Sequence record: MG383452
Source: Escherichia phage FEC14
Length of the DNA stretch: 64,000 bases
Strand: one strand, 5' to 3'
In this document: positions 1 through 64,000 of the stretch, piece by piece
How the letters are laid out: every line of letters starts with the position of its first letter
Numbering within the stretch: position 1 is the first letter of the stretch
Made by a program: the position numbers and the translations under genes
Notes under the pieces: generated by a model
The model's database searches: none
Seen by the model: the letters and a program-made list of their open reading frames with translations, nothing else
Told to the model about the DNA's origin: nothing

Positions 1-20
1 GTGGGTTATTGAAGAAGTAA

Positions 21-36
21 AGGGGCTTTTGCCCCT
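21..36 (-). terminator. GC-rich hairpin (AGGGGC-TTTT-GCCCCT) with flanking T-run, just 3' of the 50..688 gene
   Basis: Inverted repeat read in sequence; lies immediately downstream of the minus-strand stop at 50; shares the TTATTGAAGAAGTAAA flank with the hairpin near 35245. Confidence 0.4.
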
Positions 37-49
37 TTTATTGAATATT

Positions 50-688
50 TTAAGGTGTTGGATTGACAACGGGAATATGGAACCTGATTCCAGAGACAAT
101 GTCCTTCAGCTGAGGCTTCCAGCCGTCCACCAGGCGGGACAACGCGTTAGAACCAGGATAGACAATAATGATGTCGCTTCCGGTTACATTATGTTGAGGG
201 AATTGTGACATGTATTGCTCCATCGTCACCCCTGGGTCTATCAACACAGGACCGACATCCGAAGATGCATATGTTGCCCCCAAACCGTCGACGCCCCATG
301 CTAGTATTCCATAATCAGGAATATTGGCTTCAGAAGTTATGGTGAATCCGAAGATACGATTCAGCGCAGAAAAATCATACACGCCGTGAGCACTGTCATA
401 TGTCAGATAACCCTTTGACAGCATATCAGCGAATATCGCGTCTGTGTCACCAGTTGCCGGAGTCGGTATGGTAAACAATAACTCACCAGCAGGAGGGGAT
501 GGATACGTGCCGAGCGCATAAAGGCACCAAGCGTCAATGCATTTCTTGATGAATGCTTCAGGCGCGACATAATCCGCAAGGCGCATTGTACCGGAATATT
601 CTGAAGTAATGATCCCTTCCTTCGCGCCCTGAATGGCCAGAAATACCATTATGTGTTCATATCCGGTCTGAGATGGAGTGATATTCAT
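50..688 (-). CDS. hypothetical protein (212 aa), translationally coupled to the upstream transglycosylase gene
   Basis: Long minus-strand ORF co-oriented with neighbours; start overlaps stop of the 688..1305 ORF; no motif recognised. Confidence 0.5.
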   Translation of the reverse strand: MNITPSQTGYEHIMVFLAIQGAKEGIITSEYSGTMRLADYVAPEAFIKKCIDAWCLYALGTYPSPPAGELLFTIPTPATGDTDAIFADMLSKGYLTYDSAHGVYDFSALNRIFGFTITSEANIPDYGILAWGVDGLGATYASSDVGPVLIDPGVTMEQYMSQFPQHNVTGSDIIIVYPGSNALSRLVDGWKPQLKDIVSGIRFHIPVVNPTP

Positions 689-1305
689 TATCTGGTCCTC
701 TTGAGTTTCTCAATCGTGCGCTTATTCATGGCGATCACTCCTGGGTCGACCTTTGGGTTTATTGCCATGCCTTTGAAAGACACACATCGTTGAAGATATT
801 TAGCCTTCTTCACGACGTCGGCTGCATAAGAATTGGATTTCTGGTTACGATTGAACCCAGCATTGTAAGAGGAAAGGGATTTGCGGATGTTTTGGTTATG
901 ATATTCTAGCCAGAAATTCATTTCATCAAGGGCAGCATTGGCAGCATATTCTTGATTGACCAGTAATTTGATCGCCACGTTGGCGTAACACTTCTGTGTT
1001 TTGCATCCCTCCCGTTTCCCGACGGTTTGGACGCGATTTTGAAATGCCCCCATATTAGCCGATTTGAGGTTATTCCGCATGGATACAACATCTTCTCCAG
1101 CGCGGCTTTCCCTCCATGATATTGCGGCGAGAGTGAAACCAAGGTCTTGTTGTTTTCCCACGTGATAGGCTGTGGCCATGGTTGAAAGTTGTTGATCAGA
1201 AAACTCATAATCACATTGGGTGGTACTTTGGGAAGCGTGCACACTCCCGCTGGCAATGGTAAAGGTCACGGACAAGGCCATGGCCTTCAACGTTGTCATC
1301 GTCAT
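688..1305 (-). CDS. secreted lytic transglycosylase (SLT-domain, lysozyme-like)
   Basis: N-terminal signal peptide (MTMTTLKAMALSVTFTIASGSVHA); SLT catalytic motifs ES (ISWRESRAG), GAFQ and SYNAG read in the translation; AAGGAA RBS upstream. Confidence 0.6.
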   Translation of the reverse strand: MTMTTLKAMALSVTFTIASGSVHASQSTTQCDYEFSDQQLSTMATAYHVGKQQDLGFTLAAISWRESRAGEDVVSMRNNLKSANMGAFQNRVQTVGKREGCKTQKCYANVAIKLLVNQEYAANAALDEMNFWLEYHNQNIRKSLSSYNAGFNRNQKSNSYAADVVKKAKYLQRCVSFKGMAINPKVDPGVIAMNKRTIEKLKRTR

Positions 1306-1371
1306 GATGGCGTTCCTTATGTGTTTGTCGACTTGCAGCTCGCTGGAGCCTCCTGACAGGGTTAAAAGATA

Positions 1372-1397
1372 AAGGGCACTTGATATTTAGTGCCCTT
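1372..1397 (-). terminator. hairpin AAGGGCACT-loop-AGTGCCCTT followed by T-rich tract; loop contains a CTAAATA motif
   Basis: Inverted repeat 3' of the 1402..1686 ORF and about 80 nt 5' of the transglycosylase gene. Confidence 0.4.
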
Positions 1398-1401
1398 CAC
1401 C

Positions 1402-1686
1402 TTATTCGTAGATCAGATGGTATGATTCCTCGATGCATTCCAACCAACCGTAGACAAATTCCATAGGATCATCCCAAGCTGTATTGGAAGCAATAGTGAA
1501 ATCCCCGTCCAAGATTTGCATGTCAGTATATTTGTTGAAACCTAACACGGCATCAACGACTATTAAGCCACCTTGCTCTAGATAACGCTTTGGGGTCAAC
1601 GTCACCTGATAATGTTTGTTTCGCTGATTCCATAACTCGACAGCGATATCACAAGCAATCTGAATTTCATCTTTCTCTTCTGACAT
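1402..1686 (-). CDS. hypothetical protein (94 aa)
   Basis: Minus-strand ORF in co-oriented gene array; no motif recognised. Confidence 0.4.
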   Translation of the reverse strand: MSEEKDEIQIACDIAVELWNQRNKHYQVTLTPKRYLEQGGLIVVDAVLGFNKYTDMQILDGDFTIASNTAWDDPMEFVYGWLECIEESYHLIYE

Positions 1687-1996
1687 ATGTTTGTCTCAAA
1701 TATTCAGTAAAAGATTTACCCAACTTACGGAATAGTTTAATACGACCGATCACTTTGACATAAACATCTCCATGACATGGGCGCGGCTTACACCAGCATC
1801 CCAAGGTCTTTCCATCTAATTCAAGGAGTTCATCTTCGGTGATATCCCCTTCAATCAGGCGCACATACAAGTCGTCTTCAAACAACTCAATACAGTTTCC
1901 CCGCCCGTGGTCTTTGACCTCGAACGGGTTTCCCCATTTGCCAGGACGGCCAATGTAGACGTCGTGTGGTTCCTTCTTGAAGTGGACGACTTTCAT
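1667..1996 (-). CDS. conserved small phage protein with GNPF and C-x-C...C-H Cys/His motif (DUF4326-like, recalled from memory)
   Basis: Motifs GRPGKWGNPF and CWCKPRPCHGD read in translation. Confidence 0.4.
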   Translation of the reverse strand: MKVVHFKKEPHDVYIGRPGKWGNPFEVKDHGRGNCIELFEDDLYVRLIEGDITEDELLELDGKTLGCWCKPRPCHGDVYVKVIGRIKLFRKLGKSFTEYLRQTYVRRER

Positions 1997-2147
1997 ATGA
2001 TTGTATCAGCTAACCAGTATGCTGCCCAAACGCTTACACCACCGTACATAAAACCATAGATAATTTCTCCAGAGTTTATGTGGCGTAAACACATATTCAC
2101 AGAACAAATTGTGATTAAAATCAAAAATACCAAACAAATAGTAGCCA

Positions 2148-2462
2148 TCATGACATATCCTCATAATTAGATAGATTGATCAAGAAGGGCAGGTTCCGGT
2201 CATATATGAGGTCAATGGCCTTGCGGCTACCCACAGCCTCACATGTCCAATAACTGTAATTCCCTGCGATCTTCAATGCTAGTCGGACGACATGACGCCT
2301 CATATTGTACTGAGCCAACTGATATCGGGCGCGTGTCTTCTTGCGCCAGCATTGATTCTCCGCTTTGTACTTGTAGAGGATCATCAGGCGAACGGCTTTG
2401 TACAGGCGCTTTTCAGCGCCCTTGGATTTCTTTGATACACGAATCAGGCTACCCATGATCAA
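2148..2462 (-). CDS. hypothetical basic protein (104 aa)
   Basis: Minus-strand ORF abutting gp46 stop; Lys/Arg-rich; no motif recognised. Confidence 0.35.
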   Translation of the reverse strand: MIMGSLIRVSKKSKGAEKRLYKAVRLMILYKYKAENQCWRKKTRARYQLAQYNMRRHVVRLALKIAGNYSYWTCEAVGSRKAIDLIYDRNLPFLINLSNYEDMS

Positions 2463-4792
2463 TCCTTCTTAATCACTTCGGTCATGCCATTACGCAGACC
2501 ATAACGAATGTTATGTTGGAAATATTCTTGGAACTCCTGTTCACGCTGACTGATGACAAACAGATTGTTCCCACCAAATTTATGTTTCAGCATCTCAACC
2601 GATTCTTGTACGCCACGCTCGCTCATGTTCTCAAGGATTTCATCTAACACAAACAGGTTACATTGCACCGACGCCTTGAGGTTGGCCACGTCCCGTAGGG
2701 CTAATGTCACAGCCAGATTGAGTCGGCTGCGTTGTCCTGTAGACAGGGAGAATATGCTTTGCCCTTTACGACCTGCAGCGCTCATGGTGATTTCAAATGT
2801 ATCATCAACAGCAATATCCAAGAACATATTGAGTGCTTCAAGATACTCGTTTATTTTACTATTGAGGAAAGGCAAATACAGGCTGATAATTCGAGCCTTG
2901 GTCTGATCATCTTTTAGGAAGAACAGAAGATGGTTCAGGTCTTGCAATTTCTCATCCAACTCTACGCGCCGCGCATTCAGATCTTCCATTAATGCCGTGA
3001 TGCGAGCGATCTCTCCTTCCAGGGCTTCAGTTGGTGTCGGCTTAACCGCCAATTTACGCTCTAAATCGGCAATGGATGCCTCTAGAGGGGCACGGCGTGA
3101 TTTCAGGCTGGTGAGTTTATCAGCCGTGTCGTTGATACTCTTAGAGAGCTGCTCACGCGCTTGACGGATTGACGTCGTGATATCTTCGTAACGGGTGTCT
3201 ACGGCCTTGAGGACGTCGTTAATTTTGGACTGTTGTTCCCGCTGTAAAGATGTTTTCTCAACAGCAGCGACATCATAGAATCCTTGGATGTCGCGTTTTA
3301 ATGTAGCGATCGCCGATTCCGCTTCTCGGATTTCATTGCGCAAAGCATCCAGTTCTTTGTCAATAACCGAAATCTGAGAAGATAATTCTGAATCTCTGAC
3401 ATTGTAATTCTCAATCAGGGAATTCACTTCTTCTAGGGCTGTATCAACCTGAAGAATCTTGTCAGTCAGTTCACTGATTTGTGGATAATATTGACTTTCA
3501 ATGCGTGATTTGGTATCGTCCGACACTAATTGCGTACACGTAGGGCAAGTGCCCATATCGTGGAAACGTTTGATGGCAGATTCATGTCCTTCCATTTCTG
3601 TTACGAATTTGATACGGAAGTTCTCACCCTGCTGACGCCGCGCTAATGCTTTGTTCAGTTCATCCAGGTTAGCATTCCGTTGGCTGACCAGATCATTTTT
3701 ACGTTCCGCGACTACCGCCATTCTCTCCCGAATTTCTTGTAATGAACGTTCGCCATCAGACACCTCGATACGTTCATAGTCTTCAGCCTTGGTATCAGCA
3801 TCATCCTGAACTGCTTGGATTTTGGCCGCATACTCTTCATTGATGGAATCGATATCCACCTTCATTTCAGCGTTCAGGCGATTACGGACTTCTGATAATT
3901 CAGTTTCTAATTTAGAATCTTGGGCACGGAATTCCGTCAGTTCGTCTTGAGAAGCACCAATATCTGAATTCAAACTATTCAGACGTTCCTTCTCTTGGAC
4001 AAGGATATCAGCAGATTGTTGCTGGATCATCGCATTGGAATTATTGATCTGTTCCAACTGCGCTTGCTGGCCTTTTAAATTTACATCATGAAAGGCGTAA
4101 TCATTGGTGACCGTCGTGAGTTCATTCGTTACTGTCTTGATAGATGCTTTTACATCTTCATTCATCAGACTGAAGAACCCCAAATCCCAGATTGTCTCTA
4201 CCATAGCGCGACGGTCGGCAGTGTACATTTCCGTGAATGGGATGAACTTCTCTTTGCCCAGAACCAGGGAGTTCTCAAACATCTTCTGGTCCACGCCAAT
4301 CAGGTTCACAATATATTTGTTCATGTCGGCTTTGGCCGCATCATTCACGACCTTCTTCCACTCACCGTCTACCATCTGATAGACTTCTACGAAATCAGGT
4401 TTGATACCACGACGGACTTTCCATTCACTTCCTCGAGTGGAGAACTCAACTTCACCCACGCATTCCTTTTTGTTTTGGGAATTGACTAATCCGGCTTTCT
4501 TTTCTTTCTTGCTGTATGTGTCATTATACAGAACGAAGAACAGCAGCCAGACAAGCATGGTGGATTTACCAGCGCCATTGTCATCGGATGTAACCAAGGT
4601 TGCCGAATTGCGTTGGTAATCAATTTCCATGAATTCATTACCGATAGAACGGAAGTTTTTAGCGCGACCGCGATGGAAAGTCAGTTTGTGGGTAATTTCC
4701 CCACGAATTTCAAATGGTACTTCAACAGAAACAGGAGTGTCCGCTTCTTTCAACAGCGAACCAAATTTTGATAATAGGTCTACATTGTTCAT
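2459..4792 (-). CDS. 46: recombination endonuclease ATPase subunit gp46 (Rad50/SbcC-like)
   Basis: Walker A GAGKST near N-terminus, long central coiled-coil, C-terminal LFVLDEILE...NLFVISQREQEF matching T4 gp46 C-terminus (LILDEVFD...VFIISHKD); immediately downstream of the gp47 gene as in T4. Confidence 0.9.
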   Translation of the reverse strand: MNNVDLLSKFGSLLKEADTPVSVEVPFEIRGEITHKLTFHRGRAKNFRSIGNEFMEIDYQRNSATLVTSDDNGAGKSTMLVWLLFFVLYNDTYSKKEKKAGLVNSQNKKECVGEVEFSTRGSEWKVRRGIKPDFVEVYQMVDGEWKKVVNDAAKADMNKYIVNLIGVDQKMFENSLVLGKEKFIPFTEMYTADRRAMVETIWDLGFFSLMNEDVKASIKTVTNELTTVTNDYAFHDVNLKGQQAQLEQINNSNAMIQQQSADILVQEKERLNSLNSDIGASQDELTEFRAQDSKLETELSEVRNRLNAEMKVDIDSINEEYAAKIQAVQDDADTKAEDYERIEVSDGERSLQEIRERMAVVAERKNDLVSQRNANLDELNKALARRQQGENFRIKFVTEMEGHESAIKRFHDMGTCPTCTQLVSDDTKSRIESQYYPQISELTDKILQVDTALEEVNSLIENYNVRDSELSSQISVIDKELDALRNEIREAESAIATLKRDIQGFYDVAAVEKTSLQREQQSKINDVLKAVDTRYEDITTSIRQAREQLSKSINDTADKLTSLKSRRAPLEASIADLERKLAVKPTPTEALEGEIARITALMEDLNARRVELDEKLQDLNHLLFFLKDDQTKARIISLYLPFLNSKINEYLEALNMFLDIAVDDTFEITMSAAGRKGQSIFSLSTGQRSRLNLAVTLALRDVANLKASVQCNLFVLDEILENMSERGVQESVEMLKHKFGGNNLFVISQREQEFQEYFQHNIRYGLRNGMTEVIKKD

Positions 4793-4794
4793 TA

Positions 4795-5910
4795 TTATGC
4801 ATCCAATGTGTTCAAACGTTGTTGGGCAGCATTATAAAATTGTTCTGCAAGTTTGCAAACATTTTCAGGGCGCTGGATATTGTTGGCTGCGCGGATATCA
4901 TTTTTCAAGACTTCTACAGCATCAGTAGCCACCATCTCTTCAGTGACTTCTACCTTCTCGGAAGCAACAGTAATCGTCCGATCGATGAAGTTGTAATCGA
5001 TGCATTTACAGCGCTTCAATGCGTCACAGAACTTTTCATAATGCTTGGCATTGTCACGGTTCTGTACAATCACCTTAACGATTTGCCCTTCAATACCCAA
5101 AACATTGTTTAACCAATCGGGGTCGATCCAATTACCTTCAGTATCAGAAGACATTTGTGTGTAGTCGTATTCCACGAACCGGAACAACGTTTGTTGTTCG
5201 TTGTTGGGGATAAACAATTCCCCGCCATTCATGTCGTCTACATAGAATCCTCGGTTCGTCCCGTCTTTGTGGTCTTCCCAGGTAAGATGATAAGGAGTCC
5301 CAATATACTGAATGTTACCTTCCATCGAACGGGTATGGAAATGTCCGGTATCCACGCGCTCGAATTTCGAAAGGAGCGCCAAGTCGATCTGACCTTTATC
5401 ACATACAGAGGACTGGTACATTTTGAACCCTGCCAACTCCAGATGCGCAAAACAGTACTTGGCGTCTGTATCTTGTATCGCTTTAATGGACGCATCATAG
5501 TTCTCTTTGTTAATCCACGGCAGTAGGAGGGTCTTGACACCTTCAATCATTACTTCAGTTGGTTCGCTGTAATAATGATAAACATCCGGTGCCAATTCAT
5601 TAAGATAAGAAGGCCAGTTAATGCGATTGGACTCTTCTAACGTGATATCATGGTTTCCAACGATGCCATTCCATTTGATACCCGCCTTTCTCAGGGCTGG
5701 CGTTAATTCATCTTTCAACCAATCTTTATCGCGACCATACATGAATTTGCGAACATCAAACGTATCACCAAATTGCCACACTTCTTTAATATCGGCGTCA
5801 ACCAATTCTGGAATAAAATAATTGATGAGATAATTCTTTATGAATTCTCGAACGTAACGGGAACCATTACGGCTCCCGATATGTAAATCGCCAATTTTAG
5901 CAATCGCCAT
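4795..5910 (-). CDS. 47: recombination nuclease subunit gp47 (Mre11/SbcD-like phosphoesterase)
   Basis: Phosphoesterase motifs GDLHIG, GDTFDVRK, VGNHD, GHFH align with T4 gp47 (GDWHLG, GDIFDVRK, VGNHD, GHFH). Confidence 0.9.
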   Translation of the reverse strand: MAIAKIGDLHIGSRNGSRYVREFIKNYLINYFIPELVDADIKEVWQFGDTFDVRKFMYGRDKDWLKDELTPALRKAGIKWNGIVGNHDITLEESNRINWPSYLNELAPDVYHYYSEPTEVMIEGVKTLLLPWINKENYDASIKAIQDTDAKYCFAHLELAGFKMYQSSVCDKGQIDLALLSKFERVDTGHFHTRSMEGNIQYIGTPYHLTWEDHKDGTNRGFYVDDMNGGELFIPNNEQQTLFRFVEYDYTQMSSDTEGNWIDPDWLNNVLGIEGQIVKVIVQNRDNAKHYEKFCDALKRCKCIDYNFIDRTITVASEKVEVTEEMVATDAVEVLKNDIRAANNIQRPENVCKLAEQFYNAAQQRLNTLDA

Positions 5911-6703
5911 TATTTTGTTGCTCCCGTTCTAATGCTCGTTTCTTTGCTTCTTCCCAATCTGGTTCCATAGAACATATTTCGTCTTCCAGATTGAATTGAG
6001 TAGAGCCGAAGTCATAGTCTGAATTATCTTCGGCGTCGGCGGTAATGGTATTTTCACTCTTTGTGAGACATTGAAGTATACCGCGAGGAATTTTCTTATT
6101 CTTTTCCTCTTCTTTGATGGCGATTTGCTTTTGGCGTTCCTTTTCGCGCTGTGCTTCTTTCTTAGTTTCAAAATTTCCGATACGCTCACGGAAGTCCATT
6201 GTTATACCAGTGCTGTCTACGAATGTCTGTTGCTGGAAGTCTGGGTCATCTGATAATGCAGCGAAACCACCTGCTTCTTCAAATGAACGCAACTTGATAT
6301 AATTGTGTTCTTCTTCACTGGTGAGTTTCTTGGCGAATGAACGATCGGCGCACATCGTTACCCAAGAGAAGAAATTGATTTTTCCTTTCTTGCCGATATG
6401 ACTGACGTCAAATGTATGGAGGTAACGAAGAATGTTAACAACGGCCTCACTGACCATGTCTTCGCGGTATGGATAATCACGATAGTTGTAGCGCATACTC
6501 ATGTTCTTAATAATCATCTGAACATTCATGGCCACATAATTGGGGATTCTTGGTAGGGGTGTTCCTTCGGCCAAAGCCTTTTTGCGAGCCGGAATCCAAT
6601 CTCTCAATATTCCAACAACACGGTCATTATCTTCGTCTGTGAAATATTTGGTGACGTTATCACCCCTGTCTACAAAATTCATACCCATCGTGATAATCCT
6701 CAA
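5897..6703 (-). CDS. 55: late-transcription sigma factor gp55-like, with extended charged C-terminal tail
   Basis: Central region (YNYRDY...LHTFD...FAKKLTSEEE) parallels T4 gp55 (FNFSGY...LHNFD...QRIKKERKE); sits directly upstream of gp47 as in T4 (55, alpha-gt, 47, 46). Confidence 0.55.
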   Translation of the reverse strand: MRIITMGMNFVDRGDNVTKYFTDEDNDRVVGILRDWIPARKKALAEGTPLPRIPNYVAMNVQMIIKNMSMRYNYRDYPYREDMVSEAVVNILRYLHTFDVSHIGKKGKINFFSWVTMCADRSFAKKLTSEEEHNYIKLRSFEEAGGFAALSDDPDFQQQTFVDSTGITMDFRERIGNFETKKEAQREKERQKQIAIKEEEKNKKIPRGILQCLTKSENTITADAEDNSDYDFGSTQFNLEDEICSMEPDWEEAKKRALEREQQNNGDC

Positions 6704-7242
6704 ATACCAATGAATTCATTGAAAGAACCAACGACTTTCTTGACCGAGAAACGGTTATTTTCAAGAACCATTGAACTATCTTCTTTGGCTCTAACGCTCC
6801 ACTGATCCGCAATTTCGTTGCCCATCGTTCCTGCATGACCTTTCACCCATTTTAATTCAAGTTCACAAATTGAACAAACTTTGTCATAATAATCGAACAA
6901 CTCGAGCAGAAGTTCTGTGTTCTTAGGCGGCATTCCTTCATATTCCCATTTACGACGCCACTCCAAAACGCTATTGATAACATATTGGCTGTCGGATATG
7001 ATGCGGGCTGGGGGAATGCAGCGTTCACCGCAATTAGAGAATTTCCATAGGATCTTCATTGCGTTTATAACCCCGAGTAACTCAGCTATATTGTTCGTTG
7101 ACGGCGGGGGTAAATACCCATAAAACACTTTCCATTGCTCTCCAGTGATTGGACTGATGGCAAATGCCCAACCAGCGGCTCGTGTCTTCTGAGGGGATGA
7201 TGCCCCGTCAGTGTATATTTCAATCATGTATAAGTATCCCAA
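6700..7242 (-). CDS. ribonuclease HI (bacterial RnhA-type)
   Basis: RNase H motifs IYTDGAS, NNIAEL, SDSQYVIN, VKGHAG..GNE.AD align with E. coli RnhA (IFTDGSC, NNRMEL, TDSQYV, VKGHAGHPENERCD). Confidence 0.8.
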   Translation of the reverse strand: MGYLYMIEIYTDGASSPQKTRAAGWAFAISPITGEQWKVFYGYLPPPSTNNIAELLGVINAMKILWKFSNCGERCIPPARIISDSQYVINSVLEWRRKWEYEGMPPKNTELLLELFDYYDKVCSICELELKWVKGHAGTMGNEIADQWSVRAKEDSSMVLENNRFSVKKVVGSFNEFIGI

Positions 7243-7269
7243 ACTGGTTTTATCGATGAGGAACGAATC

Positions 7270-8037
7270 ATGTCAGAACGCGCATATCGTTTCAGTCTGA
7301 CCGCCCCAGAAATTGAGCGTTTGCTCTTGTCTATAAATGATTCCATACAAAAGCTGGACATCATTTATGACTACACGGCGGGTGGGACTGAAGGTCAAGT
7401 CGCAGCTGCGTCAGCTGTCAAAAACATGTGGCTAAAACTTAATGAGATGGTCACAGGTGAAGGTCTTAAAGACGCAATCAATGCAGCTAACGACAGCAAC
7501 GTATTCACCGATTATTATAAGTCTATTTTAGATCGCGAAACTTGGAAATTTATTGGTTCTCCGGCAGATTTATTAGCAAGGGACGATATAGACACTTCCA
7601 ATTTTGAAGGCGGTGAAGTAATCCTCCTACAAAAGAACGCTTCGGGCAACCCAGAATTCCAATACTGGAAAAGAACTCCTGTGGCAGGAGGTGATCCAAT
7701 ATTTGGTTGGGAATCTGTTTATGAAGGAAACTCCAACGACTCTTCTATTGATATTCCGGTTGTTGGGACCAGCATACTGAAGACAATCCCAAAAGCATTG
7801 TTTCATATGGTCGAATTCAGAGTACACGCTCGAGAGTCTACCCTCGGTCATTGGCAGGACACTGATGGCAAAATCGGTTATCGTGGTGAAGATCTGATTT
7901 ATAGCCTGTATAATCATGTTCAAACCAAACCGATCGCAAATATATCTTTCAGCCAAGATGTGGACAATATGATTATCACGATAACGACACTTGAACCAAA
8001 TATCAAGTGCCATTTATCGTTTATTGCGGGTTATTAA
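7270..8037 (+). CDS. hypothetical protein (255 aa), one of the few plus-strand genes
   Basis: Long plus-strand ORF in the gap between two minus-strand genes, GAGGAA RBS before ATG; stop overlaps the DinG stop convergently. Confidence 0.5.
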   Translation: MSERAYRFSLTAPEIERLLLSINDSIQKLDIIYDYTAGGTEGQVAAASAVKNMWLKLNEMVTGEGLKDAINAANDSNVFTDYYKSILDRETWKFIGSPADLLARDDIDTSNFEGGEVILLQKNASGNPEFQYWKRTPVAGGDPIFGWESVYEGNSNDSSIDIPVVGTSILKTIPKALFHMVEFRVHARESTLGHWQDTDGKIGYRGEDLIYSLYNHVQTKPIANISFSQDVDNMIITITTLEPNIKCHLSFIAGY

Positions 8038-9755
8038 ACCTCAAACACTGCATCGGTGAACCAGGTTGGGAAGAATTCTGGGTTGCGCATCATAAGAGAT
8101 TCAAAGGATGAATCAATGATGTATGTCGCAGCCCAGTCATCAACACCCCTGACCGAACGCCCACACATTTGAACAATGCGCAGTACTGCATTGCGGAAAT
8201 ATGCCGACGGATCCACTGAATTGATATGTGCTATCAGTGGATCGCCCAGATAATCATAAGGGACTTTGATCAGTATTTGGAAACGGCTGTAATCCCCTTT
8301 GAAATCATAACCTTCTTCCATAGCCGGACTGGCAATGACGCATGGGGACTTTGTTCTAAAAGCATTTTCCATAATATCCATCAACGCCTTTCGGGTGCGC
8401 GGAACATGGATAAAATTCTGATATTTACTGAATTTTTGTATTGCCAAGGCGCGATCATAACTCACTGTATGGATAATGCCGGACTGACCTGGGTGGAACG
8501 CGATTATTTCATCAATATATTCCGTCAACCTTTTCATTTCATAGTCGCCCATATTGTTAGTCATCTTCACTATGGGCATATAGTTGACTTTTCTGTTTTC
8601 AATTGGGATAGGGTTGCCGATCTGAATGGAATGATAATCCCCCTGTCGAATACCCAATGAACGAGCATAAGAATCTATGCCGCAGATCGTTGCTGACATA
8701 TGAACGTGATAATCGGCTTTTCGGAATAACCCGAATTCGCTTACATCAGAAGGCATAACAGGTTTAAACCGGATAAAATCTTCCCCCTTTTCTTGCACAA
8801 TAAATGTACTTGCTTGGGTTTGTGACATAATACCGCAATAATCACTCAAGTTATGCAAGACATCTATAATGTCTGCGAGTTTCATCACTTGGCTTTCACT
8901 CAAGCGATCATCTTCGACCAATTCTTCAAGAACTTCCAACAAATTTTCTACTTTGAGATGGAGGTCTTCAAACATTGAATGTAGTTCACCAGACAAAGAA
9001 TATAACTTGCCCAGGACATAGTCCTTGGTGCGTTCTACGATATCACCAATGGTAGAGACGATCTCCTTGCCCTCAGGGATAGAACGCAGCCCCTCCACGG
9101 CCTTTGTATTGTATTCCATGATCGTGTGCTCTAGGAGCGTAGAGGGCATTTTATGGCACTCGTCAAGGATCAGCATATCGGAACGGTTTTCGGGCTTCAT
9201 GCAGATGGTTGTACACATTTCGATCATCATGGCAGCATTAGTACAACGCAATGATGAAATATCCGTCCACAAATTACGCGCCTGTACATAAGGACAGCGG
9301 CGTTTGCTACAATGCCCGTCACGGCATGCTATACGGCATTGGACAGCATTGTAATACACATCTGGATGTACGTGGCAACGATAGTTCTTCTTGCCTTTTA
9401 GGATGTCTATCGCCACCGCCTTTTCAGCAGCATACTGATCTTGCAGACCTTTGGTCGGGGTGCTGATAGAAGTGCGAAATTGCCCATAAGGATCAGCCTG
9501 TAAAACTAGATGGCGAATCACTTTATGAATGGTAGTGCCAATCAAAGATTTACCGACACCTGTCGGAGCTTCAATGATGACATGTTTAACCTTTTTGTTG
9601 ATAAGCGCATCTATGGCTTCGACGATGCATTCCATCTGGCCTGGGTTCGCTTTGTCATATGGGAATTCATCTTTGGTAAGGCGTTGTATTTCTTCCACAG
9701 GAACCTTACGGCCTATGGCGTCAATCGCCTTTCGGTGTTGATTAAATGCTGTCAC
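8034..9755 (-). CDS. DinG/XPD-family (Rad3-like) DNA helicase with Fe-S cluster cysteines
   Basis: Walker A APTGVGKS, DEAH box LILDECH, four-Cys cluster (CHVH...CRIACRDGHCSKRRCPY) typical of Fe-S helicases; AGGAGGAA RBS. Confidence 0.8.
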   Translation of the reverse strand: MTAFNQHRKAIDAIGRKVPVEEIQRLTKDEFPYDKANPGQMECIVEAIDALINKKVKHVIIEAPTGVGKSLIGTTIHKVIRHLVLQADPYGQFRTSISTPTKGLQDQYAAEKAVAIDILKGKKNYRCHVHPDVYYNAVQCRIACRDGHCSKRRCPYVQARNLWTDISSLRCTNAAMMIEMCTTICMKPENRSDMLILDECHKMPSTLLEHTIMEYNTKAVEGLRSIPEGKEIVSTIGDIVERTKDYVLGKLYSLSGELHSMFEDLHLKVENLLEVLEELVEDDRLSESQVMKLADIIDVLHNLSDYCGIMSQTQASTFIVQEKGEDFIRFKPVMPSDVSEFGLFRKADYHVHMSATICGIDSYARSLGIRQGDYHSIQIGNPIPIENRKVNYMPIVKMTNNMGDYEMKRLTEYIDEIIAFHPGQSGIIHTVSYDRALAIQKFSKYQNFIHVPRTRKALMDIMENAFRTKSPCVIASPAMEEGYDFKGDYSRFQILIKVPYDYLGDPLIAHINSVDPSAYFRNAVLRIVQMCGRSVRGVDDWAATYIIDSSFESLMMRNPEFFPTWFTDAVFEV

Positions 9756-9890
9756 GTTGTTCCTCCTTTGGATTCTGTTATAGTTTACCCGAATCCCAAC
9801 AACGAAAAAGCCGAGGCATTAACCTCGGCTTCTCCTTTTAGCCTTGCGCCGCTGCACTGCAGACATGCGCTGGGCCGACGCCTGGTGTGA

Positions 9891-10169
9891 TTACTGGCCG
9901 TTGGCAGCAGCTTTCAGACCTTCACCGACTTTGAATTTAACTACATTTTTCGCTTCGATCTGGATCTGTTGTCCGTTCAGCGGGTTGCGGCCAGTGCGCG
10001 CTTCCTGATGTTTAACTTCGAACGCGCCGAAGCCTACGAATTGGACAGATTGGCCAGCCGCGACTGCAGTTTTCACGCCATTGATAAAAGATGCAACGAT
10101 TTTCTCAGCTTCGCCTTTGGTCATACCCTGGGTTTGAGCGATGTGAGCGATAAAATCAGTACGGTTCAT
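9891..10169 (-). CDS. HU/IHF-family DNA-binding protein
   Basis: From internal Met (MNRTDFIAHIAQ...) aligns end to end with E. coli HU incl. FVGFGAFEV and RTGRNPLNG arm motif; track ORF has a 12-aa N-terminal extension judged spurious. Confidence 0.8.
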   Translation of the reverse strand: MNRTDFIAHIAQTQGMTKGEAEKIVASFINGVKTAVAAGQSVQFVGFGAFEVKHQEARTGRNPLNGQQIQIEAKNVVKFKVGEGLKAAANGQ

Positions 10170-10252
10170 TCGGATTACTCCAGTTAGTTGTTTACGATGT
10201 TTCACTACAAGAGGACTACAGCTTACCTAACAAATACTATTGAATAAAGCGT

Positions 10253-11047
10253 TTATTTGCCGACGTTTAGCATTTTACTTGAGCCTGAACCATCAACAAT
10301 CAGAGTACATTTCCCGCTGTTGGCGCAAGATTGCAACACCATGTTATATTCGTGTTGTAAATATTCAGGTGTCAGAGATGTCGTCAGTTTCTGATTCGCC
10401 CTGGCTTCTTGGTCTCGAATTTCAACGTTCTTTCTTGCTGTATCCAAACGTTTGTCGGCCATGACATTATCACGGATAGATTGCTCAATCGAAGGATCTG
10501 TCAGCGCCTTTTTGACCAACACGCGTGTGATTGTGAACATGCCAGGTGCAGCTGTTTCTAATTGCTGCTGGGTGCGTTCCTTGATCATCTTTTCTAACTC
10601 AGCCCGTTGGGTGTGAATTGTCATAGAATCCAAAGAGGAAACGGCGTCCATCGTTGAGGATGCTGCGGCGGTTTTAACCAGGTTGAATCCCACCGCTATC
10701 GTGCCGTCACCGAGTTCAGCGCTCTGACCTGCAAATTTGGTATGGAACCAAGGAACCTTCGCGACGTTCGGTGTGTAATAAACGTCCACATCCAGATCTT
10801 CCAAGGTCAGGTTGTCTTTGGCCTTTGGCGTCATTTTCGTCAGACTCACAACGGCTTCTTTGGTCGTGTAAACATCCACGCTTGAAACAAAGCTGGTGTA
10901 GATCCCCGCTGTTACAGGGTTCATGTCTACTTCACCCCATTGGGTGCGAACGCCGACATTACCTTCATCGATAACGCCACCACAACCAGAAAGTAGACTT
11001 GCAGCCAGAACCATAATTGCACCAAACACCAATTTCTTGAACATCAA
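10253..11047 (-). CDS. lipoprotein (264 aa), possible SPFH/band-7-like
   Basis: Signal peptide with lipobox LLSGC read in translation; downstream fold assignment is a guess. Confidence 0.55.
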   Translation of the reverse strand: MMFKKLVFGAIMVLAASLLSGCGGVIDEGNVGVRTQWGEVDMNPVTAGIYTSFVSSVDVYTTKEAVVSLTKMTPKAKDNLTLEDLDVDVYYTPNVAKVPWFHTKFAGQSAELGDGTIAVGFNLVKTAAASSTMDAVSSLDSMTIHTQRAELEKMIKERTQQQLETAAPGMFTITRVLVKKALTDPSIEQSIRDNVMADKRLDTARKNVEIRDQEARANQKLTTSLTPEYLQHEYNMVLQSCANSGKCTLIVDGSGSSKMLNVGK

Positions 11048-11262
11048 TGTACCCCTTCAAAAATGTAGATATATGCACCCAATGTGAGTGCAGTTATTGT
11101 AACCGAAGAAATCAGCAGTAGGAAAGTTACTCTCACCCGTTTGCGCCAACGTTTACTTCGGTAGATTTTAGTCTCTTTCAAGTATTTGAAAAAGAAAAAT
11201 AAAATGAATGTTGAAATTACGAATATGAACAGATAACGGATTAACCCGATCATATTTCCCAC
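11044..11262 (-). CDS. small membrane protein (72 aa, two predicted TM segments)
   Basis: Two hydrophobic stretches separated by a basic loop (KRWRKRVR); overlaps lipoprotein start. Confidence 0.4.
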   Translation of the reverse strand: MGNMIGLIRYLFIFVISTFILFFFFKYLKETKIYRSKRWRKRVRVTFLLLISSVTITALTLGAYIYIFEGVH

Positions 11263-11570
11263 CCTGTGCTACGCAGATGATCAAAATAATCGTTGAGTTC
11301 GTCAATATCTTCGATATCAACCCAACGATCATCCAGACCCATATCATTTAGATCTTCTTCAGTCAGATCATGTTGGTATATTTGAACGCCGGAAGCATTA
11401 CAATAATCCGGCTTGATGTTATTGTTATACTGAAACAGGTCGTAATCAGCCAGAGTATTCTTCAGGCGCTGCGCTTCTTCAAATGTTGGAACCTCAACAT
11501 GAAAAGCGATCCCAGGAACCTGGGGAATATGCCAAACGCGAAATTTAAGTTCAAACGGTTTATTCGACAT
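11250..11570 (-). CDS. hypothetical acidic protein (106 aa)
   Basis: Minus-strand ORF in co-oriented array. Confidence 0.4.
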   Translation of the reverse strand: MSNKPFELKFRVWHIPQVPGIAFHVEVPTFEEAQRLKNTLADYDLFQYNNNIKPDYCNASGVQIYQHDLTEEDLNDMGLDDRWVDIEDIDELNDYFDHLRSTGWEI

Positions 11571-11889
11571 GGGGTTCTCCCTGAGACAGTATGGTTTTCA
11601 TCTGTTCACGCGTGATAATTGTTTCAACAAGATTCTCGTCAATCATCATTTCGTTTAACAGTTCACAACCCAGCACGTGTGGTCGCGCCATATACGGCAT
11701 CGTGTTGAGTTTTTCTTCTATGTCAAGAACGCGCTTGACAGTCAGACCCATAGAAGAAAAGGGAACAGGATAAAAGAATGAAATGATCTGATTATCCATC
11801 CCGTTTGAAAATCTTACCAACAATACATCACACCATACGCCGGACATATTACACCTCCAGACGGTTACAATGAGAAAGCGCGTTATCAA
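11560..11889 (-). CDS. hypothetical protein (109 aa)
   Basis: Minus-strand ORF in co-oriented array. Confidence 0.35.
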   Translation of the reverse strand: MITRFLIVTVWRCNMSGVWCDVLLVRFSNGMDNQIISFFYPVPFSSMGLTVKRVLDIEEKLNTMPYMARPHVLGCELLNEMMIDENLVETIITREQMKTILSQGEPHVE

Positions 11890-12538
11890 TCTGTTCCCGA
11901 GACAGATATTCCAACGGGTTGCGAGAATACGCGTCTAACAGCAGCAGTTGGAGCACAGCGCGATTACGAGTTTCACTCTCCATCATGATACCGTTCATAT
12001 GTGGTGAACGGGCTGTCCATACAACATACTGACCTAAATCGTCGTTGGCAGTCAGGCTAATGCGAAACTGATTACACAATTTGTCGATTAACGCATAATC
12101 ATATGTGAACGTCCCTTCAGTTTTCCAGCTTGATTTCTTCACCTGAAGAGCTTCACCACGAGTTCTGAATTCTAACGTCACTCCATGAGTTTCATTGTCG
12201 AAATGAACAACTCTCTGAGTTTCATTTTTCAGAGTCCGGTTCATATTATGTACGAAGAAACGGGCGTCGATCTCCCTATTGCTCATGGAATTAAAATCGA
12301 TCGGCCAAAAACGAGCGCGCATAATCGCGCCTTCTGGCAATACAATTAGTCCATTTTCACGGGAGACATAGCAAAGACGTTTAACTGCAGGGTCAGGATG
12401 TTCCACACAATAAACGGAAATTCCAGTGGGAAGGATAGCGTGGGCGACAACACCAGATCTTTCAAAATATAAATTACCCTGGTCAGCCCCGATGATAATA
12501 CGGCTCTTGTTGTTCATAATACGGCTCTTGTTGTTCAT
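11849..12538 (-). CDS. hypothetical protein (229 aa) with duplicated N-terminus MNNKSRI-MNNKSRI
   Basis: ORF begins inside a perfect 21-bp tandem duplication that includes the ATG. Confidence 0.5.
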   Translation of the reverse strand: MNNKSRIMNNKSRIIIGADQGNLYFERSGVVAHAILPTGISVYCVEHPDPAVKRLCYVSRENGLIVLPEGAIMRARFWPIDFNSMSNREIDARFFVHNMNRTLKNETQRVVHFDNETHGVTLEFRTRGEALQVKKSSWKTEGTFTYDYALIDKLCNQFRISLTANDDLGQYVVWTARSPHMNGIMMESETRNRAVLQLLLLDAYSRNPLEYLSREQIDNALSHCNRLEV

Positions 12539-12541
12539 AAT
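12495..12541. repeat. perfect 21-bp tandem duplication (2 copies plus partial) spanning the start codon of the 11849..12538 gene
   Basis: ATAATACGGCTCTTGTTGTTC repeated head-to-tail, read directly. Confidence 0.7.
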
Positions 12542-12560
12542 ATAGATCTCTCAAATAAAA

Positions 12561-12581
12561 GGCGGTTTAATAATAACCGCC
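12561..12581 (-). terminator. hairpin GGCGGTT-loop-AACCGCC followed by U-run on minus strand
   Basis: 3' of the 12596..13390 ORF. Confidence 0.45.
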
Positions 12582-12595
12582 CTAATGTTATTGAA

Positions 12596-13390
12596 TTATT
12601 TTATATCACCGACATACATGTTCAAACTTTCATCCCATTCTAAACGAACACGAATAGTGCCAGAATCGTTTGGGAAAGACAATTTGTCGCACATATGACG
12701 ATTTGCATATGTTCCGCTCTTATTAACAGGATAATCTTTACCTTCACCGATTGCGAATCGTTTGAAGTTCCGACTCACCATCATATTGATGTTAGGCCAC
12801 TGCAATTGTTCCCGTAGGGTTTTGCACAATATAATCTTCCCATTAGACCGGAAAGACACGAATAAATCATTTGGTGAAGAAAATCGCCTTTCTTGCGGGC
12901 ATAATTGCCTGATTGAAATAAATTCAGATTCTTCTTTATTCTCAACTGGAGACTTCACGGGTTCTTCTTTTCGTTTTTCTGCATATTGCTCAACAGCCTT
13001 TTGGCTGACAGGCGGCAGATCAATAGAAGGGGAGATGACTGCGGGCTTAACGACTGGTGAAGTACGAGCAGCAACAAGTTTTTCCTGAGCTTCCAGAATT
13101 CTCTCTTGGCGAGATTTTGGTCGAGTATCAACCTTGGAGCTGAAATCACAAACCGTAACCCAATCACCCTGATCATTGCGCTTGGCAACCAGAGTCAGTT
13201 TATAGATGATGCCCTGCAGCTTGCTTTCGCGCATAGTGTCTGCGAACCAGAAAGCACAACCCTGCTCGAACTTTTCAGCGAAGATGACGCGTCCGTCTTC
13301 GTGAATCAGAATGACCTTTGCTTTGTTGGGCGCGAACATCTTATTCTTTTCAATGATCGATTCGGCGATCTTTTTGGTAATAATCATCAC
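12596..13390 (-). CDS. hypothetical protein (264 aa)
   Basis: Long minus-strand ORF; no motif recognised. Confidence 0.5.
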   Translation of the reverse strand: MMIITKKIAESIIEKNKMFAPNKAKVILIHEDGRVIFAEKFEQGCAFWFADTMRESKLQGIIYKLTLVAKRNDQGDWVTVCDFSSKVDTRPKSRQERILEAQEKLVAARTSPVVKPAVISPSIDLPPVSQKAVEQYAEKRKEEPVKSPVENKEESEFISIRQLCPQERRFSSPNDLFVSFRSNGKIILCKTLREQLQWPNINMMVSRNFKRFAIGEGKDYPVNKSGTYANRHMCDKLSFPNDSGTIRVRLEWDESLNMYVGDIK

Positions 13391-13437
13391 GAAGTATTTC
13401 CTTTCAGTTCAATGGAAGTTAAATTTTAACCTGAAAA

Positions 13438-13758
13438 TTATCTTTGATTTCCAACGAAATTAGTCGCTATTTCCCGACACATAGTCAGATCTTTGATCGT
13501 CTGTTTGCTATTGTCGGCAGCGGACTCCATCATTGGCAAATCCAAAGCATTCTCTATTTGATCCACGCTGTAGAGATCAAGGCGTTTCAACTCACCTTCA
13601 TAATCTGATAAAAGGATGGATGTATCTTTATCATCAGGGTGAAATTGTTGATAAGTAGACAACCAGGCCGCACACATATTCAATTTGCTAGCCGGAGTTG
13701 CCACAACTTGGAATGATGCCAACATAGAAAAGAATAACAAGAATATTATGTTTCTCAT
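13438..13758 (-). CDS. small secreted protein (106 aa, signal peptide)
   Basis: N-terminal MRNIIFLLFFSMLASFQVVA signal-like sequence. Confidence 0.5.
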   Translation of the reverse strand: MRNIIFLLFFSMLASFQVVATPASKLNMCAAWLSTYQQFHPDDKDTSILLSDYEGELKRLDLYSVDQIENALDLPMMESAADNSKQTIKDLTMCREIATNFVGNQR

Positions 13759-14444
13759 CTTTCGTTCTCCTTCATCATATTATCACAGTCAATTCTTGTT
13801 TGCTTGAGTTCACGGGCAAGCCTGGGATCATCAAGATTGACAGACAAATTAGTGGAAAGATCTTTCAAACCATTCTGAACACGGTCTTCATAATAATGAT
13901 CATTTTCCACCAGCCATGCTCTCAGGCCAAGGGCGCGAGTCCGCCATTCCTTTTTCAAACGTCGATCTGATTCTTGATCAGCACTGTATTCAAATACTCG
14001 GATACATTGGTTGCCATCATTGATGAGATCCAGCTGACGTCGGCCAACCTGCACACCTTTTTGTAATGCTGGAGAAGGAAGAGAACGGCACTGTCTTACG
14101 GTCATTCGTCCTTGTGTGCCCATACGACCAGTCATGATGAGATCGCCAGCCTCCATGCCTCCTCGATTAAATTCTTTGTCGTTCATATATCCTTTCAGGT
14201 TGAACGCGCCTTGCTTATATCGATTAAACTCAATACCAGCATTTACAACGGCATCTGTGACATTACCTGTGGCCCAGAGTTCAGCAAAGTTCTCTATGGA
14301 ACCAGTTTTGTCTATAGCGACGGCTTGGGAGAACCCAGCACAGTAGGAAAGATCAGACCACAGTTTTTCACCTGTGGAGTTCAGCTTGGCGGTGGCAGGA
14401 AGTGCCAGACCAGCCAGCACAACCCCGATGATTAAACGTTTCAT
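13755..14444 (-). CDS. secreted protein (about 229 aa from internal Met MKRLIIGVVLAGLALPATA)
   Basis: Signal peptide begins at internal Met preceded by GGAGA RBS; track ORF 13755..14609 has a 55-aa extension that overlaps the upstream gene. Confidence 0.5.
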   Translation of the reverse strand: MKRLIIGVVLAGLALPATAKLNSTGEKLWSDLSYCAGFSQAVAIDKTGSIENFAELWATGNVTDAVVNAGIEFNRYKQGAFNLKGYMNDKEFNRGGMEAGDLIMTGRMGTQGRMTVRQCRSLPSPALQKGVQVGRRQLDLINDGNQCIRVFEYSADQESDRRLKKEWRTRALGLRAWLVENDHYYEDRVQNGLKDLSTNLSVNLDDPRLARELKQTRIDCDNMMKENER

Positions 14445-14523
14445 GGTGATTCTCCTTATTTCATTGGATAAAATGATAGGGCTGTCACCATGTTGAGTAA
14501 AGGGTTTCAATAAACTATCGTAT

Positions 14524-14973
14524 TCAGAAACGGGTATCGCTGACCGTTCTGTATCGCACACCCTGAAACTGTTTAGCGAGTTTAACAAATTCCATCGCTG
14601 GCAAATCAACTTTGTAGACCTTCATGCGCTGTTTGCCGTCCATGTTCAACGCAGCGACAAATCGGTGAGACCCGTCAACAACGTAATTGTCAGAAGACAC
14701 CCAAACTCGACCCATGGGCTTCTTATTTCTGATCTGCTTCATAATCTTCCAGACCTTCATTTTATTGATTTCGTTCTGGGTAAGACGAAGCATTTTGATG
14801 GGCACTTGCGCAGCATCTATGGACACGCCGTTGTCTTCAAGATATTTGTGAAAATCTTCTTGTTTGTCGGCATCGATTTGCGGCATAGAAGAACGAGAAA
14901 GCCCGAGGTTCCCAACAGGAATCCTCAGGCCATTTATGATATTCATCCAGTCAATAAAGGATGTAAGGAACAT
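14524..14973 (-). CDS. hypothetical protein (149 aa)
   Basis: Minus-strand ORF. Confidence 0.45.
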   Translation of the reverse strand: MFLTSFIDWMNIINGLRIPVGNLGLSRSSMPQIDADKQEDFHKYLEDNGVSIDAAQVPIKMLRLTQNEINKMKVWKIMKQIRNKKPMGRVWVSSDNYVVDGSHRFVAALNMDGKQRMKVYKVDLPAMEFVKLAKQFQGVRYRTVSDTRF

Positions 14974-15010
14974 GACACACCTCGGGATATAGGGTTATCC
15001 CTTAGTTAGT

Positions 15011-15289
15011 TCATTCGGACTTAAACAGCAATTCGCGAACAGAAGTCCCAACGATATTTTGGGCGTTCAACAAACGAGTTAAATCATCCATGTCGTATGC
15101 TGAATTGGTGACATGGCCCAAGATAATCGCCAACATTCCCTCCAGCGCTCTCCGATTGTTATTCTCTTCAATGTCAAACTTAATTTCAACAAATCGAGAT
15201 AGCATTCTGGATTGAGCATGAGTTTCGTTGGTTTTGCTCTGTATAATATCTTTGATTTCCGAACGAGCAATACTTCTTTGATCTGTCAT
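15011..15289 (-). CDS. hypothetical protein (92 aa), MTDQ N-terminus
   Basis: ORF preceded by conserved GAAGGAA RBS cassette shared with the next gene. Confidence 0.45.
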   Translation of the reverse strand: MTDQRSIARSEIKDIIQSKTNETHAQSRMLSRFVEIKFDIEENNNRRALEGMLAIILGHVTNSAYDMDDLTRLLNAQNIVGTSVRELLFKSE

Positions 15290-15312
15290 GATATAGTTCC
15301 TTCATTTCAAAT

Positions 15313-15334
15313 GGGCGGGGCAAAGATACCCCGC
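15313..15334 (-). terminator. hairpin GGCGGGG-loop-CCCCGCC within a repeated 5'UTR cassette
   Basis: Inverted repeat between the 15342..15848 and 15011..15289 genes; near-identical copy near 15862. Confidence 0.4.
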
Positions 15335-15341
15335 CGTGGGT

Positions 15342-15848
15342 TTATAGGGTAACAAGTGATACGGTAAAAACCATCGTCCCATCTGTTGCCATTTTTCTTG
15401 AAACTGGGAAGACGCGAGGCTGACAGAATATCCATTCTTTCTCCATGGACGCCAAGTCCAGCATATCCATTTCTGATTCATCGCCTTTGTTCACAAATTT
15501 TTCTAGAGAACCAAAGACATTAAGCCCCTCTGGGAGTCCGTTTCGATGTTTATAACAAATGCGGGCAACAGCTTTGGTTCCATACGATTTAGAAAATTGT
15601 TTGGCCACATGCTTCAGTTCGCTGAAACTAAGACAAGAATCCCATGTCTGAAACATGTCTCCTCGTTCAAACATCATCTCCAAACGCGCAACGTCCTCTT
15701 TAGGCAACCCGCGATAAAGTGTGGTCATCTGCGGTTCGCGTAATTCTTGCACCAGACCACGGATGGCAGGGGAAACAGTGCCAGGGCGCATGATGTGGGA
15801 CTTATCATGGACGAGGTAAAATAAATCTTGAATTTGTTGATCGGTCAT
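15342..15848 (-). CDS. hypothetical protein (168 aa), MTDQ N-terminus
   Basis: Minus-strand ORF with the same upstream cassette as 15011..15289. Confidence 0.5.
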   Translation of the reverse strand: MTDQQIQDLFYLVHDKSHIMRPGTVSPAIRGLVQELREPQMTTLYRGLPKEDVARLEMMFERGDMFQTWDSCLSFSELKHVAKQFSKSYGTKAVARICYKHRNGLPEGLNVFGSLEKFVNKGDESEMDMLDLASMEKEWIFCQPRVFPVSRKMATDGTMVFTVSLVTL

Positions 15849-15861
15849 GATGTATTTCCTT

Positions 15862-15884
15862 CATTTCAAATAGGCGGGGTAATC
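15862..15884 (-). terminator. hairpin GGCGGGG-loop-CCCCACC, second copy of the repeated cassette
   Basis: Inverted repeat 3' of the 15908..16147 ORF. Confidence 0.4.
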
Positions 15885-15907
15885 ATACCCCACCCTAAGT
15901 TATAGAA

Positions 15908-16147
15908 TTAACTGATGTGCTTCAGAAGAGCGAAGAGGATCGCGGCCTTGGCTTTCACCTTTCCGACGACGCCTGTTTCGACGTCGACTTCTTCGGCAAC
16001 CCAATCTTTTCCCTTCTTGCTGATGATAACATCGCGGCGCTGGGCATATACTTCTTTGGTCGCATACACACGACGGAACCCTTTAGCGCGGAGCAAGCCC
16101 CAATTACGATCAATCTCCACTGAAGTTTCTACCATTTTGTTCTTCAT
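15908..16147 (-). CDS. hypothetical protein (79 aa)
   Basis: Minus-strand ORF. Confidence 0.4.
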   Translation of the reverse strand: MKNKMVETSVEIDRNWGLLRAKGFRRVYATKEVYAQRRDVIISKKGKDWVAEEVDVETGVVGKVKAKAAILFALLKHIS

Positions 16148-16237
16148 GATATAATCTTACCTTTCAACCTGGTGAACCCATCGTTCGCCAGTTATTGAAT
16201 AATACGCATTTGCCTTATAGAAGTAAACCCCTAAAAG

Positions 16238-16263
16238 TAAAAATCCCCAACGTTTGTTGGGGA
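16238..16263 (-). terminator. hairpin ATCCCCAAC-loop-GTTGGGGAT followed by TTTTTACTTTT on the minus strand
   Basis: Strong inverted repeat plus U-run directly 3' of the ACP-like gene. Confidence 0.55.
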
Positions 16264-16270
16264 TCTTCAG

Positions 16271-16603
16271 TTACTTGCGCAGGGCAACCACGTATTCGGC
16301 AAGTTCACCCATGGTCGGGTCGTCGCCTTTACCGCCCAGCCAGCCATCAGAGATCTCGACATTGAACTCTTCTTCTAGTTCCATGACGATTTCGATGGCA
16401 TCAAGATCGTCGCCGCCGAGGTCTTTCTTGGTGCGGAGGCCAGCCAGTTTATCCAGGGCGTCATTCATAATCACTTCCGCGTCGACGATGCCTTTGATGC
16501 TGCTCTTGTCTTCGTCACTGACTTCCAGGTTCAGATTGTCAGTGGCGTACTGAGCCAGGTGACGCATTACTTCAACATAAGTTGGTTTGTTTGACATAAG
16601 CAT
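16271..16603 (-). CDS. acyl-carrier-protein-like protein with Asp in place of the phosphopantetheine-attachment Ser
   Basis: DLGGDDLDAIEIVMELEEEFNVEISD aligns with E. coli ACP [26 protein letters not shown]; the conserved Ser is Asp here. Confidence 0.6.
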   Translation of the reverse strand: MLMSNKPTYVEVMRHLAQYATDNLNLEVSDEDKSSIKGIVDAEVIMNDALDKLAGLRTKKDLGGDDLDAIEIVMELEEEFNVEISDGWLGGKGDDPTMGELAEYVVALRK

Positions 16604-16606
16604 ATC

Positions 16607-16626
16607 TCAAAATGAAGGCGGGTTTC
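16607..16626 (-). terminator. hairpin GGCGGG-loop-CCCGCC 3' of the vWA gene
   Basis: Inverted repeat between the vWA stop and the ACP-like start. Confidence 0.4.
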
Positions 16627-16640
16627 CCCGCCAGTTGAAT

Positions 16641-18893
16641 TTAGATTTTGACTTCTTTTTCAGCCAGTTCGGCAGTGACAGTGTATTTCACCCCATCAAC
16701 TTCCACATCCATAGTGGATTCTTCCAAATCCAGGTCGGTAAACCAACCATGGCCTGCAACAATCCCATAAACTACCTTGGACAGCGTTTTGTTCAGAGAT
16801 CGAACTTCGTTGATAGCTGCTTTTGCTGCATCACCAATCCAACTTTCGATCAGCTTTTTCTGAGTCTCTTCCGGTACGCTGGTGATCATCGGCGATTTAA
16901 CAAACGCATTGTATTCGGCCAGGGCATTAGCGATCAGCTGATCAGCGACATTCAGTTTTTTACCGTCCGTCTGTTTTTTGATAACAGACGCGATGCTCGG
17001 CAGTGAAGATGCGCCTTTGATTTTCACATTCAATTCACGACTCATATAGACATCGGTTGATTCTACAGAAGAAGTCTTCGGTGAAAATCCATAGTCGCGA
17101 ATGCCGTTTGCTGACAGGAAATCAGCCGCTTCTTTGCCATATTTTGAAGCCAGACCAGTAGCGTTGCCTTTGCCAACCAGTTCATCACGGTAGAATTTCA
17201 GAACTTTTTGCTTTGCCTTCAATGCTTCACGGCGCACATTGTCTGCAAAGAATTCAGCAGCACTGATATTCTTTGTCATGGCGCGGTTAACCATTGGGAC
17301 ACTTTCCAGATTTACAATGAAGACTTCCGGCCCACCAAACACATGAACACCCATGGCAGTCAAATCCTGTGCCACCTTAGCCCGAATAATCGGAGAATCT
17401 GCAGTGATAGGCATTGTTTTCAGGTTGATGATACCATCCTTGACAATGGTGTAATTGCGATAACGCCAGGTTCCCAGCTCTTCAGGAAGTTCATATTTCT
17501 TCTGTACAAACTCAGGCACAACAACCGTTCCGTGTTGAACTGTCTGCACACTGATGTTAGGACGTTCTGAATTGTAGACCAAATTGCTGATCGGGACAAT
17601 CCCTTTATCATCTGCTGGATTGAATTCGGGGGTCCAATCTTCGTGCTCGGCCAGTTTGAGCGCCAGGGCTTTACGCTCTTCTTTAGAAGTCGCATTCGCA
17701 ATCTCTTCGGCCAACTTGTCTTCGGTGTCATCAACTTTCTGTACAGTACCGCGCCCAATGCTCTTGTAAGAGAATAGCGGATGCTTAGTGACAATAGAGA
17801 CATCTGCTTCAGCCAGATACGTCAGAACATCAACAATGGTGGTGGCGTCTTCAGCCGGAACCATATTATAATCGATGCCATCAACTCCTCGCAGAGATTC
17901 GTCTACGATAGCCTGGGTCAGATCGACTTTGATGTTGGAATAGTCCTGCTTGGTGAAACAGTTGCTGTATTGTTTGATGAAGCGGACGTCACCCGTTTTC
18001 TTCAGCGCAGCCCAAACCAAATCTGCGTCCATGGTATACACGCCGTAAAATGCCAGCACGTATGCCGCTTGGATGTCTGCCAGATTATCCAGCTGGTCGA
18101 TCATGTTGGGGTTTACAACCCACAGCTGAGAAACGCTTTCAGGGATGCTGACGTGGCCAATAGGGTGCTCTTCATCAGGATGCACAGCTAAAACAGTCGC
18201 CACGCCATTTTCAACATAAATGGCATGGGTGTAAACCAGGGGAACATCGACCACCACTTTCGGTGAAGAAGTTTTTAGCACGTTTTCCAATTCGGTCTGA
18301 TATTCATTCTGGCCTTCGGCGAATACGTGGGTCGCACCAGAACGTTCTGCCATTAGCGCCAGCAGTTCGCGATTACAATACCAACCGTATTCGATGAAGG
18401 TAATGTTATCAAACGCTTTGGGCAGTACTTCAGCGGCATCCAGGATTTCATTAGAACGCCAGCAGTTGTCATATCCGTCAGTCATGAATGCCAGGTTATT
18501 AACATAACCAGGTTTATTCAGGCTAATGGCAGTTTCCGCAGCCAATTTCAGCGGCTCAACAAAACCAGTACAACCAGAAGGCTTCAGGAAACGGTCAATT
18601 AGATTATTGATCTCAGTGAGATCAGTTGCACTGTTAATCTGACGTCCGGCAAATACCGTTCCGAAATCACCGCGAGATGAAAAGTAAAGGATGCTCACAG
18701 TATCTTCCGGTTTCACCAGGGAAGGCAGGTTCTCCTTCAGATGCTTACGGACTTCTGGAAGTGAACGATACATGGAACCGGAGATATCCACAACGATTAC
18801 ATGGTTAGACGGCGCGACGGTCGCAACCGCATTCTTAAATGTTAATGATTCAATCATCGTTATTACCTTCTTTAGTGGTATGGACGGCTTCAC
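16641..18893 (-). CDS. von Willebrand factor A (vWA) domain protein (about 740 aa)
   Basis: N-terminal MIDAS-type motif VIVVDISGSM plus downstream Thr/Asp positions typical of vWA; likely true start at MIESL (about 18857), coupled to an upstream small ORF. Confidence 0.65.
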   Translation of the reverse strand: MKPSIPLKKVITMIESLTFKNAVATVAPSNHVIVVDISGSMYRSLPEVRKHLKENLPSLVKPEDTVSILYFSSRGDFGTVFAGRQINSATDLTEINNLIDRFLKPSGCTGFVEPLKLAAETAISLNKPGYVNNLAFMTDGYDNCWRSNEILDAAEVLPKAFDNITFIEYGWYCNRELLALMAERSGATHVFAEGQNEYQTELENVLKTSSPKVVVDVPLVYTHAIYVENGVATVLAVHPDEEHPIGHVSIPESVSQLWVVNPNMIDQLDNLADIQAAYVLAFYGVYTMDADLVWAALKKTGDVRFIKQYSNCFTKQDYSNIKVDLTQAIVDESLRGVDGIDYNMVPAEDATTIVDVLTYLAEADVSIVTKHPLFSYKSIGRGTVQKVDDTEDKLAEEIANATSKEERKALALKLAEHEDWTPEFNPADDKGIVPISNLVYNSERPNISVQTVQHGTVVVPEFVQKKYELPEELGTWRYRNYTIVKDGIINLKTMPITADSPIIRAKVAQDLTAMGVHVFGGPEVFIVNLESVPMVNRAMTKNISAAEFFADNVRREALKAKQKVLKFYRDELVGKGNATGLASKYGKEAADFLSANGIRDYGFSPKTSSVESTDVYMSRELNVKIKGASSLPSIASVIKKQTDGKKLNVADQLIANALAEYNAFVKSPMITSVPEETQKKLIESWIGDAAKAAINEVRSLNKTLSKVVYGIVAGHGWFTDLDLEESTMDVEVDGVKYTVTAELAEKEVKI

Positions 18894-19020
18894 CTTCCGG
18901 CTTCGCCAGCATGTGTTCTATGAATTCGCGATTAGTTTCAATCTGTTGGATTAAAACTTCGCTGGGTTTAAACTGTGAGTCAAGAGAGTCAACTCCTGAA
19001 CGCAAAAATGGTTTGGTCAT
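18856..19020 (-). CDS. small ORF (about 55 aa) whose stop overlaps the vWA start (ATGA); not in the supplied track
   Basis: Hand translation MTKPFLRSGVDSLDSQFKPSEV...; boundaries approximate. Confidence 0.3.
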
Positions 19021-19021
19021 A

Positions 19022-19381
19022 TCAATTCCCTTTCACTTCCATGACACCAGAAATATTCTTCAGGGCTTCACGGACTTCCGACGCCTTATCTTTCTTTACA
19101 ATCACAACAATGAAAGAAAAGTTCTTTTTCTTACGCCAATTCTTGAAATGAGTGACCAACTGGATATCTTTCTCTTCAGCACCACTTTCTCCAGCTACAG
19201 GGATATAAACTGTGCCTGACTCAATTACGACATCAGCATCGTCTGGAATATTTTCATCGAGTTCTTCACGGTATTCTCCATTAACTTTGACGCAATGATC
19301 ATCGTGCCAAGCACCCTTTTCCCAATATTCGTCATCGTTATAGTAGGCGTTGAATTCAACACCTTTCATTTTTACGGACAT
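19022..19381 (-). CDS. hypothetical acidic protein (119 aa)
   Basis: Minus-strand ORF. Confidence 0.45.
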   Translation of the reverse strand: MSVKMKGVEFNAYYNDDEYWEKGAWHDDHCVKVNGEYREELDENIPDDADVVIESGTVYIPVAGESGAEEKDIQLVTHFKNWRKKKNFSFIVVIVKKDKASEVREALKNISGVMEVKGN

Positions 19382-19481
19382 GATTTCCTCGCTTTACAAT
19401 TGGACCATTATACCTTGGCTTGTTAATTGAAACGCCCAGCAATTTGCCGGACGTTATTGATTTTGAAAGACTTTTGAAGAA

Positions 19482-20207
19482 TTACAAGTAGGACACCACG
19501 ATGGCTCTATACAGCGCCCCCACGGAATCATCAGGTTCGGCTTTCGGATCTAACAAGAATTTCTTAACACGATCACAAGCTGCTTGGCGTTTGTCTTCTG
19601 ATAGGTCACACCACGGATAATCCCCTGAAGCAGCATTACACGTTTTCGCCAAACGCAAGACAAGTTCAGAATTTAGTTCTTCAGAAGTCATGAACGAGCG
19701 AAGATACGCTTCCACCAAAGATCTTGCTTCACCATTACGTCGTTCGTTATAACGTTCATTATCGGTGCGAACAAATTCAACTCGAAATCCCCGACTTGGA
19801 TCCTTGGGATGACGAAACACGACGGATTGTCCTTTACCCTTAAGGAATTCAGAACCACCCATCTCATGTATCGCTTCCCTTTCTGACACATATTCATCAA
19901 TGTTGATCTTAGCATCTTTGACGGACACATCGATGATCTGCTTTTCTACCATCGCGCGATATGCTTCTAGTTCCCACAGCTGGGAGAAGGTCTTTTCATA
20001 GGCCAGTTTCTTACCCAACTCTTCATCAAAGTTGGCTGGGTCGATAGAAGTTGAACTATTCTTACCCCACACAACGAACCCATTGTCCATCTTGAAATGG
20101 CATGTAATGACGCGGTGACCACCAACTTCACGGTCTTCATAAATCACTTCAGCAATATGTGACTTCAGAAGTTCTGGTGTGAGTTTAATCCCTTCACGAT
20201 TACCCAT
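19482..20207 (-). CDS. hypothetical protein (241 aa)
   Basis: Minus-strand ORF. Confidence 0.5.
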   Translation of the reverse strand: MGNREGIKLTPELLKSHIAEVIYEDREVGGHRVITCHFKMDNGFVVWGKNSSTSIDPANFDEELGKKLAYEKTFSQLWELEAYRAMVEKQIIDVSVKDAKINIDEYVSEREAIHEMGGSEFLKGKGQSVVFRHPKDPSRGFRVEFVRTDNERYNERRNGEARSLVEAYLRSFMTSEELNSELVLRLAKTCNAASGDYPWCDLSEDKRQAACDRVKKFLLDPKAEPDDSVGALYRAIVVSYL

Positions 20208-20451
20208 TATTCACCCCCACTTTCACCAAACGATCCAGTAATTGGTAAATCTTGCGGGGACAACGCCTTAAATCTTCATCCGACAGATATAGCACTTCGG
20301 TCTGAATATCTTTAAAAGTTGAAAGGTTATTCAACTCAGATTCGACGACGGTTTTCAATTGCGTATACGCTTCATCGCAATAATTTCGGCGGTTGCAATC
20401 GGTCATTACCTGAGATAACTTTTCAAAAGATTCTTGTATTTCCTTTGACAT
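20200..20451 (-). CDS. hypothetical protein (83 aa)
   Basis: Minus-strand ORF. Confidence 0.4.
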   Translation of the reverse strand: MSKEIQESFEKLSQVMTDCNRRNYCDEAYTQLKTVVESELNNLSTFKDIQTEVLYLSDEDLRRCPRKIYQLLDRLVKVGVNNG

Positions 20452-20860
20452 CGTTTGACACCTCTAGTTGGTCACACACAGATATTACTTTACGGCACGT
20501 GTCGATATCGAATAAACCGATATGGCAGTCGCGTTTCTTGATCCCCAGATTATGAGCCAGCCAGCTGTAAGCATCACTCCTGCTCCTCTGCCCACTTTTC
20601 CAGATAGGGTCAAACGACCTATGAGCTTCCTGCTTAGCAGCACGGAGAGCGGCATTCGCCATCCTTCCCAGAGGTTGTCTACCATCCCCATGGGTATGGC
20701 AACCCACACGAGCGTCGCATGGCGAGCATACCCAAAACTTCAGTTTGTGTAGATCTGGGCGATGAGGGTAGAGTACATCACCCCCGACGTATTTGGCAGG
20801 AAGGCCGCAGTAATCACAGATGACAGGTTTCATATTCTTTGTCCAAAAGAAACCCCGCAC
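20423..20860 (-). CDS. Cys-rich zinc-ribbon protein
   Basis: Paired Cys motifs CDYCG...CSPCDARVGCH...C...C. Confidence 0.4.
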   Translation of the reverse strand: MRGFFWTKNMKPVICDYCGLPAKYVGGDVLYPHRPDLHKLKFWVCSPCDARVGCHTHGDGRQPLGRMANAALRAAKQEAHRSFDPIWKSGQRSRSDAYSWLAHNLGIKKRDCHIGLFDIDTCRKVISVCDQLEVSNDVKGNTRIF

Positions 20861-20892
20861 ACGGCGGGGTTGCTCAGGCCGGAGCCGACAGA

Positions 20893-21264
20893 TTATTTCA
20901 ACAGAGCTTCCAGTTCTTCAAGAGATTTACCTTCAAGCTCCTGCTGTTTCTTACGCTGGATCAGTTCCAGAATAACCTGGTTGTTCGCTTTACGTTCGGC
21001 GGCGGTTGCGCTTTCGTCACGTTCTTTCAGTTTAACACCGATGATCGCTTTCACGATATCGAAACGCAGTTGTAACTGAGAGTCGACTGCGCTTTTCACG
21101 CCGATGAAATCTTCTTCATCGCTGGCGGCTTCCTTCACCTGACGGCTGAGGTCTTTCGCCAGTTCGTTTAGGGCATTCAGGTTCAGATCCCAAACCTGCT
21201 CAACAGATAGCAGACCTTTGTTAGAGTTGAAACGCAGTTTTAAACGGGTTGCTTGATCAAACAT
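20893..21264 (-). CDS. hypothetical coiled-coil protein (123 aa)
   Basis: Minus-strand ORF; heptad-like charged sequence. Confidence 0.45.
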   Translation of the reverse strand: MFDQATRLKLRFNSNKGLLSVEQVWDLNLNALNELAKDLSRQVKEAASDEEDFIGVKSAVDSQLQLRFDIVKAIIGVKLKERDESATAAERKANNQVILELIQRKKQQELEGKSLEELEALLK

Positions 21265-21301
21265 TTCATTGTTCCTTATTACGAATTTGTGGTCAAATCA
21301 A

Positions 21302-23320
21302 TTAGAAGATGACTTTTACAGTACGGTTAAACGCGCCGGACACTTTGACGAACACGTGGTTGCGTTGCGTCGTTGAGAATCCCAGACCGGACAGTTGGTT
21401 TTCATTCGGCTGGACTTTCATTTTACTACCCAACATTTCAAAAACCTTACGATGTTTATCCAGTTCCGGCTTCAGATATTCGTTGTAGAAACCACGAGTA
21501 CCTTCAGGATTAGCACAGCCTTCAAGAATGAAGAACACATGCTTGTTACCAGTTTGCTCCCCATCCCAATGGTTTGGTGAATTCAGAACCAGCTGTACTT
21601 TCTGGAAGGTCGCAGTCTTGATACCCCAAACTTCTTTAGACTTATCAACATTAGCCAGTTCGGACTTAATGCTAACGACTTGTTTGTCTTTAACAGTCAG
21701 GATGACTGCAGTGATACGCCCCTGATCTTTCAGGCCAGGATGGCTGAAACGATGCGTTGCGCCTTTGTATTCTACTTCGACTTCAAACCCTTCGTCGATC
21801 TTTTCACGTTGATTGTAGTTGTGGATTTCGAAACGGTATTCACCATCGCGCAGCTTGCTTTCATCTGTAAAGATGATATTTTCCACCGGAGCGCGGTTTG
21901 GATCAATACCATCCATACCGTTCATATCGATATCCAGATGGGCACCTGTCATAGAGCGACGATCACGGAAGTACACGTGCTCCATATTGTTAAAGAACAT
22001 ATGAAGATCGAGGTCGTCGTTATTGTGCCACGCCAAGGAAACGCGCAGATACCCGTCAACTTTACCACCAGCAGCCTTTACACGTTCTTTAATGGAATCG
22101 GTCACTTCACCGTTGTAAGACCAGGAGAACCCGTTGTTCCACTTGAACAGGTTAGGCGCATCTGGGTTCGCCGGAGCAACCAGGGACATCAGGTTGCTAG
22201 TATGAGAATTCTCTACAAGCACTTCCATTGAATGCGCTTTTGGCAGAACATTGCTCAGGAAATCATCAACGCTGATCTCTTCAACTTTTTCCAGGGACTT
22301 GGTCGGAGTTTTCACTTCGGCGGCCAGCTGTGCAAACGGATCCATCGCTTTCTGAGCAGCCAGATCTGCGAACAGAACGTTGTTGATTGTCAGATCATCG
22401 TAAACCGCATAACGACGCGCCAGTGAGTCTTCCAAACCCAGAGCAATAACTTCTTTCTGAGCGTTTTCGATCATGGATTTTGAAACCAGCGCTGTCGGAC
22501 GTTTGTAGTTCGCCGGAGCAACTTTGGATTCAAACGATTTAACAGCCTTTTCCAGTTCCACGCCTTCGCTGATATCTGTCAGCAGAGTGCCGATAACTGT
22601 GTTACGGATGCCGTGTGGAACATGATTGTTTGAACGGTATCCAGTATGCCATGCCCACAGAGAACGGGCTGATTCGGGGATTTGTTCATACGCTTTTTTG
22701 GTTTCAACAAATCCCTTCACTGCTGCTTTGTGTTCTGCGCCGCGATACAGAGAATTCTGGTCAATCAGTTCCAGAACGATTTCAGCTGATTCCAGAGTAA
22801 TTTCACGCAGACCGCGTTCAAACAATTCAATAGCCTGGCGGATTTCACCTTTTTTCGAAGCGATTGCGTCCGGACGCAGAACATAGCTACCCAGCAGGTC
22901 GGTGTGGAAGTGGTTGTAGGTGCGGACATTGCCGTCTTTCATTTCGTGATTCGACTCAACACCGACTTTCTTGGTATCGTTGAAGTACACGTCGACGATT
23001 ACGTGTTGCTTGACATACGCAGACAGCGCCGCAGCCACCACGTCATATTCATTACCCAGATCAATGTTGTCCCAGATAGAAATTACGTTCAGGTCGGAGT
23101 CGATGGTGATCACACCGCCGATGTTACGGATGAATTGTTTACAGCAGGTGCAGTCGTGCTCAGTACGCTCACGGTAGAGCGGGTTGGTACCAGCAGGGAA
23201 AGATGCCAGATACAGATCCCAAAGAGCATCTTTATCGATATTGGTCATGAACAGACCAGTTGCGGACATCGCCAGCACGTTGTTATTAACTGCCGTTGCG
23301 AAGGGTTTGAATTCTGCCAT
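21302..23320 (-). CDS. large uncharacterised protein (672 aa)
   Basis: Long uninterrupted minus-strand ORF; no family recognised by eye (no polymerase B, ligase or Walker motifs). Confidence 0.6.
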   Translation of the reverse strand: MAEFKPFATAVNNNVLAMSATGLFMTNIDKDALWDLYLASFPAGTNPLYRERTEHDCTCCKQFIRNIGGVITIDSDLNVISIWDNIDLGNEYDVVAAALSAYVKQHVIVDVYFNDTKKVGVESNHEMKDGNVRTYNHFHTDLLGSYVLRPDAIASKKGEIRQAIELFERGLREITLESAEIVLELIDQNSLYRGAEHKAAVKGFVETKKAYEQIPESARSLWAWHTGYRSNNHVPHGIRNTVIGTLLTDISEGVELEKAVKSFESKVAPANYKRPTALVSKSMIENAQKEVIALGLEDSLARRYAVYDDLTINNVLFADLAAQKAMDPFAQLAAEVKTPTKSLEKVEEISVDDFLSNVLPKAHSMEVLVENSHTSNLMSLVAPANPDAPNLFKWNNGFSWSYNGEVTDSIKERVKAAGGKVDGYLRVSLAWHNNDDLDLHMFFNNMEHVYFRDRRSMTGAHLDIDMNGMDGIDPNRAPVENIIFTDESKLRDGEYRFEIHNYNQREKIDEGFEVEVEYKGATHRFSHPGLKDQGRITAVILTVKDKQVVSIKSELANVDKSKEVWGIKTATFQKVQLVLNSPNHWDGEQTGNKHVFFILEGCANPEGTRGFYNEYLKPELDKHRKVFEMLGSKMKVQPNENQLSGLGFSTTQRNHVFVKVSGAFNRTVKVIF

Positions 23321-23433
23321 GGTATAGTCTTCCTGTTTCAGTTCAAAGTGAGCGCCCTTATCGGGGCGCGTCGTTAAAGTGAGGTCAATATATACGTTGA
23401 AAAAGTTATTGAAGAACGAAGTAACGCGATTCT

Positions 23434-24690
23434 TTATTCAGGTTTCTTCAAACGATCTAATAAATTGACCGATCCGCGATTGAGGACAATTTCATCGCAT
23501 CGATTTTTGTATCTCCCGCCTCCATCATAACCGACCTTGCCGCGTGGCTTTTCCCCTCTCTCGATAGCCTCAACACAGCGGGTGTACTTGCTCAATTCAC
23601 AGAACATGTTCTCCAGCTGCATGACGTTCATGCACTGATCTTCCGGCGCTTCGGCTGACCAGAACTGCTCTTGGACATAACCATACTGAGCAAACAATTG
23701 ATACTGATGATCACGAACCCAGAATATGCATTCTTCATGAGTCATGCCGTCCTTATCCAGGAACATCAGGTCAATACCCGCACGGCAACCTGGACCAGCA
23801 ATAGTGAAATGATTCTCACTGAATGGATATTCATCGATGTATGTAAAATCAACCCAAATCTGGTATGCCAAGAATGGTCCAAGCCCCTCAATGTCGTCAT
23901 ACATCGCCTGGTAAACAGAGTCGGGACGGCTAAATTCCCTGAGGCGATCAAAGTAATGAGGGTGTTTGTTGACGAATGCCTTCAAAGAGCGAATGACTCG
24001 CATCGGCATGTATGGTTCCCAGCCTTCTATTTTGTATTCACCAGGATTATCTTCGGCCAGCTTCTTGGCAACCTTGTAATCCATTTCATCTATAACACCA
24101 CCCACCCGATGGACTTTTACCTTCATGCCGCCAAAGCGTTGCTCCTTATGGTTGACAACCAGTTCAGGGAAAGCTAGGCATTGTTTCAGACCGCCTGTAT
24201 TAAACGCATTGGTGAAAACTTTGCCACCTTTAGATTCGAATTCCTGAAGAACATCTCGACACCATTCAAGATTTATGTTTCCGAATTCTTCGATCGTCCA
24301 TGGACCACCCAAAGCCTGTATAGGTTCCCACATGTTGTACATGCGGAACAATACACAGTTAAACATTTTGTCAGATAGCGTGAGATCCTGATCGAGGATG
24401 ATATTATTGATCAAATTTCGAGACTGCCTATCGTGCTCTCTCCGGACGTTACAGAACTTGACCTGCCGTAGTATGGGATTATCCGTCCAAGGAGCAGGAA
24501 GACGCTGGACGTCCTTTCTCACGTGGATCTTATAACGCTCGCTCATCCATTCGTATGCGAGTTGTTTATGGAATGGGCTTAACATGGGATGTGCAGATTT
24601 AATTTTAACTTCCCGAACACCGCAATAAGGAATGTCACACGGTTTATCTTTCATGGTATCCTCTCTAGAATACAAAAAAACAGAGGCCAT
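23434..24690 (-). CDS. uncharacterised protein (418 aa)
   Basis: Long minus-strand ORF; no family recognised. Confidence 0.6.
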   Translation of the reverse strand: MASVFLYSREDTMKDKPCDIPYCGVREVKIKSAHPMLSPFHKQLAYEWMSERYKIHVRKDVQRLPAPWTDNPILRQVKFCNVRREHDRQSRNLINNIILDQDLTLSDKMFNCVLFRMYNMWEPIQALGGPWTIEEFGNINLEWCRDVLQEFESKGGKVFTNAFNTGGLKQCLAFPELVVNHKEQRFGGMKVKVHRVGGVIDEMDYKVAKKLAEDNPGEYKIEGWEPYMPMRVIRSLKAFVNKHPHYFDRLREFSRPDSVYQAMYDDIEGLGPFLAYQIWVDFTYIDEYPFSENHFTIAGPGCRAGIDLMFLDKDGMTHEECIFWVRDHQYQLFAQYGYVQEQFWSAEAPEDQCMNVMQLENMFCELSKYTRCVEAIERGEKPRGKVGYDGGGRYKNRCDEIVLNRGSVNLLDRLKKPE

Positions 24691-24725
24691 TATAGCCTCT
24701 GTTGTTTAGTGAATAACGGATTATA

Positions 24726-25682
24726 TTAATCGAAGCGAGAGAGGTGTGTCACAGTGTTTTGAACAGGTGCGCACGCGTATACACGAACATTAGCACCCCA
24801 CACCCCACACAGCTTAGGCATATTGGTATCGTTAATGATATACGCTGGCACATAACTTTCAATTTGGCCGTTAACATCTACGGGTCGAGAAGATTTTTCA
24901 ACTGCCATAGAAAGAATTATTTCCAACGTTTTTGGAGATACCAACGCCACGCCGTTCAAATCATCAACAAATACCTGACCTTCTTCAATTGCCATGCTGG
25001 CAACGATGTCATTGATCTGACGGGAAGGGGTATTCGTCAGCATATCAGAGAAATCAGGCTCTTTGAACACAGCCATGTTTTTCAGGAATTTTCCTTTCGG
25101 ATATTCTTTGCCATTCCACATCACAGTCTCATTCACTTTGATGCATGCCTGAGGGAATTCACCTTCAACACGTAACTGGCCATCTGGGAAACCGCGTGAA
25201 TAATAATATTCCAGTGCCGGACCGACTTCATCTTCTGAGCGAATAAATTTGCTCATGTTGGAGGCATAAACACGCTGCAAGCACTCATCGCCGTTGAAAC
25301 CAGCAATGTGTGCCACGCCGTCATTGACTGTTGTGATGTCGCCCTGAGCGTCCAAAATCTGGCGCATAATGTCTTTGATGTCGACAACAGCAGGTTCTTT
25401 CAGGACTCGCGGAGATGCAGTGAACTCAATTTTCACCTCGTGGTCGAAATAAGCCGCTTCCAGTAATTCGCGGGTCTCTTCCAGAACCAGTTTGGCCTGA
25501 TTGCGAATTTTACCGAAGTCAGGGGCTGTAATATCTCCAGCCGCATTACCAAAAGCCAAATTCAATCTCACGTTTTTATTAAATGTAGTTGTCATAATAT
25601 AGCGACTCCAGTTATTCGCTTTTTGCCCGACTTGGGCGAATAGTGTATTTTGGAACCAATTTCCACTCAGAAACTTGGTCAT
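24726..25682 (-). CDS. uncharacterised protein (318 aa), N-terminal region weakly resembling all-alpha NTP pyrophosphohydrolases (MazG/dCTPase-like)
   Basis: KLVLEETRELLEAAYF segment resembles the E-x-x-E-L-L-E helix of MazG-like enzymes; weak. Confidence 0.5.
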   Translation of the reverse strand: MTKFLSGNWFQNTLFAQVGQKANNWSRYIMTTTFNKNVRLNLAFGNAAGDITAPDFGKIRNQAKLVLEETRELLEAAYFDHEVKIEFTASPRVLKEPAVVDIKDIMRQILDAQGDITTVNDGVAHIAGFNGDECLQRVYASNMSKFIRSEDEVGPALEYYYSRGFPDGQLRVEGEFPQACIKVNETVMWNGKEYPKGKFLKNMAVFKEPDFSDMLTNTPSRQINDIVASMAIEEGQVFVDDLNGVALVSPKTLEIILSMAVEKSSRPVDVNGQIESYVPAYIINDTNMPKLCGVWGANVRVYACAPVQNTVTHLSRFD

Positions 25683-26076
25683 GTTTTACAACTTTGATCC
25701 GAGACATGTCAGCCACTTCGGTTATTTGTTCCGGATGCAAGATCTTAACCATATTCCATTGCTCCAGAAGCCGTATAATCCGATTCATACGCAGGACATC
25801 TTCACGCGTAAAGCCGTTGTAGTGCCCATCTAGCATGAACAAATGCTTGAAATGCACGATGTGATATCTGCCAAATTTATGCAGGATATGGCACGTTTGA
25901 TACAAGGTGTTAGGCTCTTGACGAGTGTTAACCCCTATCCGACTCAGCGTTTCCTTGATACCCAGGAAAATCCCTGGTTTGTCTTGGTTCAATTGAACTT
26001 CAACCATACAGTCAACAATGCTGGCCTCATCGTTGACAGCTGAAAGTTTTAAGATGTCCAGCGTATTACGCGCCAT
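25612..26076 (-). CDS. regA: translational repressor RegA
   Basis: IKETLSRIG...LYQTCHILHKFGRYHIVHFKHLFMLDG...SEWKLVPKYTI aligns with T4 RegA (VKETLTRMG...LYQSCHILQKKGLYYIVHFKEMLRMDG...HEWKLVPKYTI); true start may be the internal Met at about 26007. Confidence 0.75.
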   Translation of the reverse strand: MARNTLDILKLSAVNDEASIVDCMVEVQLNQDKPGIFLGIKETLSRIGVNTRQEPNTLYQTCHILHKFGRYHIVHFKHLFMLDGHYNGFTREDVLRMNRIIRLLEQWNMVKILHPEQITEVADMSRIKVVKHDQVSEWKLVPKYTIRPSRAKSE

Positions 26077-26105
26077 GACTCATACCCCTTTAACAATTAT
26101 TTGAA

Positions 26106-26528
26106 TTACTTAGCCTTGCGCGGTTTGGCTTTTTCGTTGCTGTTGGAACGTTCGACCTTCGCCTTGATTTCAGCCAGGACTTCTTTCGGCAGGAATCGAA
26201 CATATTCTGAAGCCTTTTCAGGACTGATGTAATAATACTCAGAAATCAATTTCACATCAGGATCCATAGCTCCCTTCTTAGACCACTTGTCATAGCGACG
26301 TTTTGCCGGAATGCTATGAAACGCCAGGTTCCATTGCATCCAAGGAGTAATGGCATGGAAGCGGTTCATTTGTTCGGCAACCACAAGCGTGTCTTTACTC
26401 TGAGCAAGGCCGCGCCGAGTCATGAAAGGATCAAATGCCTTTCTGATTTCGGGGTCTTCGGTCATCAACAGATTCTCTTTGGTGCTATTCAACGCACCGA
26501 GGTAATCGAACAGTGACGGAGCGGCCAT
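26106..26528 (-). CDS. 62: clamp-loader small subunit gp62
   Basis: PAKRRYDKWSK matches T4 gp62 PRGKRYGKWAK; position between gp44 and regA as in T4. Confidence 0.6.
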   Translation of the reverse strand: MAAPSLFDYLGALNSTKENLLMTEDPEIRKAFDPFMTRRGLAQSKDTLVVAEQMNRFHAITPWMQWNLAFHSIPAKRRYDKWSKKGAMDPDVKLISEYYYISPEKASEYVRFLPKEVLAEIKAKVERSNSNEKAKPRKAK

Positions 26529-26532
26529 AATA

Positions 26533-27522
26533 TTACTTCCATTTGATGTTGAGCATGACGTTAGTCAAGAAGTAAACGCCGTGTAACCAGACGTCGCCGA
26601 CGGAACGATGTTCAATCTGAGACTGACCACAGACGCATACCAGATCAGGGATTGACTCGTTTTGAATCAAAGGAGTCTTTTCCTTGTTCTGGGGAACGCA
26701 GAAATGGAAGAAACGGGAATAAAAATCTTCAGTGATGTAGTTTTGGTTGTCGGTCACCCACTGCTTCATCCCAGCCCAATCATTGGTTTTCAGGAAATCA
26801 ACCAACGCTTGGAATTCCCCTGCTTTAACCTGTGCCAGAGCGCGTTCATCGATTTTACCAAACGTGGTGGCATTATCCTGAAGAGTTCCCATAATTTTGC
26901 GATTATCTGGGAAATATGATTTCACAATGGAAGCAATTACACCAGCTTCATACGGAATGCCTTCCTCTGTCAGGATAGTTGCGCAACGACGCATGAATTG
27001 GAGTTTAACTTCATCTGCTTCCTTTTCAGACCAGATAAAATCAATTTCACGACAGCGGGAACGCAGAGGTTCATTAACGCGCTGTTTCGCATTAGTCGTC
27101 AGGATGAAGGAGCAGTTTTTGGAGACTTTCTCTACGATGCCTTTCAGGGATTCCTGTGCCGCCATGGAAAGTCGCTCAACTTCATCAAGGATAACGACTT
27201 TGCGGCCACCGAAAACACTGACGCCAGTTGCGTATTGAATAACGCGGTCACGAATGACATCAATGCTGTTATCCAGTGACGCATTGATCATCAACGGTTT
27301 GATACAACCGATTTCGTTACACACAGCCAGAGCAGAAGTAGTCTTGCCCGTACCAGGCTGAGGGGAATAGAACAGCATTGAGGGGATGTTTCCATTGCCT
27401 GATGTAACATAGCCATGGATTTTTGCACGGACGTCTGAAGGGAGGACGATCTCATCCAGATTGTCAGGGCGATATTTGTTTTCCCACGCATATTGATCTG
27501 TGACGATAGTGATGTTAGACAT
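26533..27522 (-). CDS. 44: clamp-loader AAA+ ATPase gp44
   Basis: KYRP...LDE...P-loop PQPGTGKTT, DEVERL (Walker B), SRC motif (RSRCREIDF); adjacent to gp45 and gp62. Confidence 0.85.
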   Translation of the reverse strand: MSNITIVTDQYAWENKYRPDNLDEIVLPSDVRAKIHGYVTSGNGNIPSMLFYSPQPGTGKTTSALAVCNEIGCIKPLMINASLDNSIDVIRDRVIQYATGVSVFGGRKVVILDEVERLSMAAQESLKGIVEKVSKNCSFILTTNAKQRVNEPLRSRCREIDFIWSEKEADEVKLQFMRRCATILTEEGIPYEAGVIASIVKSYFPDNRKIMGTLQDNATTFGKIDERALAQVKAGEFQALVDFLKTNDWAGMKQWVTDNQNYITEDFYSRFFHFCVPQNKEKTPLIQNESIPDLVCVCGQSQIEHRSVGDVWLHGVYFLTNVMLNIKWK

Positions 27523-27552
27523 TGCAGCCTCTTTAGATAAAACGTTTCAAAG

Positions 27553-27569
27553 GGCGGGGAAACCCCGCC
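27553..27569 (-). terminator. hairpin GGCGGGG-AAA-CCCCGCC followed by U-rich tract on the minus strand
   Basis: Inverted repeat 3' of gp45, 5' of gp44. Confidence 0.45.
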
Positions 27570-27599
27570 ACCGATAATAAAGCACCGAATCGTTATTGA

Positions 27600-28283
27600 T
27601 TAATCCAGCTGCATGCCGACGTAATAGTTGATGGTGCCGTCTGCGGATTGGAAGTTAACCAGTTGCATTTCGGCACAGGCGCGGATCACATAGTTGCCTT
27701 CGATCATTTTCAGGTTGACCACATCAACAGGCATAGCAAAATCACCCAGAGTTGTTTCACCCAACTCAACAGTGTAATCGTTGGAATTGTCGATAGTAGT
27801 AGTCGTGCCCACCAGACGAGTTTTACCGCCGCTGGCAACCAGACGTACAGTTTTGTGGCCCAGAGTAGAACAGGCGCGGGTCAGCTCTTTCATTTTTTCA
27901 GGAGTGACTGTTGCTTCAAATTCTACAGACGGGAGATCGATGCTGTCTGCCGGAACGACAGTCAGTTCTTTAGCGGAACGCCAGAATTGCAGTTGGGAGT
28001 TTTCACCTTTCAGCAAAATGTGGTCTTCCGACATTTCAATTTTACCGCCTTTAAAACTCGGCAGACGCTGGATTGCCAGCAATTTGGTCAGATCCAGAAT
28101 CGGGAATTCGAACGGGAAGTCTTCGTCAATGTCGGCAATAGCGATAACTGTACTGGAATCGTTAACAGTGCGCAACTTTTTACCAGGTGCCAGAACGATA
28201 GAGGGGCAGATGGTTTCAAAGTTAGCCAGCAGTTGTAAAGTGCGTTCGGAGAGAGTGATCTCTTGCATTAGTTGTATCCTCAA
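27600..28283 (-). CDS. 45: sliding clamp gp45
   Basis: 227 aa (T4 gp45 is 228 aa); N-terminal LQLLANFETI matches T4 TALLKNFATI; gene order 45-44-62. Confidence 0.8.
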   Translation of the reverse strand: MRIQLMQEITLSERTLQLLANFETICPSIVLAPGKKLRTVNDSSTVIAIADIDEDFPFEFPILDLTKLLAIQRLPSFKGGKIEMSEDHILLKGENSQLQFWRSAKELTVVPADSIDLPSVEFEATVTPEKMKELTRACSTLGHKTVRLVASGGKTRLVGTTTTIDNSNDYTVELGETTLGDFAMPVDVVNLKMIEGNYVIRACAEMQLVNFQSADGTINYYVGMQLD

Positions 28284-28607
28284 AATATAGTGGGGTTCAA
28301 GTCATATTTGACGCAAATTAGTATCGCGTGTTTGTAGTTATAGAACAAGTGATAAATTGCCCTACGCGCGATAAATAAATGCCTGACGGCATTTATAATA
28401 TTCTGTTTTAATAAAACCTTTCTTTATCAGTCTACTCGCTTCGCTCGTGATAATACTCGTTGCTCGCAAAGCTCACAACTCGTATATTACGCACGGATTG
28501 TTCAACAAGAAAGCGATTTTTATTCAACAAGTAAAATATTTTATTTGGTCTAAACAGAGCATGACATTATTATGTAGCCAAGTTTGCTAACACGTGAGAA
28601 ATAATAT
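28284..28607. promoter_or_regulatory. AT-rich non-coding region (about 320 bp) upstream of gp45, divergent from a plus-strand ORF
   Basis: Longest ORF-free AT-rich stretch in the window; probable promoter cluster; function not resolved. Confidence 0.4.
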
Positions 28608-28973
28608 ATGAAGCAATTTGTTGGTTTATACGCAGTAGGGGAAGACCAAGAAGCAATTCTTTCCATATCAGAACAACGTTCGTCATTAAAAGGCGTTTAT
28701 TTACAAAGCCTTTTCTGTACATCGGGGTTTATTGTGTCACCGATGTTGGTGATACCATTACTCCCAAATAACAAAGGTCTGTATGTTGGCATTATTCAAC
28801 AAGGCCAGGCGCGGGAAGTGAAAGTTGTTCCACTGCTGGCATCTAATGAAGAATTGTTTTCTCAGATTCTTGAGCCGAAAGTGCTACAACAATGTATTGG
28901 CACGATCGACTGTTTATTTGGTTCCAACAAAGAAGGCGAGGCAACCCCCGCCTATGTGAATCAAGATATTTGA
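28608..28973 (+). CDS. hypothetical protein (121 aa), plus strand
   Basis: Plus-strand ORF filling the gap before uvsW; weak RBS. Confidence 0.35.
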   Translation: MKQFVGLYAVGEDQEAILSISEQRSSLKGVYLQSLFCTSGFIVSPMLVIPLLPNNKGLYVGIIQQGQAREVKVVPLLASNEELFSQILEPKVLQQCIGTIDCLFGSNKEGEATPAYVNQDI

Positions 28974-28978
28974 AATGG

Positions 28979-30481
28979 TTAGAGCGCCACTTTTTTCATT
29001 TTAACAGGGTGGCGCTCCATAAGATAAAATTTATATCTCTCATGAGAATGCCTGAGAGCATGGTTGTAGGAACCGTTGTAACGCAGGTTGTCTACCAGGT
29101 CCCAGATTCGCGCAACATCCTTAGAGGAATGCTGACGCATCAAACGCCCCAATGTCTGTATAACACGGATATAAGATTTGCTGGGATGGGCCAATATCAG
29201 ATGATGGAGTTTTTTGATAGATACGCCCTGTTGCATAGTACCATATGATGCTAACAGTGTTATATCTTCCCCTTCTTCCATAGCAGCCTGAATCTGTTTA
29301 CGAACTTCTGTCTTGACTTCCCCGTTGATGACGAATACGTTTTTCTTGACTGCCGATAGCATTTCATAAACCAACATCATGTGTGCATCGATACGTTCGA
29401 ACATGACTGCGACGTTCCCTTTCAAAGATAGAGCCATTCGGGCTATCAATTCATTGCGGCGTTCGTTAGCAATGAGGAATTCTATTTCCTTTTGATACTC
29501 AGCACCGTGCATTTCAATACAGTCTGCCATAGGATGTATGACTTCAATCATATTAACATTGATGTCTGCCGCATATCCTAGATCGATTAAATCGCGCGCT
29601 GTAATAATTTTATGATATGCGCCAAAGTGAGCAACGACTTGTAACCCTGCGACCTTTGTATTCGCCAGGGTTCCGGTTACTCCCAAACGTTGATCAGCGT
29701 TAATACAGTTGTTCAAGATGTAAGACAATTTATCTGATTTTGATGTATGTACTTCGTCAACGACGATATCTCCAAATTGATGGAACCACTCTTTGGGTTG
29801 GTTCTGGATACCTTGCCAAGTTGAAATAACTATGGGTTTGAAAATCTCTTTCGTTGCCCCTTCGTATATTGTCTGGACGTTCATCAATGGCTTCCATTCT
29901 GTCCCGTGGCTATATTCTTCGAAGTTGTCATACAACTGAGTCACCAAATGAATGGATGGTACAACAATTAACGTCCTCAGATTACTTTCGAGGGCATCTC
30001 TGCGTTGCCTGTAGTAACGCGCCATGATGTACAAAATAAAGGATTTGCCAGCACTCGTGGCAGCTTCGAGGACACATCTGCTTTGGCGTATTGCTGTGGC
30101 AACAGAATCAAATTGATAATCGCGGACAATCGCTTTTTGATATTGTTTGTTTTCGTCTCGGTACACCGCATTCAATGTATCGATGAACGCATGAATTTCT
30201 TCATCCGGAATGTCTTGAATATATTTTAAGGCCGGATCTAATTTGATGGTGTAACCGTTCATCTTACAGAATTTGAACACCTCAAATAACAGGCCGATGT
30301 CGATAAGCCCAGAACTCTTTGTGAACAACCGCACTACGCCGTCCCATTTACTGAACGGATTCGGTTGGAAATTAGGATCTTCAAATTTGAAGTAATCGTT
30401 GAGTTCTTCACGGATATAATCCTCGGCAAGGATCCGCATTCTAACTTCGTTCACTTTGACTATTTGGATCTCAGACATCAC
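28979..30481 (-). CDS. uvsW: UvsW SF2 DNA/RNA helicase
   Basis: ATSAGKS (Walker A), DEVH box, length 500 aa and overall colinearity with T4 UvsW (PTSAGRS, DECH). Confidence 0.85.
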   Translation of the reverse strand: MMSEIQIVKVNEVRMRILAEDYIREELNDYFKFEDPNFQPNPFSKWDGVVRLFTKSSGLIDIGLLFEVFKFCKMNGYTIKLDPALKYIQDIPDEEIHAFIDTLNAVYRDENKQYQKAIVRDYQFDSVATAIRQSRCVLEAATSAGKSFILYIMARYYRQRRDALESNLRTLIVVPSIHLVTQLYDNFEEYSHGTEWKPLMNVQTIYEGATKEIFKPIVISTWQGIQNQPKEWFHQFGDIVVDEVHTSKSDKLSYILNNCINADQRLGVTGTLANTKVAGLQVVAHFGAYHKIITARDLIDLGYAADINVNMIEVIHPMADCIEMHGAEYQKEIEFLIANERRNELIARMALSLKGNVAVMFERIDAHMMLVYEMLSAVKKNVFVINGEVKTEVRKQIQAAMEEGEDITLLASYGTMQQGVSIKKLHHLILAHPSKSYIRVIQTLGRLMRQHSSKDVARIWDLVDNLRYNGSYNHALRHSHERYKFYLMERHPVKMKKVAL

Positions 30482-30507
30482 TAATTTCCCCCAATATTAT
30501 GGAGTAT

Positions 30508-31281
30508 TTAGCGATCCGCCCAGATTCCTTTCTGTTCTTTACCCATTTTGTGATACAGACGGACACGATCAAACATTTTAGAAATAACGTCTTTGCGATC
30601 GAATTCGATTATGGTGGGAACAAGGGCATTTTCGTTGGATATAATATTGATTAAACGCTCTATCTTGACATTAAACATTTGTTGAAACATGACTGAGTAT
30701 AGACACAATTGAATACTATAATCTTCTATCATGCTTCGAGTTTTTAGGGTGTTGGATGTTTTGAAATCGATTATGCTTGGAATTCCTTCGTAAACCCCGA
30801 TGAGGTCAACACGACCAGCAAGACCCAGGACTTCGCTATATAATGGAATCTCTTGTGCATATATCTTGCTCATTTTGTTAAGGTAGGGGAAAACCTGTTT
30901 GAACATAAACACGTATTCCCCTGCAGCTTCCAGAACTTCCTTCATTGGTCTGTTTTTGAGATACAACTCACAAGCCAAATGAAGTTTTTCCCCACGGTCT
31001 GCGCAACGATGTGTTTCTATATCAGCAGCTTCATGTCCCAACTTGTCCCGCCAGGCTTCTAACCATGTGTGGTCACCAGTACGCCCTAACATGGTCGTCA
31101 CTGAAGTTAGTTTGACTCCAGTGGGGGAAACATAGTGACGACCATTTTCGGTAGTTACGCAAGTCAGTTCCTTAAACGGCAAGGAATATTGCTGAAATGT
31201 GTGATGACGATTTTCAAAGTCATTAAGTTTGCGCAAAGCCTGTAGAGAAACCATTACATCCCATCCAAATATTTTCGCCAA
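30508..31281 (-). CDS. putative PD-(D/E)xK nuclease
   Basis: GRVDLIGVYEGIPSIIDFKTS fits D...(D/E)xK catalytic motif; located between uvsW and uvsY. Confidence 0.45.
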   Translation of the reverse strand: MAKIFGWDVMVSLQALRKLNDFENRHHTFQQYSLPFKELTCVTTENGRHYVSPTGVKLTSVTTMLGRTGDHTWLEAWRDKLGHEAADIETHRCADRGEKLHLACELYLKNRPMKEVLEAAGEYVFMFKQVFPYLNKMSKIYAQEIPLYSEVLGLAGRVDLIGVYEGIPSIIDFKTSNTLKTRSMIEDYSIQLCLYSVMFQQMFNVKIERLINIISNENALVPTIIEFDRKDVISKMFDRVRLYHKMGKEQKGIWADR

Positions 31282-31709
31282 TCAATAGCATTCTTCACTT
31301 CATATCCGAGTTTGTTCAAACGATCTAAGCAACTTTCGATGAACTTGACTTTGGCTTTCTGCTCTTGAAGCATGCTAGACAATTCGATATAATCATCATC
31401 TGCTTTTACCCATACGTCTATATCAGATTTCAGGGGGCGAACTTTTAATGGACGTTCAACATAAACGTTGGGTGGCAATTCCCCTGCATAAAATCGGCGT
31501 AAATAGAGATCTATTTGGCGGAATTTGCCAGTTAGATACTCCAGATATCTTCCTTCACGAATATAATGGCGTTGCACAGTCATCCACGAACGACCAATTT
31601 TCAATGACATTTGGTCTAAGTTCATGTCTTCAGGATTTACCGAAATAAGAGGCTCCAATTCTGCCATTATATCTTCGGTTTTCATCGTTTCAAGTTTTGT
31701 TTCGCTCAT
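31254..31709 (-). CDS. uvsY: recombination mediator UvsY
   Basis: Size and C-terminal half (YLRRFYAGE...) resemble T4 UvsY (RLDYYSGRGDG...); neighbourhood with uvsW. Confidence 0.55.
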   Translation of the reverse strand: MSETKLETMKTEDIMAELEPLISVNPEDMNLDQMSLKIGRSWMTVQRHYIREGRYLEYLTGKFRQIDLYLRRFYAGELPPNVYVERPLKVRPLKSDIDVWVKADDDYIELSSMLQEQKAKVKFIESCLDRLNKLGYEVKNAIDWRKYLDGM

Positions 31710-31762
31710 GATTTATTCCCTGCTGTTTCAACTCTCTGTATTATAACTCTCTGTATTATAAC

Positions 31763-32260
31763 TTATTGTTTATCAATTTCGCGGGTGACGCGAGTCGGAG
31801 TCAGTTTCAAATATTTGAACGTGACAGTCGTGACCAGTTGGGGAACCGCAGCATCCACATCCACCAATACGTTGTCCAAAGCTGTGGGACGGGCTTCTTC
31901 CAACAACAATTGTAGACCAACAGGGCGATTCATGTTATTAAGAAGGTCGATGGTGATGTCACGGCTAACAGCTAAATCAGATCCAGCATTGGACGCAATC
32001 CAATTGTAAATCTGTTCCCAGTTGTACCAACTCTCATCGATAACGAACGTAAATACGATGGGGTCATACGTGAGACGTTCTGAAGGTATGGAGTTGAGCA
32101 CATCGCCAGGGGATGGACCCTCGATACCTTCAGAATACACTCCAGGAATACTGAAGTCATGTATTGAACGAGTAAGCAATATCAGGTCTCCGATAGTTAA
32201 GCGCCATTTATCGGAAGCCGCGAAATTAGGATTTTCGTTTTTGAATTGTACACCTGTCAT
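31763..32260 (-). CDS. hypothetical protein (165 aa)
   Basis: Minus-strand ORF. Confidence 0.45.
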   Translation of the reverse strand: MTGVQFKNENPNFAASDKWRLTIGDLILLTRSIHDFSIPGVYSEGIEGPSPGDVLNSIPSERLTYDPIVFTFVIDESWYNWEQIYNWIASNAGSDLAVSRDITIDLLNNMNRPVGLQLLLEEARPTALDNVLVDVDAAVPQLVTTVTFKYLKLTPTRVTREIDKQ

Positions 32261-32290
32261 GTTAGCACCTTTGCTGTGGAGAACGTTTTA

Positions 32291-32944
32291 GTGTTCCTGA
32301 CACGCGGATTCAGAAAATGGATCATGACGATGATAATGGTGCTTGCACTCACAAGTTGCCGTATCTTTGTCACGTCCGTCATTTCTGTAACCGACCTCTG
32401 GGATCCTGAAATCAGAACCATACCTGTTAACATCTCAGCCGACATTGATAAATGCAATAAAAATATTCTGAATCAAGTAGTATCTGATTTTCAGAACTTT
32501 CAGACTCTTCAAGCTGTTGGTTGTTTTGATGATAACAACCAGTCACTGAGACCATACTGGAAAACCACGATTCCCCTATTGAGGAAAGGTGACGAAGGAA
32601 AGATCCCATATCTATCCGCAAGTATTTATTACTCTCAGAATAATAGCATCATAGCGACTTTCAACCCTTCTTTCTTTGACAAACTCAGAAGGAATACTCA
32701 AGCAAGGGACGTAGAAATCACCAGAGACGTTGCAATATCATTTCAGATAGTTAATAACACCAAATCTCCGATCCGAATTGCCACTCAGGGTGTTTTCGTT
32801 AATGGATCTGCTGTAGGTAATGAAATGAACATCTATGAAATAAGACCAGGCGGTAAAGTATGGATTCGAATGAGTGATGTTGGGGTGAACTCCCTGGTGA
32901 TGGAAGGTATCGAACCAGTGGGAGTTCTCCCCGCTAGACATTGA
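32291..32944 (+). CDS. plus-strand lipoprotein (start likely GTG giving MFLTRGFRKWIMTMIMVLALTSC signal with lipobox)
   Basis: Lipobox LTSC after a hydrophobic segment; GGAGA RBS before an in-frame GTG; track ORF 32246..32944. Confidence 0.45.
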   Translation: MFLTRGFRKWIMTMIMVLALTSCRIFVTSVISVTDLWDPEIRTIPVNISADIDKCNKNILNQVVSDFQNFQTLQAVGCFDDNNQSLRPYWKTTIPLLRKGDEGKIPYLSASIYYSQNNSIIATFNPSFFDKLRRNTQARDVEITRDVAISFQIVNNTKSPIRIATQGVFVNGSAVGNEMNIYEIRPGGKVWIRMSDVGVNSLVMEGIEPVGVLPARH

Positions 32945-33673
32945 TTATTTCAGGGACTCTTTTAATTCTGGAGTCCCTATTTTATCAATAACGCCTCCAG
33001 CACAGAGATCTTTGGCCCATTCTTCAAGAACATTCGCAAAAGAGAAGTTTAGACATTCTTTGATCATACTTTCAATATGAGCAAGTTCTGCAGCTATCCC
33101 ATCGGTGATATCGTTTATAACTCCATTGACGGCGGTTATTGCCTCATTGATATGTCCTGTTACTTCAGCAGCCAATTGCTGTAGTTTTGCCATCTCTTCT
33201 GAGGCACCTTCCATAATCATGTCATACAATTCCGATATCTTGTTTGTTACGGTCTGTAGAGCACCTTCCATAGCATTCAGCCATTGGCGTCCTAAATCCT
33301 GAACAACACCAAAAGCCTTGTTGATCAAATCACAATTGTTTGGCTCTCGTGATATACCCTTCAGACCTGATTTGTATGACACGGAAGTACCGATGCGAGA
33401 ATACGCGTCATTGATACTTTGGTCGCCATATGTGTTCAGTGTCGTTATCCCCGTGTTGGCGGTGCTATACATGGTGGTGGCTGCTGTGAGTTTTTCTGGT
33501 GTTAGTCCACCAGCCGCCATAGCCGCCTGCATCTCCGGAGTCGCGTTGGCAGTTATCAATGGTATATTGGTACTACCACTGGTGATTAAATCCTGTGAGG
33601 GTCCGGAGAGGGACGGAAGCGGGTTGCTAAATGCATTACCAGAGGAAAGGACATCGTAGATTTGTGCGTTCAT
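32945..33673 (-). CDS. hypothetical protein (242 aa), Gly/Ser/Thr-rich N-terminus and helical C-terminus
   Basis: Minus-strand ORF. Confidence 0.5.
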   Translation of the reverse strand: MNAQIYDVLSSGNAFSNPLPSLSGPSQDLITSGSTNIPLITANATPEMQAAMAAGGLTPEKLTAATTMYSTANTGITTLNTYGDQSINDAYSRIGTSVSYKSGLKGISREPNNCDLINKAFGVVQDLGRQWLNAMEGALQTVTNKISELYDMIMEGASEEMAKLQQLAAEVTGHINEAITAVNGVINDITDGIAAELAHIESMIKECLNFSFANVLEEWAKDLCAGGVIDKIGTPELKESLK

Positions 33674-33704
33674 AAAATACCCCCAATTTTGGGGGTATTT
33701 ATAA

Positions 33705-33875
33705 TCACGGAAGATGATAGATAAAATTCTCGCAGAACTTTTTGGTGTATTTCTTTAGAAATATAAATTTAGGTTCGCGTGGTGTATCTTTCAGATCATT
33801 TAGTGTGATATAACTGATTCGCGCCAGAAAGTACATGGTAAAAGCGACACAAAGAATCAAAATTAATTGCAGCAT
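33705..33875 (-). CDS. possible small hydrophobic membrane protein (about 56 aa)
   Basis: Internal Met of track ORF 33705..33965 preceded by GGAG; single TM-like segment LQLILILCVAFTMYFLA. Confidence 0.25.
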   Translation of the reverse strand: MLQLILILCVAFTMYFLARISYITLNDLKDTPREPKFIFLKKYTKKFCENFIYHLP

Positions 33876-33909
33876 AGCTAACTCCATATGGGTGTGAAGG
33901 CAAACATAT

Positions 33910-34332
33910 TTATAACAATCGTTTGGTTTTGGGTTTGCCCATGAGAGTGATATTGACATTGACACCTGCTTTTTTCATGCGGGTAATCATGTCTTGCGTC
34001 CCAGTAGACGAACCATCCCATAATGCAATTCCAAAGACCTCAAGACCTTTTTGTTTGGCCAGGGTTGTAGCTTTGTCTAACATATCTTTGTTACGTTGGT
34101 TTCCTGCGCCTTTCCCATATATCGTGTGATAATTCTTAGGGATCTCCATTGGTGTAACATGAACATAATTGATTTCACACCAATCACGAGATATCAAGTC
34201 CACACCAACCGCTTCACCTTCTATAAAAGTTTCGATCTCGTGGGGATCTAACAGTTCATCCAGTTTGGCGAAGATTTTATCCCGCTCGGTTATTGAGCGG
34301 GAACCTGTAATGAGCACGACATATTTCTTCAT
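33910..34332 (-). CDS. SLOG-family Rossmann-like protein (DUF2493-like, recalled from memory)
   Basis: From internal Met MKKYVVLITGSR...; motifs ITGSR, GEAVGVD, YGKGAGNQRNKDMLD. Confidence 0.45.
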   Translation of the reverse strand: MKKYVVLITGSRSITERDKIFAKLDELLDPHEIETFIEGEAVGVDLISRDWCEINYVHVTPMEIPKNYHTIYGKGAGNQRNKDMLDKATTLAKQKGLEVFGIALWDGSSTGTQDMITRMKKAGVNVNITLMGKPKTKRLL

Positions 34333-34337
34333 AGAAC

Positions 34338-34655
34338 TCACAGCGCCCCAAGATTGCTGATGACGTACAGGCTGCACAAGGGAGTCCCTGATGAACGAGG
34401 TTCTATGCTCATTCCCGAGAGGCGGATCAGTTCCAGCAAACCGTCGGTGGTCTGATACGCACGAGTCGAACCGTTTGGACGATATAGCTCCAACTCGGTT
34501 CGCCCTTCCTTTAATGCGTTACGGATGCGAGTGAACACACTGTGGGCTTGATATTTTTGACGTAGAATATCTAAACGGGTGATGAGATTTCGACTGCGGC
34601 TGCGACGTCCCGTTGACGAAACAACTAATTTCATTTCTGGTGTTTTACAAGCCAT
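34338..34655 (-). CDS. hypothetical protein (105 aa)
   Basis: Minus-strand ORF. Confidence 0.35.
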   Translation of the reverse strand: MACKTPEMKLVVSSTGRRSRSRNLITRLDILRQKYQAHSVFTRIRNALKEGRTELELYRPNGSTRAYQTTDGLLELIRLSGMSIEPRSSGTPLCSLYVISNLGAL

Positions 34656-34723
34656 GTTATAGTCCTCTATTTGTAGGGGTCGGGTATGATTTTAACATAC
34701 CCGTTCAAATGGTTTAGAACAAA

Positions 34724-35188
34724 TTACAGATCTTGGCACTGATCGCAATATTCGTCGTATGTGAATGTCTCATCACACAGACCGTCACGCATCATATTGG
34801 CCTTGGCTTCGCCAAATATTTTCAGGGTGATAACGTTGCCGCCTAAATCTTTACGAAGTTCGTTCGGCTTGGTTTCTATGAAGTCGAACACCACAAAGAA
34901 CCCTTCGGTGACATATTTGATGGTTTTGTTGCTCAGCTTACGAATGCCACCGTTCTTTTTGAAGATAGAGGTGCGGAGGTTTTCGAATTCAGCCAGGTTG
35001 TCATCGTGATTCTTGATAGCGTTCAGCATTGCGTCAAGGTCGATTTCAGGACGAAGCATTTTGACCTGATCTTCGCGGTCATAAGAAGTGAAAGATTCTA
35101 TGTTGGTGATGCCCAGAGCGTTCTTAACAAACGCGTCAAATTTGGTGAAATTGTTGAATGCCCAGACGGAGATTTTTACGGTTGTCAT
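34724..35188 (-). CDS. hypothetical protein (154 aa)
   Basis: Minus-strand ORF. Confidence 0.5.
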   Translation of the reverse strand: MTTVKISVWAFNNFTKFDAFVKNALGITNIESFTSYDREDQVKMLRPEIDLDAMLNAIKNHDDNLAEFENLRTSIFKKNGGIRKLSNKTIKYVTEGFFVVFDFIETKPNELRKDLGGNVITLKIFGEAKANMMRDGLCDETFTYDEYCDQCQDL

Positions 35189-35244
35189 GGTGTAGTTCCT
35201 TCATTTCAGAGTCAGTGTTGTGCTGCTTATGGAATGAAGTATAC

Positions 35245-35271
35245 GGGGTTTATTGAAGAAGTAAACCCCGT
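35245..35271 (-). terminator. hairpin CGGGGTTTA-loop-TAAACCCCG with the TTATTGAAGAAGTAAA element
   Basis: Inverted repeat 3' of the 35292..35546 ORF; element also found at window start. Confidence 0.4.
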
Positions 35272-35291
35272 TTATTGAATAAATTTTAAAT

Positions 35292-35546
35292 TTATTTGAA
35301 GCGATCAGGAAGAGTGTCGTGAACCTCAGCGCTCAGCACCAGGAACTTGCCGTCTTTAGTAGGGAAGCAGTAGTCTTTCTTGATGTGGCGCATGTGTTCA
35401 GCCGTAGCCGCTACACAGTCGTTAGTCACGTCGGTCTTCTCACCTACCCACATACTGGTTTTGGTATTCAATGTACCTTGGAAGATAGTGCCCGTCAACG
35501 GGCTTGCTCCAATCTTTTTGATTCTCATAATTTCTCCCAAGTCCAT
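35292..35546 (-). CDS. hypothetical protein (84 aa)
   Basis: Minus-strand ORF. Confidence 0.4.
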   Translation of the reverse strand: MDLGEIMRIKKIGASPLTGTIFQGTLNTKTSMWVGEKTDVTNDCVAATAEHMRHIKKDYCFPTKDGKFLVLSAEVHDTLPDRFK

Positions 35547-35899
35547 GTTTGCGCCTTGGCTTTTCCGACTACTGGAACGTTACGGTGCATGTTTCTGAAG
35601 CTGCCTGTCTGATAAAAACAGATCCTGATGCGTTCATTTTCGGTATGCTGTGCCCAAACATGATGACCGTCTGGGTATGGGTCGTGACCAGCGCTACCTC
35701 CTTGTAGAGCTGTTTTGGTAACGACATAATGCCCTTGCATGTAACCGAAGAATCCCTCAGGGGTGATATAACCAGAGTCCGTTTGCCAATCTCCCTTGCA
35801 ATTAGAATACAAGAAATGCTTAGGCACCTGAGTTTCAATGGTCATTTCTTCTGTGAGAACGAACACATCGCCGACTTGAAGCAGTGGTAAATTGCTCAT
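35525..35899 (-). CDS. hypothetical protein (124 aa)
   Basis: Minus-strand ORF. Confidence 0.45.
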   Translation of the reverse strand: MSNLPLLQVGDVFVLTEEMTIETQVPKHFLYSNCKGDWQTDSGYITPEGFFGYMQGHYVVTKTALQGGSAGHDPYPDGHHVWAQHTENERIRICFYQTGSFRNMHRNVPVVGKAKAQTWTWEKL

Positions 35900-35910
35900 A
35901 TATTAATCTC

Positions 35911-36357
35911 TCACATGTTGCTGATTTTAAATAAAGTCGGAACATAGCACGGGTGTTGTTCACAGGACATGAAGGTATCAAAACGGGAACCTTTAACCAA
36001 GCCAGGCAGTTCGCCTTTCTTCAGGAGATCACGCACTAACTCTTGCGTGTCATACCAACTTTTTGCTGGATTGGATTGGGCTTCTGAAACTCGGATTTTC
36101 AACTCCCCAGTCGAATAATATTTACCGCTTTCCTTCATATAATAAAGGTTGACGGTCAGATATTGAGGAGAATCTATTTCTTCCCAACCGTTATCAACCA
36201 AGTCTTGGCGGTCATTGTCGTGACTTTGATAATCAATGTCACCGCTGGCCAATTTATAGCATTTGAAAATGCGAAAACCTTCGATAGGTGTATCGATGTC
36301 GCTACGAAAAAACTGGGAACGTCCTGGACTAATAAAGATATAATTTTGTTTAGACAT
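35911..36357 (-). CDS. hypothetical protein (148 aa)
   Basis: Minus-strand ORF. Confidence 0.5.
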   Translation of the reverse strand: MSKQNYIFISPGRSQFFRSDIDTPIEGFRIFKCYKLASGDIDYQSHDNDRQDLVDNGWEEIDSPQYLTVNLYYMKESGKYYSTGELKIRVSEAQSNPAKSWYDTQELVRDLLKKGELPGLVKGSRFDTFMSCEQHPCYVPTLFKISNM

Positions 36358-36432
36358 GATGTAGTTCTCTCTTCAAAGTGTTATGTTGTGACAGTTGGGT
36401 AATGATGGTTCATTACCCATTTATTGAAAACA

Positions 36433-36747
36433 TTAACAATTATCTTTAGACTCGTCTTCACAATTTGGGTGATAAAACGTTCCCAGTTTAGTATGGATGA
36501 CGTCCATGTGAGCATTGATTCTATCGATGAAATCGTCCTGCTCTCCTTGTATGTTAAGGATAGCACCAACAAGACCTGGATTGTGTGTTGATTTTTCTTC
36601 AGAATCAGATTCGGGAAATTCACCATCTAATTGTCGACGAATATTGATCACATTAGTGAGGATGTCAAAAAGACGTTCTTTTTGGGTGCGGGAATTAATG
36701 AGGATTTGTGACACGGATTGTTCAGAGGTAATATTTCGGGTTGTCAT
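36433..36747 (-). CDS. hypothetical protein (104 aa)
   Basis: Minus-strand ORF. Confidence 0.45.
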   Translation of the reverse strand: MTTRNITSEQSVSQILINSRTQKERLFDILTNVINIRRQLDGEFPESDSEEKSTHNPGLVGAILNIQGEQDDFIDRINAHMDVIHTKLGTFYHPNCEDESKDNC

Positions 36748-36834
36748 GACTGATACTCCTGTTGTAAGAAAGTTATATCGTACAACAGGAATTGTTATTG
36801 AACTATTCGCGTATTAAATCGTTACGATAAACAA

Positions 36835-37071
36835 TCACGTATTTTGAGAAACATATTTCAGATATGCGTATTTGTAACCTTCCTCGGTGAGTACACACAG
36901 ATGTGTATCTCGACCTTTTGGTACGTTTTTAACATCAACTCGTTTACAAAACCCCAGGGAGGCCAATTCGGCTTCTCCAGATTTAGCAGGTATTTCCCCA
37001 GCTTCACGAGGTCCAAACCAGAAAAGAACGAATAGAGTATCGACTGCACCGCCAGATAATTGATGAGACAT
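36835..37071 (-). CDS. small protein (78 aa from internal Met MSHQLSGG...)
   Basis: Strong AAAGGAGG RBS before the internal ATG; track N-terminal extension runs through the gp23 terminator. Confidence 0.45.
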   Translation of the reverse strand: MSHQLSGGAVDTLFVLFWFGPREAGEIPAKSGEAELASLGFCKRVDVKNVPKGRDTHLCVLTEEGYKYAYLKYVSQNT

Positions 37072-37126
37072 TTTAACCTCCTTTGATAAATGAGGCTTTA
37101 TTATCTTACATATCCCTATAAAGAAA

Positions 37127-37146
37127 AACCCCGCCGAAGCGGGGTT
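37127..37146 (-). terminator. intrinsic terminator AACCCCGCCGAAGCGGGGTT with flanking T/A runs, 3' of gp23
   Basis: Perfect GC hairpin with tetraloop; identical 20-mer recurs near 43483 and 63717. Confidence 0.65.
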
Positions 37147-37165
37147 TGTTATCAAAACCTGTCGC

Positions 37166-38488
37166 TTAGAACAGAGATTTGATCAGACCTTTGCGGAAAT
37201 ACGGGTTGCTGTCTTGAGCAATACCGTCAGCAGTCACGTAAACCTGCGGGTCTTGGTTAGCCGGAATCTGTACGAACGGGTTAGCACAGATGCCGTAACG
37301 GGTTTTGAACGCCATACGCGGAGCGAAGGTGGTTTCACCCTGGGTGCGGTACATTTCCAGCGGCACATACGGTGCGAAGAAGATACCGGCATCCAGCGCA
37401 GTTGCGCCTTTGTATGCCAGGGTGATATATTCTGCTACAGCATACGGGTCAACATAGACGCGCATGCCGTTGGACAGAACACCAGCGAAGGTCTGGCCAG
37501 TCGGGTCAACAGCCAGTTTAGTGTTTTCCTGCAGAACCGGAGCATAGTCCAGCATGCCAGACATCGCCAGAGCGGATGCCACGTTCGGAGAACACAGAAC
37601 ACGGTTGCCTTTACCACGACGGGTGTCAACACCGATACCGTTCGCTTCAACTTCCAGCATGAAAGTCAGGAACTTCCATTTTTCCAGCGCCCAACGACCG
37701 GAGATGTCCTGCGCGATATCAACAACACCGTTGGTGCCGAATTTTTTGAAGCGAACAGCACTGAAGTTCATGGTACGGATGAATTCACGGTTCATTTCCG
37801 CCTGAATTTCAGTTACCATCACGTCAGACAGGATATTATCCACGTCTTCGCCGTGAATTGCCATCATGTCCTGACGCAGTTCATGGCTGTAATCAGCGTA
37901 CAGGCCGCGAGACTTGGCAGTAACAGTCGCTTTCTGAACAGTGATACCAACACGCGCCCAAGGGTTGGTGGTAGTACCCAGCAGTTCAGCATCACTTGAC
38001 GGCATACCTTTACCGATAGTGGTCACGCCAGAGCCGGAACCTTCGATCTCAGCCTGACTAAAGCCAGACGGGTCGCCAGCCTGTACAGTACCATCACCGG
38101 AATAGCCGGAATCGGCTTCCTGCATGAACAGTTCTTTACGAGACTGTGCGGTGTTGGAACTGTCACCAACGCCCTGGCGAGCGCGCAGTGCAAAGATCTG
38201 ACCGTCAGGACCAGACAGCGGCTGAACACCGAAGAAGTCCATCGCGATGTTGATCGGCGCCAGACGTTTTGCCATGTCGATCAGAACTGGCTGCCATTTA
38301 CCGACAGTGCTGTTCACAGAACCAGGTGCGTCAGATTCGCCCAGGTTTTTTGCGTTCCATTCAGCCTGGTTCTGCATCAGACGGATGGTTACGTTTTCGG
38401 CAGACAGAGGTTGAATAGCTTCAGATTCTTTTTGGAGAACTGGCAGCCACTGTTTGCGCATTTCTTCGGTTACAAGTTTCTTAGTCAT
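37166..38488 (-). CDS. 23: major capsid protein gp23
   Basis: Region FFGVQPLSGPDGQIFALR and C-terminus MAFKTRYGICANPF align with T4 gp23 (ICGVQPMNSPTGQVFALR, MGFKTRYGIGINPF); AAGGAA RBS. Confidence 0.95.
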   Translation of the reverse strand: MTKKLVTEEMRKQWLPVLQKESEAIQPLSAENVTIRLMQNQAEWNAKNLGESDAPGSVNSTVGKWQPVLIDMAKRLAPINIAMDFFGVQPLSGPDGQIFALRARQGVGDSSNTAQSRKELFMQEADSGYSGDGTVQAGDPSGFSQAEIEGSGSGVTTIGKGMPSSDAELLGTTTNPWARVGITVQKATVTAKSRGLYADYSHELRQDMMAIHGEDVDNILSDVMVTEIQAEMNREFIRTMNFSAVRFKKFGTNGVVDIAQDISGRWALEKWKFLTFMLEVEANGIGVDTRRGKGNRVLCSPNVASALAMSGMLDYAPVLQENTKLAVDPTGQTFAGVLSNGMRVYVDPYAVAEYITLAYKGATALDAGIFFAPYVPLEMYRTQGETTFAPRMAFKTRYGICANPFVQIPANQDPQVYVTADGIAQDSNPYFRKGLIKSLF

Positions 38489-38546
38489 GATGCTCGTTCC
38501 TTACATTGATATTCAGTTAAGTTGAAATTACTTAGTAGTTCAAAAT

Positions 38547-38568
38547 CAAGCCCCCTTTCGAGGGCTGT
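38547..38568 (-). terminator. hairpin 3' of gp22 followed by TGATTTTG on the minus strand
   Basis: Imperfect inverted repeat AGCCC...GGGCT between gp22 and gp23. Confidence 0.35.
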
Positions 38569-38579
38569 GGCTGCTAAAA

Positions 38580-39419
38580 TTAGCCGTTCAGCAAAGCACT
38601 GATCTGGCGACGGACGGCTTCGTTGACTTCTTTGCCAACTTCGTCTTTGTCGTCATCGTCATCGTCATCATCGTCGGCTTCACCTTCTTTCTTCGGTTTT
38701 TTACCTTCTTTGATGTCTTTTTCAGACTTGTCGCCATCCGGCTTGCCTTTTTCATTGTCTTTGCCGACTTTATCAGAGAAGTCATCTTTGCCTTCTACCA
38801 GGTTACGGAAGGTGCGCACACGGGATTCAAATTCAGACTCGGTCTGGAATTCAATACCTTCCAGCAGGTTGACAACAGTGTCTTTCTTGGTGTCAACCAT
38901 GCCTTCACAAATGCGATCAATTACGTCGGTGCGCTGGCGTTTAGTCTCGCTTTCTTTGAGCTGAGCCAACTCTGTATTAGCCATATTGGCGCGTTGTTCT
39001 GCTTCAGCAAGGCGACTGGTGAGGGCGGCAATCTGACCGTCTGGGTCAGTAGCGAAACTCACACCTGCTTCTTTCAGCACGTTGGAGAAACCAGTGAGGA
39101 AGCGTTCAGCAGCTTCAGTTTTGATCTGAGCGTCAATAGCTGGGGCATTTTTGTTAGCCCATTCTTCAACCACCGCGTTGAGGAATGAGTCAACTTTCCC
39201 AGCCAATTGCAGAATGAAATTTTCTTTCAGGTCGGCGATTTCTTTCTGGTGAGATTCTACCAAATTCAGGCGCTCGACGTTGCCAGCTGCTTCGGTTTCT
39301 TGGATAGCTTTCAGACGAGCCGCTTCAACTTTCGATTCCAGCAAATTGGATACTTTATCCAGGAAATCTGGGCTGATGCCGTTAACGCCTTCAAACAGAT
39401 TTTGCAATTCAGGTTTCAT
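38580..39419 (-). CDS. 22: prohead core scaffold protein gp22
   Basis: Position between gp21 and gp23, helical Ala/Glu-rich sequence, poly-Asp acidic tail (DDDDDDDDKDE), size near T4 gp22. Confidence 0.7.
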   Translation of the reverse strand: MKPELQNLFEGVNGISPDFLDKVSNLLESKVEAARLKAIQETEAAGNVERLNLVESHQKEIADLKENFILQLAGKVDSFLNAVVEEWANKNAPAIDAQIKTEAAERFLTGFSNVLKEAGVSFATDPDGQIAALTSRLAEAEQRANMANTELAQLKESETKRQRTDVIDRICEGMVDTKKDTVVNLLEGIEFQTESEFESRVRTFRNLVEGKDDFSDKVGKDNEKGKPDGDKSEKDIKEGKKPKKEGEADDDDDDDDDKDEVGKEVNEAVRRQISALLNG

Positions 39420-39447
39420 GATAGTTTCCTTCTGAACGATTTTTCAG

Positions 39448-39454
39448 TATTTAG
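39448..39454 (-). promoter_or_regulatory. candidate late promoter CTAAATA (minus-strand sense) about 30 nt upstream of gp22
   Basis: Motif recurs upstream of several late structural genes. Confidence 0.45.
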
Positions 39455-39465
39455 TGAGCTGAAAT

Positions 39466-40134
39466 TCAGCCCAGATGATTCAATGCTGCATCAAGGCGGC
39501 GCAGGAAATCGTCTTCAACCTGGATATTGGTTTTCACCAACTGGTCTACAACTTTCCCTTTAACATCACGAGGCATCCAAATACCCGAAGCCTCATCAAG
39601 CTGCCATTCAACAGATTCACTCACAGCCTTAACATAACAAACTTGTCCAGAAGGACGGTCGACTGCATCAACAGCGGTGAGCATAAAGCCAGGCTGAACG
39701 TCATCATAACCGTTTACTGACTTGGTCTCACCCAGGCCACGTGTAGACACGGCCAGATTGAAGTCTGCTTCGGCCAATGCACGTATGATTTGGCCTTTTG
39801 GTGTATTTAAAATTCGCGCCCGACCGATGGCATTAGTGCCTTCCCAGCGAAGGGATTCGGTTTTGAGCGCTGCTTCCACCAGATTAGGGAAAGGATAGTC
39901 AGGATGTGTGACTTCACCGATTGCGCGACGATCTTGGATATACTCTTTGTCGTATGCTTCGACAGCAGGAATACCCACTTTCTGCAGATCATAGTTACGC
40001 CCGTTACGGTTGACTTGGTTACACATCACAAACGGACCTTCGATGAACATGGCCTTCCCACCAGTTGAGGTTGTGGCCTCACCGATTTGAAGATCCTTCC
40101 CTATCGCTGTGATCTCACGCAACAGTTTCATCAT
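39466..40134 (-). CDS. 21: prohead protease gp21
   Basis: Size (222 aa vs 212 in T4) and position between gp68 and gp22. Confidence 0.75.
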   Translation of the reverse strand: MMKLLREITAIGKDLQIGEATTSTGGKAMFIEGPFVMCNQVNRNGRNYDLQKVGIPAVEAYDKEYIQDRRAIGEVTHPDYPFPNLVEAALKTESLRWEGTNAIGRARILNTPKGQIIRALAEADFNLAVSTRGLGETKSVNGYDDVQPGFMLTAVDAVDRPSGQVCYVKAVSESVEWQLDEASGIWMPRDVKGKVVDQLVKTNIQVEDDFLRRLDAALNHLG

Positions 40135-40141
40135 AAACTCC

Positions 40142-40459
40142 TTACTTGTTCTTACTCAGTCCCATCATTTTGCGGAACTTCATAGCCTTTTTCTTGCGGC
40201 GCTCGATTTTACGTTGATAGCCCATTCCCATACGCTTTTTAGAGCGGAGAGCTTTGCGGTTGCCGATCTTGCGAACACGACGTTCGCTGGCGTCCATAAC
40301 TTCACAACGTGAACCATCAGCCGACAATTTGAACCCAGGGGCACATTTCAAGCGGCGGCGGCGTTTACCACGAGCGTTCACTTTATCGATGACTCGCTGC
40401 TCGTCCATACGAGAGGCCAGGAAATCAGCGAACGTGGCGATCTCTGTGATTTCCATCAT
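40142..40459 (-). CDS. 68: prohead core protein gp68-like (basic C-terminus)
   Basis: Position between portal and protease; highly basic C-terminal half. Confidence 0.45.
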   Translation of the reverse strand: MMEITEIATFADFLASRMDEQRVIDKVNARGKRRRRLKCAPGFKLSADGSRCEVMDASERRVRKIGNRKALRSKKRMGMGYQRKIERRKKKAMKFRKMMGLSKNK

Positions 40460-40466
40460 GCATCTC

Positions 40467-40638
40467 CTTACTGGCCGTTGTTGTTTGAATTCATATCAGC
40501 TGCGATAGAATCCAGAACATATGCTGTGCCTTGGTTTAATAGTTCTTGACTACGTGCATCAAGTTCCATGTTGCATTCTGCAACAGCAGTTTCAGTGTCA
40601 CCGTCAATTACTGCACGAACGATATCAATTGCGCTCAT
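40467..40638 (-). CDS. 67: prohead core protein gp67-like small ORF (about 56 aa), not in the supplied track
   Basis: Hand translation MSAIDIVRAVIDGDTETAVAE... preceded by GGAGA RBS and a CTAAATA motif; boundaries approximate. Confidence 0.4.
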
Positions 40639-40665
40639 GATTTTGATCTCCGAATTAATTTTCTA

Positions 40666-40672
40666 TATTTAG
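40666..40672 (-). promoter_or_regulatory. candidate late promoter CTAAATA upstream of the gp67-like ORF
   Basis: Motif about 28 nt upstream of ATG. Confidence 0.4.
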
Positions 40673-40679
40673 TTGAACT

Positions 40680-42362
40680 TTAAATACTATCGTCTGTTGA
40701 ACCGGAGAATGGGATAGTCTCAGGTTTAAACTTCAACGGACTAACATCTGAACCGCTATAATTGCCAGTTTCATCTGCTTGAACCTTCGGATAGAGACCT
40801 TTCTTCTTCTCTTCCGCGATCTTCGTTTGTTGTTCTTTAACTTCTTCATCAGACATACGCAATACATTTCTCATGACGTAGTCTATGGAGAAAATGGAAC
40901 CAACAAATGGCTCAACAGTGTTCAATGAAGCCAGACGATCATTCAAGATAGCGTTTTCTTGTTGTTCACGAATGTAACTATCGGATGTGAATTCAAACTT
41001 TATAAACGGTTTGATCTTCTCATTCCAATCCTTTTCATCCGTAACGCCTTTCAAAATTAACTGGCGGCGCAAGAATTCCATGAAGAAATGGGAGTAACGG
41101 CGTCGTAACCCAGCACAGAACTTGCTGAAGCGCAGCTCTTCCTGTGTAATCTCCGCAAGGTTAGAACCCCCAATGTTAATAGATCCTTCCTCTTGGAGGC
41201 GGCTCTTAGGGATCATTAGAGCATCATAGAGTTTTTCACGGAAATAGTTCACGTGATCCATTTCGCCCAATTGATTCCCACCCCCAACAGTCGCAATCTC
41301 TGTAGCATTCTGACCTTCGCGGCGCGGCAACCAATAATCCTCTGCAATACCCATAAGATGGGCATTACCTGTTATCTTACCAGTGGTGCGGTCATATGCG
41401 TTGCGGTTTTTGAATTTACCCATCATCATGGTCATGTATTCTTCAGCAGATTTCTTACCGAGAGTACCGACGTCAAGATAGAATGCGCGTTTCTCAGGGG
41501 CGCGAGTGATGGCATAAATTACAGTCGCATCTTCAGTCGTAACCAGGTTGTTCAACGGACGGATAGCAGGATTTAAAAGGCCTGGGACAATACCATTGGC
41601 CAATGGCTCTTCACCACTATCGATGTAAACAATGCTTTCGTCATCGAATACGAGTTCTTGCTGTGAAGGCTGGAAGTTCTGGGAAGTACCAGATTGGCCA
41701 GTGAATTGGTTTCGATTATAATTCGGGTTGTAATAATACTTCAATGTTACAGATTCTATTGCTTCAATACCGCCTTCACGCATCGCCTTCTCAACGATAT
41801 AGACAGGACGAATGCAACGAGAATCAAGCATAACCAATTTCTTGATCCCGCCTTTTTTATTCGTGGGATCAACGATGACATGATATGCTTGTCGACCGTC
41901 AACATACCATTTCCGGATCTTCTGATATGCTGTATTGTCAAAGTCCATCAAGTGCATAACTTCTTTGAAGCATTCGGTGATAGATTCTTTAACAGTATCA
42001 GATATCCCTTCAACTTTGTCAAGGTTTACTGTCACTGGAGTTTCATCTTCCTCACAGGTGACAACGTCATTAACAATGATGTCCACAGCTTTGCGGATTT
42101 CTGGCTGCTGGGCCATGGACTGATATTCTTCCACAACTGTTTTAACGCTGAGAAGTTCACTCTCAACGCCAACATAGTTGTAGGTGTTTGCACCGCCCTG
42201 AAGGATTATAGAACCGTCTTGAGCATCGTCCAGAGCAACAACTGTCGCCTTGGTGAGCAACAATTCATCTTGTTTTTGGGCTAACTTATCGGTGTCGACT
42301 TTGGCATTGACTAAACCGCCGCCGCCAAACAAACCGAAGAACCCTGTGCCGTATCCAGCCAT
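40680..42362 (-). CDS. 20: portal vertex protein gp20
   Basis: 560 aa; position between tail tube gp19 and prohead core genes as in T4. Confidence 0.85.
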   Translation of the reverse strand: MAGYGTGFFGLFGGGGLVNAKVDTDKLAQKQDELLLTKATVVALDDAQDGSIILQGGANTYNYVGVESELLSVKTVVEEYQSMAQQPEIRKAVDIIVNDVVTCEEDETPVTVNLDKVEGISDTVKESITECFKEVMHLMDFDNTAYQKIRKWYVDGRQAYHVIVDPTNKKGGIKKLVMLDSRCIRPVYIVEKAMREGGIEAIESVTLKYYYNPNYNRNQFTGQSGTSQNFQPSQQELVFDDESIVYIDSGEEPLANGIVPGLLNPAIRPLNNLVTTEDATVIYAITRAPEKRAFYLDVGTLGKKSAEEYMTMMMGKFKNRNAYDRTTGKITGNAHLMGIAEDYWLPRREGQNATEIATVGGGNQLGEMDHVNYFREKLYDALMIPKSRLQEEGSINIGGSNLAEITQEELRFSKFCAGLRRRYSHFFMEFLRRQLILKGVTDEKDWNEKIKPFIKFEFTSDSYIREQQENAILNDRLASLNTVEPFVGSIFSIDYVMRNVLRMSDEEVKEQQTKIAEEKKKGLYPKVQADETGNYSGSDVSPLKFKPETIPFSGSTDDSI

Positions 42363-42396
42363 GATCTAAGTCCTCAACATTTTCTTGTAATTAGTG

Positions 42397-42416
42397 AGGG
42401 GGAATAACATTCCCCC
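42397..42416 (-). promoter_or_regulatory. strong hairpin GGGGGAAT-loop-ATTCCCCC between gp19 and gp20
   Basis: Perfect 8-bp GC-rich inverted repeat; no clear U-run, so may be a processing or attenuation element, not a terminator. Confidence 0.35.
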
Positions 42417-42429
42417 AGCACCGAGGACA

Positions 42430-42963
42430 TTACAATGACTTGTCAGAAACGGCTTGGAAATAACGCAAGTCGACAGTGAACTGTGTGTAAGAGTCCATTG
42501 CCGACATATCGAGTTCCAATTGGCCGAGGTTTTGAGGCCAGCCACCCTGCAAAGTCCATGTCTTAGTCACGTTGTCATTCGCGTCCAGAAGTTCCATGAT
42601 GATATCACGGAAATAATCATCTGGATTCGCGCTGGCGCGGTTGTTTTCACTACCGTTGATGAATTGCTGCCACACTTCAAAAGCATTGTATGGAGCGTTG
42701 TTCACCACGTTAATGAACGTCACAGGAAGCGCTTCGAAACGACGATCCCCTGGGAACGGAAGTTCACGACCACCCCAGGGCACCAGAATTTCGCCCAGCT
42801 GACCTGTTGGGGTGTTGGTGGTTACAGCCAGCAAGGACACGTCACGAATTGTGTCGGAACCAGCAACAAAAGAAGGAAAGTTTACAGTCACACGCCAGCG
42901 GTGTTGGCGTTGTACGCCGCCCCCTCGTGACATGGCTGCGCGAAACTCATTGACTGTCGCCAT
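42430..42963 (-). CDS. 19: tail tube protein gp19
   Basis: 177 aa, position between sheath and portal. Confidence 0.75.
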   Translation of the reverse strand: MATVNEFRAAMSRGGGVQRQHRWRVTVNFPSFVAGSDTIRDVSLLAVTTNTPTGQLGEILVPWGGRELPFPGDRRFEALPVTFINVVNNAPYNAFEVWQQFINGSENNRASANPDDYFRDIIMELLDANDNVTKTWTLQGGWPQNLGQLELDMSAMDSYTQFTVDLRYFQAVSDKSL

Positions 42964-42993
42964 TTTTATATCTCCAAATAAGAGTACACAATT

Positions 42994-43452
42994 CTAATTA
43001 GTCGTCAATCTTTTAATCTTCATGGAAGAAAGATCGAAACCATGATGAACATTACTTGAAACAGGTTCGATTTCACACAATTCCCAACGGGGATCTATGA
43101 GAGAAACAAGACCAATGTGTTCACCTGTGGATGTCAATTTTGCTGCAGTTTTACCCAGCATATGACTTCCATCATTACCGCCTTTATTCATGTTGTAACC
43201 CATCTCATAAGAATTATATTGAGCGATGAGTTGCTTCTCTAATTCCCATTTATGGACTTCATCGGTCTGAGCAATTACAACGAAAGTAAATCCAGATGTT
43301 CCATACTTACGCATAGCATCATACAATTCACTTTGGACTCCATGATGAAAAGCATTCGCAAAATGCTGATCATATCTTCGTTGTGGGTCATTGGTCACAC
43401 CGATGTAGACCTTTCCATTAGTTATCGTTTCAATTTTGTATGCGTATATCAT
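42994..43452 (-). CDS. GIY-YIG homing endonuclease (free-standing)
   Basis: N-terminal IYAYKIE...GKVYIGVT...RRYDQH is a canonical GIY-YIG motif; inserted between gp18 and gp19. Confidence 0.8.
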   Translation of the reverse strand: MIYAYKIETITNGKVYIGVTNDPQRRYDQHFANAFHHGVQSELYDAMRKYGTSGFTFVVIAQTDEVHKWELEKQLIAQYNSYEMGYNMNKGGNDGSHMLGKTAAKLTSTGEHIGLVSLIDPRWELCEIEPVSSNVHHGFDLSSMKIKRLTTN

Positions 43453-43482
43453 TCAATAACTCAAATCAATAAGACAAAGGAA

Positions 43483-43502
43483 AACCCCGCCGAAGCGGGG
43501 TT
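43483..43502 (-). terminator. intrinsic terminator AACCCCGCCGAAGCGGGGTT 3' of gp18
   Basis: Same 20-mer hairpin as after gp23; followed by T-rich tract on the minus strand. Confidence 0.6.
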
Positions 43503-43510
43503 GGTCATTT

Positions 43511-45406
43511 TTATGAAGCAGCAACGATGCCGCCACCGGATTCGATTTCGCTGAACTCCATATCTGGTCGAACTGCAGCAAAATCCAAATAAATCCAGTT
43601 AATGCTGTACTCAGGCTTCAACCAAATACCAGCAACCATTTGGTTTGCCGCAATGATATCAGCAGTGTTGTTGTCTTCATCACATTTGACTTTACCATCG
43701 TAAATCGCGCCCATATTTGCCAGCTGGCGAATATATGGACGAACCGCATTGCTGAACAGACCACGTGTAAACGCGTCATTGTTCTCACCAAGATAGTATT
43801 TGGCGATTGCGGCGATGTTCTGCTCAGCCATGATGAACAGGCCACGAACGTTGATACGGTCAAACGCCGACGGGCGGGTCAGGCCAGTTTTGTCACCATA
43901 CAGGACGATGCCTTCATTGGAGAAGGTTACGATGCTGTTGATCTGGTTGCGGTACAACACAGCACGTTCATCAGAAGATGCAGACCACGCCATTCGATTA
44001 TAGTTGTTGTATTTACCACGGTTGTGGAACGCCGGAGATTTGTAGATACCCGCGATTTCAATGCTTCGCGCCCAAACACCTGCGGTGCCACCACAAGCCG
44101 GAATCCAACGCATTTTGTCGTTGTACTTGTCGTACACATATGCCCAGTTATCATCCATGAAGAAATAAGAAGAGTCGCGAACAAGGCTTTCACGCCAAGC
44201 AACGACATCATCCATTTCACGACCACGGTTGCCAACAACCGTATCACGGAGCGGGGATACGAAAGATACCGTATCTTTTCGCTCAGTAGATAAGTCGATC
44301 AATGCTTGTTGCTCAATCAGTTCTTCACAGTACGCAAATACTGGCTTCGCATCATATGCTTCAGCATTGTTCAAGACTTGGATAGCTGCCACGCGGTTGA
44401 TGTTATAATCGTCTACGCCGCCTTCTAATTCAACAACACCTGCGGCCAGAGCGGTAGCGAAGGTGTACACCCAATTTGATGTATCATTGATGACATCTTT
44501 GAAGTACGCATTCGCGCCATCGGACTTTTTGGAACCCTGTGTGTTCTGCATGAGTTCGTATTTTTCGATAATAGAACCAGATGCGCCAACAGTGGTAATC
44601 ACGGCGGTTGCAGTCAGCCCCTTATCATCTGGAACAATAGCAGTAACTGTCTGGGGACCAATAGCTTTATGGGTCACGATGACAGTGTTGGACTTCACGA
44701 CAACAGAAGAATAAACACTTGTCAGGGAAGTTAGTGCTGTACCGATTTTGGTTGCCAAATCGGCTGGAGTATCAGTATCCAGATATGCGATATCTTCACC
44801 TGCCACACTGATGGTGCCAGCAGCAGTAGCCGTACCAGAAACGGAGATACGGTCAACCTGACCGACCGCGCCAGCAGAGTCGGTAATGCGACCAACTTTG
44901 TCTACGACAACTACATGGAATTCACCAGACTGAGGTGCGTATGCAAAGTTATTACGGAATTCCCAAGTTGAGAATCCAGCAGCATCACAAACATTGATAG
45001 CAATATCATTACCCAGGGAACCTGGATAACGACCAGTCCAAGTGATGGACGCCGAAGGACTTGCTGTTTCAAAATCCAGTTTGTTTTTGATCGCAATCGC
45101 TGTCTGACCTTTGGTAACAGAGTTCTTGGCCAGAGGACCAACAACACGGGTCACCCATGCCATAGAGCTGTAAGACAAAAAGTCCGCGATTACGAGAAAA
45201 TCGGTCGCAGTACTGTCGTTGGGTTTGAAGAATTTCTTCACCAAACCTGTCTCACCACCAGTCACCAGCACTGGAAGTTCAACTTCACCCCATTGAAATT
45301 TTCCGACGGTCGCGCCCTGAACAACAACGGACGGGGACGTCTGAAGCGTGGCATCACGCTCAGTCCACTGAACGGACGGCGCAACGCTGAAGCTTTGAGT
45401 TGCCAT
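43511..45406 (-). CDS. 18: tail sheath protein gp18
   Basis: GKFQWG motif near N-terminus matches T4 gp18; true start taken as internal ATG (MATQSF) with GAAGGAA RBS, since the track start at 45439 appears to be a non-ATG codon. Confidence 0.9.
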   Translation of the reverse strand: MATQSFSVAPSVQWTERDATLQTSPSVVVQGATVGKFQWGEVELPVLVTGGETGLVKKFFKPNDSTATDFLVIADFLSYSSMAWVTRVVGPLAKNSVTKGQTAIAIKNKLDFETASPSASITWTGRYPGSLGNDIAINVCDAAGFSTWEFRNNFAYAPQSGEFHVVVVDKVGRITDSAGAVGQVDRISVSGTATAAGTISVAGEDIAYLDTDTPADLATKIGTALTSLTSVYSSVVVKSNTVIVTHKAIGPQTVTAIVPDDKGLTATAVITTVGASGSIIEKYELMQNTQGSKKSDGANAYFKDVINDTSNWVYTFATALAAGVVELEGGVDDYNINRVAAIQVLNNAEAYDAKPVFAYCEELIEQQALIDLSTERKDTVSFVSPLRDTVVGNRGREMDDVVAWRESLVRDSSYFFMDDNWAYVYDKYNDKMRWIPACGGTAGVWARSIEIAGIYKSPAFHNRGKYNNYNRMAWSASSDERAVLYRNQINSIVTFSNEGIVLYGDKTGLTRPSAFDRINVRGLFIMAEQNIAAIAKYYLGENNDAFTRGLFSNAVRPYIRQLANMGAIYDGKVKCDEDNNTADIIAANQMVAGIWLKPEYSINWIYLDFAAVRPDMEFSEIESGGGIVAAS

Positions 45407-45448
45407 AATATCATTCCTTCTCGGTAGAGTTTCGCTCAATTTGAAAGA

Positions 45449-45455
45449 TATTTAG
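45449..45455 (-). promoter_or_regulatory. candidate late promoter CTAAATA upstream of gp18
   Basis: Motif about 40 nt upstream of the proposed gp18 ATG, just after the gp17 stop. Confidence 0.45.
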
Positions 45456-45458
45456 TGA

Positions 45459-47669
45459 TCAATTCTTAAACCACTCATCCATGGTCATCCCTGACATTTC
45501 GTTGAAAACTTGAATACCCCCGAAACCAGGCAAATGCTCAGTTTCGGATGGGGTGTCTCCAACGACTAAACCACCAAATGGGAATACCTGCTGAGATTCA
45601 GTTGAAGACATTCGGTTTCTCATGTCCTGAGAAATACTTGTAGATGTCAAATCACTGAACCATTCTTGTTTAACTGCCCAAGAATATAAGACCAACGGCA
45701 TGACACAGTCATCGTGACAACCGTCATCGGCTTCATACCGAGCGCCTTTGAACACAAATGTACTGAGTTCATCTATCGTGTCCTGGTCTTCTATCACCAA
45801 CATTTCTTTCTCAATGAGCGCTTTCAGGTTAGCACAACCGATAGATCGGACTTTTCTGTTGGTATTGATACCAGGTTCCGGTTTACGTCCACCAATCCGT
45901 TTCCCCGTCCCTTTGTTATCTGTTGATGTGAATATGATTTCTGGATATTCTATCTCTTGATAAAGAATTGTAATAACCTGACCGCCGACGTCGTTGTTTG
46001 TTTCAACAAGGACAGGGCATTCCCCGTATTCGGTGCACATATCAGCTATCGTGTATGCATACATCATAGGAGGTATCGTGTTATTCCTGTACTTGGCTGC
46101 TATAACATGCGGATATTCAGTTATATCCAGAATTGTTAAGACGGAATAATCTCCTTCCACCCCCTTCCCAGTGTCCGCAATCCCAAAGTAGAGACGTTGT
46201 GGGTCGTATTCCTTATAAATCTTGGTGAATTCATTAGGTTCCCGATACAACTTGGACGTCATTTTATCTAAGCATTTGGCCGGAATCAATGAACCCACGG
46301 AACCACGGAACTTAATGCCAAATTCTTGATCGAAACGAGCATCCCCCAGACGGGCACGTTGTTTGGTTTCCCAATCTGGATCTTTGGTATATGCCGGAAC
46401 CTTATACCATGGGACTTCAGTTAGGTGGAAGTCGTTGTATTGTGGATGGCGCGGATCTGCTTTGGTGACAATATCATAGAACAACCCTCGCTGGCCTTTC
46501 GGAGTACTTGTCAAAATACAGCGTGATGTATCGGCAGATGCAATGGCTGGGAAAGTTGATTCCCAAAATTCAAAGTCGTTTTCGATAAACGCGACTTCGT
46601 CAACGTACAAGAGCGATACAGAACGACCACGGATGGAGTCCGAAGACGTGGCATAAGCGTATATCTTAGAACCATTCTCAAACTCTATCAGGGTAGAACC
46701 AAACTTCTCACAACCCTGCTGAAGGAAGAATGGGAGGTCCTGATACGCCTTCCTGATACGGTCAAGAATTTCAATCGCTTGTTTCTCTTTGTTTGCCAGT
46801 ACCGCGATTTCTTTGTCTGAGTGGAACATCGCATACCAAAGAAGAAACGCAGCCACGACCGTGGTATTATGGCTGAGGAACCCATTCGTGTAATAACGTT
46901 GATCGCTGGACTTGACTTGCAAGTCATACATGTGGTGGTACTCACCAGTCTCCCAGATCTCAGAGATGAATTCTATTCCCTCCTGGGTCATTATGGCATC
47001 TCCGGCCTCCATGTCTTTAGCAAATACTTCGCGCCCATATTCATTGAAGAACATGTGCTCATCTGCGACATGAATTGTGCGTCCGGTTTCAGTCCTGACA
47101 ACGTATTCAGCGTATTCTTTCGTTTTATGAGCGGCAATAACCGGAACCCAGCCAGTGTCGGACTCAACAAAATATCGTTTCCCGAAACGGCTGTCTACAA
47201 ACTTATTGTGGTTGCCAATGGTATTCAGTGGCACAGCATGGTTCGGTCCTTCGAAGCGCTTGTGAAGCTCTTCTATGGTGAGATGCAACTCTTGTTGACT
47301 GATTGTATCATAGACATAAACAAGAGTATCACCACGGACGCATTTACCGGACTGACGAGCCTGGACGACCGCATTGAATCGATAGTCCTGAAAGTCGTGG
47401 AACAACTGCTTCTGATAATCATGCATATCGAAAAGGATAAAGCCCTTATCGATCGTGGTTATCTTGTAATAGTTGGCGGCGAAGTAGTGTGCATCCATAG
47501 AACATTCAACGAATTCGTCTTCTTGTTCATCTGTCAGCATTAACTCGACTCGAGGAGCACGCACAGAAGGTTTGCGCATGAACGTTTGGTCCATACGCAA
47601 TTTCACATCGTCTATTTTGAACCCCGTTTTAATTGGGGCATATTCTATATCACGCTTCTGATACGCCAT
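45459..47669 (-). CDS. 17: large terminase subunit gp17, interrupted by an in-frame mini-intein
   Basis: N-extein ends QARQSGK and C-extein begins TTVVAAFLL, together reconstituting Walker A (T4: SRQLGKTTVVAIFL); 736 aa total. Confidence 0.9.
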   Translation of the reverse strand: MAYQKRDIEYAPIKTGFKIDDVKLRMDQTFMRKPSVRAPRVELMLTDEQEDEFVECSMDAHYFAANYYKITTIDKGFILFDMHDYQKQLFHDFQDYRFNAVVQARQSGKCVRGDTLVYVYDTISQQELHLTIEELHKRFEGPNHAVPLNTIGNHNKFVDSRFGKRYFVESDTGWVPVIAAHKTKEYAEYVVRTETGRTIHVADEHMFFNEYGREVFAKDMEAGDAIMTQEGIEFISEIWETGEYHHMYDLQVKSSDQRYYTNGFLSHNTTVVAAFLLWYAMFHSDKEIAVLANKEKQAIEILDRIRKAYQDLPFFLQQGCEKFGSTLIEFENGSKIYAYATSSDSIRGRSVSLLYVDEVAFIENDFEFWESTFPAIASADTSRCILTSTPKGQRGLFYDIVTKADPRHPQYNDFHLTEVPWYKVPAYTKDPDWETKQRARLGDARFDQEFGIKFRGSVGSLIPAKCLDKMTSKLYREPNEFTKIYKEYDPQRLYFGIADTGKGVEGDYSVLTILDITEYPHVIAAKYRNNTIPPMMYAYTIADMCTEYGECPVLVETNNDVGGQVITILYQEIEYPEIIFTSTDNKGTGKRIGGRKPEPGINTNRKVRSIGCANLKALIEKEMLVIEDQDTIDELSTFVFKGARYEADDGCHDDCVMPLVLYSWAVKQEWFSDLTSTSISQDMRNRMSSTESQQVFPFGGLVVGDTPSETEHLPGFGGIQVFNEMSGMTMDEWFKN
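46866..47342 (-). mobile_element. mini-intein (about 159 aa) inserted in the Walker A P-loop of gp17
   Basis: Insert starts with Cys directly after GK, ends with His-Asn, followed by Thr; no homing-endonuclease domain (too short). Confidence 0.7.
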
Positions 47670-48336
47670 CGTCTTCTTCCTTCACATCAACTGTTTCACC
47701 ATCAATGATTTCATCTTCTGGTTGTTGTGCGGCCTTTGCTTGTGCTCTTTCTTCAGCGCGGCGGCGTGCATCTTCGATCGTCTTCAATAAATCGCGAGAA
47801 GATCGCGCCTTTTTCCCAACCGATACTGTTGTTGTTCCGTCTGGTGAAGTTGTAACATCCACTGTCGTGTCATCAACAGGTGGTTCTTTATCACCTGTTA
47901 CTGCCTTGATGGTTTTCTGGTTTTCCATCAAGTCTTTATTCAGACCTCGCATGAGTTCACCCAATTCACGGAAAACAGAAAATGCTCGCGGAGCTTCTGT
48001 GGATGCAGCCAATTTAGCGGCTTGTCCCATCATGAACATTGTGGCTTCTTGCATGGCATATGTTGTGTCGCGTATCCGTTTGTAATCCGTTGTAGCATCA
48101 GTGTCCGCAAACTCAGGTACTTTGGATTCCTTGGAAGCAATATCCTCCAATGAAGGCGGTTCAGGAATCGGCTGATACCCTTCCGGACGTTCACCAAACC
48201 ATTCACCTGTATTTTCATCGAAGTCAATACCTGGACGAGGGGCGACAGCCTCCATTGCCTCCTTCCCAACTTCGTCTCGGGCAGTCACCGCATCAAGTGT
48301 GGCGAGTAACCTTTCTGACATATTGCTCATGATCAA
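47650..48336 (-). CDS. 16: small terminase subunit gp16
   Basis: Located immediately upstream of and overlapping gp17; central region resembles T4 gp16. Confidence 0.65.
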   Translation of the reverse strand: MIMSNMSERLLATLDAVTARDEVGKEAMEAVAPRPGIDFDENTGEWFGERPEGYQPIPEPPSLEDIASKESKVPEFADTDATTDYKRIRDTTYAMQEATMFMMGQAAKLAASTEAPRAFSVFRELGELMRGLNKDLMENQKTIKAVTGDKEPPVDDTTVDVTTSPDGTTTVSVGKKARSSRDLLKTIEDARRRAEERAQAKAAQQPEDEIIDGETVDVKEEDDGVSEA

Positions 48337-49031
48337 TCCTCCGGATGATGTATGCCGTCTTTATCAACTCGGAACCATTCAGGAAGTTCCGACCATGGCA
48401 TGTTCAAATCATTAGACATTTCAATAATTATCTCTTTGATGACGTTTGGATCCCCACCGCCCGAACCATCATCAACCCAATAATCTTCTCCATAGATGTG
48501 ACCATGTAATTGAAAATTGAATGAACAATCTATGTGTGGTGATTCTGTTGCGTCTCCTTCCCAGTTGTCAGAAATCGTGTGATTTACCAACATTATCTTC
48601 ACGTTCTGATCTTGAGATAAAGTGTCGTTGTCCTTTATCTGACAGTCAACAGAAGGAGTGAACACAGAATAAATTTGTTCCAACACCTGTAGCATTTCGA
48701 CCAGTTTCTTCGTTCTGATGTTATATTCAAAATCTATAATGATCGGAATTCGTTGTTTGGACCGCGCAGTTGCAGTCGATATCTGATTATGATACGACTT
48801 GGTCACCTGTTTATTGATTTCGAACTGACCAAAGGACATTGTTGCAAATGGCAGCATATTGGCTGGCACGTTCCTGTTGAGGTCATTACGGCGGCCAATG
48901 GCCATATGCAGCGGGATTTCCATCAAGCCACGTTCGGTTTTGACTTTTAAATCCGACATGATAGCGTTGAAAACATGGATATATTTCAACAACGATTCAT
49001 GGTAGAAATATTTTTCAAATGGTCTGGCCAT
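48333..49031 (-). CDS. 15: tail sheath stabiliser / tail completion protein gp15
   Basis: N-terminal region parallels T4 gp15; position between gp14 and gp16. Confidence 0.6.
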   Translation of the reverse strand: MARPFEKYFYHESLLKYIHVFNAIMSDLKVKTERGLMEIPLHMAIGRRNDLNRNVPANMLPFATMSFGQFEINKQVTKSYHNQISTATARSKQRIPIIIDFEYNIRTKKLVEMLQVLEQIYSVFTPSVDCQIKDNDTLSQDQNVKIMLVNHTISDNWEGDATESPHIDCSFNFQLHGHIYGEDYWVDDGSGGGDPNVIKEIIIEMSNDLNMPWSELPEWFRVDKDGIHHPED

Positions 49032-49033
49032 GA

Positions 49034-49675
49034 TTATTCCCCGAAGTCTATCTTCATTTTATTGGGCGAAAGATCTTTCTCTATTTCGTCCGCAAATTGG
49101 TTATCCGTTTGCAGGCTGGCGTCTTTGTACACACCGTCTCCTTCCAGATCCTGCAATCGTTTATCGATATCGTCTATTTCAGATACACCTGTATCGAAAT
49201 CTTCGTTACCGTATTGGAACAACGTACATGGTAGGGAATATGTGTACCATTTCCCAAATTGCATGAATTCTTCATCGTTGTTCGGGTTATTCACTTTAAA
49301 TATTTTGTTAGCCATAGGCAGATATATCAAATCACCTTCTTGAGGCATTTGTTCAAGGCCTGGACCATTACCAATAACTTCTGAAAAACGACGACGAGCA
49401 ATAGTGAAGGTCACTTCATCTTGTAATTGGATACCGCCGAACTTTTCCCACATCTGTGTGTTGAAGCCTTGATAATCCTGCATATACACTTCGATGTCAA
49501 ACGCTTGGTCGAATTTGTGTTCGGCCTCGTTTAAAATTGGGTATTTTTCAACAATAGAACGTGGGATATACTTGACGTCAATCCCACGCAATTGTATCAT
49601 CTCGACCACCAAGTCATCAATTAATTTTTGAGTACCTTGATGTGCTGTATAGTTGAAATATTTTGAAGTAGCCAT
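49034..49675 (-). CDS. 14: neck protein gp14
   Basis: Position between gp13 and gp15; MAT... N-terminus; preceded by CTAAATA motif and GAGGG RBS. Confidence 0.55.
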   Translation of the reverse strand: MATSKYFNYTAHQGTQKLIDDLVVEMIQLRGIDVKYIPRSIVEKYPILNEAEHKFDQAFDIEVYMQDYQGFNTQMWEKFGGIQLQDEVTFTIARRRFSEVIGNGPGLEQMPQEGDLIYLPMANKIFKVNNPNNDEEFMQFGKWYTYSLPCTLFQYGNEDFDTGVSEIDDIDKRLQDLEGDGVYKDASLQTDNQFADEIEKDLSPNKMKIDFGE

Positions 49676-49698
49676 GACTTTACCCTCAATTTTGAAGG

Positions 49699-49705
49699 TA
49701 TTTAG
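49699..49705 (-). promoter_or_regulatory. candidate late promoter CTAAATA upstream of gp14-gp17 operon
   Basis: Motif about 25 nt upstream of gp14 ATG. Confidence 0.45.
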
Positions 49706-49736
49706 TCAATCATTAATTCTTTTGAGGAATTGATAA

Positions 49737-49949
49737 ATGAAGGTTGAAGATATTAAAGAAACTCGTGACGGAAGGCGTGTGAGAATTATCTGTGTAGATG
49801 CTAAAATCGCCGATGGTTCATATAACATTGTGGGTCTTATCAAAGGCGAAAAGGATAATGATTTTATTGAATGGTGGGACGAAAAGAACGTGGTTGATGG
49901 TTATATTCTAGCAAATTCAGATCCTTCCGGACGCGACATCAAGTTATAA
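49737..49949 (+). CDS. small plus-strand protein (70 aa) embedded in the late operon
   Basis: GAGGAA RBS 9 nt before ATG; followed by a bidirectional hairpin. Confidence 0.45.
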   Translation: MKVEDIKETRDGRRVRIICVDAKIADGSYNIVGLIKGEKDNDFIEWWDEKNVVDGYILANSDPSGRDIKL

Positions 49950-49954
49950 AAAGA

Positions 49955-49972
49955 AAGGCGGGATAACCCGCC
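49955..49972. terminator. bidirectional hairpin AGGCGGG-ATAA-CCCGCCT between the plus-strand small gene and gp13
   Basis: Inverted repeat between convergent genes. Confidence 0.45.
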
Positions 49973-49977
49973 TTCTC

Positions 49978-50787
49978 TTATCCCATCATAAAATCGATAG
50001 GGTATTGCTGACCAGTACGCAATTCTTCCTCCAGCCGCTCTATCTCGGTCTCGGCCTCACTGAACATACTATCACCATCCAGTTCGATACCACCAGGGAG
50101 ACGGATGCCTCTTGCCTTCTTAAGCACCTCTGCCCAACGGCGCTTGACCAATGCAGTCGCATACGCTTTCAACCACATATCATTCCATGCTTCAGCGTTT
50201 TCTTCCGATTCGGGGTCGATATTTTGATAACAACGAAAAGCCAGAGTTTCATCAACAATGGCAGCAAACTGCGGGTAAAGGCGTCGCTGGAACTTCTTGT
50301 ACACAAAATTACGGCGAACATTTAAGACGCTTGTGATATCCGACAGGCGTTGTTGCATGGAAACATAATCAATGAGACGAATAGAAACCAGCGCTGCTTT
50401 GGGGACAAGCATTGCTTGAGCCATTTGCCATTGAGGAGTTGCCCAGTTTCCGATTGACTCAATAGGAGGTCCAGGGATAACTTCAATCACATCGTCAATA
50501 TCATCGGGAAATTCTATATATCCCTTGTCGATATCTTCTTGTTTAACTTGGTACAGGAAGAACGCATCTTGGCTACCATCACGATGATATTCCCAAAATT
50601 TCTGCAGAGCATCATCGACTGCATCTTCGACTTGTGAACTGTCAAGGTTAATTTGGATCACAGGAGCGCCCAATTTACGCAAGACATAATTCATAAAAGA
50701 TTTTTTGTCTCGAATCTTATTGACGGCCATTGTTATTCCCCTTTTGCTGCAAATCAGATACAGTAATCCGCAGTGTGCGAACATCAT
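49978..50787 (-). CDS. 13: neck protein gp13
   Basis: Position upstream of gp14 in the T4 order 13-14-15-16-17; 269 aa. Confidence 0.55.
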   Translation of the reverse strand: MMFAHCGLLYLICSKRGITMAVNKIRDKKSFMNYVLRKLGAPVIQINLDSSQVEDAVDDALQKFWEYHRDGSQDAFFLYQVKQEDIDKGYIEFPDDIDDVIEVIPGPPIESIGNWATPQWQMAQAMLVPKAALVSIRLIDYVSMQQRLSDITSVLNVRRNFVYKKFQRRLYPQFAAIVDETLAFRCYQNIDPESEENAEAWNDMWLKAYATALVKRRWAEVLKKARGIRLPGGIELDGDSMFSEAETEIERLEEELRTGQQYPIDFMMG

Positions 50788-51058
50788 CTGAAAGACTGCT
50801 GCTATTGAGTTTTAACTCAGCCATGTTTTGTTTGACATATGCGAGGTCAGTATTCATGATCGCCATACGTTCACTCATGTCATTCACTTTCTGAAGAACT
50901 TGATCCATCTTGTTGGAATCTCGTTCCAATACATTCACGCGCGTTTCCATCCCGCCCATGAACCAAAGGAACGATGCTGCCGAGACCAATGCAGAAGCCA
51001 CGACGGCAGTTAAGATACCACGGATGTCAAGCCCCGTTCTTTCAGCTTGCGTCGCCAT
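50717..51058 (-). CDS. membrane-anchored coiled-coil protein (113 aa)
   Basis: N-terminal TM segment ILTAVVASALVSAASFLWFMG followed by heptad-like sequence. Confidence 0.4.
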   Translation of the reverse strand: MATQAERTGLDIRGILTAVVASALVSAASFLWFMGGMETRVNVLERDSNKMDQVLQKVNDMSERMAIMNTDLAYVKQNMAELKLNSSSLSDDVRTLRITVSDLQQKGNNNGRQ

Positions 51059-51329
51059 TCTGACCTCCTTCGGGGATTTCGATCCCCAACTTTTCGGCCA
51101 TCATTTTGATTGTCGCCTCCAGATTAGATATCTGGTTTGATTGTTCAACAATGGTGGCTTCACGAGTTTCATTGCGTTGACGGGCTTGCAATGCAGCCAT
51201 GCCAGCGGCGTGATCGGTGCAAATAATCGCGCCAGGGCAAGAACTGCTTCTCAACATGGATGCGTGCCCCTGTACTTTCACTCCACGCATATCTTTATCC
51301 TCTATTGGTTTGGTGGGCTTTACGCCCAC
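51042..51329 (-). CDS. hypothetical protein (95 aa)
   Basis: Minus-strand ORF overlapping the next gene start. Confidence 0.35.
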   Translation of the reverse strand: MGVKPTKPIEDKDMRGVKVQGHASMLRSSSCPGAIICTDHAAGMAALQARQRNETREATIVEQSNQISNLEATIKMMAEKLGIEIPEGGQNGDAS

Positions 51330-51342
51330 CTTTCAACATTAT

Positions 51343-54300
51343 TTATGCCAGAGCAATAAGACGGAAGTCTTTAAATGAAGGAGGAGCAACGCGGTTCCCC
51401 CGTACAAGCGCTCGGACTTTCAGGCCAACAAACGGGTTATTGCTCGCCACAGTCTTGTCATACTCATATTCAAAGAATGTGGAACCGTCGTTAACCAGAG
51501 GCGAAGTTGGGGTGACGTCTTCCCAAGCCACACTATCCATCTCTTGCCCTGCTCGTAGAAGTTTCACCTGCACCTTCATCGAAGACTGAGATGGGAGCAT
51601 TGCACCAAAGAACAACTTCACAGTAGAACACGGATTATCAAATCCGATGTCCTTTGTCACGTATTTGAAGACATCTTCAAATGGATCCACACCGTATGAG
51701 TTGAAGATTACGCTCAGGTCATCGCCATCAATCATTGGAGCAGTGTACACGTTGTTTTCACTACGCGTCATGGTGGCTCGGATTTGGAAATCCCCGACCT
51801 GACGATAGATACCTTCAGTCGGCAATGCCACGTCAGTGTCAGTTTCAAACTCAGCCCAATCAGACATAGAATTTGAAGTGGCATCGCGATAACGGTATTC
51901 CAATTTCAGAATTGAACCTTCCAGAGCCGAATTGGTAACGCTGGCATAGAACATATCAACCAGATAATTGCCCAAGAAAGAAGCATTATCTCCACCGATT
52001 TGTCCATTGCTGTCTGCTGCCGTACCGACGTCAATCTTGAATGAAGTATAGCTCGCATCTGTCACAGTAAACGTTTTGTTAAGTTGTTCAGGAGTAAAGC
52101 CACAACCGCCTGTCAATTCAGAAAGAGTGACATTGTTCCCAGCAACCAAACCATGACCAGGTGCAAACACAGTCACAACAGAAGACCCGCTTACGCAGTT
52201 CAGAGTGTTCAATCCCAACGGACGTTGTTTTGGCCCGAGCTTCGGATCAAATGTTACAACGTTCTGTCCAGCCGCAAAGTTGCAACGATATATGCGGAAT
52301 TTCATATCGGCCATTTGGTTCGGAGACCATGTAGAACCGTTTGAAGAAGTGAAGAACACCCCTGTATACGGTTGTTTGGCGATATATTCGTTGGACAGAA
52401 GGTTTTTCTTGCCCATTTCCGCGATATACGCGTTGTAATCCTGAGTATTCGCCAACAAAACGATAGCAAACTCAGTCGATGCTTGCAGATACACCGGATA
52501 ATCAAAGGTGAACTTCGTACCGCCGGAAGAGTCTGTAGAGATCGTCACTTCAGACGGGTTCAAAGTTTTACGAGTAATGACTGTATGAGAAGGTAAGCCA
52601 TTCTCCATCTCGCGAATTTCCAGAGTGATCGGAACATCACGTGACTTGGTAGAGAAGAATACTTCCACGCCTTCGATATACTCGCCGCCATTCTTAGTCG
52701 CCACCATAAACGATTGGGCAATCGGATCACGCCATTGATCAACAACCACTTCAGAAGTAGAAGTTTCGGTGCGAGTACTAGCAGTGTAACCCAGGACACG
52801 AGTGTTGACAAAGGTCTTTTGAATACCTTGTTTCTTACCGAAAGATTTATGAACAATTTCTGCATTGGTCAGTGTATCATCCGCAGATTTACTGTCAACA
52901 GGGCTATCCGTTAAGCGGAACACGTTGTCACCTGTGTTGAACTTGATTGTATCGTTCTGTGGAACGCGGAATACACCTTTAACAGCACCATTGGCATCAG
53001 TGGTGATTGGGTCACCGAAATTACCACCATTCGGTTTGCAATACAGATTGACGTCACGACCAGAGAAGAACGCATACATACGAGTGAAAGGTCGCAGTCC
53101 AGATGCGTCGAAAGAAATATCGATCTCGCGCATGTATGGGATAACTTGCGTCTCCACAATCTGTTCGCCAGTCATGGTCGTGGTTGTTTTGTCCGTGTAT
53201 GTATATGTGGTGACATCACGGGCAGAAACAGTCGTGCGGTAACGATATCCCCACCACACACCACCAGCACCATGCGGCTCCCAAACACGATCAGAAACAG
53301 AAACAGTCCGCCATGTTCCGTACACTGAACCTTCTTGTACAGTACCACGGGTGTTGATCGTTTCATTGATAATACGCGGTGCAACATAATAGTTTTCGAA
53401 CCAGTAGTCTGTGGTCGGGTTAATCTTCAAGAAACCTTCCCAATTGAATACTGCATACGGGTTAACGTTGATCGTCGTCGTCGCATATTCTTGGTTCACT
53501 GAGATTTCAGGCGTGTAATTGCAAACCACCATCCCATCCATCACTTTGTTCCAGCCAACAGGAGTCATGTCAACAACGTTCTGTTGTACAAACGGGCGTA
53601 GACGTCCGTTTTCGGTATCGATAGAACCCATCCAATCTTCAGACAAGTCATCAATCAACCGGAAGTCTTTGAACGGATCAGCTGCAATACCATTTTTGAA
53701 ACGAGGATTACCCGTGATGGGGTCAAACACTTGCTGTGTCATCGCTGAAGATTCCAGCTGTGACAGAGAGGTATAGTATTCAACATTGGAAATACGGGTT
53801 TCCAGTTTACCGATATCGCGCATTGTATAACGACGATTATCAATAGTTCGAATTTGGATATCATCAATATTCGGTGTATACGGCGGGATCAACAATTCAT
53901 ACAAACGCATGGCGTTCGCTGGGATTGCTGGAGAAGCCAGATTATTAGAACTGATGCCTCGAGCCACACCAAACACGCCGTTGTCTGCCAGATAAATCGC
54001 GTCGATACGCGGCAGATAATATTCTGTGTCCAGAATAACTGCAGTGTTTGGACGTACCATATCTGTGTCAGAAGTTCCGTTGGTGATTTTCGGACGGAAA
54101 TCTAAACTATCTGCCAGGCCGTACACCGCGCCTGATGTAGAAGATGTATAATTCGGGATATCTTTATAATCCATCGAAGTATACGAATCAGCAGAGAAGA
54201 AATCACCGGAACTGTGGGCGAAGTATTGATACACCACTGTATACGTCCCTGAGATTGCTCCAGCGCTGGATAACAAGTTAGACTTGTAATACCCTGCATC

Positions 54301-56181
54301 ACGCTGTCCGCCATCTAGGACGAAGCTGGAGGTCACGTCTGCGCCAGTATCGTTTTTGACCGATACCAATTTCCAACCATCGTGATTCGCCAAAGGACGG
54401 CTGGTCTGCGATGTGAACGTCACTGTTTCAGTTGTTTCAGTGATGGTCTTCGTTTTAATTGTGGCCGTGGTACGAATCATCAGCGCCAGCAAATTGATTG
54501 ACTGGTTAGCATTACCACTACCCAGAGAAATCTGCAGCGCCGAACCGACCGGAGAACCAGTCAAAGACAAAGAGCCAGAGATATCGAACTGCGCTTCCGA
54601 ACCATCTGATTTCGCTGCAGAGTACAACGAAAATTCTGGGGAAAAACTATATCCCAGCGGGGCTGAAATAGAACCAGAACCGCTGCTGTCTAGCGTCACC
54701 TTATAAGTTCTGAGGACTGTGTAGTTGATATCCACGGAACCTGTTGGCGCTAATGTTTTAACACCGAAGACCGGAAGAGAGAAGATCAGGTCTACCATAG
54801 AACTCTGGTTAAACTGGTTGGATTCCAGTTCAGCAGAAAACATGGTGATCCCACTTTCTTCATAAGACACTTTGGTGATAGTGGACGCGTCCCCAGTCAC
54901 AACTAAATCACGCATATACAGGCGGAATTCAGTTGAATTGCGTTCAGCGGATATACACAACGCCGTGGCTTGAGTAGCGCCGGATGCGTTCAATAACTTG
55001 TATCGCACAGTGCGAGATATTACTGGAACACCTTTGGAGTTCTTGGTGACCAGATAATTCCCTGTAGCAACTGCGACAGGCGTGTTATTCAGGACATCGG
55101 TATCCCGTGCCTTGTCAACGATCACCAACTCTTCCCCGACGTTTTCGATACGACGACCGCGAACATAGGAAATACCTGGTTTCATTACAGACACGAATTT
55201 ACTTTCGTCGCCGCCATCAGCAGCATTGAATACACCACCGTTGTTATTGACTTTCAGGTGTTCGCGGATGTCGATCTGATGCGTTGAAACGTTGTAATCG
55301 CCGTTGGTTTCATACGTCCGTTGAGCCAACGTGTCTTCCAGAATATTATAGGTGGACTGAGTCACCATAGACTGGATTTTACCATCACGAACTTTGGCCA
55401 GTTCAACAAAGTCTTCAACCACAGCATCATAATCAAATCGAGATAAGACCAGATCTATTCGAAGACGATGAGCGCCTGGGGCTTTGGAGTTAATCGTTCC
55501 CTGAGCATTTGAATAAAGGGATTCGTCTTCAGATTCAGTCACGATGGTTTCAGTGACTTTAAATCCGACGCGGTGGGAAGACGTGTTCGAAGTTTTATCA
55601 ACGATAAGAGTCGCGTCATCAACGTCTAGGAACATCCCACGAATGAAGTAAACGCCTTTCGTCATACGAGCAACGATAGAACCAGTTACAGCAGCCGCGA
55701 TCCCATAACCAATACGAATGAAATTATCATTCACGTCGTAAGTCTGGAAATACAGATTATCGTTAACATGGAATCCGTCAGCATTACCCGCTTCAGTCAT
55801 CTCAAGGATGGCCAACATCGTATCAGGAGCAGACAGATCACGTTCAAGAGACAACACACGCGCTTTGGCGTTATTGTCTTTCCCCAAAACGTAGAGTTCA
55901 GAAATACCTTCCAGATCGGTGAATTCAGTACCACCCGCCAAAGTGAATTTCAAAGAGACTGCGGCATTGGTGATCGTCAGACCGCCAGGGATAACCATAG
56001 AACCATCTTTGAACAGATGGTTGCCCAGTTTTTCAATTTGATCCTGAAGAATAGTCTGCATCTGGTTCAGTTCGCGAGTCTGAACCTTGATAGGCATCGG
56101 ACGAAAAAGAATCCGTGAAAAACGTTTCCCAGGATTCCAGTCATCCCAATACGGGCGACGGTTTAAATTTGTAGATTGCAT
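51343..56181 (-). CDS. giant virion structural protein (1612 aa), probable tail fibre / baseplate-associated
   Basis: Longest ORF in the window, preceded by CTAAATA motif and GGAG RBS, sits within the tailspike/neck block; N-terminal RPYWDDWNPGKRFSRILFRP motif vaguely recalled from phage structural proteins. Confidence 0.65.
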   Translation of the reverse strand: MQSTNLNRRPYWDDWNPGKRFSRILFRPMPIKVQTRELNQMQTILQDQIEKLGNHLFKDGSMVIPGGLTITNAAVSLKFTLAGGTEFTDLEGISELYVLGKDNNAKARVLSLERDLSAPDTMLAILEMTEAGNADGFHVNDNLYFQTYDVNDNFIRIGYGIAAAVTGSIVARMTKGVYFIRGMFLDVDDATLIVDKTSNTSSHRVGFKVTETIVTESEDESLYSNAQGTINSKAPGAHRLRIDLVLSRFDYDAVVEDFVELAKVRDGKIQSMVTQSTYNILEDTLAQRTYETNGDYNVSTHQIDIREHLKVNNNGGVFNAADGGDESKFVSVMKPGISYVRGRRIENVGEELVIVDKARDTDVLNNTPVAVATGNYLVTKNSKGVPVISRTVRYKLLNASGATQATALCISAERNSTEFRLYMRDLVVTGDASTITKVSYEESGITMFSAELESNQFNQSSMVDLIFSLPVFGVKTLAPTGSVDINYTVLRTYKVTLDSSGSGSISAPLGYSFSPEFSLYSAAKSDGSEAQFDISGSLSLTGSPVGSALQISLGSGNANQSINLLALMIRTTATIKTKTITETTETVTFTSQTSRPLANHDGWKLVSVKNDTGADVTSSFVLDGGQRDAGYYKSNLLSSAGAISGTYTVVYQYFAHSSGDFFSADSYTSMDYKDIPNYTSSTSGAVYGLADSLDFRPKITNGTSDTDMVRPNTAVILDTEYYLPRIDAIYLADNGVFGVARGISSNNLASPAIPANAMRLYELLIPPYTPNIDDIQIRTIDNRRYTMRDIGKLETRISNVEYYTSLSQLESSAMTQQVFDPITGNPRFKNGIAADPFKDFRLIDDLSEDWMGSIDTENGRLRPFVQQNVVDMTPVGWNKVMDGMVVCNYTPEISVNQEYATTTINVNPYAVFNWEGFLKINPTTDYWFENYYVAPRIINETINTRGTVQEGSVYGTWRTVSVSDRVWEPHGAGGVWWGYRYRTTVSARDVTTYTYTDKTTTTMTGEQIVETQVIPYMREIDISFDASGLRPFTRMYAFFSGRDVNLYCKPNGGNFGDPITTDANGAVKGVFRVPQNDTIKFNTGDNVFRLTDSPVDSKSADDTLTNAEIVHKSFGKKQGIQKTFVNTRVLGYTASTRTETSTSEVVVDQWRDPIAQSFMVATKNGGEYIEGVEVFFSTKSRDVPITLEIREMENGLPSHTVITRKTLNPSEVTISTDSSGGTKFTFDYPVYLQASTEFAIVLLANTQDYNAYIAEMGKKNLLSNEYIAKQPYTGVFFTSSNGSTWSPNQMADMKFRIYRCNFAAGQNVVTFDPKLGPKQRPLGLNTLNCVSGSSVVTVFAPGHGLVAGNNVTLSELTGGCGFTPEQLNKTFTVTDASYTSFKIDVGTAADSNGQIGGDNASFLGNYLVDMFYASVTNSALEGSILKLEYRYRDATSNSMSDWAEFETDTDVALPTEGIYRQVGDFQIRATMTRSENNVYTAPMIDGDDLSVIFNSYGVDPFEDVFKYVTKDIGFDNPCSTVKLFFGAMLPSQSSMKVQVKLLRAGQEMDSVAWEDVTPTSPLVNDGSTFFEYEYDKTVASNNPFVGLKVRALVRGNRVAPPSFKDFRLIALA

Positions 56182-56214
56182 TTTGATGCTCCATCTAGTG
56201 CCATTTTATAGAGA

Positions 56215-56221
56215 TATTTAG
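56215..56221 (-). promoter_or_regulatory. candidate late promoter CTAAATA upstream of the 1612-aa gene
   Basis: Motif about 35 nt upstream of ATG. Confidence 0.45.
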
Positions 56222-56320
56222 TATACAGCCAACAAACAGATAGAAATAAAAACCCAGTTCCTCCACCTGATAGTTTTGAACTTCCAGTTCCTGTCAGGTT
56301 AACGAGACATAGCAAAAGAA

Positions 56321-56339
56321 AGCCCCCTTATTGGGGGCT
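56321..56339 (-). terminator. hairpin AGCCCCC-TTATT-GGGGGCT followed by TTCTTTTGC on the minus strand
   Basis: 3' of the 744-aa tailspike gene. Confidence 0.5.
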
Positions 56340-56345
56340 TGTATT

Positions 56346-58580
56346 TTAGATTGTTACGTTAGCAATACTTTCCGTGAACCAACCAGATGGAGTCTTAACT
56401 AAAGTAACCATCATCTTAGTTGCATAGTCTACCCTCAAAGCAGTAAAGGCTCCTGCCACATTAAAGTGGAATCTGTCCGTTACAGTAGGCAATGTTGTAT
56501 CAGCACGTTTAAGCACTACCCCACCACCAGATGAATCAGAGATAACTGTCACACGCTGGCCCATATATCCACCGCTAAACCCACTAAGGGTAAGAGTAAT
56601 ACCGGAACCAGTGACTAATACAATATCAACACCATCTACAGGAATAGATGCTAGGGTCTGAGTTGTAGTGTACTTATCAACAGCATTCTGACTAACCCCC
56701 AATTGCTGAATCTTAACTGGAGTACCGTTGCGGTTGAAGTTAATTAGGTTGGAGTCTTTGTTTACGTAAAAAGAGTAGTTAGGAATAGCGCCGGATGCGA
56801 GCATTGCTGTTTCATCTACTGACTCTAATTCTCGCAACTCTTTGTGATAGCGGTTGTAGTTTCTGTTCTGGATATACTTAGCATTCCATTGAGTAAACCA
56901 AATACCACCAAAACCACCTGATTCAGATGTAGAGATTACATAACCATCATCACCACCAGGCATTGATGCGATGTACCCAACAGAATCACTTGTGTTGATA
57001 TCCCCAGTAGGAGCTAACCCCCAAGTAACTAGGTCACGACTAATCCATACTCGGTAGTTAGTACGACCAATAGAATTATCACCTACACCATTAGCACAAG
57101 TAAACGCCCAAGTAAGAACACCATTAACCCCATCAAAAATAGGAACCAGGTCACCCTTACTATCCGATGTAACTAAATCAGATAAGTGCTGCCAGTTCTT
57201 AAACTGATGATCACTGATATAGAATTTCTGAAGCCCTTTAAGGTCTGTGGTGTGGTAAGCACGAGAGTTCATCACCATACGACCATCCGGCAAAAGGTTC
57301 AGTCCGACTTCCCCACCAGATTCTTCGGAACTAAGTACGTAGTCCATGCTGTACTTAATGTCATACTTCATGATGGTAAGGAAAGAATCAACCCGTGAAC
57401 CAGTGACGGTAGACACAATCATTGCCATCTTACCATCCGGTAAAACAACTGGTTTAGTTGGTGAAGTCCAGATAAAATCTGCCGTTGCTGGCTTAAGGGT
57501 AGCAGTAATGTTAGCTGGTGTACGCCATATAGTAGGAGCTTCCGCATCACAGTAGGTAACATATATCTGGGATGATGTATTAGGGTCATTGCCTGGCTGT
57601 GAGTATCCCCAACCCAACTGGCCTTTGCAGGAAGTAAAGTAACAGTATACCCGACCATCTACTGGGTTATACACAGCAGCAATCTCACCGTTCTGATACG
57701 TAGCCCCAAAGTTAGCTACCACTACCTTAGCCGACCAAGACCACCCATTATCAATGGAGTATTTCATAACGATATTACATTGCTGATCTGGAGTAGCACC
57801 AATATCTGTATTGTTACCATGCAACTCATTACAGAAAATCATCAGAGTACCATCACCAGTTTTAACAATCTGGGGCATACGGTAGAAGACGGTATCCGTA
57901 GGGTTAAGTTTATCAATAGCAACGTCTGGAGCAGACCATGCTAAGTTTTTACCAGAGTGACGCTGAACGCCACGGATATGGTGATAAACATTAGGAATAA
58001 CGGTTCTCACCATATTCTCTTGGTTCTGCCATGCAGCTTCTTCGGCAAATTCTTCTTCAATGGTTTTGCCATTAGCCAGTACTACCATGGATGCACCACT
58101 GGTACTGTTAAGCTGTTCCTTCAGATAAGAAGCACCCAAGCCAATCCAATTATCATCACTGGATGGTAAAGAGTTCTGAGGTACAACTTTAGGTAATGAA
58201 CCATTCCAACGATACTGGATACCATTGTGGGTAAGTACATCATTCTTTGTGGATACTATTGCACCAGTAGTAAAAGAACCAGGTAATACATTATATTCAT
58301 TGCGTTGGGAAGCTAGTTCGCCCAGGTCTACAGAACCCCCAGAGTGTACAAGCAGAGCACTGGCGCTAAGGCTAATAGCCGTGGTTCCTGCTGGAATATC
58401 TACAGGCAAGGAATACGCTCTCTGTGTTTCCTTGTCATAAATAACCTTATATCCAGACAAGGACTGTCCTGATTTCGCATAAACGACTTCCGACTTTTTA
58501 CACCCAAATTTACGAGCAATACTGTCTTTGTTCGATTCTTTTGAAGTAGAACCTTTTGGTTGAGCAAATTGCGGATTCAT
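56346..58580 (-). CDS. tailspike protein with sialidase-like (BNR/Asp-box) beta-propeller domain
   Basis: Asp-box YSIDNGWSWS and FRIP-like YRMP read in translation; N-terminal about 150 aa shared with the 710-aa tailspike. Confidence 0.7.
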   Translation of the reverse strand: MNPQFAQPKGSTSKESNKDSIARKFGCKKSEVVYAKSGQSLSGYKVIYDKETQRAYSLPVDIPAGTTAISLSASALLVHSGGSVDLGELASQRNEYNVLPGSFTTGAIVSTKNDVLTHNGIQYRWNGSLPKVVPQNSLPSSDDNWIGLGASYLKEQLNSTSGASMVVLANGKTIEEEFAEEAAWQNQENMVRTVIPNVYHHIRGVQRHSGKNLAWSAPDVAIDKLNPTDTVFYRMPQIVKTGDGTLMIFCNELHGNNTDIGATPDQQCNIVMKYSIDNGWSWSAKVVVANFGATYQNGEIAAVYNPVDGRVYCYFTSCKGQLGWGYSQPGNDPNTSSQIYVTYCDAEAPTIWRTPANITATLKPATADFIWTSPTKPVVLPDGKMAMIVSTVTGSRVDSFLTIMKYDIKYSMDYVLSSEESGGEVGLNLLPDGRMVMNSRAYHTTDLKGLQKFYISDHQFKNWQHLSDLVTSDSKGDLVPIFDGVNGVLTWAFTCANGVGDNSIGRTNYRVWISRDLVTWGLAPTGDINTSDSVGYIASMPGGDDGYVISTSESGGFGGIWFTQWNAKYIQNRNYNRYHKELRELESVDETAMLASGAIPNYSFYVNKDSNLINFNRNGTPVKIQQLGVSQNAVDKYTTTQTLASIPVDGVDIVLVTGSGITLTLSGFSGGYMGQRVTVISDSSGGGVVLKRADTTLPTVTDRFHFNVAGAFTALRVDYATKMMVTLVKTPSGWFTESIANVTI

Positions 58581-58611
58581 AATAAGAATCTCCTGTTTTT
58601 CTCTAGTAAAT

Positions 58612-58630
58612 ACCCTCCGAAGAGGGGTAT
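58612..58630 (-). terminator. hairpin ACCCTC-CGAAGA-GGGGT between the 926-aa and 744-aa tailspike genes
   Basis: Inverted repeat immediately 3' of the 926-aa gene; AGGAGA RBS of the next gene follows. Confidence 0.4.
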
Positions 58631-58634
58631 ATTT

Positions 58635-61415
58635 TTAAATAGAAGAATCCAATATACGGTAACTAATTAACTTAGTAGGGTCTACAGGATTAATCAGGTT
58701 GTAGTACCGTGAAGCTACATAATCATTCTCAGAAGAGAACATACCAACATACACTTTAGCACCTACACCAGAACAGGCATCCCCACCAGCATTGCTATCC
58801 GAGAAGAATGTTAATGAAGAAGTTAATCCGAATATAGAATTAAATGGTACAGCTAAATAAGCGCCTCGGAATGACCGTCTGATTCTCTTACCCGTCTGAA
58901 TATTAAGAATACTCCACCAGAAATATCCAGGTTTAGCACCAATAGCTATATGATATGGCACACCACTTTGTAGTTTAAGGTCGTTAGGTAAATCCCCAGA
59001 TAAAATTTGGGTTGTACCATCGCCCCCCAATAGCAAAGCAATTGTTTGTTTTCCAGAAGCGTCTATAACTAATTGAAGATGAAGACTGTTGGATGTATCA
59101 CTAAACCCTGAACCAATGGCCATGAAGTTAAATACTTCAGCTCCAGATATGGTGGGTACTACAACAGCAGCCATGGTAATACCTTCTGGACCTGCTGTTC
59201 TTGAATACAGTAATTTATCTTTGTTGGCTTGTGATAGTCTCAGACCATTTACTTGCCCTACAGAAGATGGGACACTTACATAAACAGGTGTAGTGCTAAC
59301 ACCATCAAATGTAGGGGTCTCGTTCATGGTTTGCAAACCAGTCTTGGAATAATTAACCAATCCGTTAATGCTCAGGTCGGAATTGGTGGGGTTGATAATA
59401 TTGTTATCACCAATAAAGTTAATGCCCATATAACCAGTCTCAACCACACCATTAATGGTGACACTACAATCATTAGACAGGAACTGAAAATTGCCTGCAC
59501 TAGAGTTAGCACCTGAACCACTATTCGCGGCATAATTGAGTCCTACGAATCCGTTGATAACTGCATCACTTTTGTTAAATACGATGTTGTAGAAAGTGTT
59601 GTTAGCATTGATGCCGTTACGATTGGTGTTCAATCCGTTCATGGAAATTGAATATGACTCGCTAATCTCAATACCATTCCCGCCACAATCTTGTACCTCA
59701 ATACCATTAATAACCATATTCTGGCTGTTATTAATAGTAATGCCTGGAAACTGTCCTACTGTACCATAAGGTTGCCAGTTAGCCCAAATGAATTTACCGC
59801 CAATAATACGACCATTACCACAACCATCAAGAACTAGACATTGTTTACCGCAGGTATTAACCTGGATATTTGTCCAAGTCCAATCAGTAGTAGCACAACG
59901 GACACCCACCTGATTGATGTGGTTGACTAAAAGAGAATCTGTAGTAACACTAAAGTTACCACTATCAATATTTAACCCATATTCATCAAAACCTGCTATA
60001 TGGACCTTAGAAATACACAAGTCCCGTCTTGGGTCTGCGGTAGTGTGGAACGGATAATCGGCTGAGAGACCTGAAGGAGTTTCTACATAGATACCTGTTG
60101 TGCCCGCAGTAAATGACGTGCCTTGTTGTGCACCTGTGCCATATACCCCAAAGGCGTCTAATACAATAAGGGAGCATGTATCTTTTATGGTAATACAATT
60201 CCCAGTAGCAGAAGGCAACTGATGCAACCTTGAGTAATGTAATCCAGACCCATAAATAGACGACGTATTATATTTTAACTGGATATTGCTAACGTAATGT
60301 ACACCAGTTAATTGTGTGGCCTTACCACTATCCACACAAGATTGTACTGGAATAGTATCATCATTAGAACCACCCAAAGCACCAAACATGAATGGGTTAA
60401 CTCTATCAGCATTAACACGTAACCATGCTGCGCCGCCAACAGTTTTGATCACAGTACCGTTATTATCAGTCTTTCCTGTACCATCAATTAACGCACGGAA
60501 TACCCCTCCACCAAGAAGAGTACCCGCAGTGTGTTGCTTAAGAATAATGCGTTGTCCATCCATAGTGGGTTCAGTATTCCTGAGATCAGCAACAGAATGG
60601 CATTCTCCAATATACTTGGCACCATCATTGCGCCCCAGAGTGTTTATCACATTAATAAATGAATCTTCTAAAGGCAACAAATCAACCTGCACATCACCTG
60701 GGTTGTAATTCAATTTCCCAGCAGATACAGAAGAAATGACAGAACCATCAGGAATGGTTGGTAAACCATAACTGGTTTGCGTCGCTATATCATAAACAAC
60801 TTTCTTCCCATCCAACAAAGATATGGTGTCCGTACTAACGATGACTTCAGAGTCTTTTACATTAGCAGAACGGGCGATTTCTTGAATACTTCGGTCAAAC
60901 GCCGGACTGATATTCGGTTGTTTAACAGACATTTCAGCGACTACCCAAACGCCTGCAGTCAGTGCAGTTTGCAAAGACACTTTCCCTGTCGTGCTGTTAT
61001 AGGAATATTCAATTTCGGGTGTTTTGTACTCGCCACCGATATAAAGAGATTGGACACCATAGGATGTGAAATCAGGAGTGAACTCGGTTTCACCCCCTAC
61101 GGCTTGAAATTTGTATATGCGGATACCTTTGGCTGTATCTTCTGGCGAAAGAATTTTATCGAATAAGCAATACACAACATCGCCTTTGGACAATGCGCGC
61201 CCGAGATTCAACGTATTTCCTTCGATTTCAAAGTTGTCTAACGGAACTTGCATACCACCGTTGATTGTGACTACGCCAGTGACAGGATAGAACGGCAAGG
61301 AAAGGAAAGTTTCTCCACCAACATTTGATTTATACGTGAAAGGAATCTGGTGGGGAGCTGTGATTACGCCGCCGAATAATTCTTCTACATTTCTGGTCAT
61401 TTGAAAATACCCCAT
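58635..61415 (-). CDS. tailspike protein with parallel beta-helix (depolymerase-like) domain (926 aa)
   Basis: Repetitive Asn/Gly/Ile-rich rungs (e.g. NGIEISESYSISMNGLNTNRNGINANN) typical of right-handed beta-helices; distinct N-terminus from neighbours. Confidence 0.7.
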   Translation of the reverse strand: MGYFQMTRNVEELFGGVITAPHQIPFTYKSNVGGETFLSLPFYPVTGVVTINGGMQVPLDNFEIEGNTLNLGRALSKGDVVYCLFDKILSPEDTAKGIRIYKFQAVGGETEFTPDFTSYGVQSLYIGGEYKTPEIEYSYNSTTGKVSLQTALTAGVWVVAEMSVKQPNISPAFDRSIQEIARSANVKDSEVIVSTDTISLLDGKKVVYDIATQTSYGLPTIPDGSVISSVSAGKLNYNPGDVQVDLLPLEDSFINVINTLGRNDGAKYIGECHSVADLRNTEPTMDGQRIILKQHTAGTLLGGGVFRALIDGTGKTDNNGTVIKTVGGAAWLRVNADRVNPFMFGALGGSNDDTIPVQSCVDSGKATQLTGVHYVSNIQLKYNTSSIYGSGLHYSRLHQLPSATGNCITIKDTCSLIVLDAFGVYGTGAQQGTSFTAGTTGIYVETPSGLSADYPFHTTADPRRDLCISKVHIAGFDEYGLNIDSGNFSVTTDSLLVNHINQVGVRCATTDWTWTNIQVNTCGKQCLVLDGCGNGRIIGGKFIWANWQPYGTVGQFPGITINNSQNMVINGIEVQDCGGNGIEISESYSISMNGLNTNRNGINANNTFYNIVFNKSDAVINGFVGLNYAANSGSGANSSAGNFQFLSNDCSVTINGVVETGYMGINFIGDNNIINPTNSDLSINGLVNYSKTGLQTMNETPTFDGVSTTPVYVSVPSSVGQVNGLRLSQANKDKLLYSRTAGPEGITMAAVVVPTISGAEVFNFMAIGSGFSDTSNSLHLQLVIDASGKQTIALLLGGDGTTQILSGDLPNDLKLQSGVPYHIAIGAKPGYFWWSILNIQTGKRIRRSFRGAYLAVPFNSIFGLTSSLTFFSDSNAGGDACSGVGAKVYVGMFSSENDYVASRYYNLINPVDPTKLISYRILDSSI

Positions 61416-61434
61416 AAAGGATTTGCCAATATGG

Positions 61435-61441
61435 GGTATTT
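61435..61441 (-). promoter_or_regulatory. candidate late promoter CTAAATACCCCAT upstream of the 926-aa tailspike
   Basis: Part of an about 50-nt module nearly identical to that upstream of the 710-aa tailspike. Confidence 0.45.
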
Positions 61442-61505
61442 AGGCTGAACTAATAAAATTTATAATAAGATCCCCCCGCTTTTGGCGAGGAGGGATGGTT
61501 GTTAA

Positions 61506-63638
61506 TCATATCAATCCGTAAATGACATTGTGTATTGCGATACCACCAACAATAGAGGAAACATTGAAATTAATTTCAGCTTTGTAAGCTCCTGGCGGAA
61601 CGCAATCCACCAAAGCATAAAAGTTGAACGTGTTTCCTACTGGGATGTTATATCCTATGGAATCCGCGACAGCATTTCCTTGCTGGTCCAGGAATCTAAT
61701 TGATGCCAGGGTGGTGGTTGTATTTTTAGCCCAAAAACCAAGTTGAAAATAACGCCCAGGCTCACAGTCAATGATTGTCTGGGTGAAATTAGCCGCTGCA
61801 CCCACTGATGGTACGGATAAGACAAAAGAAGTTGAAAACATTAAATCATTAGGGACATCATTTCCTACAGTAGCGGTGACAACGCCGGATCCAGTTTGTG
61901 ACAGCGCCCAGTTAGATATATTATTAAACTGTCCTGAACCGTTACTAATACTGTTTATATGAGGGCTTACAATGCATCCTAAATCCCAGTTACTTGTGAT
62001 AAATCCTGCGCGTGGATAGCAACCTCTAGACATTACTTTTTTACTTAATCCGCCTATCAACTGCCTTGTGGCAAATCCAGTAGCAATCGTTGTATTCCCA
62101 TAGAGTGGTAGCGAACAATTATTTAGAATAACAACCCCATCCCCGTTGTTTACAATAGGTACTGTAGAATAATCATTTGGCAACAGTATCGTCGAATCAC
62201 TGATGCTTAATCGTGAACTACCATCCACAGTAAACCCAACGAAACTCTGACCTGGTTGATACTCAATGTTACCGTTTGTGAAAACCATAGTTGCGTTATC
62301 AGATAACGCGACAACAGGGTCAAAATATCCTGATTTTTTACCTGCTGGCAGAGAGCAGCTATCGAATATAAATTGACCATTAACAAACGTGAAAGGTCCA
62401 CCGTTGTCAACCATCCAACAATGATTAAATTTTATAACCTCACCGGAATTCGCTGGTGAATTGAAAATAACAGAATTTGTAAAACTTCTGGACAACGTAC
62501 ATTTATCAAAAAGAATACGATATGCATTATCAAGAAACTCAATTCCGGCAGTTGAGATAAACCCGCAATTAGATATTCTTAACTCTGAGACTTCTCCACT
62601 GGTAGAACCACCGATCGCCAATTTCCTGGTCCCTTTTCCAACAAATGACACTCCAGTCATTAACGCAGTTGCGTTAATTACATCTCTATTGGTGTAATCC
62701 GTGTCTGTATTAACAATGGTTAGATAGTAGCCGCCCGTTGCAGATGCAGATTCTATTAGAGTACATTTATTTTTTCCAATAAGTGCACCTTTTGCTATAT
62801 CAAAAATAATCGGTGTTGTTATCTCACCAGAAACAGGGACTACACAGTCAAATCCGACGGCATTTATTTTATTGATGAATATAGCCAAATCTCCGGTTCC
62901 TGTATAACCAGCTTCGTACACATCCACCACACCGTTGAATAATTTCCTTTTCCAAACGACACCATTGCCTTGGAAAGTAACGATATTATCTACCACAGTA
63001 TCTGAGTTAACAGCCACCATAACACCGCCACCAAGATTAAACCCGTCAACATACGAATCAAGAATTATAGAATCACCAATTAATCCTGCTATTGATGATA
63101 ATTCAGAAACTGATGATACGGTTCCTATATAAGATAAGCCATTCGGTTTATTTAAATTACTTTTCAGAGATGCAACACCAACACTCAACCATGCACCTAA
63201 ACCAACGCCACCAGATGTTTCAGGTGTTGAGCCAGCATCGACAGTTTTAGGAAGTGAACCATCCCATCGATATTTTTTATCATCGTGAACAAGAAGTTCA
63301 TTTTTCACATTAATGATATGGCCGAAATTAAAAGAACCAGGTAAAGTCACATATTCTTCGCGGCTTACTGCTAATTCCCCAAGGTCAACAGAGCCAGCGG
63401 AATGAGTGAGGATGGCTTGTTCGTTCAGGCTTATCGCAGTCGTTCCTGAAACAATACCCGAAGGAAGAGAATAAGCCCGTTGGGTAGACTCATCATAAAT
63501 TACTTTAAATCCACCGAGATCAATACCGACAGTGAAATAAATGACTTCGTCTTCTTTGACACCGAAATTTCGAGCGATAGATTGTTTGTTAACTTCTATG
63601 GAAGTGGAGCCGCGTGGTTGATTGAATTGAGAAATCAT
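61506..63638 (-). CDS. tailspike protein with beta-helix domain (710 aa), sharing N-terminal anchor domain with the 744-aa tailspike
   Basis: N-terminal about 150 aa about 60 percent identical to the 744-aa protein (QPRGSTS...KVIYDESTQRAYSLP...GSVDLGEL...YRWDGSLPK). Confidence 0.7.
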   Translation of the reverse strand: MISQFNQPRGSTSIEVNKQSIARNFGVKEDEVIYFTVGIDLGGFKVIYDESTQRAYSLPSGIVSGTTAISLNEQAILTHSAGSVDLGELAVSREEYVTLPGSFNFGHIINVKNELLVHDDKKYRWDGSLPKTVDAGSTPETSGGVGLGAWLSVGVASLKSNLNKPNGLSYIGTVSSVSELSSIAGLIGDSIILDSYVDGFNLGGGVMVAVNSDTVVDNIVTFQGNGVVWKRKLFNGVVDVYEAGYTGTGDLAIFINKINAVGFDCVVPVSGEITTPIIFDIAKGALIGKNKCTLIESASATGGYYLTIVNTDTDYTNRDVINATALMTGVSFVGKGTRKLAIGGSTSGEVSELRISNCGFISTAGIEFLDNAYRILFDKCTLSRSFTNSVIFNSPANSGEVIKFNHCWMVDNGGPFTFVNGQFIFDSCSLPAGKKSGYFDPVVALSDNATMVFTNGNIEYQPGQSFVGFTVDGSSRLSISDSTILLPNDYSTVPIVNNGDGVVILNNCSLPLYGNTTIATGFATRQLIGGLSKKVMSRGCYPRAGFITSNWDLGCIVSPHINSISNGSGQFNNISNWALSQTGSGVVTATVGNDVPNDLMFSTSFVLSVPSVGAAANFTQTIIDCEPGRYFQLGFWAKNTTTTLASIRFLDQQGNAVADSIGYNIPVGNTFNFYALVDCVPPGAYKAEINFNVSSIVGGIAIHNVIYGLI

Positions 63639-63670
63639 GATAATACCCCATAAAGGATGACCAATATGGG

Positions 63671-63677
63671 GTATTTA
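63671..63677 (-). promoter_or_regulatory. candidate late promoter CTAAATACCCCAT upstream of the 710-aa tailspike
   Basis: Second copy of the shared upstream module. Confidence 0.45.
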
Positions 63678-63708
63678 GTCTGAACTAATCAAATTTATGA
63701 ACAAAGGT

Positions 63709-63744
63709 ATAATAAGAACCCCGCCGAAGCGGGGTTCTTATTAT
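63709..63744 (-). terminator. extended palindrome ATAATAAGAACCCCGC-CGAA-GCGGGGTTCTTATTAT
   Basis: Third copy of the AACCCCGCCGAAGCGGGGTT hairpin, here with longer palindromic arms; 3' of a truncated upstream gene. Confidence 0.55.
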
Positions 63745-64000
63745 GATTCTATAATTTTATAGGATAGAGAAACATTACCATCAACTGGAGCAGCATCGAT
63801 TCCTGTCGGTCTTGTTGCGGTCTTAACCATGACACCAGCGATAGTTTGTCCAGCAGTTGCACCAATATACTTAGAGCAATTTACTGAATAAAATAATTGC
63901 CTGTATTCAATATTACCTTGAACCTCACTTAGAACAACATAGGCCGCACCAGCATTAACTGAACAGTTTGTGTGTATGTTTACCTTCTCCCCTGTGGACA
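63742..64000 (-). CDS. 3' end of a further minus-strand gene, probably another tailspike/tail fibre (5' part lies beyond the window)
   Basis: Hand translation of the open frame ending ...APVDGNVSLSYKIIES; C-terminus loosely resembles that of the 926-aa tailspike. Confidence 0.4.

Follow-up and report, generated by a model that had tools for sequence, protein, structure and literature searches.

A private 21-bp tandem duplication over a start codon in a Kuttervirus genome, probably produced by replication slippage

RESULTS

A perfect tandem repeat at the start of a gene without known function

The window (the whole stretch of DNA that was analysed, 64,000 nucleotides of Escherichia phage FEC14, MG383452) belongs to a Kuttervirus (Ackermannviridae, Cba120/PhaxI-like). 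The region matches ~170 Kuttervirus genomes, including Cba120, PhaxI, Det7 and SFP10, and the records closest to the window are ~96–97% identical to it over 25 kb, which makes it a distinct Kuttervirus isolate. The window also carries a T4-type set of replication and recombination genes (homologues of gp44/62, gp45, UvsW, UvsY and gp46/47). The repeat described here lies at the beginning of a gene for a 229-aa protein, and all the genes around it are on the minus strand. The neighbours of this gene encode an SPFH/Band-7 lipoprotein, a gp17-type superinfection-exclusion protein and a DUF7425 protein; further neighbours encode a 264-aa protein without an assigned function and an Rz-like spanin. 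The features of the locus are as follows:

11849–12538, minus strand: gene for the 229-aa protein, homologue of Cba120 orf130 (222 aa, 'conserved hypothetical phage protein')
12495–12515, minus strand: copy A of the 21-bp unit (plus-strand letters ATAATACGGCTCTTGTTGTTC), the downstream copy on the minus strand
12515–12517, minus strand: ATG2, which with the content of copy A gives codons 8–14 (native codons 1–7, MNNKSRI)
12516–12536, minus strand: copy B of the 21-bp unit, the upstream copy on the minus strand
12536–12538, minus strand: ATG1, which copy B gives together with 12537–12538, along with the extra codons 1–7 (MNNKSRI)
12537–12542, minus strand: partial third copy, ATAATA in plus-strand letters, the microhomology hexamer
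12559–12583, minus strand: intrinsic-terminator-like hairpin (9 pairs, then a T-run) between the orf131 homologue and the 229-aa gene
12596–13390: upstream gene, homologue of orf131

Tandem Repeats Finder called 12495–12542 as a perfect tandem repeat of the unit ATAATACGGCTCTTGTTGTTC (period 21, 2.3 copies, 100% matches, 0 indels), and the raw letters of the window agree with this call. Read on the minus strand, the repeat consists of TATT-ATG-AACAACAAGAGCCG twice, followed by TATTAT. A reading made from the sequence alone (hereafter the sequence-only reading) had described a perfect 21-bp tandem duplication covering a start codon and ending at 12541; the copies are indeed 100% identical, and the repeat ends one base later, at 12542. 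The same reading had the ORF begin with a doubled MNNKSRI, which is correct: the minus-strand ORF 11849–12538 begins MNNKSRIMNNKSRIIIGADQ, and the protein starts MNNKSRI-MNNKSRI-IIGADQ. At period 21 the window matches itself over a run of 27 bases, whereas in 300 versions of the window simulated with a first-order Markov model the longest run at periods between 7 and 60 was 15.

The duplication leaves the hairpin at 12559–12583 intact. This strong terminator-like structure is only ~20 nt upstream of the gene start, with no obvious promoter in between, and putative options for the transcription of the 229-aa gene are read-through or a phage promoter that was not recognised.

The duplication is private to this genome among the records and collections searched

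The sequence-only reading had proposed a comparison with related genomes. Between positions 11443 and 14135 the window and Cba120 do not differ by a single substitution in 2,672 aligned bases, and the sole difference is a 21-base insertion, placed at 12495–12515. Outside this block the sequence is several percent divergent from Cba120. The duplication is thus younger than a block that is itself free of accumulated substitutions. The window is thus mosaic here, with a 2.7-kb block that is 100% identical to Cba120 save for the duplication and with flanks (10850–11442 and from 14136 onward) that diverge by several percent, a pattern that suggests a recent recombinational exchange among Kutterviruses.

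Other relatives gave the same picture. When a 161-base query spanning the repeat was used, the best-ranked phage records aligned over 139–140 bases at an identity of at most 87%, and none of the 164 related phage records reached 99% identity (a two-copy record would rank first). The top-ranked records listed for a 64-base query matched as two overlapping pieces on 43 bases, i.e. 64 minus 21. Hence Cba120 and the top-ranked phage records carry a single copy, and the two-copy form was found nowhere in these searches. A junction-specific 30-mer had no match in IMG/VR, in metagenome contigs or in bacterial and archaeal genome contigs; as a positive control for the IMG/VR scan, the single-copy 43-mer was present in four Kuttervirus contigs. 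An exact look-up of the 229-aa protein returned no record of an identical protein. The relatives, IMG/VR, and the metagenome and genome contigs were thus all negative, and we therefore regard the duplication, on the sequences compared, as private to the window genome among the records and collections searched.

These data also settle whether two adjacent 21-mers might resemble each other by chance, without any duplication event. Because the matched run exceeds that of every simulated window and because the relatives are short by exactly one unit, this reading is refuted.

The ancestral sequence carries a direct repeat at the edges of the duplicated unit

The single-copy ancestral 43-mer, conserved in Cba120 and the other relatives, reads CCCCGATG-ATAATA-CGGCTCTTGTTGTTC-ATAATA-TAGATCTC. 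It contains a 6-bp direct repeat, ATAATA, on both sides of a 15-nt core, at a spacing of exactly 21 bp, and the duplicated unit is the segment bounded by this repeat. Such a 6-bp microhomology at the edges of the unit is the signature of slipped-strand mispairing. Precedents for events between short direct repeats are the Streisinger slippage model and the deletions and duplications with short repeats at their ends that have been described in lacI of E. coli and rII of T4. Here, a nascent strand ending in the second ATAATA would slip back, pair with the template at the first ATAATA and copy the 21 bases a second time.

The locus resembles microhomology-bounded slippage duplications in several respects: the window repeat consists of perfect head-to-tail copies, the ancestral unit is bounded by a direct repeat of 6 bp spaced by 21 bp, close relatives have a single-copy ancestor shorter by exactly one unit, the phage has a replication and recombination gene set of T4 type, and the other sizeable indels in the genome belong to the same class. 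Compared with other slippage duplications there is mechanistically nothing distinctive about this one, and its only peculiarity is that the unit contains a start codon and that a complete native ORF is kept downstream. The suggestion of the sequence-only reading that this is a very recent slippage event is supported, given that the insertion is the sole difference from Cba120 in 2.7 kb, that it occurs in none of the relatives or collections searched, and that the 6-bp direct repeat pre-existed. We consider it highly likely that this is a real and evolutionarily very young tandem duplication, which arose while the phage DNA was being replicated, either by slipped-strand mispairing or by an equivalent unequal exchange mediated by microhomology.

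Other tandem changes in this genome and in this gene

Over 48 kb aligned with Cba120, the real indels were mostly tandem (+21 bp at 12495, +15 bp at 31730 and −6 bp near 34600), and the only non-tandem ones were one of 5 bp and one of 3 bp. The 15-bp insertion is a second perfect tandem duplication (15 bp × 2.3, 31730–31763, GTTATAATACAGAGA twice on the minus strand) and sits in the spacer between a homologue of the gp3 tail-completion protein (31763–32260) and the UvsY homologue (31254–31709). It is not present in Cba120, nor in any of the matches listed from 215 records (81 bases aligned of a 96-base query, none above 95% identity). Its unit contains a TATAAT-like element. We considered whether the unit could be a recurring promoter motif and rejected this, as a search of the window that allowed up to 2 mismatches found it nowhere else. 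The third change, at ~34600 (Cba120 L003:35320, the orf175 homologue), is a tandem difference of the 6-bp unit CTGCGA in a coding region, of which Cba120 has one copy more.

The gene with the 21-bp duplication has also been expanded elsewhere. In Salmonella phage Se_EM4 (LR811968.1, L002:1187-1287) the same gene contains an independent, perfect and in-frame 30-bp × 3.4 expansion; the Se_EM4 protein has 242 aa, with the peptide NETQRVVHFD present three times. The 30-bp unit is bounded by a 10-bp direct repeat, TGAGTTTCAT, and it is present once-plus-flank in the window at 12186–12225. From these sequences, the orf130-family gene appears to have been struck by microhomology slippage in two different phages. 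In the literature we found no report of tandem duplications in Kuttervirus, and the one paper found that names both CBA120 and orf130 appears to characterise a different phage.

Two start codons, one native ribosome-binding context

The duplicated unit covers the gene from −4 to +17, and its 21 bases are a multiple of three. As a consequence, the upstream copy forms seven in-frame leader codons and the downstream copy preserves the whole native ORF with its own ATG. The sequence-only reading had spoken of two equivalent ATG and RBS-like contexts. The first half of this holds, as the context of the two ATGs is identical from −4 to +23; the second does not, as the Shine-Dalgarno region (−5 to −15) is outside the repeat and was not duplicated, so that GAGAG precedes one ATG and AAGAG the other. 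The elements upstream of the two ATGs are:

12551–12553, minus strand: in-frame TGA, 15 nt upstream of ATG1, read from the sequence
12548–12552, minus strand: GAGAG, a weak SD-like element that precedes ATG1 by 9 nt and gives the native ribosome-binding context, which was not duplicated
12525–12529, minus strand: AAGAG, a weak SD-like element that by chance lies 7 nt upstream of ATG2, within coding sequence of the upstream copy

The calculated anti-SD pairing was −2.9 kcal/mol for ATG1 and −2.1 kcal/mol for ATG2, compared to medians of −5.8 kcal/mol for 47 long ORFs of the window and −1.9 kcal/mol for random ATGs. Initiation at ATG1, in the native upstream context, would yield the native protein with a disordered N-terminal extension of seven residues, and initiation at ATG2 would yield exactly the native protein.

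In the AlphaFold2 model of the 229-aa protein (pLDDT 86, pTM 0.84), residues 1–10 have a pLDDT <50 and the first strand comprises residues 13–17. The duplicated heptapeptide is therefore predicted, from this model, to be a disordered tail before the first β-strand. Since the protein core is intact from either start, the mutation is likely to be neutral or close to it, and has just not been lost yet. The N-terminus is short throughout the family, and the extension could also be mildly deleterious.

On the plus strand the unit contains CATAAT, and we considered an antisense promoter. Two weak promoter-like sites (9/12; 12492–12520 and 12513–12541) were of background quality, and the genes annotated nearby are all on the minus strand; this candidate was set aside.

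The protein belongs to a small phage family

The protein matches the profile of phrog_5426 (function unknown) with an E-value of 6.3e-121, residues 8–227 aligning to positions 1–224 of 225, so that profile position 1 falls on residue 8, the second Met. Outside the insertion it is 98–99% identical to its Kuttervirus homologues. Among 1.8 billion representatives, the orf130/phrog_5426 family accounts for 11 clusters at 50% identity, and the relatives that are named in the sources come from Ackermannviridae or from other phages of enterobacteria. D19, R76, E89, R93 and R109 (window numbering) are among the invariant residues. All the family members start 5–6 residues before an invariant I-x-G-x-D motif; compared with Cba120 orf130 and the rest of the family, the window protein has seven extra N-terminal residues.

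A Pfam search of the protein gave only a sub-threshold match to Pallilysin, and searches of NCBIfam and of PDB sequence profiles gave no match. Foldseek found no meaningful neighbour in the PDB (best matches with a TM of 0.16–0.23 and E-values of at least 2.5e-3), and a search of BFVD returned only the protein's own relatives. The confident model without a meaningful PDB neighbour may thus represent an undescribed fold. The N-terminal IIIGADQG, taken as a first catalytic strand, gave the idea of a RuvC/RNase H-like nuclease; this was rejected, as RNase H domains had E-values of only ~0.2–0.4 in Foldseek and there was no match to Pfam, NCBIfam or PDB sequences. A homologue in Salmonella phage FrontPhageNews (MW021754.1, L008:310-978) is labelled 'putative ImpD'. 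This label looks unfounded, as none of the Pfam, PHROG, NCBIfam, PDB sequence and fold searches backs a named family.

DISCUSSION

Artefact, selected change or slippage

An apparent duplication that is found in a single record could also be a product of sequencing, amplification or assembly, or a minority variant that was promoted to the consensus, in which case the phage population would carry one copy. The absence of the two-copy allele from every other record and collection searched fits this possibility, and the presence of two perfect duplications, both private to this genome, could suggest an origin specific to one preparation or pipeline. However, the unit is edged by a pre-existing 6-bp direct repeat, as expected of biological slippage, the window genome contains a second event of this class, and an analogous microhomology-bounded expansion is found in Se_EM4, which was sequenced independently. 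An untrimmed overlap of contig ends would, by our estimate, need a coincidence of ~1 in 1,000 or less. Moreover, a feature of 48 bases is shorter than a read, and a graph assembler cannot create junction k-mers without read support. The assembly is also not of generally low quality: when 48 kb are compared with Cba120, no CDS shows a net frameshift, and the 1–2 nt indels seen in coding sequences are paired alignment wobbles that add up to zero. An artefact, of assembly or of another kind, is therefore unlikely. A functional change favoured by selection, acting through altered expression (a second start or mRNA structure) or through the N-terminal extension, e.g. as an escape from host defence, seems to us still quite improbable. 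It would draw on the SD-like AAGAG that ATG2 gains at a good spacing (7 nt), on the occurrence of two independent in-frame tandem expansions in one gene of 0.67 kb in different phages (a count that may lie within expectation), and on the 15-bp duplication, which likewise covers a signal-like element, its TATAAT-containing unit lying upstream of the uvsY homologue. Yet the duplication is conserved in no relative, both SD pairings are weak and near the background of random ATGs, the added peptide lies outside the conserved core and comes out as disordered in the model, and a microhomology-rich, AT-rich sequence accounts for the location without selection.

The sequence-only reading had also offered a regulatory device with alternative starts. 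In-frame tandem alternative starts that give two isoforms are a general phenomenon in bacteria and phages, and the locus resembles such genes in that its two ATGs are separated by 21 nt and both are preceded, at a workable spacing, by a weak SD-like element. In established dual-start genes, both starts are generally conserved among relatives; here, in contrast, the second ATG at 21-nt spacing was seen only in the window genome, the homologues start once, and the predicted products differ by a disordered heptapeptide. The two-copy form is in none of the ~164 records, the family N-terminus lies 5–6 residues before IxGxD, and the SD is weak and was not duplicated. Because nothing is conserved, we find no support for a regulatory device. 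The most far-reaching version, in which the orf130-family gene is a recurrent and possibly selected target of in-frame tandem expansions (21-bp × 2 here, 30-bp × 3 in Se_EM4), we regard as very improbable. If it were true, selection could act via dosage from the second start or via a changed surface seen by a host defence system, and the duplicated start codon would represent an adaptive allele with two starts, observed just after it arose.

What the duplication means for this genome

With slippage as the preferred explanation, the mutation is an ordinary one of a well-known kind, in a gene without known function, and not a conserved regulatory device. It has little importance beyond annotation, where the gene is best described as the native 222-aa gene with a private N-terminal duplication of seven codons, and annotators should infer no novel dual-start mechanism from it. 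It offers a neat case, from nature, of slippage mediated by microhomology in a genome of the Ackermannviridae, and it shows how a duplication that covers the start codon is intrinsically non-destructive. Finally, the 21-bp and 15-bp insertions could act as strain-specific markers for this phage.

Follow-up and report, generated by a model that had tools for sequence, protein, structure and literature searches.

Two adjacent genes in Escherichia phage FEC14, coding for proteins of 92 and 168 amino acids, are preceded by nearly the same sequence and, as the translations bear out, both proteins begin with MTDQ. Does this locus contain a gene that was duplicated and then diverged, as was proposed from the sequence alone, or does the repeated sequence have a role of its own at the borders between genes? 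We examined the repeat in the window, by which we mean the whole 64-kb stretch of DNA that was analysed, and at the corresponding loci in related phages. About 6 kb around the repeat share 98% identity with the Escherichia phages PhaxI and CBA120 as well as with many Salmonella kutterviruses, and 276 records match the region. By these matches, the window phage is a Vi1-like Kuttervirus of the family Ackermannviridae.

A repeat scan yielded a 65-nt ungapped direct repeat (15278-15342 and 15837-15901) with 83% identity and a spacing of 559 nt, which is the top direct repeat by length within the window. With a single 1-nt gap, a local alignment stretched the repeat to 70 nt on the minus strand (15278-15347 and 15837-15905; about 83% identity), from CTATAA to ATGACNGATCAA. 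The score of this alignment was 78, as compared to 15.8 +/- 2.3 (maximum 25) in 500 shuffles, and a blastn search inside the window with the repeat core gave an E-value of 3.5e-10. The sequence-only reading had noted near-identity over about 45 nt upstream of the two ORFs; alignment, blastn and folding confirm this and lengthen it to 70 nt, and the similarity is both significant and wider than the ribosome-binding site (RBS).

The two copies, referred to here as cassettes A and B, share one order of elements: CTATAA, a 9-10 bp G/C hairpin, ATTTGAAATGAAGGAA and finally ATGACNGATCAA (Table 1). The 16-mer ATTTGAAATGAAGGAA occurs exactly twice, and both copies contain AAGGAA followed by 7 nt and ATG, which is the spacing of a Shine-Dalgarno (SD) sequence and a start codon. 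Folding of 71-nt segments gave energies of -22.7 and -21.1 kcal/mol, corresponding to z-scores of -4.3 and -3.0 against shuffled sequences. The arms GGCGGGG and CCCCGCC, which had been ascribed to both copies, match exactly only in the copy before the 92-aa gene, since the 5' arm of the copy before the 168-aa gene is GGTGGGG, with one G-U pair.

Table 1. Positions in the window of the two cassettes, their parts, the neighbouring genes and signals, and related sites.
Feature	Position	Strand	Remarks
Cassette copy A	15278..15347	minus	separates the ART gene from the 92-aa gene
Copy A, end ATGACAGATCAA	15278-15289	minus	start of the 92-aa ORF
Copy A, ATTTGAAATGAAGGAA	15297-15312	minus	preceded by C, followed by CTATATC
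Copy A, hairpin GGCGGGGTA-TCTT-TGCCCCGCC	15314-15335	minus	
Copy A, CTATAA	15342-15347	minus	final Leu codon and stop codon of the ART gene; followed by ACCCAC
Cassette copy B	15837..15907	minus	separates the 79-aa gene from the 168-aa ART gene
Copy B, end ATGACCGATCAA	15837-15848	minus	start of the 168-aa ORF
Copy B, ATTTGAAATGAAGGAA	15856-15871	minus	includes the Shine-Dalgarno sequence; followed by AATACATC
Copy B, hairpin GGGTGGGGTA-TGAT-TACCCCGCCT	15872-15895	minus	
Copy B, TTCTATAA	15900-15907	minus	followed by CTTA
92-aa gene, phrog_4458 (function unknown)	15011..15289	minus	downstream of copy A; one of two alternative right-hand neighbours
168-aa gene, predicted small ADP-ribosyltransferase (ART) of the R-S-ExE type	15342..15848	minus	optional among relatives
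79-aa gene	15908..16147	minus	conserved left-hand neighbour; ends in TAA; inside the 96%-identical block
Promoter-like site TTTACT-17-TATTAT	16199..16227	minus	upstream of the 79-aa gene, right after the terminator hairpin; 9/12 consensus matches
Terminator-type hairpin with U-run	16238..16269	minus	follows the acyl-carrier-protein gene; the transferred 979-bp block has its left edge here
Related hairpin GGCGGGGTTTCCCCGCC, then CTTTGAAA	27553..27569	minus	upstream of another gene
Third, partial copy CTCTGAAATGAAGGAACTACACCATGACA	35183..35211	minus	translation-initiation part only; upstream of a 154-aa ORF

To follow the repeat among relatives, we surveyed the window together with 20 related loci in GenBank and IMG/VR. 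Every locus had the 79-aa gene and a first cassette, and the slot that follows them took six forms. The slot contained i) the ART gene, a second cassette and the 92-aa gene in the window, PhaxI, CBA120, bering and L019, ii) the ART gene, a second cassette and an unrelated 124-aa gene in the Agtrevirus MK-13 and in L006, iii) denV, the gene for a UV-repair pyrimidine-dimer glycosylase, with one cassette and no second hairpin in Vi01, Dickeya phage RC-2014, L009, L010, L016-18 and L119, iv) no cargo, with a single cassette placed before either the 92-aa gene (EP75/L013 and L015) or the 124-aa gene (L007, L008, L101 and L143), v) a 55%-diverged ART gene, situated 10 nt from the next gene with neither a hairpin nor a second cassette (L012), and vi) a single cassette followed by another short ORF (L014). 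The single cassette of the cargo-free relatives is a hybrid of the two copies. The ART form and the denV form were each found in both subfamilies, and denV of the Ackermannviridae type is present in about 100 records of the phage collection. The hairpin is kept at the locus across genera, including relatives whose 79-aa protein has only 77% identity. As judged from these comparisons, the repeat marks a gene-swap slot that holds ART, denV or nothing, which accounts for the presence of a UV-repair glycosylase, an ADP-ribosyltransferase or neither in Kuttervirus genomes that are otherwise nearly identical. The slot emerges only when relatives are compared and was invisible to a reading made from one sequence.

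The borders of the exchanged segments were located by pairwise comparisons. Between bering and EP75, identity is 97% and 95% in the two flanks, and the 559-nt indel that separates these has the size of one ART gene with one cassette. A stretch of 46 nt in EP75 aligns equally well to both copies in bering. Such an overlap is the hallmark of two direct repeats having recombined, or of the integration of a circle via one of them. A clean indel with a 50-nt overlap was likewise observed between MK-13 and L007, and in the comparison of Vi01 with EP75 the denV gene is located between 12-nt direct repeats (CTATATCATGAC) that correspond to the tail of the cassette. The 46-, 50- and 12-nt repeats at these indels all fall within the cassette, in different parts of it.

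A larger exchange was seen in the comparison of the window with L006, an Agtrevirus-like contig. Here, a segment of 979 bp (window positions 15286-16264) is 96% identical, whereas the flanks are 76% identical. The block begins at the terminator hairpin behind the acyl-carrier-protein gene and ends at the start codon that follows copy A, and past it the window continues with the 92-aa gene and L006 with the 124-aa gene. The flank of L006 is closest to the Agtrevirus phages pSal-SNUABM-02, Ag3 and MK-13. Correspondingly, the 79-aa protein of the window is 99% identical to that of MK-13 and 97% identical to that of a Dickeya phage, as compared to only 90% for Vi01, which belongs to its own genus. 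These identities document that about 1 kb has recently passed from one subfamily to another.

Signs of exchange were also found between the copies within a genome. The SD segment tends to be common to the two copies of a genome (TGAAGGAA in the lineage of the window and TTGCAGGAACTATATC in both copies of bering), whereas orthologous copies differ, a pattern that fits gene conversion between the copies. The nearby insertion of orf136 in CBA120 was considered as a second cassette-mediated event and rejected, as no cassette was used. Ordinary homologous recombination in the conserved genes on either side contributes as well, and some of these patterns could arise in this way, with no special role for the cassette.

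We consider it probable that the two 70-nt copies represent a portable between-gene junction that doubles as a recombination joint. Its role at the DNA level rests on the comparison of genomes, and that at the RNA level we in part infer. The genes of this region all lie on the minus strand, and those for the 79-aa protein, ART, the 92-aa protein and later proteins, arranged head to tail, would be expressed from one transcript. The promoter-like site upstream of the 79-aa gene likely feeds this transcript through both cassettes. In each cassette, a stable stem-loop of 9-10 bp would form straight after the stop codon and be followed by an A/U-rich single-stranded stretch, the SD sequence and the start codon. 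The hairpin probably shields the downstream RBS from the coding sequence upstream, which varies with the content of the slot.

[quoted passage not shown] Recombination between the two copies would delete the ART gene and leave one hybrid cassette behind; a gene would be inserted or replaced by the opposite reaction, or by recombination with a relative that infects the same cell. Recombination at the cassette would thereby lead to the presence of ART, denV or nothing in the slot of different Ackermannviridae, to the joining of one left-hand module to two different right-hand genes and to the movement between subfamilies of a block of about 1 kb that ends at the cassette. For engineering, the cassette would represent a natural, tolerated insertion site for foreign genes, with a ready translation start and, presumably, insulation from the upstream gene. 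Phages of the Ackermannviridae are widely used in biocontrol and in the detection of Salmonella, E. coli O157 and Dickeya.

Support for an RNA hairpin comes from the pattern of changes in the stem. When nine stem pairs were compared across 23 distinct cassettes, 99.5% of the 207 cells were paired. One-sided changes in the stem resulted in G-U or U-G pairs on the coding strand in 16 cases and in a mismatch in 1 case, and the same 16 changes correspond to A-C mismatches on the opposite strand. One of the stem pairs runs from G-C over G-U to A-U across the relatives. Changes that keep wobble pairs on one strand suggest that selection has acted on a hairpin in the RNA of the sense transcript. In a control for covariation, 59 of 500 shuffles reached the observed score; the covariation is statistically weak because the compared sequences are close relatives. 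A search of positions 14500-16800 against Rfam at E <= 1 gave no family.

With its 9-10 bp G/C stem-loop after a stop codon and its pairing retained through G-U pairs on the transcribed strand, the cassette is similar to intrinsic terminators and to intercistronic stabilising stem-loops. It differs from intrinsic terminators in that the tail after the stem (AUUUGAAAU or ATTTGAAA) has 3 U (T) in 8 nt, as compared to at least 5 for most of the U-run terminators in the window. A terminator scan listed the typical U-run hairpins of the window and did not include those of the cassettes. The tail scores of the cassettes were 0.9-1.5, whereas most of the window's U-run terminators scored about 2-4.4; the formula, which reportedly goes back to d'Aubenton Carafa in 1990, depends on the assumed end of the stem and the scores were therefore used for ranking alone. 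In the TransTerm-style annotation of phage Matapan, the hairpin equivalent to that of the acyl-carrier-protein gene is called as a terminator, whereas the cassette hairpin is not. On the weak U-tail, the scan and this annotation, we rejected a strong intrinsic terminator. The hairpin may attenuate transcription weakly or protect 3' ends.

The closest known counterparts are the promoter-early stem-loops (PeSLs) of the T4-like phages RB49/phi1, T4/PST and KVP40/nt-1 (Arbiol et al. 2010, PMC2839356; Comeau et al. 2014, PMC4122927). These composite elements lie between genes and combine a stop codon, a stem-loop (often GGGG...CCCC), a sigma-70 promoter, an SD sequence and a start codon; the small genes that they bracket are non-essential and are inserted, deleted or replaced through them via mini-circle intermediates (PMC2839356, PMC4122927). 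Like a PeSL, the cassette begins at the stop codon of the upstream gene, contains a stem-loop made of a G-run and a C-run and ends in the SD sequence and start codon of the next gene. Also as for PeSLs, genes are inserted, deleted or replaced between relatives with the crossover inside the element, and a circle excised between two copies, which is hypothetical here, would carry just such a unit of one gene and one element. Unlike PeSLs, of which there are dozens over hyperplastic regions, the cassette is present in two full copies at one locus. It furthermore differs in the weak U-tail of its stem-loop, in being carried by the Ackermannviridae rather than by T4-like phages and in containing no sigma-70-like pair of -35 and -10 hexamers, from which it follows that the module would not be self-expressed. 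Because two defining features, the promoter and a dispersed multi-copy family, are missing, we do not count the cassette as a PeSL.

That the cassette might nevertheless be a true PeSL, with a working promoter whose -10 hexamer lies in the loop (TATGAT) or at TCTATAA, with self-expressed modules and with a hairpin that terminates upstream transcripts, is in our view unlikely. The stem-loops of known PeSLs are typically of the G-run/C-run type and often lie over the -10 hexamer or between the -35 and -10 hexamers, and the loop of the cassette does contain a -10-like hexamer, which is TATGAT in most cassettes, TATTAT in Vi01 and TATCTT in copy A. Moreover, TTCTATAA is invariant after the 79-aa gene in loci of the Kuttervirus, Agtrevirus and Limestonevirus types, where the next 4-5 nt vary, though not in the most divergent loci, and it is enriched in the window, with 7 occurrences against 2 expected. 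Taken together, the -10-like hexamer in the loop and the conserved TTCTATAA upstream make a phage-specific or non-consensus promoter possible, and according to the literature no early promoter has ever been identified in these phages. The literature searched contained no transcript data, mapped promoters or terminators, or PeSL-like elements for the Ackermannviridae.

Several observations nonetheless speak against a promoter in the cassette. A scan for the sigma-70 consensus over positions 10000-29000 listed 40 promoter-like sites, none of which was located in either cassette. Inspection by eye at 16-18 nt from the -10-like hexamers (TATGAT in the loop, and TATAAC/TATAAA and TCTATAA upstream) identified no -35 hexamer with more than 3/6 matches. 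The loops of L006 and bering, which are flipped (TAATCATA), have lost the -10-like hexamer, and the gap between the hairpin and the ATG is only about 25 nt. In copy A, the CTATAA is accounted for by the 3' end of the ART gene (GTTACC CTA TAA), that is, by coding sequence and a stop codon.

The junction that we favour is a well-supported example of an evolutionary principle already described, here in a phage family new to it and in a form without a promoter. It carries the principle of regulatory cassettes as linkers in modular gene shuffling from the T4-like phages to the Ackermannviridae, and it implies that a promoter would be dispensable for such a joint, with a stem-loop and an RBS being sufficient.

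Hairpins and initiation regions that resemble parts of the cassette were also found elsewhere. Hairpins of the GGCGGGG...CCCCGCC kind followed by TTTGAAA are located at 27553 and 16617 in the window, and the former site reads CCCCGCCTATTTGAAA in some relatives. The sequence-only reading had proposed to look for extra copies in the full genome; in the window, such a search recovered the partial third copy at 35183 and no further full copy; blastn showed that a 26-mer of the RBS region recurs at this site, where there is no matching hairpin. The intergenic region of Klebsiella phage Menlow that matches the 35183 site stands before another gene. Genomes of the PhaxI type contain the cassette at two places each in blastn searches, and third places were obtained for the Dickeya phages and MK-13. 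In two IMG/VR contigs with a second match, the extra site was the hairpin that precedes the homologue of the 27553 gene. The hairpin 17-mer was present in IMG/VR at this slot only. A loose 16-mer (CCCCGYCNATTTGAAA) was also searched against IMG/VR and set aside, as most of its matches were due to chance and lay in unrelated contigs, and only contigs in which the 5' arm matched too were informative.

Given such sites, the two cassettes might represent independent intergenic punctuations, each composed of a generic terminator hairpin and a consensus RBS, which have become similar by convergence and play no part in recombination. The similar hairpins at 27553 and 16617, the second occurrence of the RBS 26-mer and the enrichment of CTATATCATG-like spacers ahead of start codons (12 versus 4.6 expected) are all in line with this. 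However, the score at the next-best site outside the two copies was 42 as compared to 78 for the pair, and the identity between the two copies crosses positions without obvious function, such as the spacer between hairpin and SD sequence, CTATAA and codons 2-4. The clean indels with overlaps and the hybrid cassettes point instead to shared descent and exchange. We regard convergence as very unlikely, and as largely refuted already by the sequence comparisons.

Other systems in which short sequences are found at the edges of exchangeable genes offer partial parallels. For the lambdoid phage HK620, Clark et al. in 2001 are said to have described conserved boundary sequences between genes and to have proposed that these act as linkers for recombination. 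They are a lead at most, being similar to the cassette as short conserved intergenic sequences that edge exchangeable genes but differing in the phage group, and they are not known to have an architecture of hairpin plus RBS. In integrons, a gene cassette is a promoterless ORF with an attC hairpin that is expressed from an upstream promoter. The unit described here is likewise a promoterless ORF with one hairpin-forming site, the excision of which would yield a circle.

A site-specific system is conceivable, in which a structure-specific nuclease or recombinase targets the hairpin and moves cassettes in an integron-like or homing-like manner, so that a phage enzyme that recognises the folded palindrome would shuttle promoterless units of ORF plus hairpin between co-infecting Ackermannviridae. 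Its footprints would be the two independent inversions of the loop and the persistence of the hairpin at this locus. The inversion of the palindrome loop in two lineages is an event at the DNA level, the hairpin has survived at the locus across genera, and genes for homing endonucleases are located in the region in some relatives, such as that for the NUMOD3 protein in ChubbyThor. Against this, no gene for an integrase or endonuclease was observed in or adjoining the slot in the window, and the denV module has no second hairpin. The crossover points vary from pair to pair (46, 50 and 12 nt), as is predicted for homology-driven exchange. A system of this kind, which if true would represent an integron-like gene-cassette system in a virulent phage, appears highly improbable to us.

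The cargo of the slot was characterised further. The 168-aa protein matches phrog_832 ('RNA polymerase ADP-ribosylase') with an E-value of 1.1e-15 and is also named 'RNA polymerase ADP-ribosylase' in RefSeq, which is a label transferred by homology. In nine ART homologues, with identities down to 55%, R46 (YRG), S74 (LSFS) and E136-K-E138 (EKEW) are invariant, and over the same range of the family the start MTDQQIQ and the C-terminal VTL followed by the stop codon are kept. A search of the sequence against the PDB gave no significant match, and in a Pfam search with five local proteins the acyl carrier protein was the sole match. Using a structure model with a pLDDT of 70, Foldseek retrieved HopU1, C3bot/C3, Certhrax and ExoS/T as the best matches in the PDB, with E-values from 1.5e-4 to 2e-3 and TM-scores of about 0.4. 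The motifs and the modelled fold agree in that the gene encodes a predicted small ADP-ribosyltransferase of the R-S-ExE type. Homologues were present in 76 records of the phage collection, 65 of which are Ackermannviridae, and also in the jumbo phages of Erwinia. The R-S-ExE motifs and the ART-like fold are shared with Alt, ModA and ModB of T4, as is the property of being a small phage protein encoded amid small genes mostly without known function; it differs from these in having only 168 amino acids and in that its sequence matches no solved structure significantly.

These results leave very little room for the original proposal of a tandem duplication of cassette and gene with bodies that diverged past recognition, which is almost certainly wrong: both proteins begin with MTDQ and the nucleotide identity reaches 12 nt into the ORFs, but BLASTP gave no alignment of the 92-aa and 168-aa proteins even at E <= 100, the two differ in length and in PHROG family (phrog_4458 and phrog_832), the 168-aa protein has its own motifs, fold and jumbo-phage homologues, and the 92-aa family is found without an ART gene in many relatives, its homologues in other phages beginning with MVDPQ (in a diverged member), MTPSE or MKKDE. 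Since the proteins do not align, belong to different PHROGs and come from families with different starts, the locus contains a repeated junction around an optional gene rather than a duplicated gene. The MTDQ common to both ORFs would then be either a coincidence or a short conversion tract, and no remnant of gene duplication. The part of the proposal that stands is that a hairpin, an initiation region and four codons are present twice, in front of coding sequences that are unrelated.

The RBS part (GAAATGAAGGAACTAYAYCATGA) of the cassette, a 70-nt direct repeat of hairpin and RBS, was found again in the window ahead of an ORF of 154 aa. Klebsiella phage Menlow shares the end of the upstream gene, the hairpin and the RBS at this site but has another gene behind them, and the site may therefore represent a second gene-swap joint. 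The end of denV, the pyrimidine-dimer glycosylase gene found in some relatives in the slot upstream of the 92-aa or 124-aa gene, is together with the next RBS (CAATTYTGAAGAGRCTATATCATG) similar to the part of the cassette that follows the hairpin (CCATTTGAAGAGACTATATTATG in L143, a relative with a single cassette directly before the 124-aa gene and no cargo). Judging from this likeness, the denV module may also be flanked by two cassette-derived segments, the second of which lacks the hairpin.

The loop of the second-cassette hairpin is inverted in an Agtrevirus-like contig and in bering (TAATCATA versus the usual TATGATTA), despite retention of the palindromic stem in both. Only a short stretch at the palindrome has thus been turned round, which is an event at the DNA level.

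Coordinates of cassette-like joints, repeats and genes in the window and in relatives.
Feature	Genome or locus	Position	Strand or orientation
Cassette RBS part	window	35183-35211	minus
Gene end, hairpin and RBS	Menlow (L140)	2440-2525	
denV-end or post-hairpin segments compared	Vi01 (L003)	3490-3530	
	L005	3490-3520	
	L143	4577-4625	
Inverted loop, second cassette	Agtrevirus-like contig (L006)	4811-4843	
	bering (L011)	4812-4843	
orf136 insertion	CBA120 (L002)	about 5945-6240 (window about 14530)	reversed
149-aa gene	window	14524-14973	minus
Acyl-carrier-protein gene	window	16271-16603	minus
TATCACTTGTTACCCTATAA	window	about 15342-15366	minus
TATCACTTGTTCTATAA	window	28338-28358	minus
Terminator hairpins, palindromic, AAACCCCGCCGAAGCGGGGTTT	window	37120-37152, 43476-43508, 58603-58635, 63710-63742	both
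38-nt direct repeat	window	61426-61463, 63661-63698	minus-strand reading
TTCTATAA	window	15900-15907, 16215-16222, 28338-28345, 63747-63754 and three more	

Directly downstream of the slot lies the conserved 149-aa gene, the product of which contains DGSHRF, has a weak ParB-like match in PHROG (E = 0.0016) and may be a ParB/Srx-fold nuclease-like protein. CBA120 contains an additional small gene, orf136, in place of the last codons of this gene. Since neither the hairpin nor the RBS repeat was found at the edges of the orf136 insertion, not every indel in the region uses the cassette. The acyl-carrier-protein gene is itself mosaic: the amino acid identity to the window is 100% for PhaxI, 64% for CBA120 and 61% for Vi01, while the regions around it are otherwise 96-98% identical in the CBA120 and Vi01 genomes. 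The 3' end of the ADP-ribosyltransferase gene (TATCACTTGTTACCCTATAA) shares an 11-mer followed by CTATAA with an intergenic site (TATCACTTGTTCTATAA).

The AAACCCCGCCGAAGCGGGGTTT hairpins form a family of four that are almost identical to one another and can be read in either strand. Terminator-type hairpins are also located immediately upstream of the 38-nt repeat (95% identity), which contains CTAAATACCCC and looks like a phage-specific, possibly late, promoter motif; for Vi1-like phages, the late-promoter consensus is given in the literature as unidentified. The motif TTCTATAA occurs 7 times in the window against 2 expected, a count reached in none of 100 shuffles, and might belong to a promoter that has escaped recognition or to a different signal. 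Several of its copies are intergenic and adjoin hairpins or promoter-like sites.

Follow-up and report, generated by a model that had tools for sequence, protein, structure and literature searches.

The acyl carrier protein (ACP) of the bacterial type II fatty-acid synthase, AcpP, is a helical bundle in which Ser36 accepts 4'-phosphopantetheine. The acidic residues of helix II form the surface by which ACPs dock on basic patches of AcpS, the Fab enzymes, LpxA, and other partners. Phages also encode small ACP-fold proteins that contain the serine, such as those of PHROG 5934 (phiCbK and cyanophage-type AcpP). AcpP can dock and act without its cofactor as well: apo-ACP inhibits glycerol-3-phosphate acyltransferase (PlsB) more than holo-ACP does and arrests growth (review PMC3896788), and apo-AcpP stimulates the ATPase of MukB as well as holo-AcpP does (PMC8602292).

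The stretch of DNA analyzed here, which we call the window, comprises 64,000 nucleotides of Escherichia phage FEC14 (MG383452). It encodes a protein that resembles AcpP in its helical-bundle fold, in a helix II that is 63% identical over 27 residues, in a similar acidity, and in the docking residues D35, D38, E41, E47, E48, and D56 (AcpP numbering), all of which are kept. Unlike AcpP, the phage protein has Asp or, among its relatives, Glu at the position of Ser36, carries a 23-residue N-terminal helix and a W..G..DDPT insertion, and falls far under the NCBIfam cut-offs for AcpP. It is also phage-encoded, and the annotation of the CBA120 segments examined lists neither a cognate synthase nor acyl enzymes. 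The Ser-containing phage ACPs, which came up as secondary PHROG and BFVD matches, differ from it in keeping GADSLD, in having no N-terminal extension, and in not lying beside a VWA gene. Apo-ACP may serve as a functional analogy for the phage protein; it is, however, the host's own AcpP in a transient state, whereas the phage protein would be dedicated and permanently unloadable, with extra elements and putative partners.

Many phage records name the gene "acyl carrier protein." A search of the literature in full text yielded no paper on the missing serine or on the function of the gene, the mentions being annotation tables and one proteomics detection.

A conserved and expressed gene of Ackermannviridae phages

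With Salmonella phage KE28, the source region shares 99% identity over 4.5 kb; with SS9, PhaxI, and CBA120, it shares 97-99%. These are Kuttervirus phages of the family Ackermannviridae, and the gene is that of a ViI/CBA120-type phage. With the upstream ATG at 16603, the open reading frame on the (-) strand would span 16271..16603, which adds Met-Leu to the protein. The second ATG, at 16597, is the more likely start on comparison with homologs, since these begin with MS(N/S)KPTY behind a GGGAG Shine-Dalgarno sequence and the RefSeq annotation of the equivalent gene of CBA120, orf142, uses the equivalent Met. The features discussed below are collected in Table 1.

Table 1. Positions in the window of the ACP-like gene, its parts, and the elements around it
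Feature	Position	Strand	Description
VWA/MIDAS protein	16641..18857	(-)	738 aa; upstream neighbor and constant genomic partner; PHROG 2426; CBA120 orf143
GC-rich hairpin and T-run	16607..16632	(-)	GGCGGGGAAACCCGCC TTCATTTTGA; between VWA stop and ACP-like start; terminator-like
ACP-like CDS	16271..16597	(-)	108 aa plus stop; based on ORF list, Pfam, PHROG, tblastn, and start choice from homologs and Shine-Dalgarno sequence
N-terminal extension	16529..16597	(-)	residues 1-23 (MSNKPTYVEVMRHLAQYATDNLN); not in ordinary ACPs; predicted helix 7-21
Allelic cassette versus CBA120	16280..16573	(-)	ORF interior; 7-26 of 30 nt identical per window of 30 (~25-85%)
Helix II (recognition helix)	16364..16423	(-)	residues 59-78, DLGGDDLDAIEIVMELEEEF; gap-free alignment to AcpP residues 31-57; predicted helix 64-78
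Asp64 codon (GAT)	16406..16408	(-)	aligned with Ser36 of AcpP, the phosphopantetheine acceptor
Insertion before helix IV	16298..16342	(-)	residues 86-100, W86-LGGKG-DDPT; insertion relative to E. coli AcpP
Intrinsic terminator after ACP-like gene	16233..16266	(-)	GAUCCCCAAC-AAAC-GUUGGGGAUUUUUACUUUU; 11-bp stem and U-tract

The profile of PHROG 4154 ("acyl carrier protein") was matched over its full length (E = 2.6e-57), with residues 3-110 aligned to positions 1-108 of 108, and the Pfam model PP-binding (PF00550) scored 31 bits against a gathering cut-off of 20.8. The NCBIfam model acyl_carrier (TIGR00517) gave 35.3 bits where 70.45 are required, and the score stayed under the cut-off for every other AcpP model too. 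By tblastn, the family was found in 272 phage records, all of them Ackermannviridae-like and spread over at least 6 genera, with hosts among Salmonella, Klebsiella, Escherichia, Dickeya, Shigella, Enterobacter, Serratia, and Yersinia. Metagenomic relatives were also found, and at least 14 phage records encode a protein that is at least 99% identical to the one studied here. The protein has a pI of 4.2, with 25 Asp/Glu in 108 residues; the pI of E. coli AcpP is 4.05.

In CsCl-purified particles of Sajous1, a Vi01-like phage, the protein was detected by 1 spectrum (PMC10892097). This detection shows expression and most likely reflects carry-over rather than a virion component. The ORF is a genuine gene that Ackermannviridae phages express and conserve.

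The ACP fold and the site of the acceptor serine

An AlphaFold2 model built from 21 family sequences (pLDDT 74, pTM 0.68, hence of moderate confidence) has helices at residues 7-21, 28-39, 45-52, 64-78, 84-89, and 96-106. A Foldseek search of the PDB with this model returned only ACPs, at TM 0.70-0.75 when normalized to the ACP target, and an independent BFVD model of the ViI homolog superposes on it at TM 0.86-0.88. As modeled, the protein is an ACP helical bundle plus two family-specific additions. Within the first of these, the N-terminal extension, K4, Y7, and V10 are conserved, and the alignment with bacterial ACPs begins only at about residue 28. Within the second, the insertion before helix IV, residues W86, G88, D92, D93, and P94 are nearly invariant.

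From the sequence of the gene, the initial annotation had proposed that helix II is almost intact and that the serine modified in ACPs is replaced by Asp. Both proposals were borne out. BLASTP against E. coli AcpP gave 17/27 identities without gaps (pairwise E = 7e-10), confirmed DLGGDDLDAIEIVMELEEEF at residues 59-78 as the counterpart of helix II, and set Asp64 opposite Ser36. A phmmer search of all PDB chains found acyl carrier proteins only, and GGDDLD of the phage protein lay gap-free on GADSLD of the B. subtilis and P. falciparum ACPs. Alignments with relatives place D or E at the same site. Among 21 representatives that span the family, 9 have D and 12 have E at the Ser36 position, which is thus always acidic; the same holds for 21 close relatives, for 10 distant full-length relatives (32-49% identity), and for the homolog of Erwinia phage Bue1.

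Two other accounts of the aspartate were considered and ruled out. A sequencing error or a pseudogene is contradicted by the codon itself, by the occurrence of identical sequences in many independent genomes, and by the family-wide nature of the trait: GAT is at least 2 substitutions away from any of the Ser codons (AGY/TCN), and therefore a single-base error cannot explain Asp64. A different serine as the attachment site is equally excluded, as none of the five serines is conserved. More generally, no conserved alternative Ser or Cys was found in the ACP-like family, and the protein of the window contains no cysteine. Of the hydroxyl residues, only T95 is conserved, and in the alignment it falls on the Thr that caps the N-terminus of helix IV in ordinary ACPs.

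Because the acceptor serine is Asp or Glu throughout the family and no other serine is conserved, the sequences argue that the protein would not be loaded with phosphopantetheine. The earlier claim that AcpS cannot load it is well supported in this respect, and so is the conclusion that a protein unable to accept 4'-phosphopantetheine would not be the carrier named in the databases. In CBA120 at 1-50 kb and 65-142 kb, the annotation includes neither a phosphopantetheinyl transferase nor any acyl-chain or fatty-acid enzyme.

A speculative alternative is that the protein is still a carrier, with unconventional chemistry in which the carboxylate at the site bears a cargo or is modified, for instance by ADP-ribosylation. 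The C-terminal Glu of LysW carries amino acids, the site in this family is strictly D or E and never A, N, or G, and a fragment of an Alt-like ADP-ribosyltransferase is encoded ~500 bp downstream. We nevertheless consider this very improbable. Neither in the neighborhood nor in the examined parts of CBA120 is an ATP-grasp ligase or another enzyme for loading annotated. The side chains of D and E are not of the same length, an unusual state for an attachment site that must be catalytically precise, and we know of no precedent for carboxylate attachment in an ACP fold. The acidic preference may also simply reflect the stability of the helix N-terminus, near which Asp and Glu are favored, rather than mimicry.

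Conservation, computed on the same 21 representatives of the whole ACP-like family, is concentrated around helix II. The equivalents of AcpP D35, L37, V40, E41, and E47 are invariant (100%), those of D38, M44, I54, and D56 are conserved at 95%, and mean conservation is 0.69 at residues 55-86 versus 0.35 at residues 24-54. That docking residues are retained in a protein that is not a carrier speaks most strongly for ACP-like docking, with the caveat that helix II conservation is not specific to docking, as the same residues also stabilize the fold. In addition, the conserved N-terminal helix and the W-x-G..DDPT insertion could alter or block canonical docking.

A recent capture of the host acpP was also considered and is not supported. 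The best matches are non-enterobacterial ACPs, namely those of Bacillus and Plasmodium, and E. coli AcpP aligns over helix II only. The sequences thus give no sign of such a capture, nor of mimicry specific to the host.

Genomic context and cassette-like evolution

The ACP-like gene is the last of a run of early/middle-type genes on the (-) strand. In every genome that has it, the gene follows the VWA gene on the same strand at a distance of 38-52 nt, and this adjacency holds in divergent genomes too (CRW-SP2, L083, L084/85, Bue1, and L097). In Erwinia phage vB_EamM-Bue1 (L087:4747-5106), and also in phiEa2809, the ACP-like ORF that directly follows the VWA gene has no deposited feature; its motif in Bue1, HFAMDELDYIEFIMELEDD, has Glu at the Ser site.

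The model of the VWA protein (pLDDT 86) shows an N-terminal VWA domain and a beta-sandwich resembling those of ITIH, ArnB, and Sec23-24. The remaining ~450 residues gave no informative structural match, and the protein has no sequence relative in the PDB. Its MIDAS residues (DxSxS, T, and D) do not vary among 43 homologs. With 502 phage records versus 272 for the ACP-like family, the VWA family spans the Ackermannviridae, the T4-like Slopekvirus and Karamvirus, and Shewanella phage Thanatos, and it extends remotely to PBS1 and Rhizobium phages. Beside the VWA genes of KP27, Thanatos-2, and the Aeromonas Tedavirus phiA8-29, all with intact MIDAS, no ACP-like ORF was found. At one locus (L018:3703-5956), the VWA gene is apparently split into overlapping ORFs at 3703-5130 and 5081-5956, which suggests a frameshift or an assembly error.

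Such a constant partner points to a phage protein, instead of host docking, as the target of the ACP-like protein. The main rival explanation accordingly makes the ACP-like protein an adaptor or ligand for its neighbor, the VWA protein; its Asp or Glu, exposed at the N-terminus of helix II, would complete the coordination of the MIDAS metal, and the pair would act on a further target. Acidic ligand residues complete MIDAS coordination in this way for integrin I-domains and for midasin. The strict same-strand adjacency at 38-52 nt, which persists in very divergent genomes, would fit this explanation, as would the invariance of the MIDAS residues, the restriction of the site to D or E, and the detection of both proteins at the same trace level in Sajous1, where the VWA protein likewise gave 1 spectrum (PMC10892097). 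Several observations nonetheless make it unlikely, if worth serious attention. The genomes are broadly syntenic, so that adjacency may simply be inherited, and the VWA protein occurs with an intact MIDAS and no adjoining ACP-like gene in the three phages named above, in keeping with the larger number of VWA records. The ACP-like alleles swap independently of their neighbor (the VWA proteins being 99% identical where the ACP-like proteins are 69% identical), a conserved terminator-like hairpin lies between the two genes, and other ACP look-alikes with an acidic site have no VWA neighbor at all; these three points, like the VWA genes that occur alone, speak against an obligate pair.

That hairpin, at the VWA-ACP junction, is present in all Ackermann-like loci, with compensatory changes in its stems (GCCGGGG..CCCGGC, GGGGGC..GCCCCC, and GGCCGGGG..CCCGGCC). 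It could be an attenuator, a stabilizer of the mRNA 3'-end, or a processing site. On the other side of the gene, the strong terminator of its own that the initial annotation had assigned to it proved real: its minimum free energy is -26.9 kcal/mol (z = -4.98, with 0 of 200 shuffles folding as well), and it is conserved in relatives (L002-L010, L017, and L082-L084). With hairpins on both sides, the ACP-like gene is bracketed by two terminator-like elements. A scan for promoters of the sigma-70-like type revealed no convincing candidate directly upstream of the gene. One such promoter (TTTACT-17-TATTAT, 16199-16227, (-) strand) was seen just past the ACP-like terminator, in a conserved TAGGGGTTTACTTC... 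block, and presumably drives the next gene, at 15908..16147.

The ACP-like protein changes much faster than the proteins encoded around it, being 39-42% identical where its neighbors are 66-86% identical. Compared with CRW-SP2 (L082), the ACP-like protein is 39% identical, the VWA protein 83%, the orf141-like protein 77%, and the product of a 149-aa ORF (14524..14973) 83%; the corresponding values are 39%, 77%, 71%, and 77% for L083, and 69%, 99%, 89%, and 100% for a CBA120-type genome (L008). Relative to CBA120 (L001), the flanks at 16100-16279 and 16574-16760 are 100% identical. The interior of the ORF is a clean allelic cassette swap, with its junctions in the conserved N- and C-terminal codons. 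The FEC14 allele is Agtrevirus-like, with 92% identity to EspM4VN and 89% to SKML-39, and CBA120 and ViI carry another allele of 103-105 aa that is 64% identical. Such fast, modular change around an invariant motif is what would be expected of a protein at the phage-host interface. Elsewhere in the window, a 119-aa ORF (19022..19381, (-) strand; PHROG 4254) has no counterpart in CBA120: in the alignment, position 19030 is followed directly by 19384, an indel of 19031-19383 between genomes that are otherwise 97% identical.

Rapid divergence relative to its neighbors could also mean that a phage ACP gene has lost its function here and is decaying or persists as a neutral relic, and the absence of the gene from some Ackermannviridae (Tedavirus) and from T4-like phages that have the VWA gene would agree with this. 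Decay is scarcely credible, however, for an ORF that is intact in 272 records and at least 6 genera, keeps invariant motifs at ~32-40% overall identity, has its own conserved ribosome-binding site and terminator, yields a detected protein, and shows no frameshifted copies among the loci examined.

Superinfection-exclusion genes and the fragment of the Alt-like ADP-ribosyltransferase lie near the ACP-like gene. The 168-aa ORF at 15342-15848 on the (-) strand, annotated "RNA polymerase ADP-ribosylase," matches only the C-terminal positions 1270-1425 of the 1480-position profile PHROG 832 and is highly variable (24-98% identity) or absent in relatives.

A location of this kind, among small early/middle genes, is one of the features by which the protein might be taken for a generic acidic decoy, a mimic of nucleic acid or protein with an anti-defense role that binds a host defense or DNA-binding protein outside ACP biology. 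Its low pI and its many Asp and Glu residues would fit, and fast divergence combined with cassette swapping is typical of counter-defense genes. Yet no known defense or anti-defense family was matched: the only PADLOC hit of the ACP-like protein was PDC-M32A (14.1 bits, E = 0.004), and the VWA protein had no match to PADLOC models. The conserved residues, moreover, coincide exactly with those by which ACPs dock and do not simply make up an acidic surface, and true ACPs are equally acidic. We therefore regard the generic decoy as improbable.

ACP look-alikes without the serine and a proposed mode of action

A profile search of 1.84 billion representatives gave 952 matches, among which many small ACP-like proteins with GAD[DE]LD appeared besides ACPs with GADSLD. 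As the search profile itself favors D/E, the frequencies are biased, while independent occurrences are not. When ACP cores were clustered by average linkage with the site masked, the D/E-type proteins scattered over many clusters, and several had Ser-bearing nearest relatives; by this criterion, the change from Ser to Asp or Glu arose repeatedly. The GADSLD motif is kept at ~41 of the 61 viral loci outside the Ackermann group. Three others (L043, L054, and L077) have Glu or Asp at the site and no VWA neighbor, and the same is true of P0049, a Glu-type protein whose gene shares a phage-like early region with those of ThyX and an HNH endonuclease. The acidic look-alikes in unrelated phage contigs without a VWA neighbor count in favor of docking mimicry.

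Two further groups have the ACP fold signature with the acceptor serine replaced, so that loss of the carrier function recurs, but they belong to other sequence clusters and other contexts and have no N-terminal extension of the Ackermann type. The first is an Ala-type clade (DLKGDALD) of 79-aa phage proteins (L023, L026-L032, L034, L035, L037, L040, L050, and L051; e.g., L026:4361-4600), whose genes, in uncultured myoviruses, are flanked by a MazG-like gene on one side and by baseplate/tail genes on the other. The second is a bacterial group (P0179-P0207) with DLGADELD, in which Ser is replaced by Glu and which combines an N-terminal signal peptide with a lipobox-like Cys; one member (L090:5001-5483) is encoded beside ArgJ on a 1.17-Mb bacterial contig. 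To judge from these signals, the bacterial proteins would reach, by export, a compartment that lacks AcpS and CoA, where they could not be carriers.

Taken together with the retained docking surface, the Ackermannviridae protein is in all likelihood a non-carrier that acts by docking. A specific form of this proposal makes it a permanently unloaded mimic of ACP, occupying the ACP-binding sites of host proteins. In this mechanism, the ACP helical bundle and the acidic helix II would be kept for the same contacts that true ACPs make with basic patches of partner enzymes. Asp or Glu in place of Ser would leave the protein without cofactor and acyl groups, so that it would act purely by protein-protein docking. 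The phage would make it during infection, and by filling these sites it would disturb the lipid or envelope metabolism of the host or some other process that depends on ACP. AcpS, PlsB, the Lpx acyltransferases, the Fab enzymes, MukB, and IscS are candidate host targets. The full statement is plausible rather than probable: we infer that the protein binds ACP-binding sites at all, that its targets belong to the host, and that the phage benefits.

The initial annotation had likewise suggested a decoy or binding mimic of host ACP partners. The conserved docking residues, the fast divergence elsewhere in the protein, and the activity of apo-ACP (PMC3896788, PMC8602292) speak for that suggestion; against it, similarity is not highest to enterobacterial AcpP.

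The most general version, which is tentative and on balance doubtful, is that Ackermannviridae and, independently, other phage lineages use dedicated, unloadable ACP mimics as host-takeover factors. With Asp or Glu in place of the serine that is linked by a phosphodiester, such proteins would jam or hijack the ACP-docking sites of targets such as AcpS, PlsB, the Lpx acyltransferases, and MukB.

On present evidence, the label "acyl carrier protein" should read "ACP-fold protein, non-carrier." On several hundred phage records, this label implies an auxiliary role in lipid metabolism, which the sequence rules out. New here are the invariant docking residues in a fast-evolving protein, the cassette swap, the link with the VWA gene, the existence of VWA family members that lack an ACP-like neighbor, the two hairpins, and the recurrence of look-alikes with Ser changed to an acidic residue. 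The last of these, seen in phages and in the predicted exported bacterial proteins, suggests a broader and unrecognized class of non-carrier ACP-fold proteins. Kuttervirus phages of the CBA120 and ViI-like type are widely used candidates for biocontrol and therapy against Salmonella and E. coli O157, so that the function of a host-directed gene matters in practice. If the protein is an ACP mimic, ACP-docking sites would be a target of phage takeover, and the protein would offer a natural scaffold for inhibitors of enzymes that depend on ACP, which are targets for antibacterial drugs. If the host-takeover reading is true, these phages would encode a new class of effector that mimics the most connected small protein of bacterial metabolism.

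Follow-up and report, generated by a model that had tools for sequence, protein, structure and literature searches.

The window, i.e., the whole 64-kb stretch of DNA analysed here, is from a Kuttervirus (Ackermannviridae) of the ViI/CBA120-like kind. Its nucleotide identity is ~97% to CBA120 and 94–97% across SenALZ1, SFP10 and CBA120, and its mapped ends place it opposite about 64 kb to about 126.6–127 kb of ViI. It contains a T4-like replication-accessory block, annotated in the same way in SFP10 and ViI, in which Pfam domains identify gp45, gp44, gp62 and regA on one strand (Table 1). In T4, the gene order is 45-44-62-regA-43. The preliminary description of this DNA had recognized that the order up to regA is kept in the window but that no polymerase follows, and both observations hold; the slot is filled instead by three genes on the minus strand, encoding a MazG-like protein, a gp160-like protein and a DUF8224 protein.

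Table 1. Features in and around the three-gene slot (positions in the window)
Feature	Position	Strand	Basis or remark
T4-like replication-accessory block	25612..28283	-	context for the three-gene slot
gp45 clamp	27600-28283	-	Pfam gp45-slide_C
gp44	26533-27522	-	Pfam AAA and Gp44_lid
gp62	26106-26528	-	Pfam Phage_clamp_A
regA	25612-26076	-	Pfam Translat_reg
MazG/PRA-PH-like NTP pyrophosphatase (probable), 289 aa	24726..25595	-	PHROG, tblastn chain, hhalign
EETRELLE acidic helix motif (E39, E40, E43, E46) of MazG-like domain	25458..25481	-	
DAQGD, second motif of MazG-like domain	25338-25352	-	
SNMSK motif of MazG-like domain	25248-25262	-	
Intrinsic-terminator-like hairpin between MazG-like and gp160-like genes	24679..24703	-	11-bp stem, 3-nt loop, TTTTTTGTATT tail
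gp160 ortholog (HMUDK_hel = aGPT-Pplase clade 1), 407 aa	23434..24657	-	Pfam PF18723 and ViI synteny
HhH-like GLGPF of gp160 ortholog	23872-23886	-	
AGPGC of gp160 ortholog	23785-23799	-	
LENMFCELSKY motif, putative catalytic Glu349 and Cys353 (407-aa numbering)	23584..23616	-	family conservation, clade-2 collinearity
DUF8224 (PF26675) multidomain protein, 672 aa	21302..23320	-	Pfam name from precomputed matches
ERTEHDCTCC motif, N-terminal domain of DUF8224	23141..23170	-	invariant columns
TerD-like beta-sandwich domain of DUF8224, ~aa 420-555	21656..22063	-	predicted model
123-aa helical partner of DUF8224 (phrog_2018)	20893..21264	-	just downstream, beyond the 21302-25682 span
Intrinsic-terminator-like hairpin closing the DUF8224 and partner unit	20851..20871	-	8-bp stem, 6 GC pairs, T-rich tail
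HU-like gene	9891-10205	-	recognised by eye from the translation

The position of the three open reading frames in the gene-43 slot could in itself suggest a DNA polymerase that is split, disrupted by an intein or endonuclease, or highly diverged, comparable to the case of some T4-like Aeromonas phages, in which gene 43 is split. However, the window lacks family-B motifs in all six frames, and Walker A, YxDTD and SLYP motifs are absent from all three proteins, as the preliminary description had already noted for family-B and Walker A motifs. No DNA_pol_B or exonuclease Pfam match was found in them either, and each protein is confidently assigned to another family. ViI, a close relative, possesses an intact 998-aa family-B polymerase (DNA_pol_B at 145128–148124) outside the stretch that matches the window; the gene lies ~55 kb off, relocated beside other hypermodification genes (gp243 and gp247). 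When the ViI polymerase, gp67, gp226, gp243, gp247, the thyA-like protein and gp160 were compared with the window by tblastn, gp160 was the sole query to match. A polymerase reading is refuted by the Pfam and motif searches and has next to no probability.

The three open reading frames, all on the minus strand, lie where the preliminary description placed them, but two of the lengths, 318 and 418 aa, were over-extended. The called 318-aa frame (24726–25682) begins within regA; the true start of the MazG-like gene is the ATG at 25595, located 9 nt past a GGAG and 16 nt past the regA stop, and the resulting 289 aa agrees with the annotation of SFP10 and ViI. The ATG of the called 418-aa frame (23434–24690) at 24690 falls in the loop of the terminator-like hairpin, and the gp160-like gene truly starts at the ATG at 24657, which AGAGGA precedes, so that its product has 407 aa.

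The MazG-like protein consists of an N-terminal all-alpha domain of ~135 aa and a variable C-terminal domain. It has no direct sequence match in Pfam or the PDB, and its AF2 model (pLDDT 52) is too poor for use. It does match PHROG 2144, "MazG-like pyrophosphatase" (1.7e-135), and phrog_671 (2.9e-19), and a tblastn comparison connects it with a PaMx31 ORF (6e-18) which in turn matches both PRA-PH and MazG in Pfam. An hhalign comparison with a Bordetella phage PRA-PH protein (E = 6.6e-5) pairs EETRELLE, DAQGD and SNMSK with EExxE, DAxGD and NMSK of the Pfam PRA-PH protein, and the residues of these three motifs, including the four glutamates of the first, are invariant across 18 family members. 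The weak MazG-like helix reported previously is thus real. Compared with the MazG and PRA-PH (HisE) all-alpha NTP pyrophosphohydrolases, the motifs align and homologues pass the Pfam thresholds for PRA-PH and MazG, whereas the window protein itself stays below Pfam detection and carries an extra variable C-terminal domain of ~100 aa, which a 174-aa homologue from Vibrio phage YC lacks. These sequence comparisons indicate that the first gene most likely encodes a MazG/PRA-PH-type NTP pyrophosphatase. Its functional analogues would be the dTTPases that hmU phages have and the dCTPase gp56 of T4. Its gene is the last in the clamp-loader/regA transcription unit. Its most plausible substrates would be dTTP or dUTP, and it would most likely trim the dNTP pool in favour of 5-hydroxymethyl-dUTP. 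Homologues form ~204 clusters, chiefly in Ackermannviridae and some N4-like phages; the latter, which are not known hmU users, have close homologues.

The gp160-like protein matches Pfam PF18723 at 2.7e-84, its 283 bits far exceeding the cut-off of 25 bits, and is 86.5% identical to ViI gp160 (Vi01_130c, orf00160, YP_004327501), which has the same length, Pfam family and invariant motifs and the same place between the MazG-like gene and orf00158. There is no difference of substance between the two, and the gene is the ViI gp160 ortholog, belonging to the thymidine-hypermodification gene set. The label "uncharacterised" in the preliminary description was therefore wrong for this gene. Most of the picture of the slot is already known. 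gp160 is a published member of the hypermodification set: it was listed as aG/PT-PPlase1 and was one of five gene products supplied as mixed lysates in the reconstitution of 5-(2-aminoethoxy)methyl-dU (5-NeOmdU), the base that takes the place of ~40% of T in the DNA of ViI and of CBA120 (PMC5889632). For both of these phages, a virion-nucleoside analysis of the kind proposed in the preliminary description (LC-MS) is already in the literature, identifying 5-NeOmdU as the extra base, and a single extra nucleoside peak was all that was reported for ViI-like DNA.

Other members of the PF18723 family are M6 gp55 and, within SP10 gp186, the C-terminal domain, and gp160 homologues are found in thymidine-hypermodifying lineages. 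The rest of the pathway lies outside the window, and we infer its presence in this genome from relatives: the ViI kinases gp67 and gp243 are positioned at ~38 kb and ~150 kb, and IMG/VR contigs whose DUF8224 is 97–99% identical to that of the window carry gp247 homologues. The gene set would lead from 5-hmdU via 5-phosphomethyl-dU and O-serinyl-T to 5-NeOmdU.

The role of the gp160 ortholog within this pathway can be approached through its conserved residues. All of 29 family members, down to 40% identity, share E349, N350, C353, E354 and K357, and the E-x3-C-E-x2-K motif is also kept in M6 gp55 and SP10 gp186. The motif is collinear with E243..C247 in M6 gp51 and the E..C pair in ViI gp247, both of which, together with PaMx11 gp46/PUGT (PDB 8Z2M), are clade-2 amino-acid:DNA transferases (ADDT, PF18724). 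The Glu/Cys pair is essential in clade-2 enzymes (PMC8989533), including E243/C247 of PaMx11 gp46, and attacks C6 of 5-PmdU (PMC11472151). Clade-2 enzymes and the gp160 ortholog share a GxGP[FW] HhH-like element followed ~91–99 residues on by N-x4-E-x3-C, but the gp160 ortholog has no PF18724 match. Because the profile similarity between the clades is weak (hhalign probability 0.4–3.5%, the 3.5% match being statistically weak at E = 0.012), the argument for a shared dyad is based on motif collinearity and the literature. Since the Glu-x3-Cys dyad is kept, the ortholog, a clade-1 aGPT-Pplase with an HhH-like fold, most likely flips the 5-PmdU base from DNA; Cys353 would then attack C6 and an exocyclic C5 methylene would form, as with its clade-2 paralogue gp247.

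Alternatively, the gp160-like protein may be a non-catalytic accessory that binds DNA and, e.g., brings the kinase to 5-hmdU DNA or orients it there. Such a role is suggested by the Pfam name, "kinase helical domain"; SP10 has the gp160-type domain and the kinase in a single protein, the two adjoin in M6, and SP10 gp186 with a C-terminal deletion still phosphorylates DNA. In addition, the kinase and gp247, followed by gp226, already yield O-SerT and then 5-NeOmdU without gp160, with either lysates or purified proteins, so these steps do not need it (PMC8989533). However, an E-x3-C-E-x2-K motif invariant in the 29 members, M6 gp55 and SP10 gp186 is typical of an active site. The Bacillus phage protein SP10 gp186 (5-hmdU DNA kinase fused to HMUDK_hel) is also informative: its C-terminal domain is a member of the family (hhalign 99.4%) with the E..C..K motif retained, although it is fused to a kinase, whereas the window protein stands alone and, judging by the ViI positions, far from both kinases. 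SP10 makes glutamyl-T, yet no clade-2 enzyme was detected in it (Table 3, PMC5889632). The kinase fusion and the lack of a detected clade-2 enzyme together argue that clade 1 can be catalytic, and a purely accessory role is considered rather unlikely.

The third protein belongs to DUF8224, a family that forms >7,600 clusters when grouped at 90% identity and 4,704 when grouped at 50%. Its AF2 model has a mean pLDDT of 82 and found no matches in the PDB by Foldseek; the predicted structure carries a TerD-like beta-sandwich with an invariant acidic set of residues (D435, D436, D438, D463, D465, N467, E480, N481). No link to TerD was detected at the sequence level by HMM or hhalign, and, in contrast to the TerD tellurite-resistance/Ca2+-binding beta-sandwich (PDB 2KXT, 2QZ7), the domain sits inside a 672-aa multidomain protein with no Ter operon around. 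In the N-terminal domain, E51, D56, C57, C60 and H137 are invariant among 36 sequences of 48–82% identity, suggesting a conserved Cys/His/Asp/Glu site, and ERTEHDCTCC together with H137 is a possible metal site. The preliminary description reported no KxDG; a KVDG is in fact present at residue 420, but it is not a ligase motif because its K is not conserved (N in the family consensus).

Functionally, the true neighbour of the DUF8224 gene is the 123-aa gene. All 160 DUF8224 loci with room for a partner gene have a homologue of it; in 155 of them it comes immediately downstream on the same strand, the median gap being 32 nt. Partners aligned from five distant loci are 33–40% identical to the window protein, and phiCbK has an annotated terminator at the place equivalent to the hairpin that closes the unit. 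DUF8224 and its obligate partner of ~125 aa would thus form a self-contained, terminator-closed bicistronic cassette.

DUF8224 is found in Ackermannviridae, Herelleviridae, Schitoviridae, the siphovirus phiCbK and bacterial chromosomes, where the small partner is the only conserved gene around; its hosts include phiCbK, RSL1, BCP78, RiverRider, pf16, a cyanophage, Micromonosporaceae and Myxococcota. The cassette is spread over unrelated phages and bacterial genomes without being tied to thymidine hypermodification. This range argues against the 672-aa protein being an ordinary virion, structural or carbohydrate-binding protein, as do its position between replication genes, the "unknown function" category of all its PHROG families, and the state of the gene in relatives, being frameshifted in the ViI reference and in pieces in Dickeya phages; such a role is improbable. 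Our best guess, held with low confidence, is that the cassette might be an accessory system that senses a metal or a ligand and acts on some host component common to very different bacteria.

The preliminary description had further proposed that the three genes, together with an HU-like gene, form one co-functional nucleotide-metabolism or DNA-modification module. The genes are indeed adjacent on one strand, two of them have homology to proteins related to nucleotides or DNA bases, and the suggested comparison of gene neighbourhoods showed the order regA-MazG-gp160-DUF8224 to be kept in SFP10 and ViI. However, the terminator-like hairpin parts the MazG-like gene from the gp160-like gene, and each of the three genes has a phyletic distribution of its own. 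In five distant DUF8224 loci (four named phages and one metagenome contig), tblastn found no MazG, gp160 or vWA homologue within 7 kb, whereas the partner occurs in all 160 loci with room for it, and in Aeromonas phage phiA8-29 the gp160 homologue lies ~100 kb from the pyrophosphohydrolase. The three slot genes are not one module, and the proposal, largely refuted, is very unlikely. As the second gene is a published hypermodification member and the third occurs in genomes without gp160 or MazG nearby, the DNA-modification idea is right for the gp160 ortholog, plausible for the MazG-like gene and unsupported for DUF8224.

The best explanation overall, which we regard as probable, is that the slot holds three separate units: a MazG-type pyrophosphatase, a gp160 ortholog and a self-contained DUF8224 cassette. 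Besides the MazG-type gene, the slot after regA contains a known hypermodification gene and a very widespread two-gene cassette, and in the Kuttervirus lineage these functionally separate units stand in place of gene 43. The HU-like gene does exist, but it lies ~11 kb from the slot genes.

The gene order gp45-gp44-gp62-regA reported upstream of the locus in the preliminary description is real, because Pfam recognises all four genes directly upstream and on the same strand, i.e., the gp45 clamp domain, gp44 (AAA and Gp44_lid), gp62 (Phage_clamp_A) and regA (Translat_reg). The three minus-strand ORFs described next to this block, at 24726-25682 (318 aa), 23434-24690 (418 aa) and 21302-23320 (672 aa), were found at these coordinates, but two of them had been over-extended and encode proteins of 289 aa (gene 1) and 407 aa (gene 2); the third is termed gene 3. 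The ATG at 25682 falls within regA, and gene 1 in fact begins at the ATG at 25595, which has GGAG in front of it. For gene 2, the ATG at 24690 is part of the loop of a terminator-like hairpin (11-bp stem) 3′ of gene 1, and translation starts at the ATG at 24657 behind AGAGGA. The annotation of phages SFP10 and ViI agrees with both corrected lengths. Identity of the span to Salmonella phages SenALZ1 and SFP10 is 94-96%, and that to Escherichia phage CBA120, taken over 24 kb around the span, is ~97%, all three phages being Kuttervirus members of the Ackermannviridae; the ends of the window map to ~64 kb and ~126.6 kb of the reference phage ViI.

The three genes had been proposed to form a single nucleotide-metabolism or DNA-modification module, which was not borne out, as the locus consists of one known hypermodification gene, one predicted nucleotide pyrophosphatase and one unrelated orphan cassette. 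The DNA-modification idea thus holds for gene 2, a published hypermodification gene, is plausible for gene 1 and is unsupported for gene 3. The main outcome is a clean-up, i.e., a relocated polymerase and a published hypermodification gene, with little that is new overall.

Features of the locus and its surroundings (nucleotide positions in the window unless marked aa)
Feature	Position	Strand	Basis or remark
Gene 1, MazG/PRA-PH-type protein, 289 aa	24726-25595	-	PHROG, tblastn, hhalign
C-terminal third of gene 1	24726-25150	-	alignment, by eye
Gene 2, gp160 ortholog, HMUDK_hel / clade 1	23434-24657	-	Pfam PF18723, synteny
GLGPF	aa 258		HhH-like element of gene 2
AGPGC	aa 287		HhH-like element of gene 2
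LENMFCELSKY	aa 348-358		C-terminal E-x3-C-E-x2-K motif of gene 2
Gene 3, DUF8224 (PF26675) protein, 672 aa	21302-23320	-	precomputed Pfam hits
Partner, 123 aa, phrog_2018	20893-21264	-	directly downstream of gene 3
Terminator-like hairpin	20871..20851	-	closes the pair of gene 3 and partner
DUF3268 zinc-finger protein	20423-20860	-	downstream of locus
Phage_gp49_66 family protein	19482-20207	-	downstream of locus
vWA protein, 750 aa	16641-18893	-	N-terminal von Willebrand A domain
HU-like DNA-binding protein	9891-10205	-	by eye from translation

In T4 this slot is that of the DNA polymerase, and the reported absence of Walker A and family-B polymerase motifs from all three proteins was confirmed by motif search. 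The family-B motifs YxDTDS and SLYPS were found neither in the three proteins nor in any frame of the 64-kb window, and Pfam matched no DNA_pol_B or exonuclease domain in the three proteins. The DNA polymerase of ViI is a 998-aa family-B enzyme encoded at 145-148 kb, adjoining gp243 and gp247. When this polymerase, both 5-hmdU kinases, gp247, gp226, the thyA-like gene and gp160 of ViI were searched against the window by tblastn, gp160 was the only query with a match. The "missing" polymerase is a relocation across the lineage rather than a replacement, and its absence from this slot is an already known rearrangement of Ackermannviridae genomes. A split or diverged polymerase was ruled out, since both Pfam matches and motifs are absent and an intact polymerase is encoded elsewhere in ViI.

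Gene 2 matches Pfam PF18723 (HMUDK_hel, clade 1 of the aGPT-Pplase family) with 283.3 bits (cut-off 25; E = 2.7e-84) over profile positions 5-280 of 281. It is 86.5% identical to ViI gp160 over 407 aa and has the same neighbours as in ViI, i.e., a MazG-like gene upstream and orf00158 downstream. The ViI gene Vi01_130c, which shares position and family with gene 2, bears the note orf00160, and the numbering by orf in Lee et al. was checked with gp67 (YP_004327432, orf00067), which matches the 5-hmdU kinase model. Since orf note, position, family and identity coincide, gene 2 is assigned, from its sequence and setting, as the ortholog of ViI gp160.

ViI gp160 is named "aG/PT-PPlase1" in Table 3 of PMC5889632, in which pooled lysates expressing gp67, gp160, gp226, gp243 and gp247 were reported to convert 5-hmdU DNA to 5-(2-aminoethoxy)methyl-dU (5-NeOmdU), a base replacing ~40% of T in ViI, CBA120 and CBA6 (PMC5889632). 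Gene 2 is a published component of this thymidine-hypermodification system, and the non-canonical base that had been proposed for testing is already on record for near-identical phages. The 5-NeOmdU system gives therapeutic-candidate phages resistance to many restriction enzymes. A follow-up paper assigned the production of 5-phosphomethyl-dU (5-PmdU) to the kinases gp67 and gp243, serine transfer to gp247 (now Pfam ADDT, PF18724, the clade-2 amino-acid:DNA transferases) and decarboxylation of the serine-transfer product to gp226, leaving gp160 without a step (PMC8989533). No published biochemical activity on 5-hmdU or 5-PmdU DNA was found for any clade-1 member. The 5-hmdU DNA kinase and dUMP hydroxymethylase genes are present in ViI at map positions outside the 64-kb window, and IMG/VR genomes with a DUF8224 protein 97-99% identical to that of the window carry homologues of gp247.

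Across 29 family members with identities as low as 40%, the motif MNVMxLENxFCELxKY has invariant E349, N350, C353, E354 and K357, and elements of the HhH-hairpin-like segments GLGPF and AGPGC do not vary either. The E-x3-C-E-x2-K pattern is also kept in the same-family M6 gp55 and in the C-terminal domain of SP10 gp186. In clade-2 transferases, GFGPW is followed ~92 residues on by N-x4-E243-x3-C247, the same spacing as that between positions 258 and 349 of gp160, and both MAFFT and hhalign alignments place E349/C353 opposite E243/C247 of M6 gp51, suggesting that gene 2 carries an ADDT-type Glu/Cys dyad near the C-terminus of the domain. The clade-2 Glu/Cys pair is essential (PMC8989533), and its Cys attacks C6 to give an exocyclic methylene (PMC8989533; PMC11472151). 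Pfam gave no match of gene 2 to the ADDT model PF18724. Comparison of the gp160 family by hhalign yielded a probability of 0.4% against single ADDT sequences and a weak 3.5% (E = 0.012) against an ADDT alignment of 31 sequences; in the latter comparison both motifs fall within the 115 columns over which the alignment is collinear.

Clade-1 proteins could alternatively be non-catalytic accessories of the kinases, which is considered improbable; SP10, in which a clade-2 gene was not detected, makes glutamyl-T (Table 3, PMC5889632), from which it can be argued that clade 1 can be catalytic. In the favoured reading, gp160-type proteins are probably active base-flipping C6-thiol enzymes working on 5-PmdU and a second substrate. 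More speculatively, the clade-1 enzyme may represent a second active DNA-base transferase, which could, e.g., convert activated 5-PmdU to thymine or some other adduct and, if true, would set the ~40% modification level. The identity of gp160 is known and its putative catalytic dyad is invariant; assigning its step would fill the remaining gap in the pathway and could account for the partial extent of modification.

Several observations concern the surroundings of clade-1 genes. M6 gp56, which adjoins the clade-1 gene gp55 (18288-18848 in the M6 locus, L005), matches Pfam Nmad5 (nucleotide modification associated domain 5; 2.2e-33) and is another unassigned component of a thymidine-hypermodification cluster. 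HNH or homing-endonuclease genes are annotated in or beside the gp160 region of phage Marshall and Dickeya phage Ds3CZ, and PhaxI matches the locus in two pieces, which suggests an insertion; the gp160 locus may be a hot spot for mobile endonucleases.

Gene 3 is placed in DUF8224 by precomputed PF26675 hits on essentially all listed homologues, one of them 96% identical to the window protein. Clustering of the family gives >7,600 groups at 90% identity and 4,704 at 50% identity, and its members are typically 40-50% identical over the full length. They occur in phages phiCbK, RSL1, Bacillus BCP78, N4-like RiverRider, Pseudomonas pf16, a cyanophage and Cellulophaga phages, as well as in bacterial assemblies of Micromonosporaceae, Myxococcota, Bradyrhizobium and a C. 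difficile plasmid. No literature on DUF8224 or PF26675 was found, and papers on TerD in phages do not mention DUF8224.

The structural model of gene 3 has a predicted TerD-type beta-sandwich fold, and DUF8224 would combine this sandwich, which may bind a metal or a ligand, with a Cys/His/acidic site that is conserved. Pfam gave no match of gene 3 to the TerD model PF02342, the DUF8224 family profile found no TerD chain in the PDB, and hhalign against an unvalidated TerD sequence gave no signal (probability 0.1%). Foldseek searches with the DUF8224 model returned nothing from the PDB at E <= 0.001 and only uncharacterised phage proteins from the BFVD viral library. NCBIfam and PADLOC scans of the locus proteins gave no match, and PDB searches with single sequences and family profiles of the three proteins and the partner (the small helical protein encoded downstream of gene 3) gave chance-level matches only.

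Homologues of this partner (33-40% identity) lie directly 3′ of DUF8224 in phiCbK, RSL1, BCP78, RiverRider and a metagenomic phage. The arrangement was surveyed in 165 loci (80 from IMG/VR, 80 from GTDB genomes and 5 retrieved one by one), and the partner was counted in the 160 with >= 450 nt of downstream sequence. All 160 of these, from phages and from bacteria of many phyla, contain the partner, immediately downstream on the same strand in 155 (median gap 32 nt) and adjacent in another arrangement in the remaining 5. The partner is obligate for DUF8224 and is the true partner of gene 3. No homologue of MazG, gp160 or the vWA protein was detected by tblastn within 7 kb of DUF8224 in five distant loci. 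The invariable partner, the closing hairpin and the lack of these neighbours together argue that gene 3 forms part of an autonomous bicistronic cassette, apparently unrelated to thymidine hypermodification.

The DUF8224-partner system is among the most widespread in tailed phages (>4,700 clusters at 50% identity), spanning unrelated phage families (Ackermannviridae, Herelleviridae, Schitoviridae and others) and several bacterial phyla, with the cassette also present in Micromonosporaceae, Myxococcota, Bradyrhizobium and Clostridioides replicons. Its target may be a host component that is universal, and the strictly conserved small partner makes one of the larger uncharacterised families of phage proteins accessible to concrete tests. 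The joint reading, in which DUF8224 and its ~125-aa partner form an undescribed two-gene system and, separately, gp160-type proteins are a second active DNA-base transferase, is advanced as a tentative and rather unlikely one.

RNA-repair genes accompany the cassette in a few loci. RtcB lies within 4 kb of DUF8224 in 3/165 loci, including L109, L116 and L121, and HD and RlaP genes lie near the cassette in 2/165, with one locus holding RtcB, HD and RlaP. In Bradyrhizobium sp. Tv2a-2 (L109, 2604-8000) the order is RtcB, DUF8224, partner, HD-domain protein and RlaP nucleotidyltransferase, and in a viral contig (L077) the HD and RlaP pair likewise follows the cassette. These neighbours hint at nucleic-acid repair or counter-defence; as an association of the cassette, RNA repair is far from consistent and suggestive at best.

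In 34 Micromonosporaceae assemblies (chromosomes; L128-L174), DUF8224 and its partner are the sole segment conserved between loci, and the flanks show little high-GC3 coding signal, which is more in keeping with a small cassette of mobile or foreign origin than with a prophage common to them. The DUF8224 gene of ViI (Vi01_128c/129c; 15300-17319 in the ViI locus, L002) is split by a frameshift near aa 480-489, and several Dickeya (Limestonevirus) genomes match DUF8224 as fragments only. In these relatives the gene is either dispensable or hit by sequencing errors; from the frameshift and the fragments, the cassette appears dispensable in some of them.

The MazG-like hint reported for gene 1 proved correct, as gene 1 matches phrog_2144 "MazG-like pyrophosphatase" at 1.7e-135 and phrog_671 "nucleotide pyrophosphohydrolase" at 2.9e-19. 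Pfam MazG, PRA-PH and MazG-like models gave no match even at E <= 10, nor did NCBIfam, nor the PDB by phmmer or by profile. A tblastn search with the N-terminal 186 aa found a PaMx31 ORF (6e-18), which itself matches Pfam PRA-PH (2.2e-7) and reaches the MazG cut-off. Alignment to a PRA-PH protein of Bordetella phage MW2 by hhalign (probability 64%, E = 6.6e-5) pairs LVLEETRELLEA, DAQGD and SNMSK of gene 1 with the canonical EExxE, DAxGD and NMSK, and E39, E40, E43, E46, D82 and D86 are invariant in 18 sequences, preserving the EExxE and ExxD / DxxGD metal-binding motifs. The AF2 model has a mean pLDDT of only 52 because the alignment is shallow, and hhalign against the ViI dUTPase_2 protein gave no signal. 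Taken together, these matches identify gene 1 as a probable MazG/PRA-PH-type nucleotide pyrophosphatase. By analogy with hmU phages, a role in the dNTP pool, e.g., as a dTTPase/dUTPase favouring hm-dUTP, is plausible.

Homologues of gene 1 form only ~204 clusters, the majority belonging to Ackermannviridae and some to N4-like phages of Pectobacterium and Klebsiella; that of Vibrio phage YC has 174 aa, lacks the C-terminal domain and is placed after regA and GroES. Among Ackermannviridae the N-terminal domain is nearly invariant, unlike the C-terminal ~100 aa, of which at least two types were seen. Over its N-terminal 186 aa the protein is 100% identical to Det7 and CBA120, whereas the whole locus is closest to SenALZ1, which suggests a mosaic origin.

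The HU-like gene lies ~11 kb from the locus. The HU-type protein TF1 of SPO1 prefers hmU DNA, and by analogy the HU-like protein of the window might prefer modified DNA. The 750-aa vWA protein (Pfam VWA 3.4e-7; PHROG 2426, of unknown function) is kept in SFP10 and ViI; a TerY/TerF-like link between DUF8224 and vWA was ruled out, as a vWA homologue was absent from 5/5 distant DUF8224 loci by tblastn. Downstream of the locus lie the DUF3268 protein (6.4e-37) and the Phage_gp49_66 protein (9.7e-13), the latter only 46% identical between the window and SFP10 and hence a variable gene inside an otherwise conserved block.
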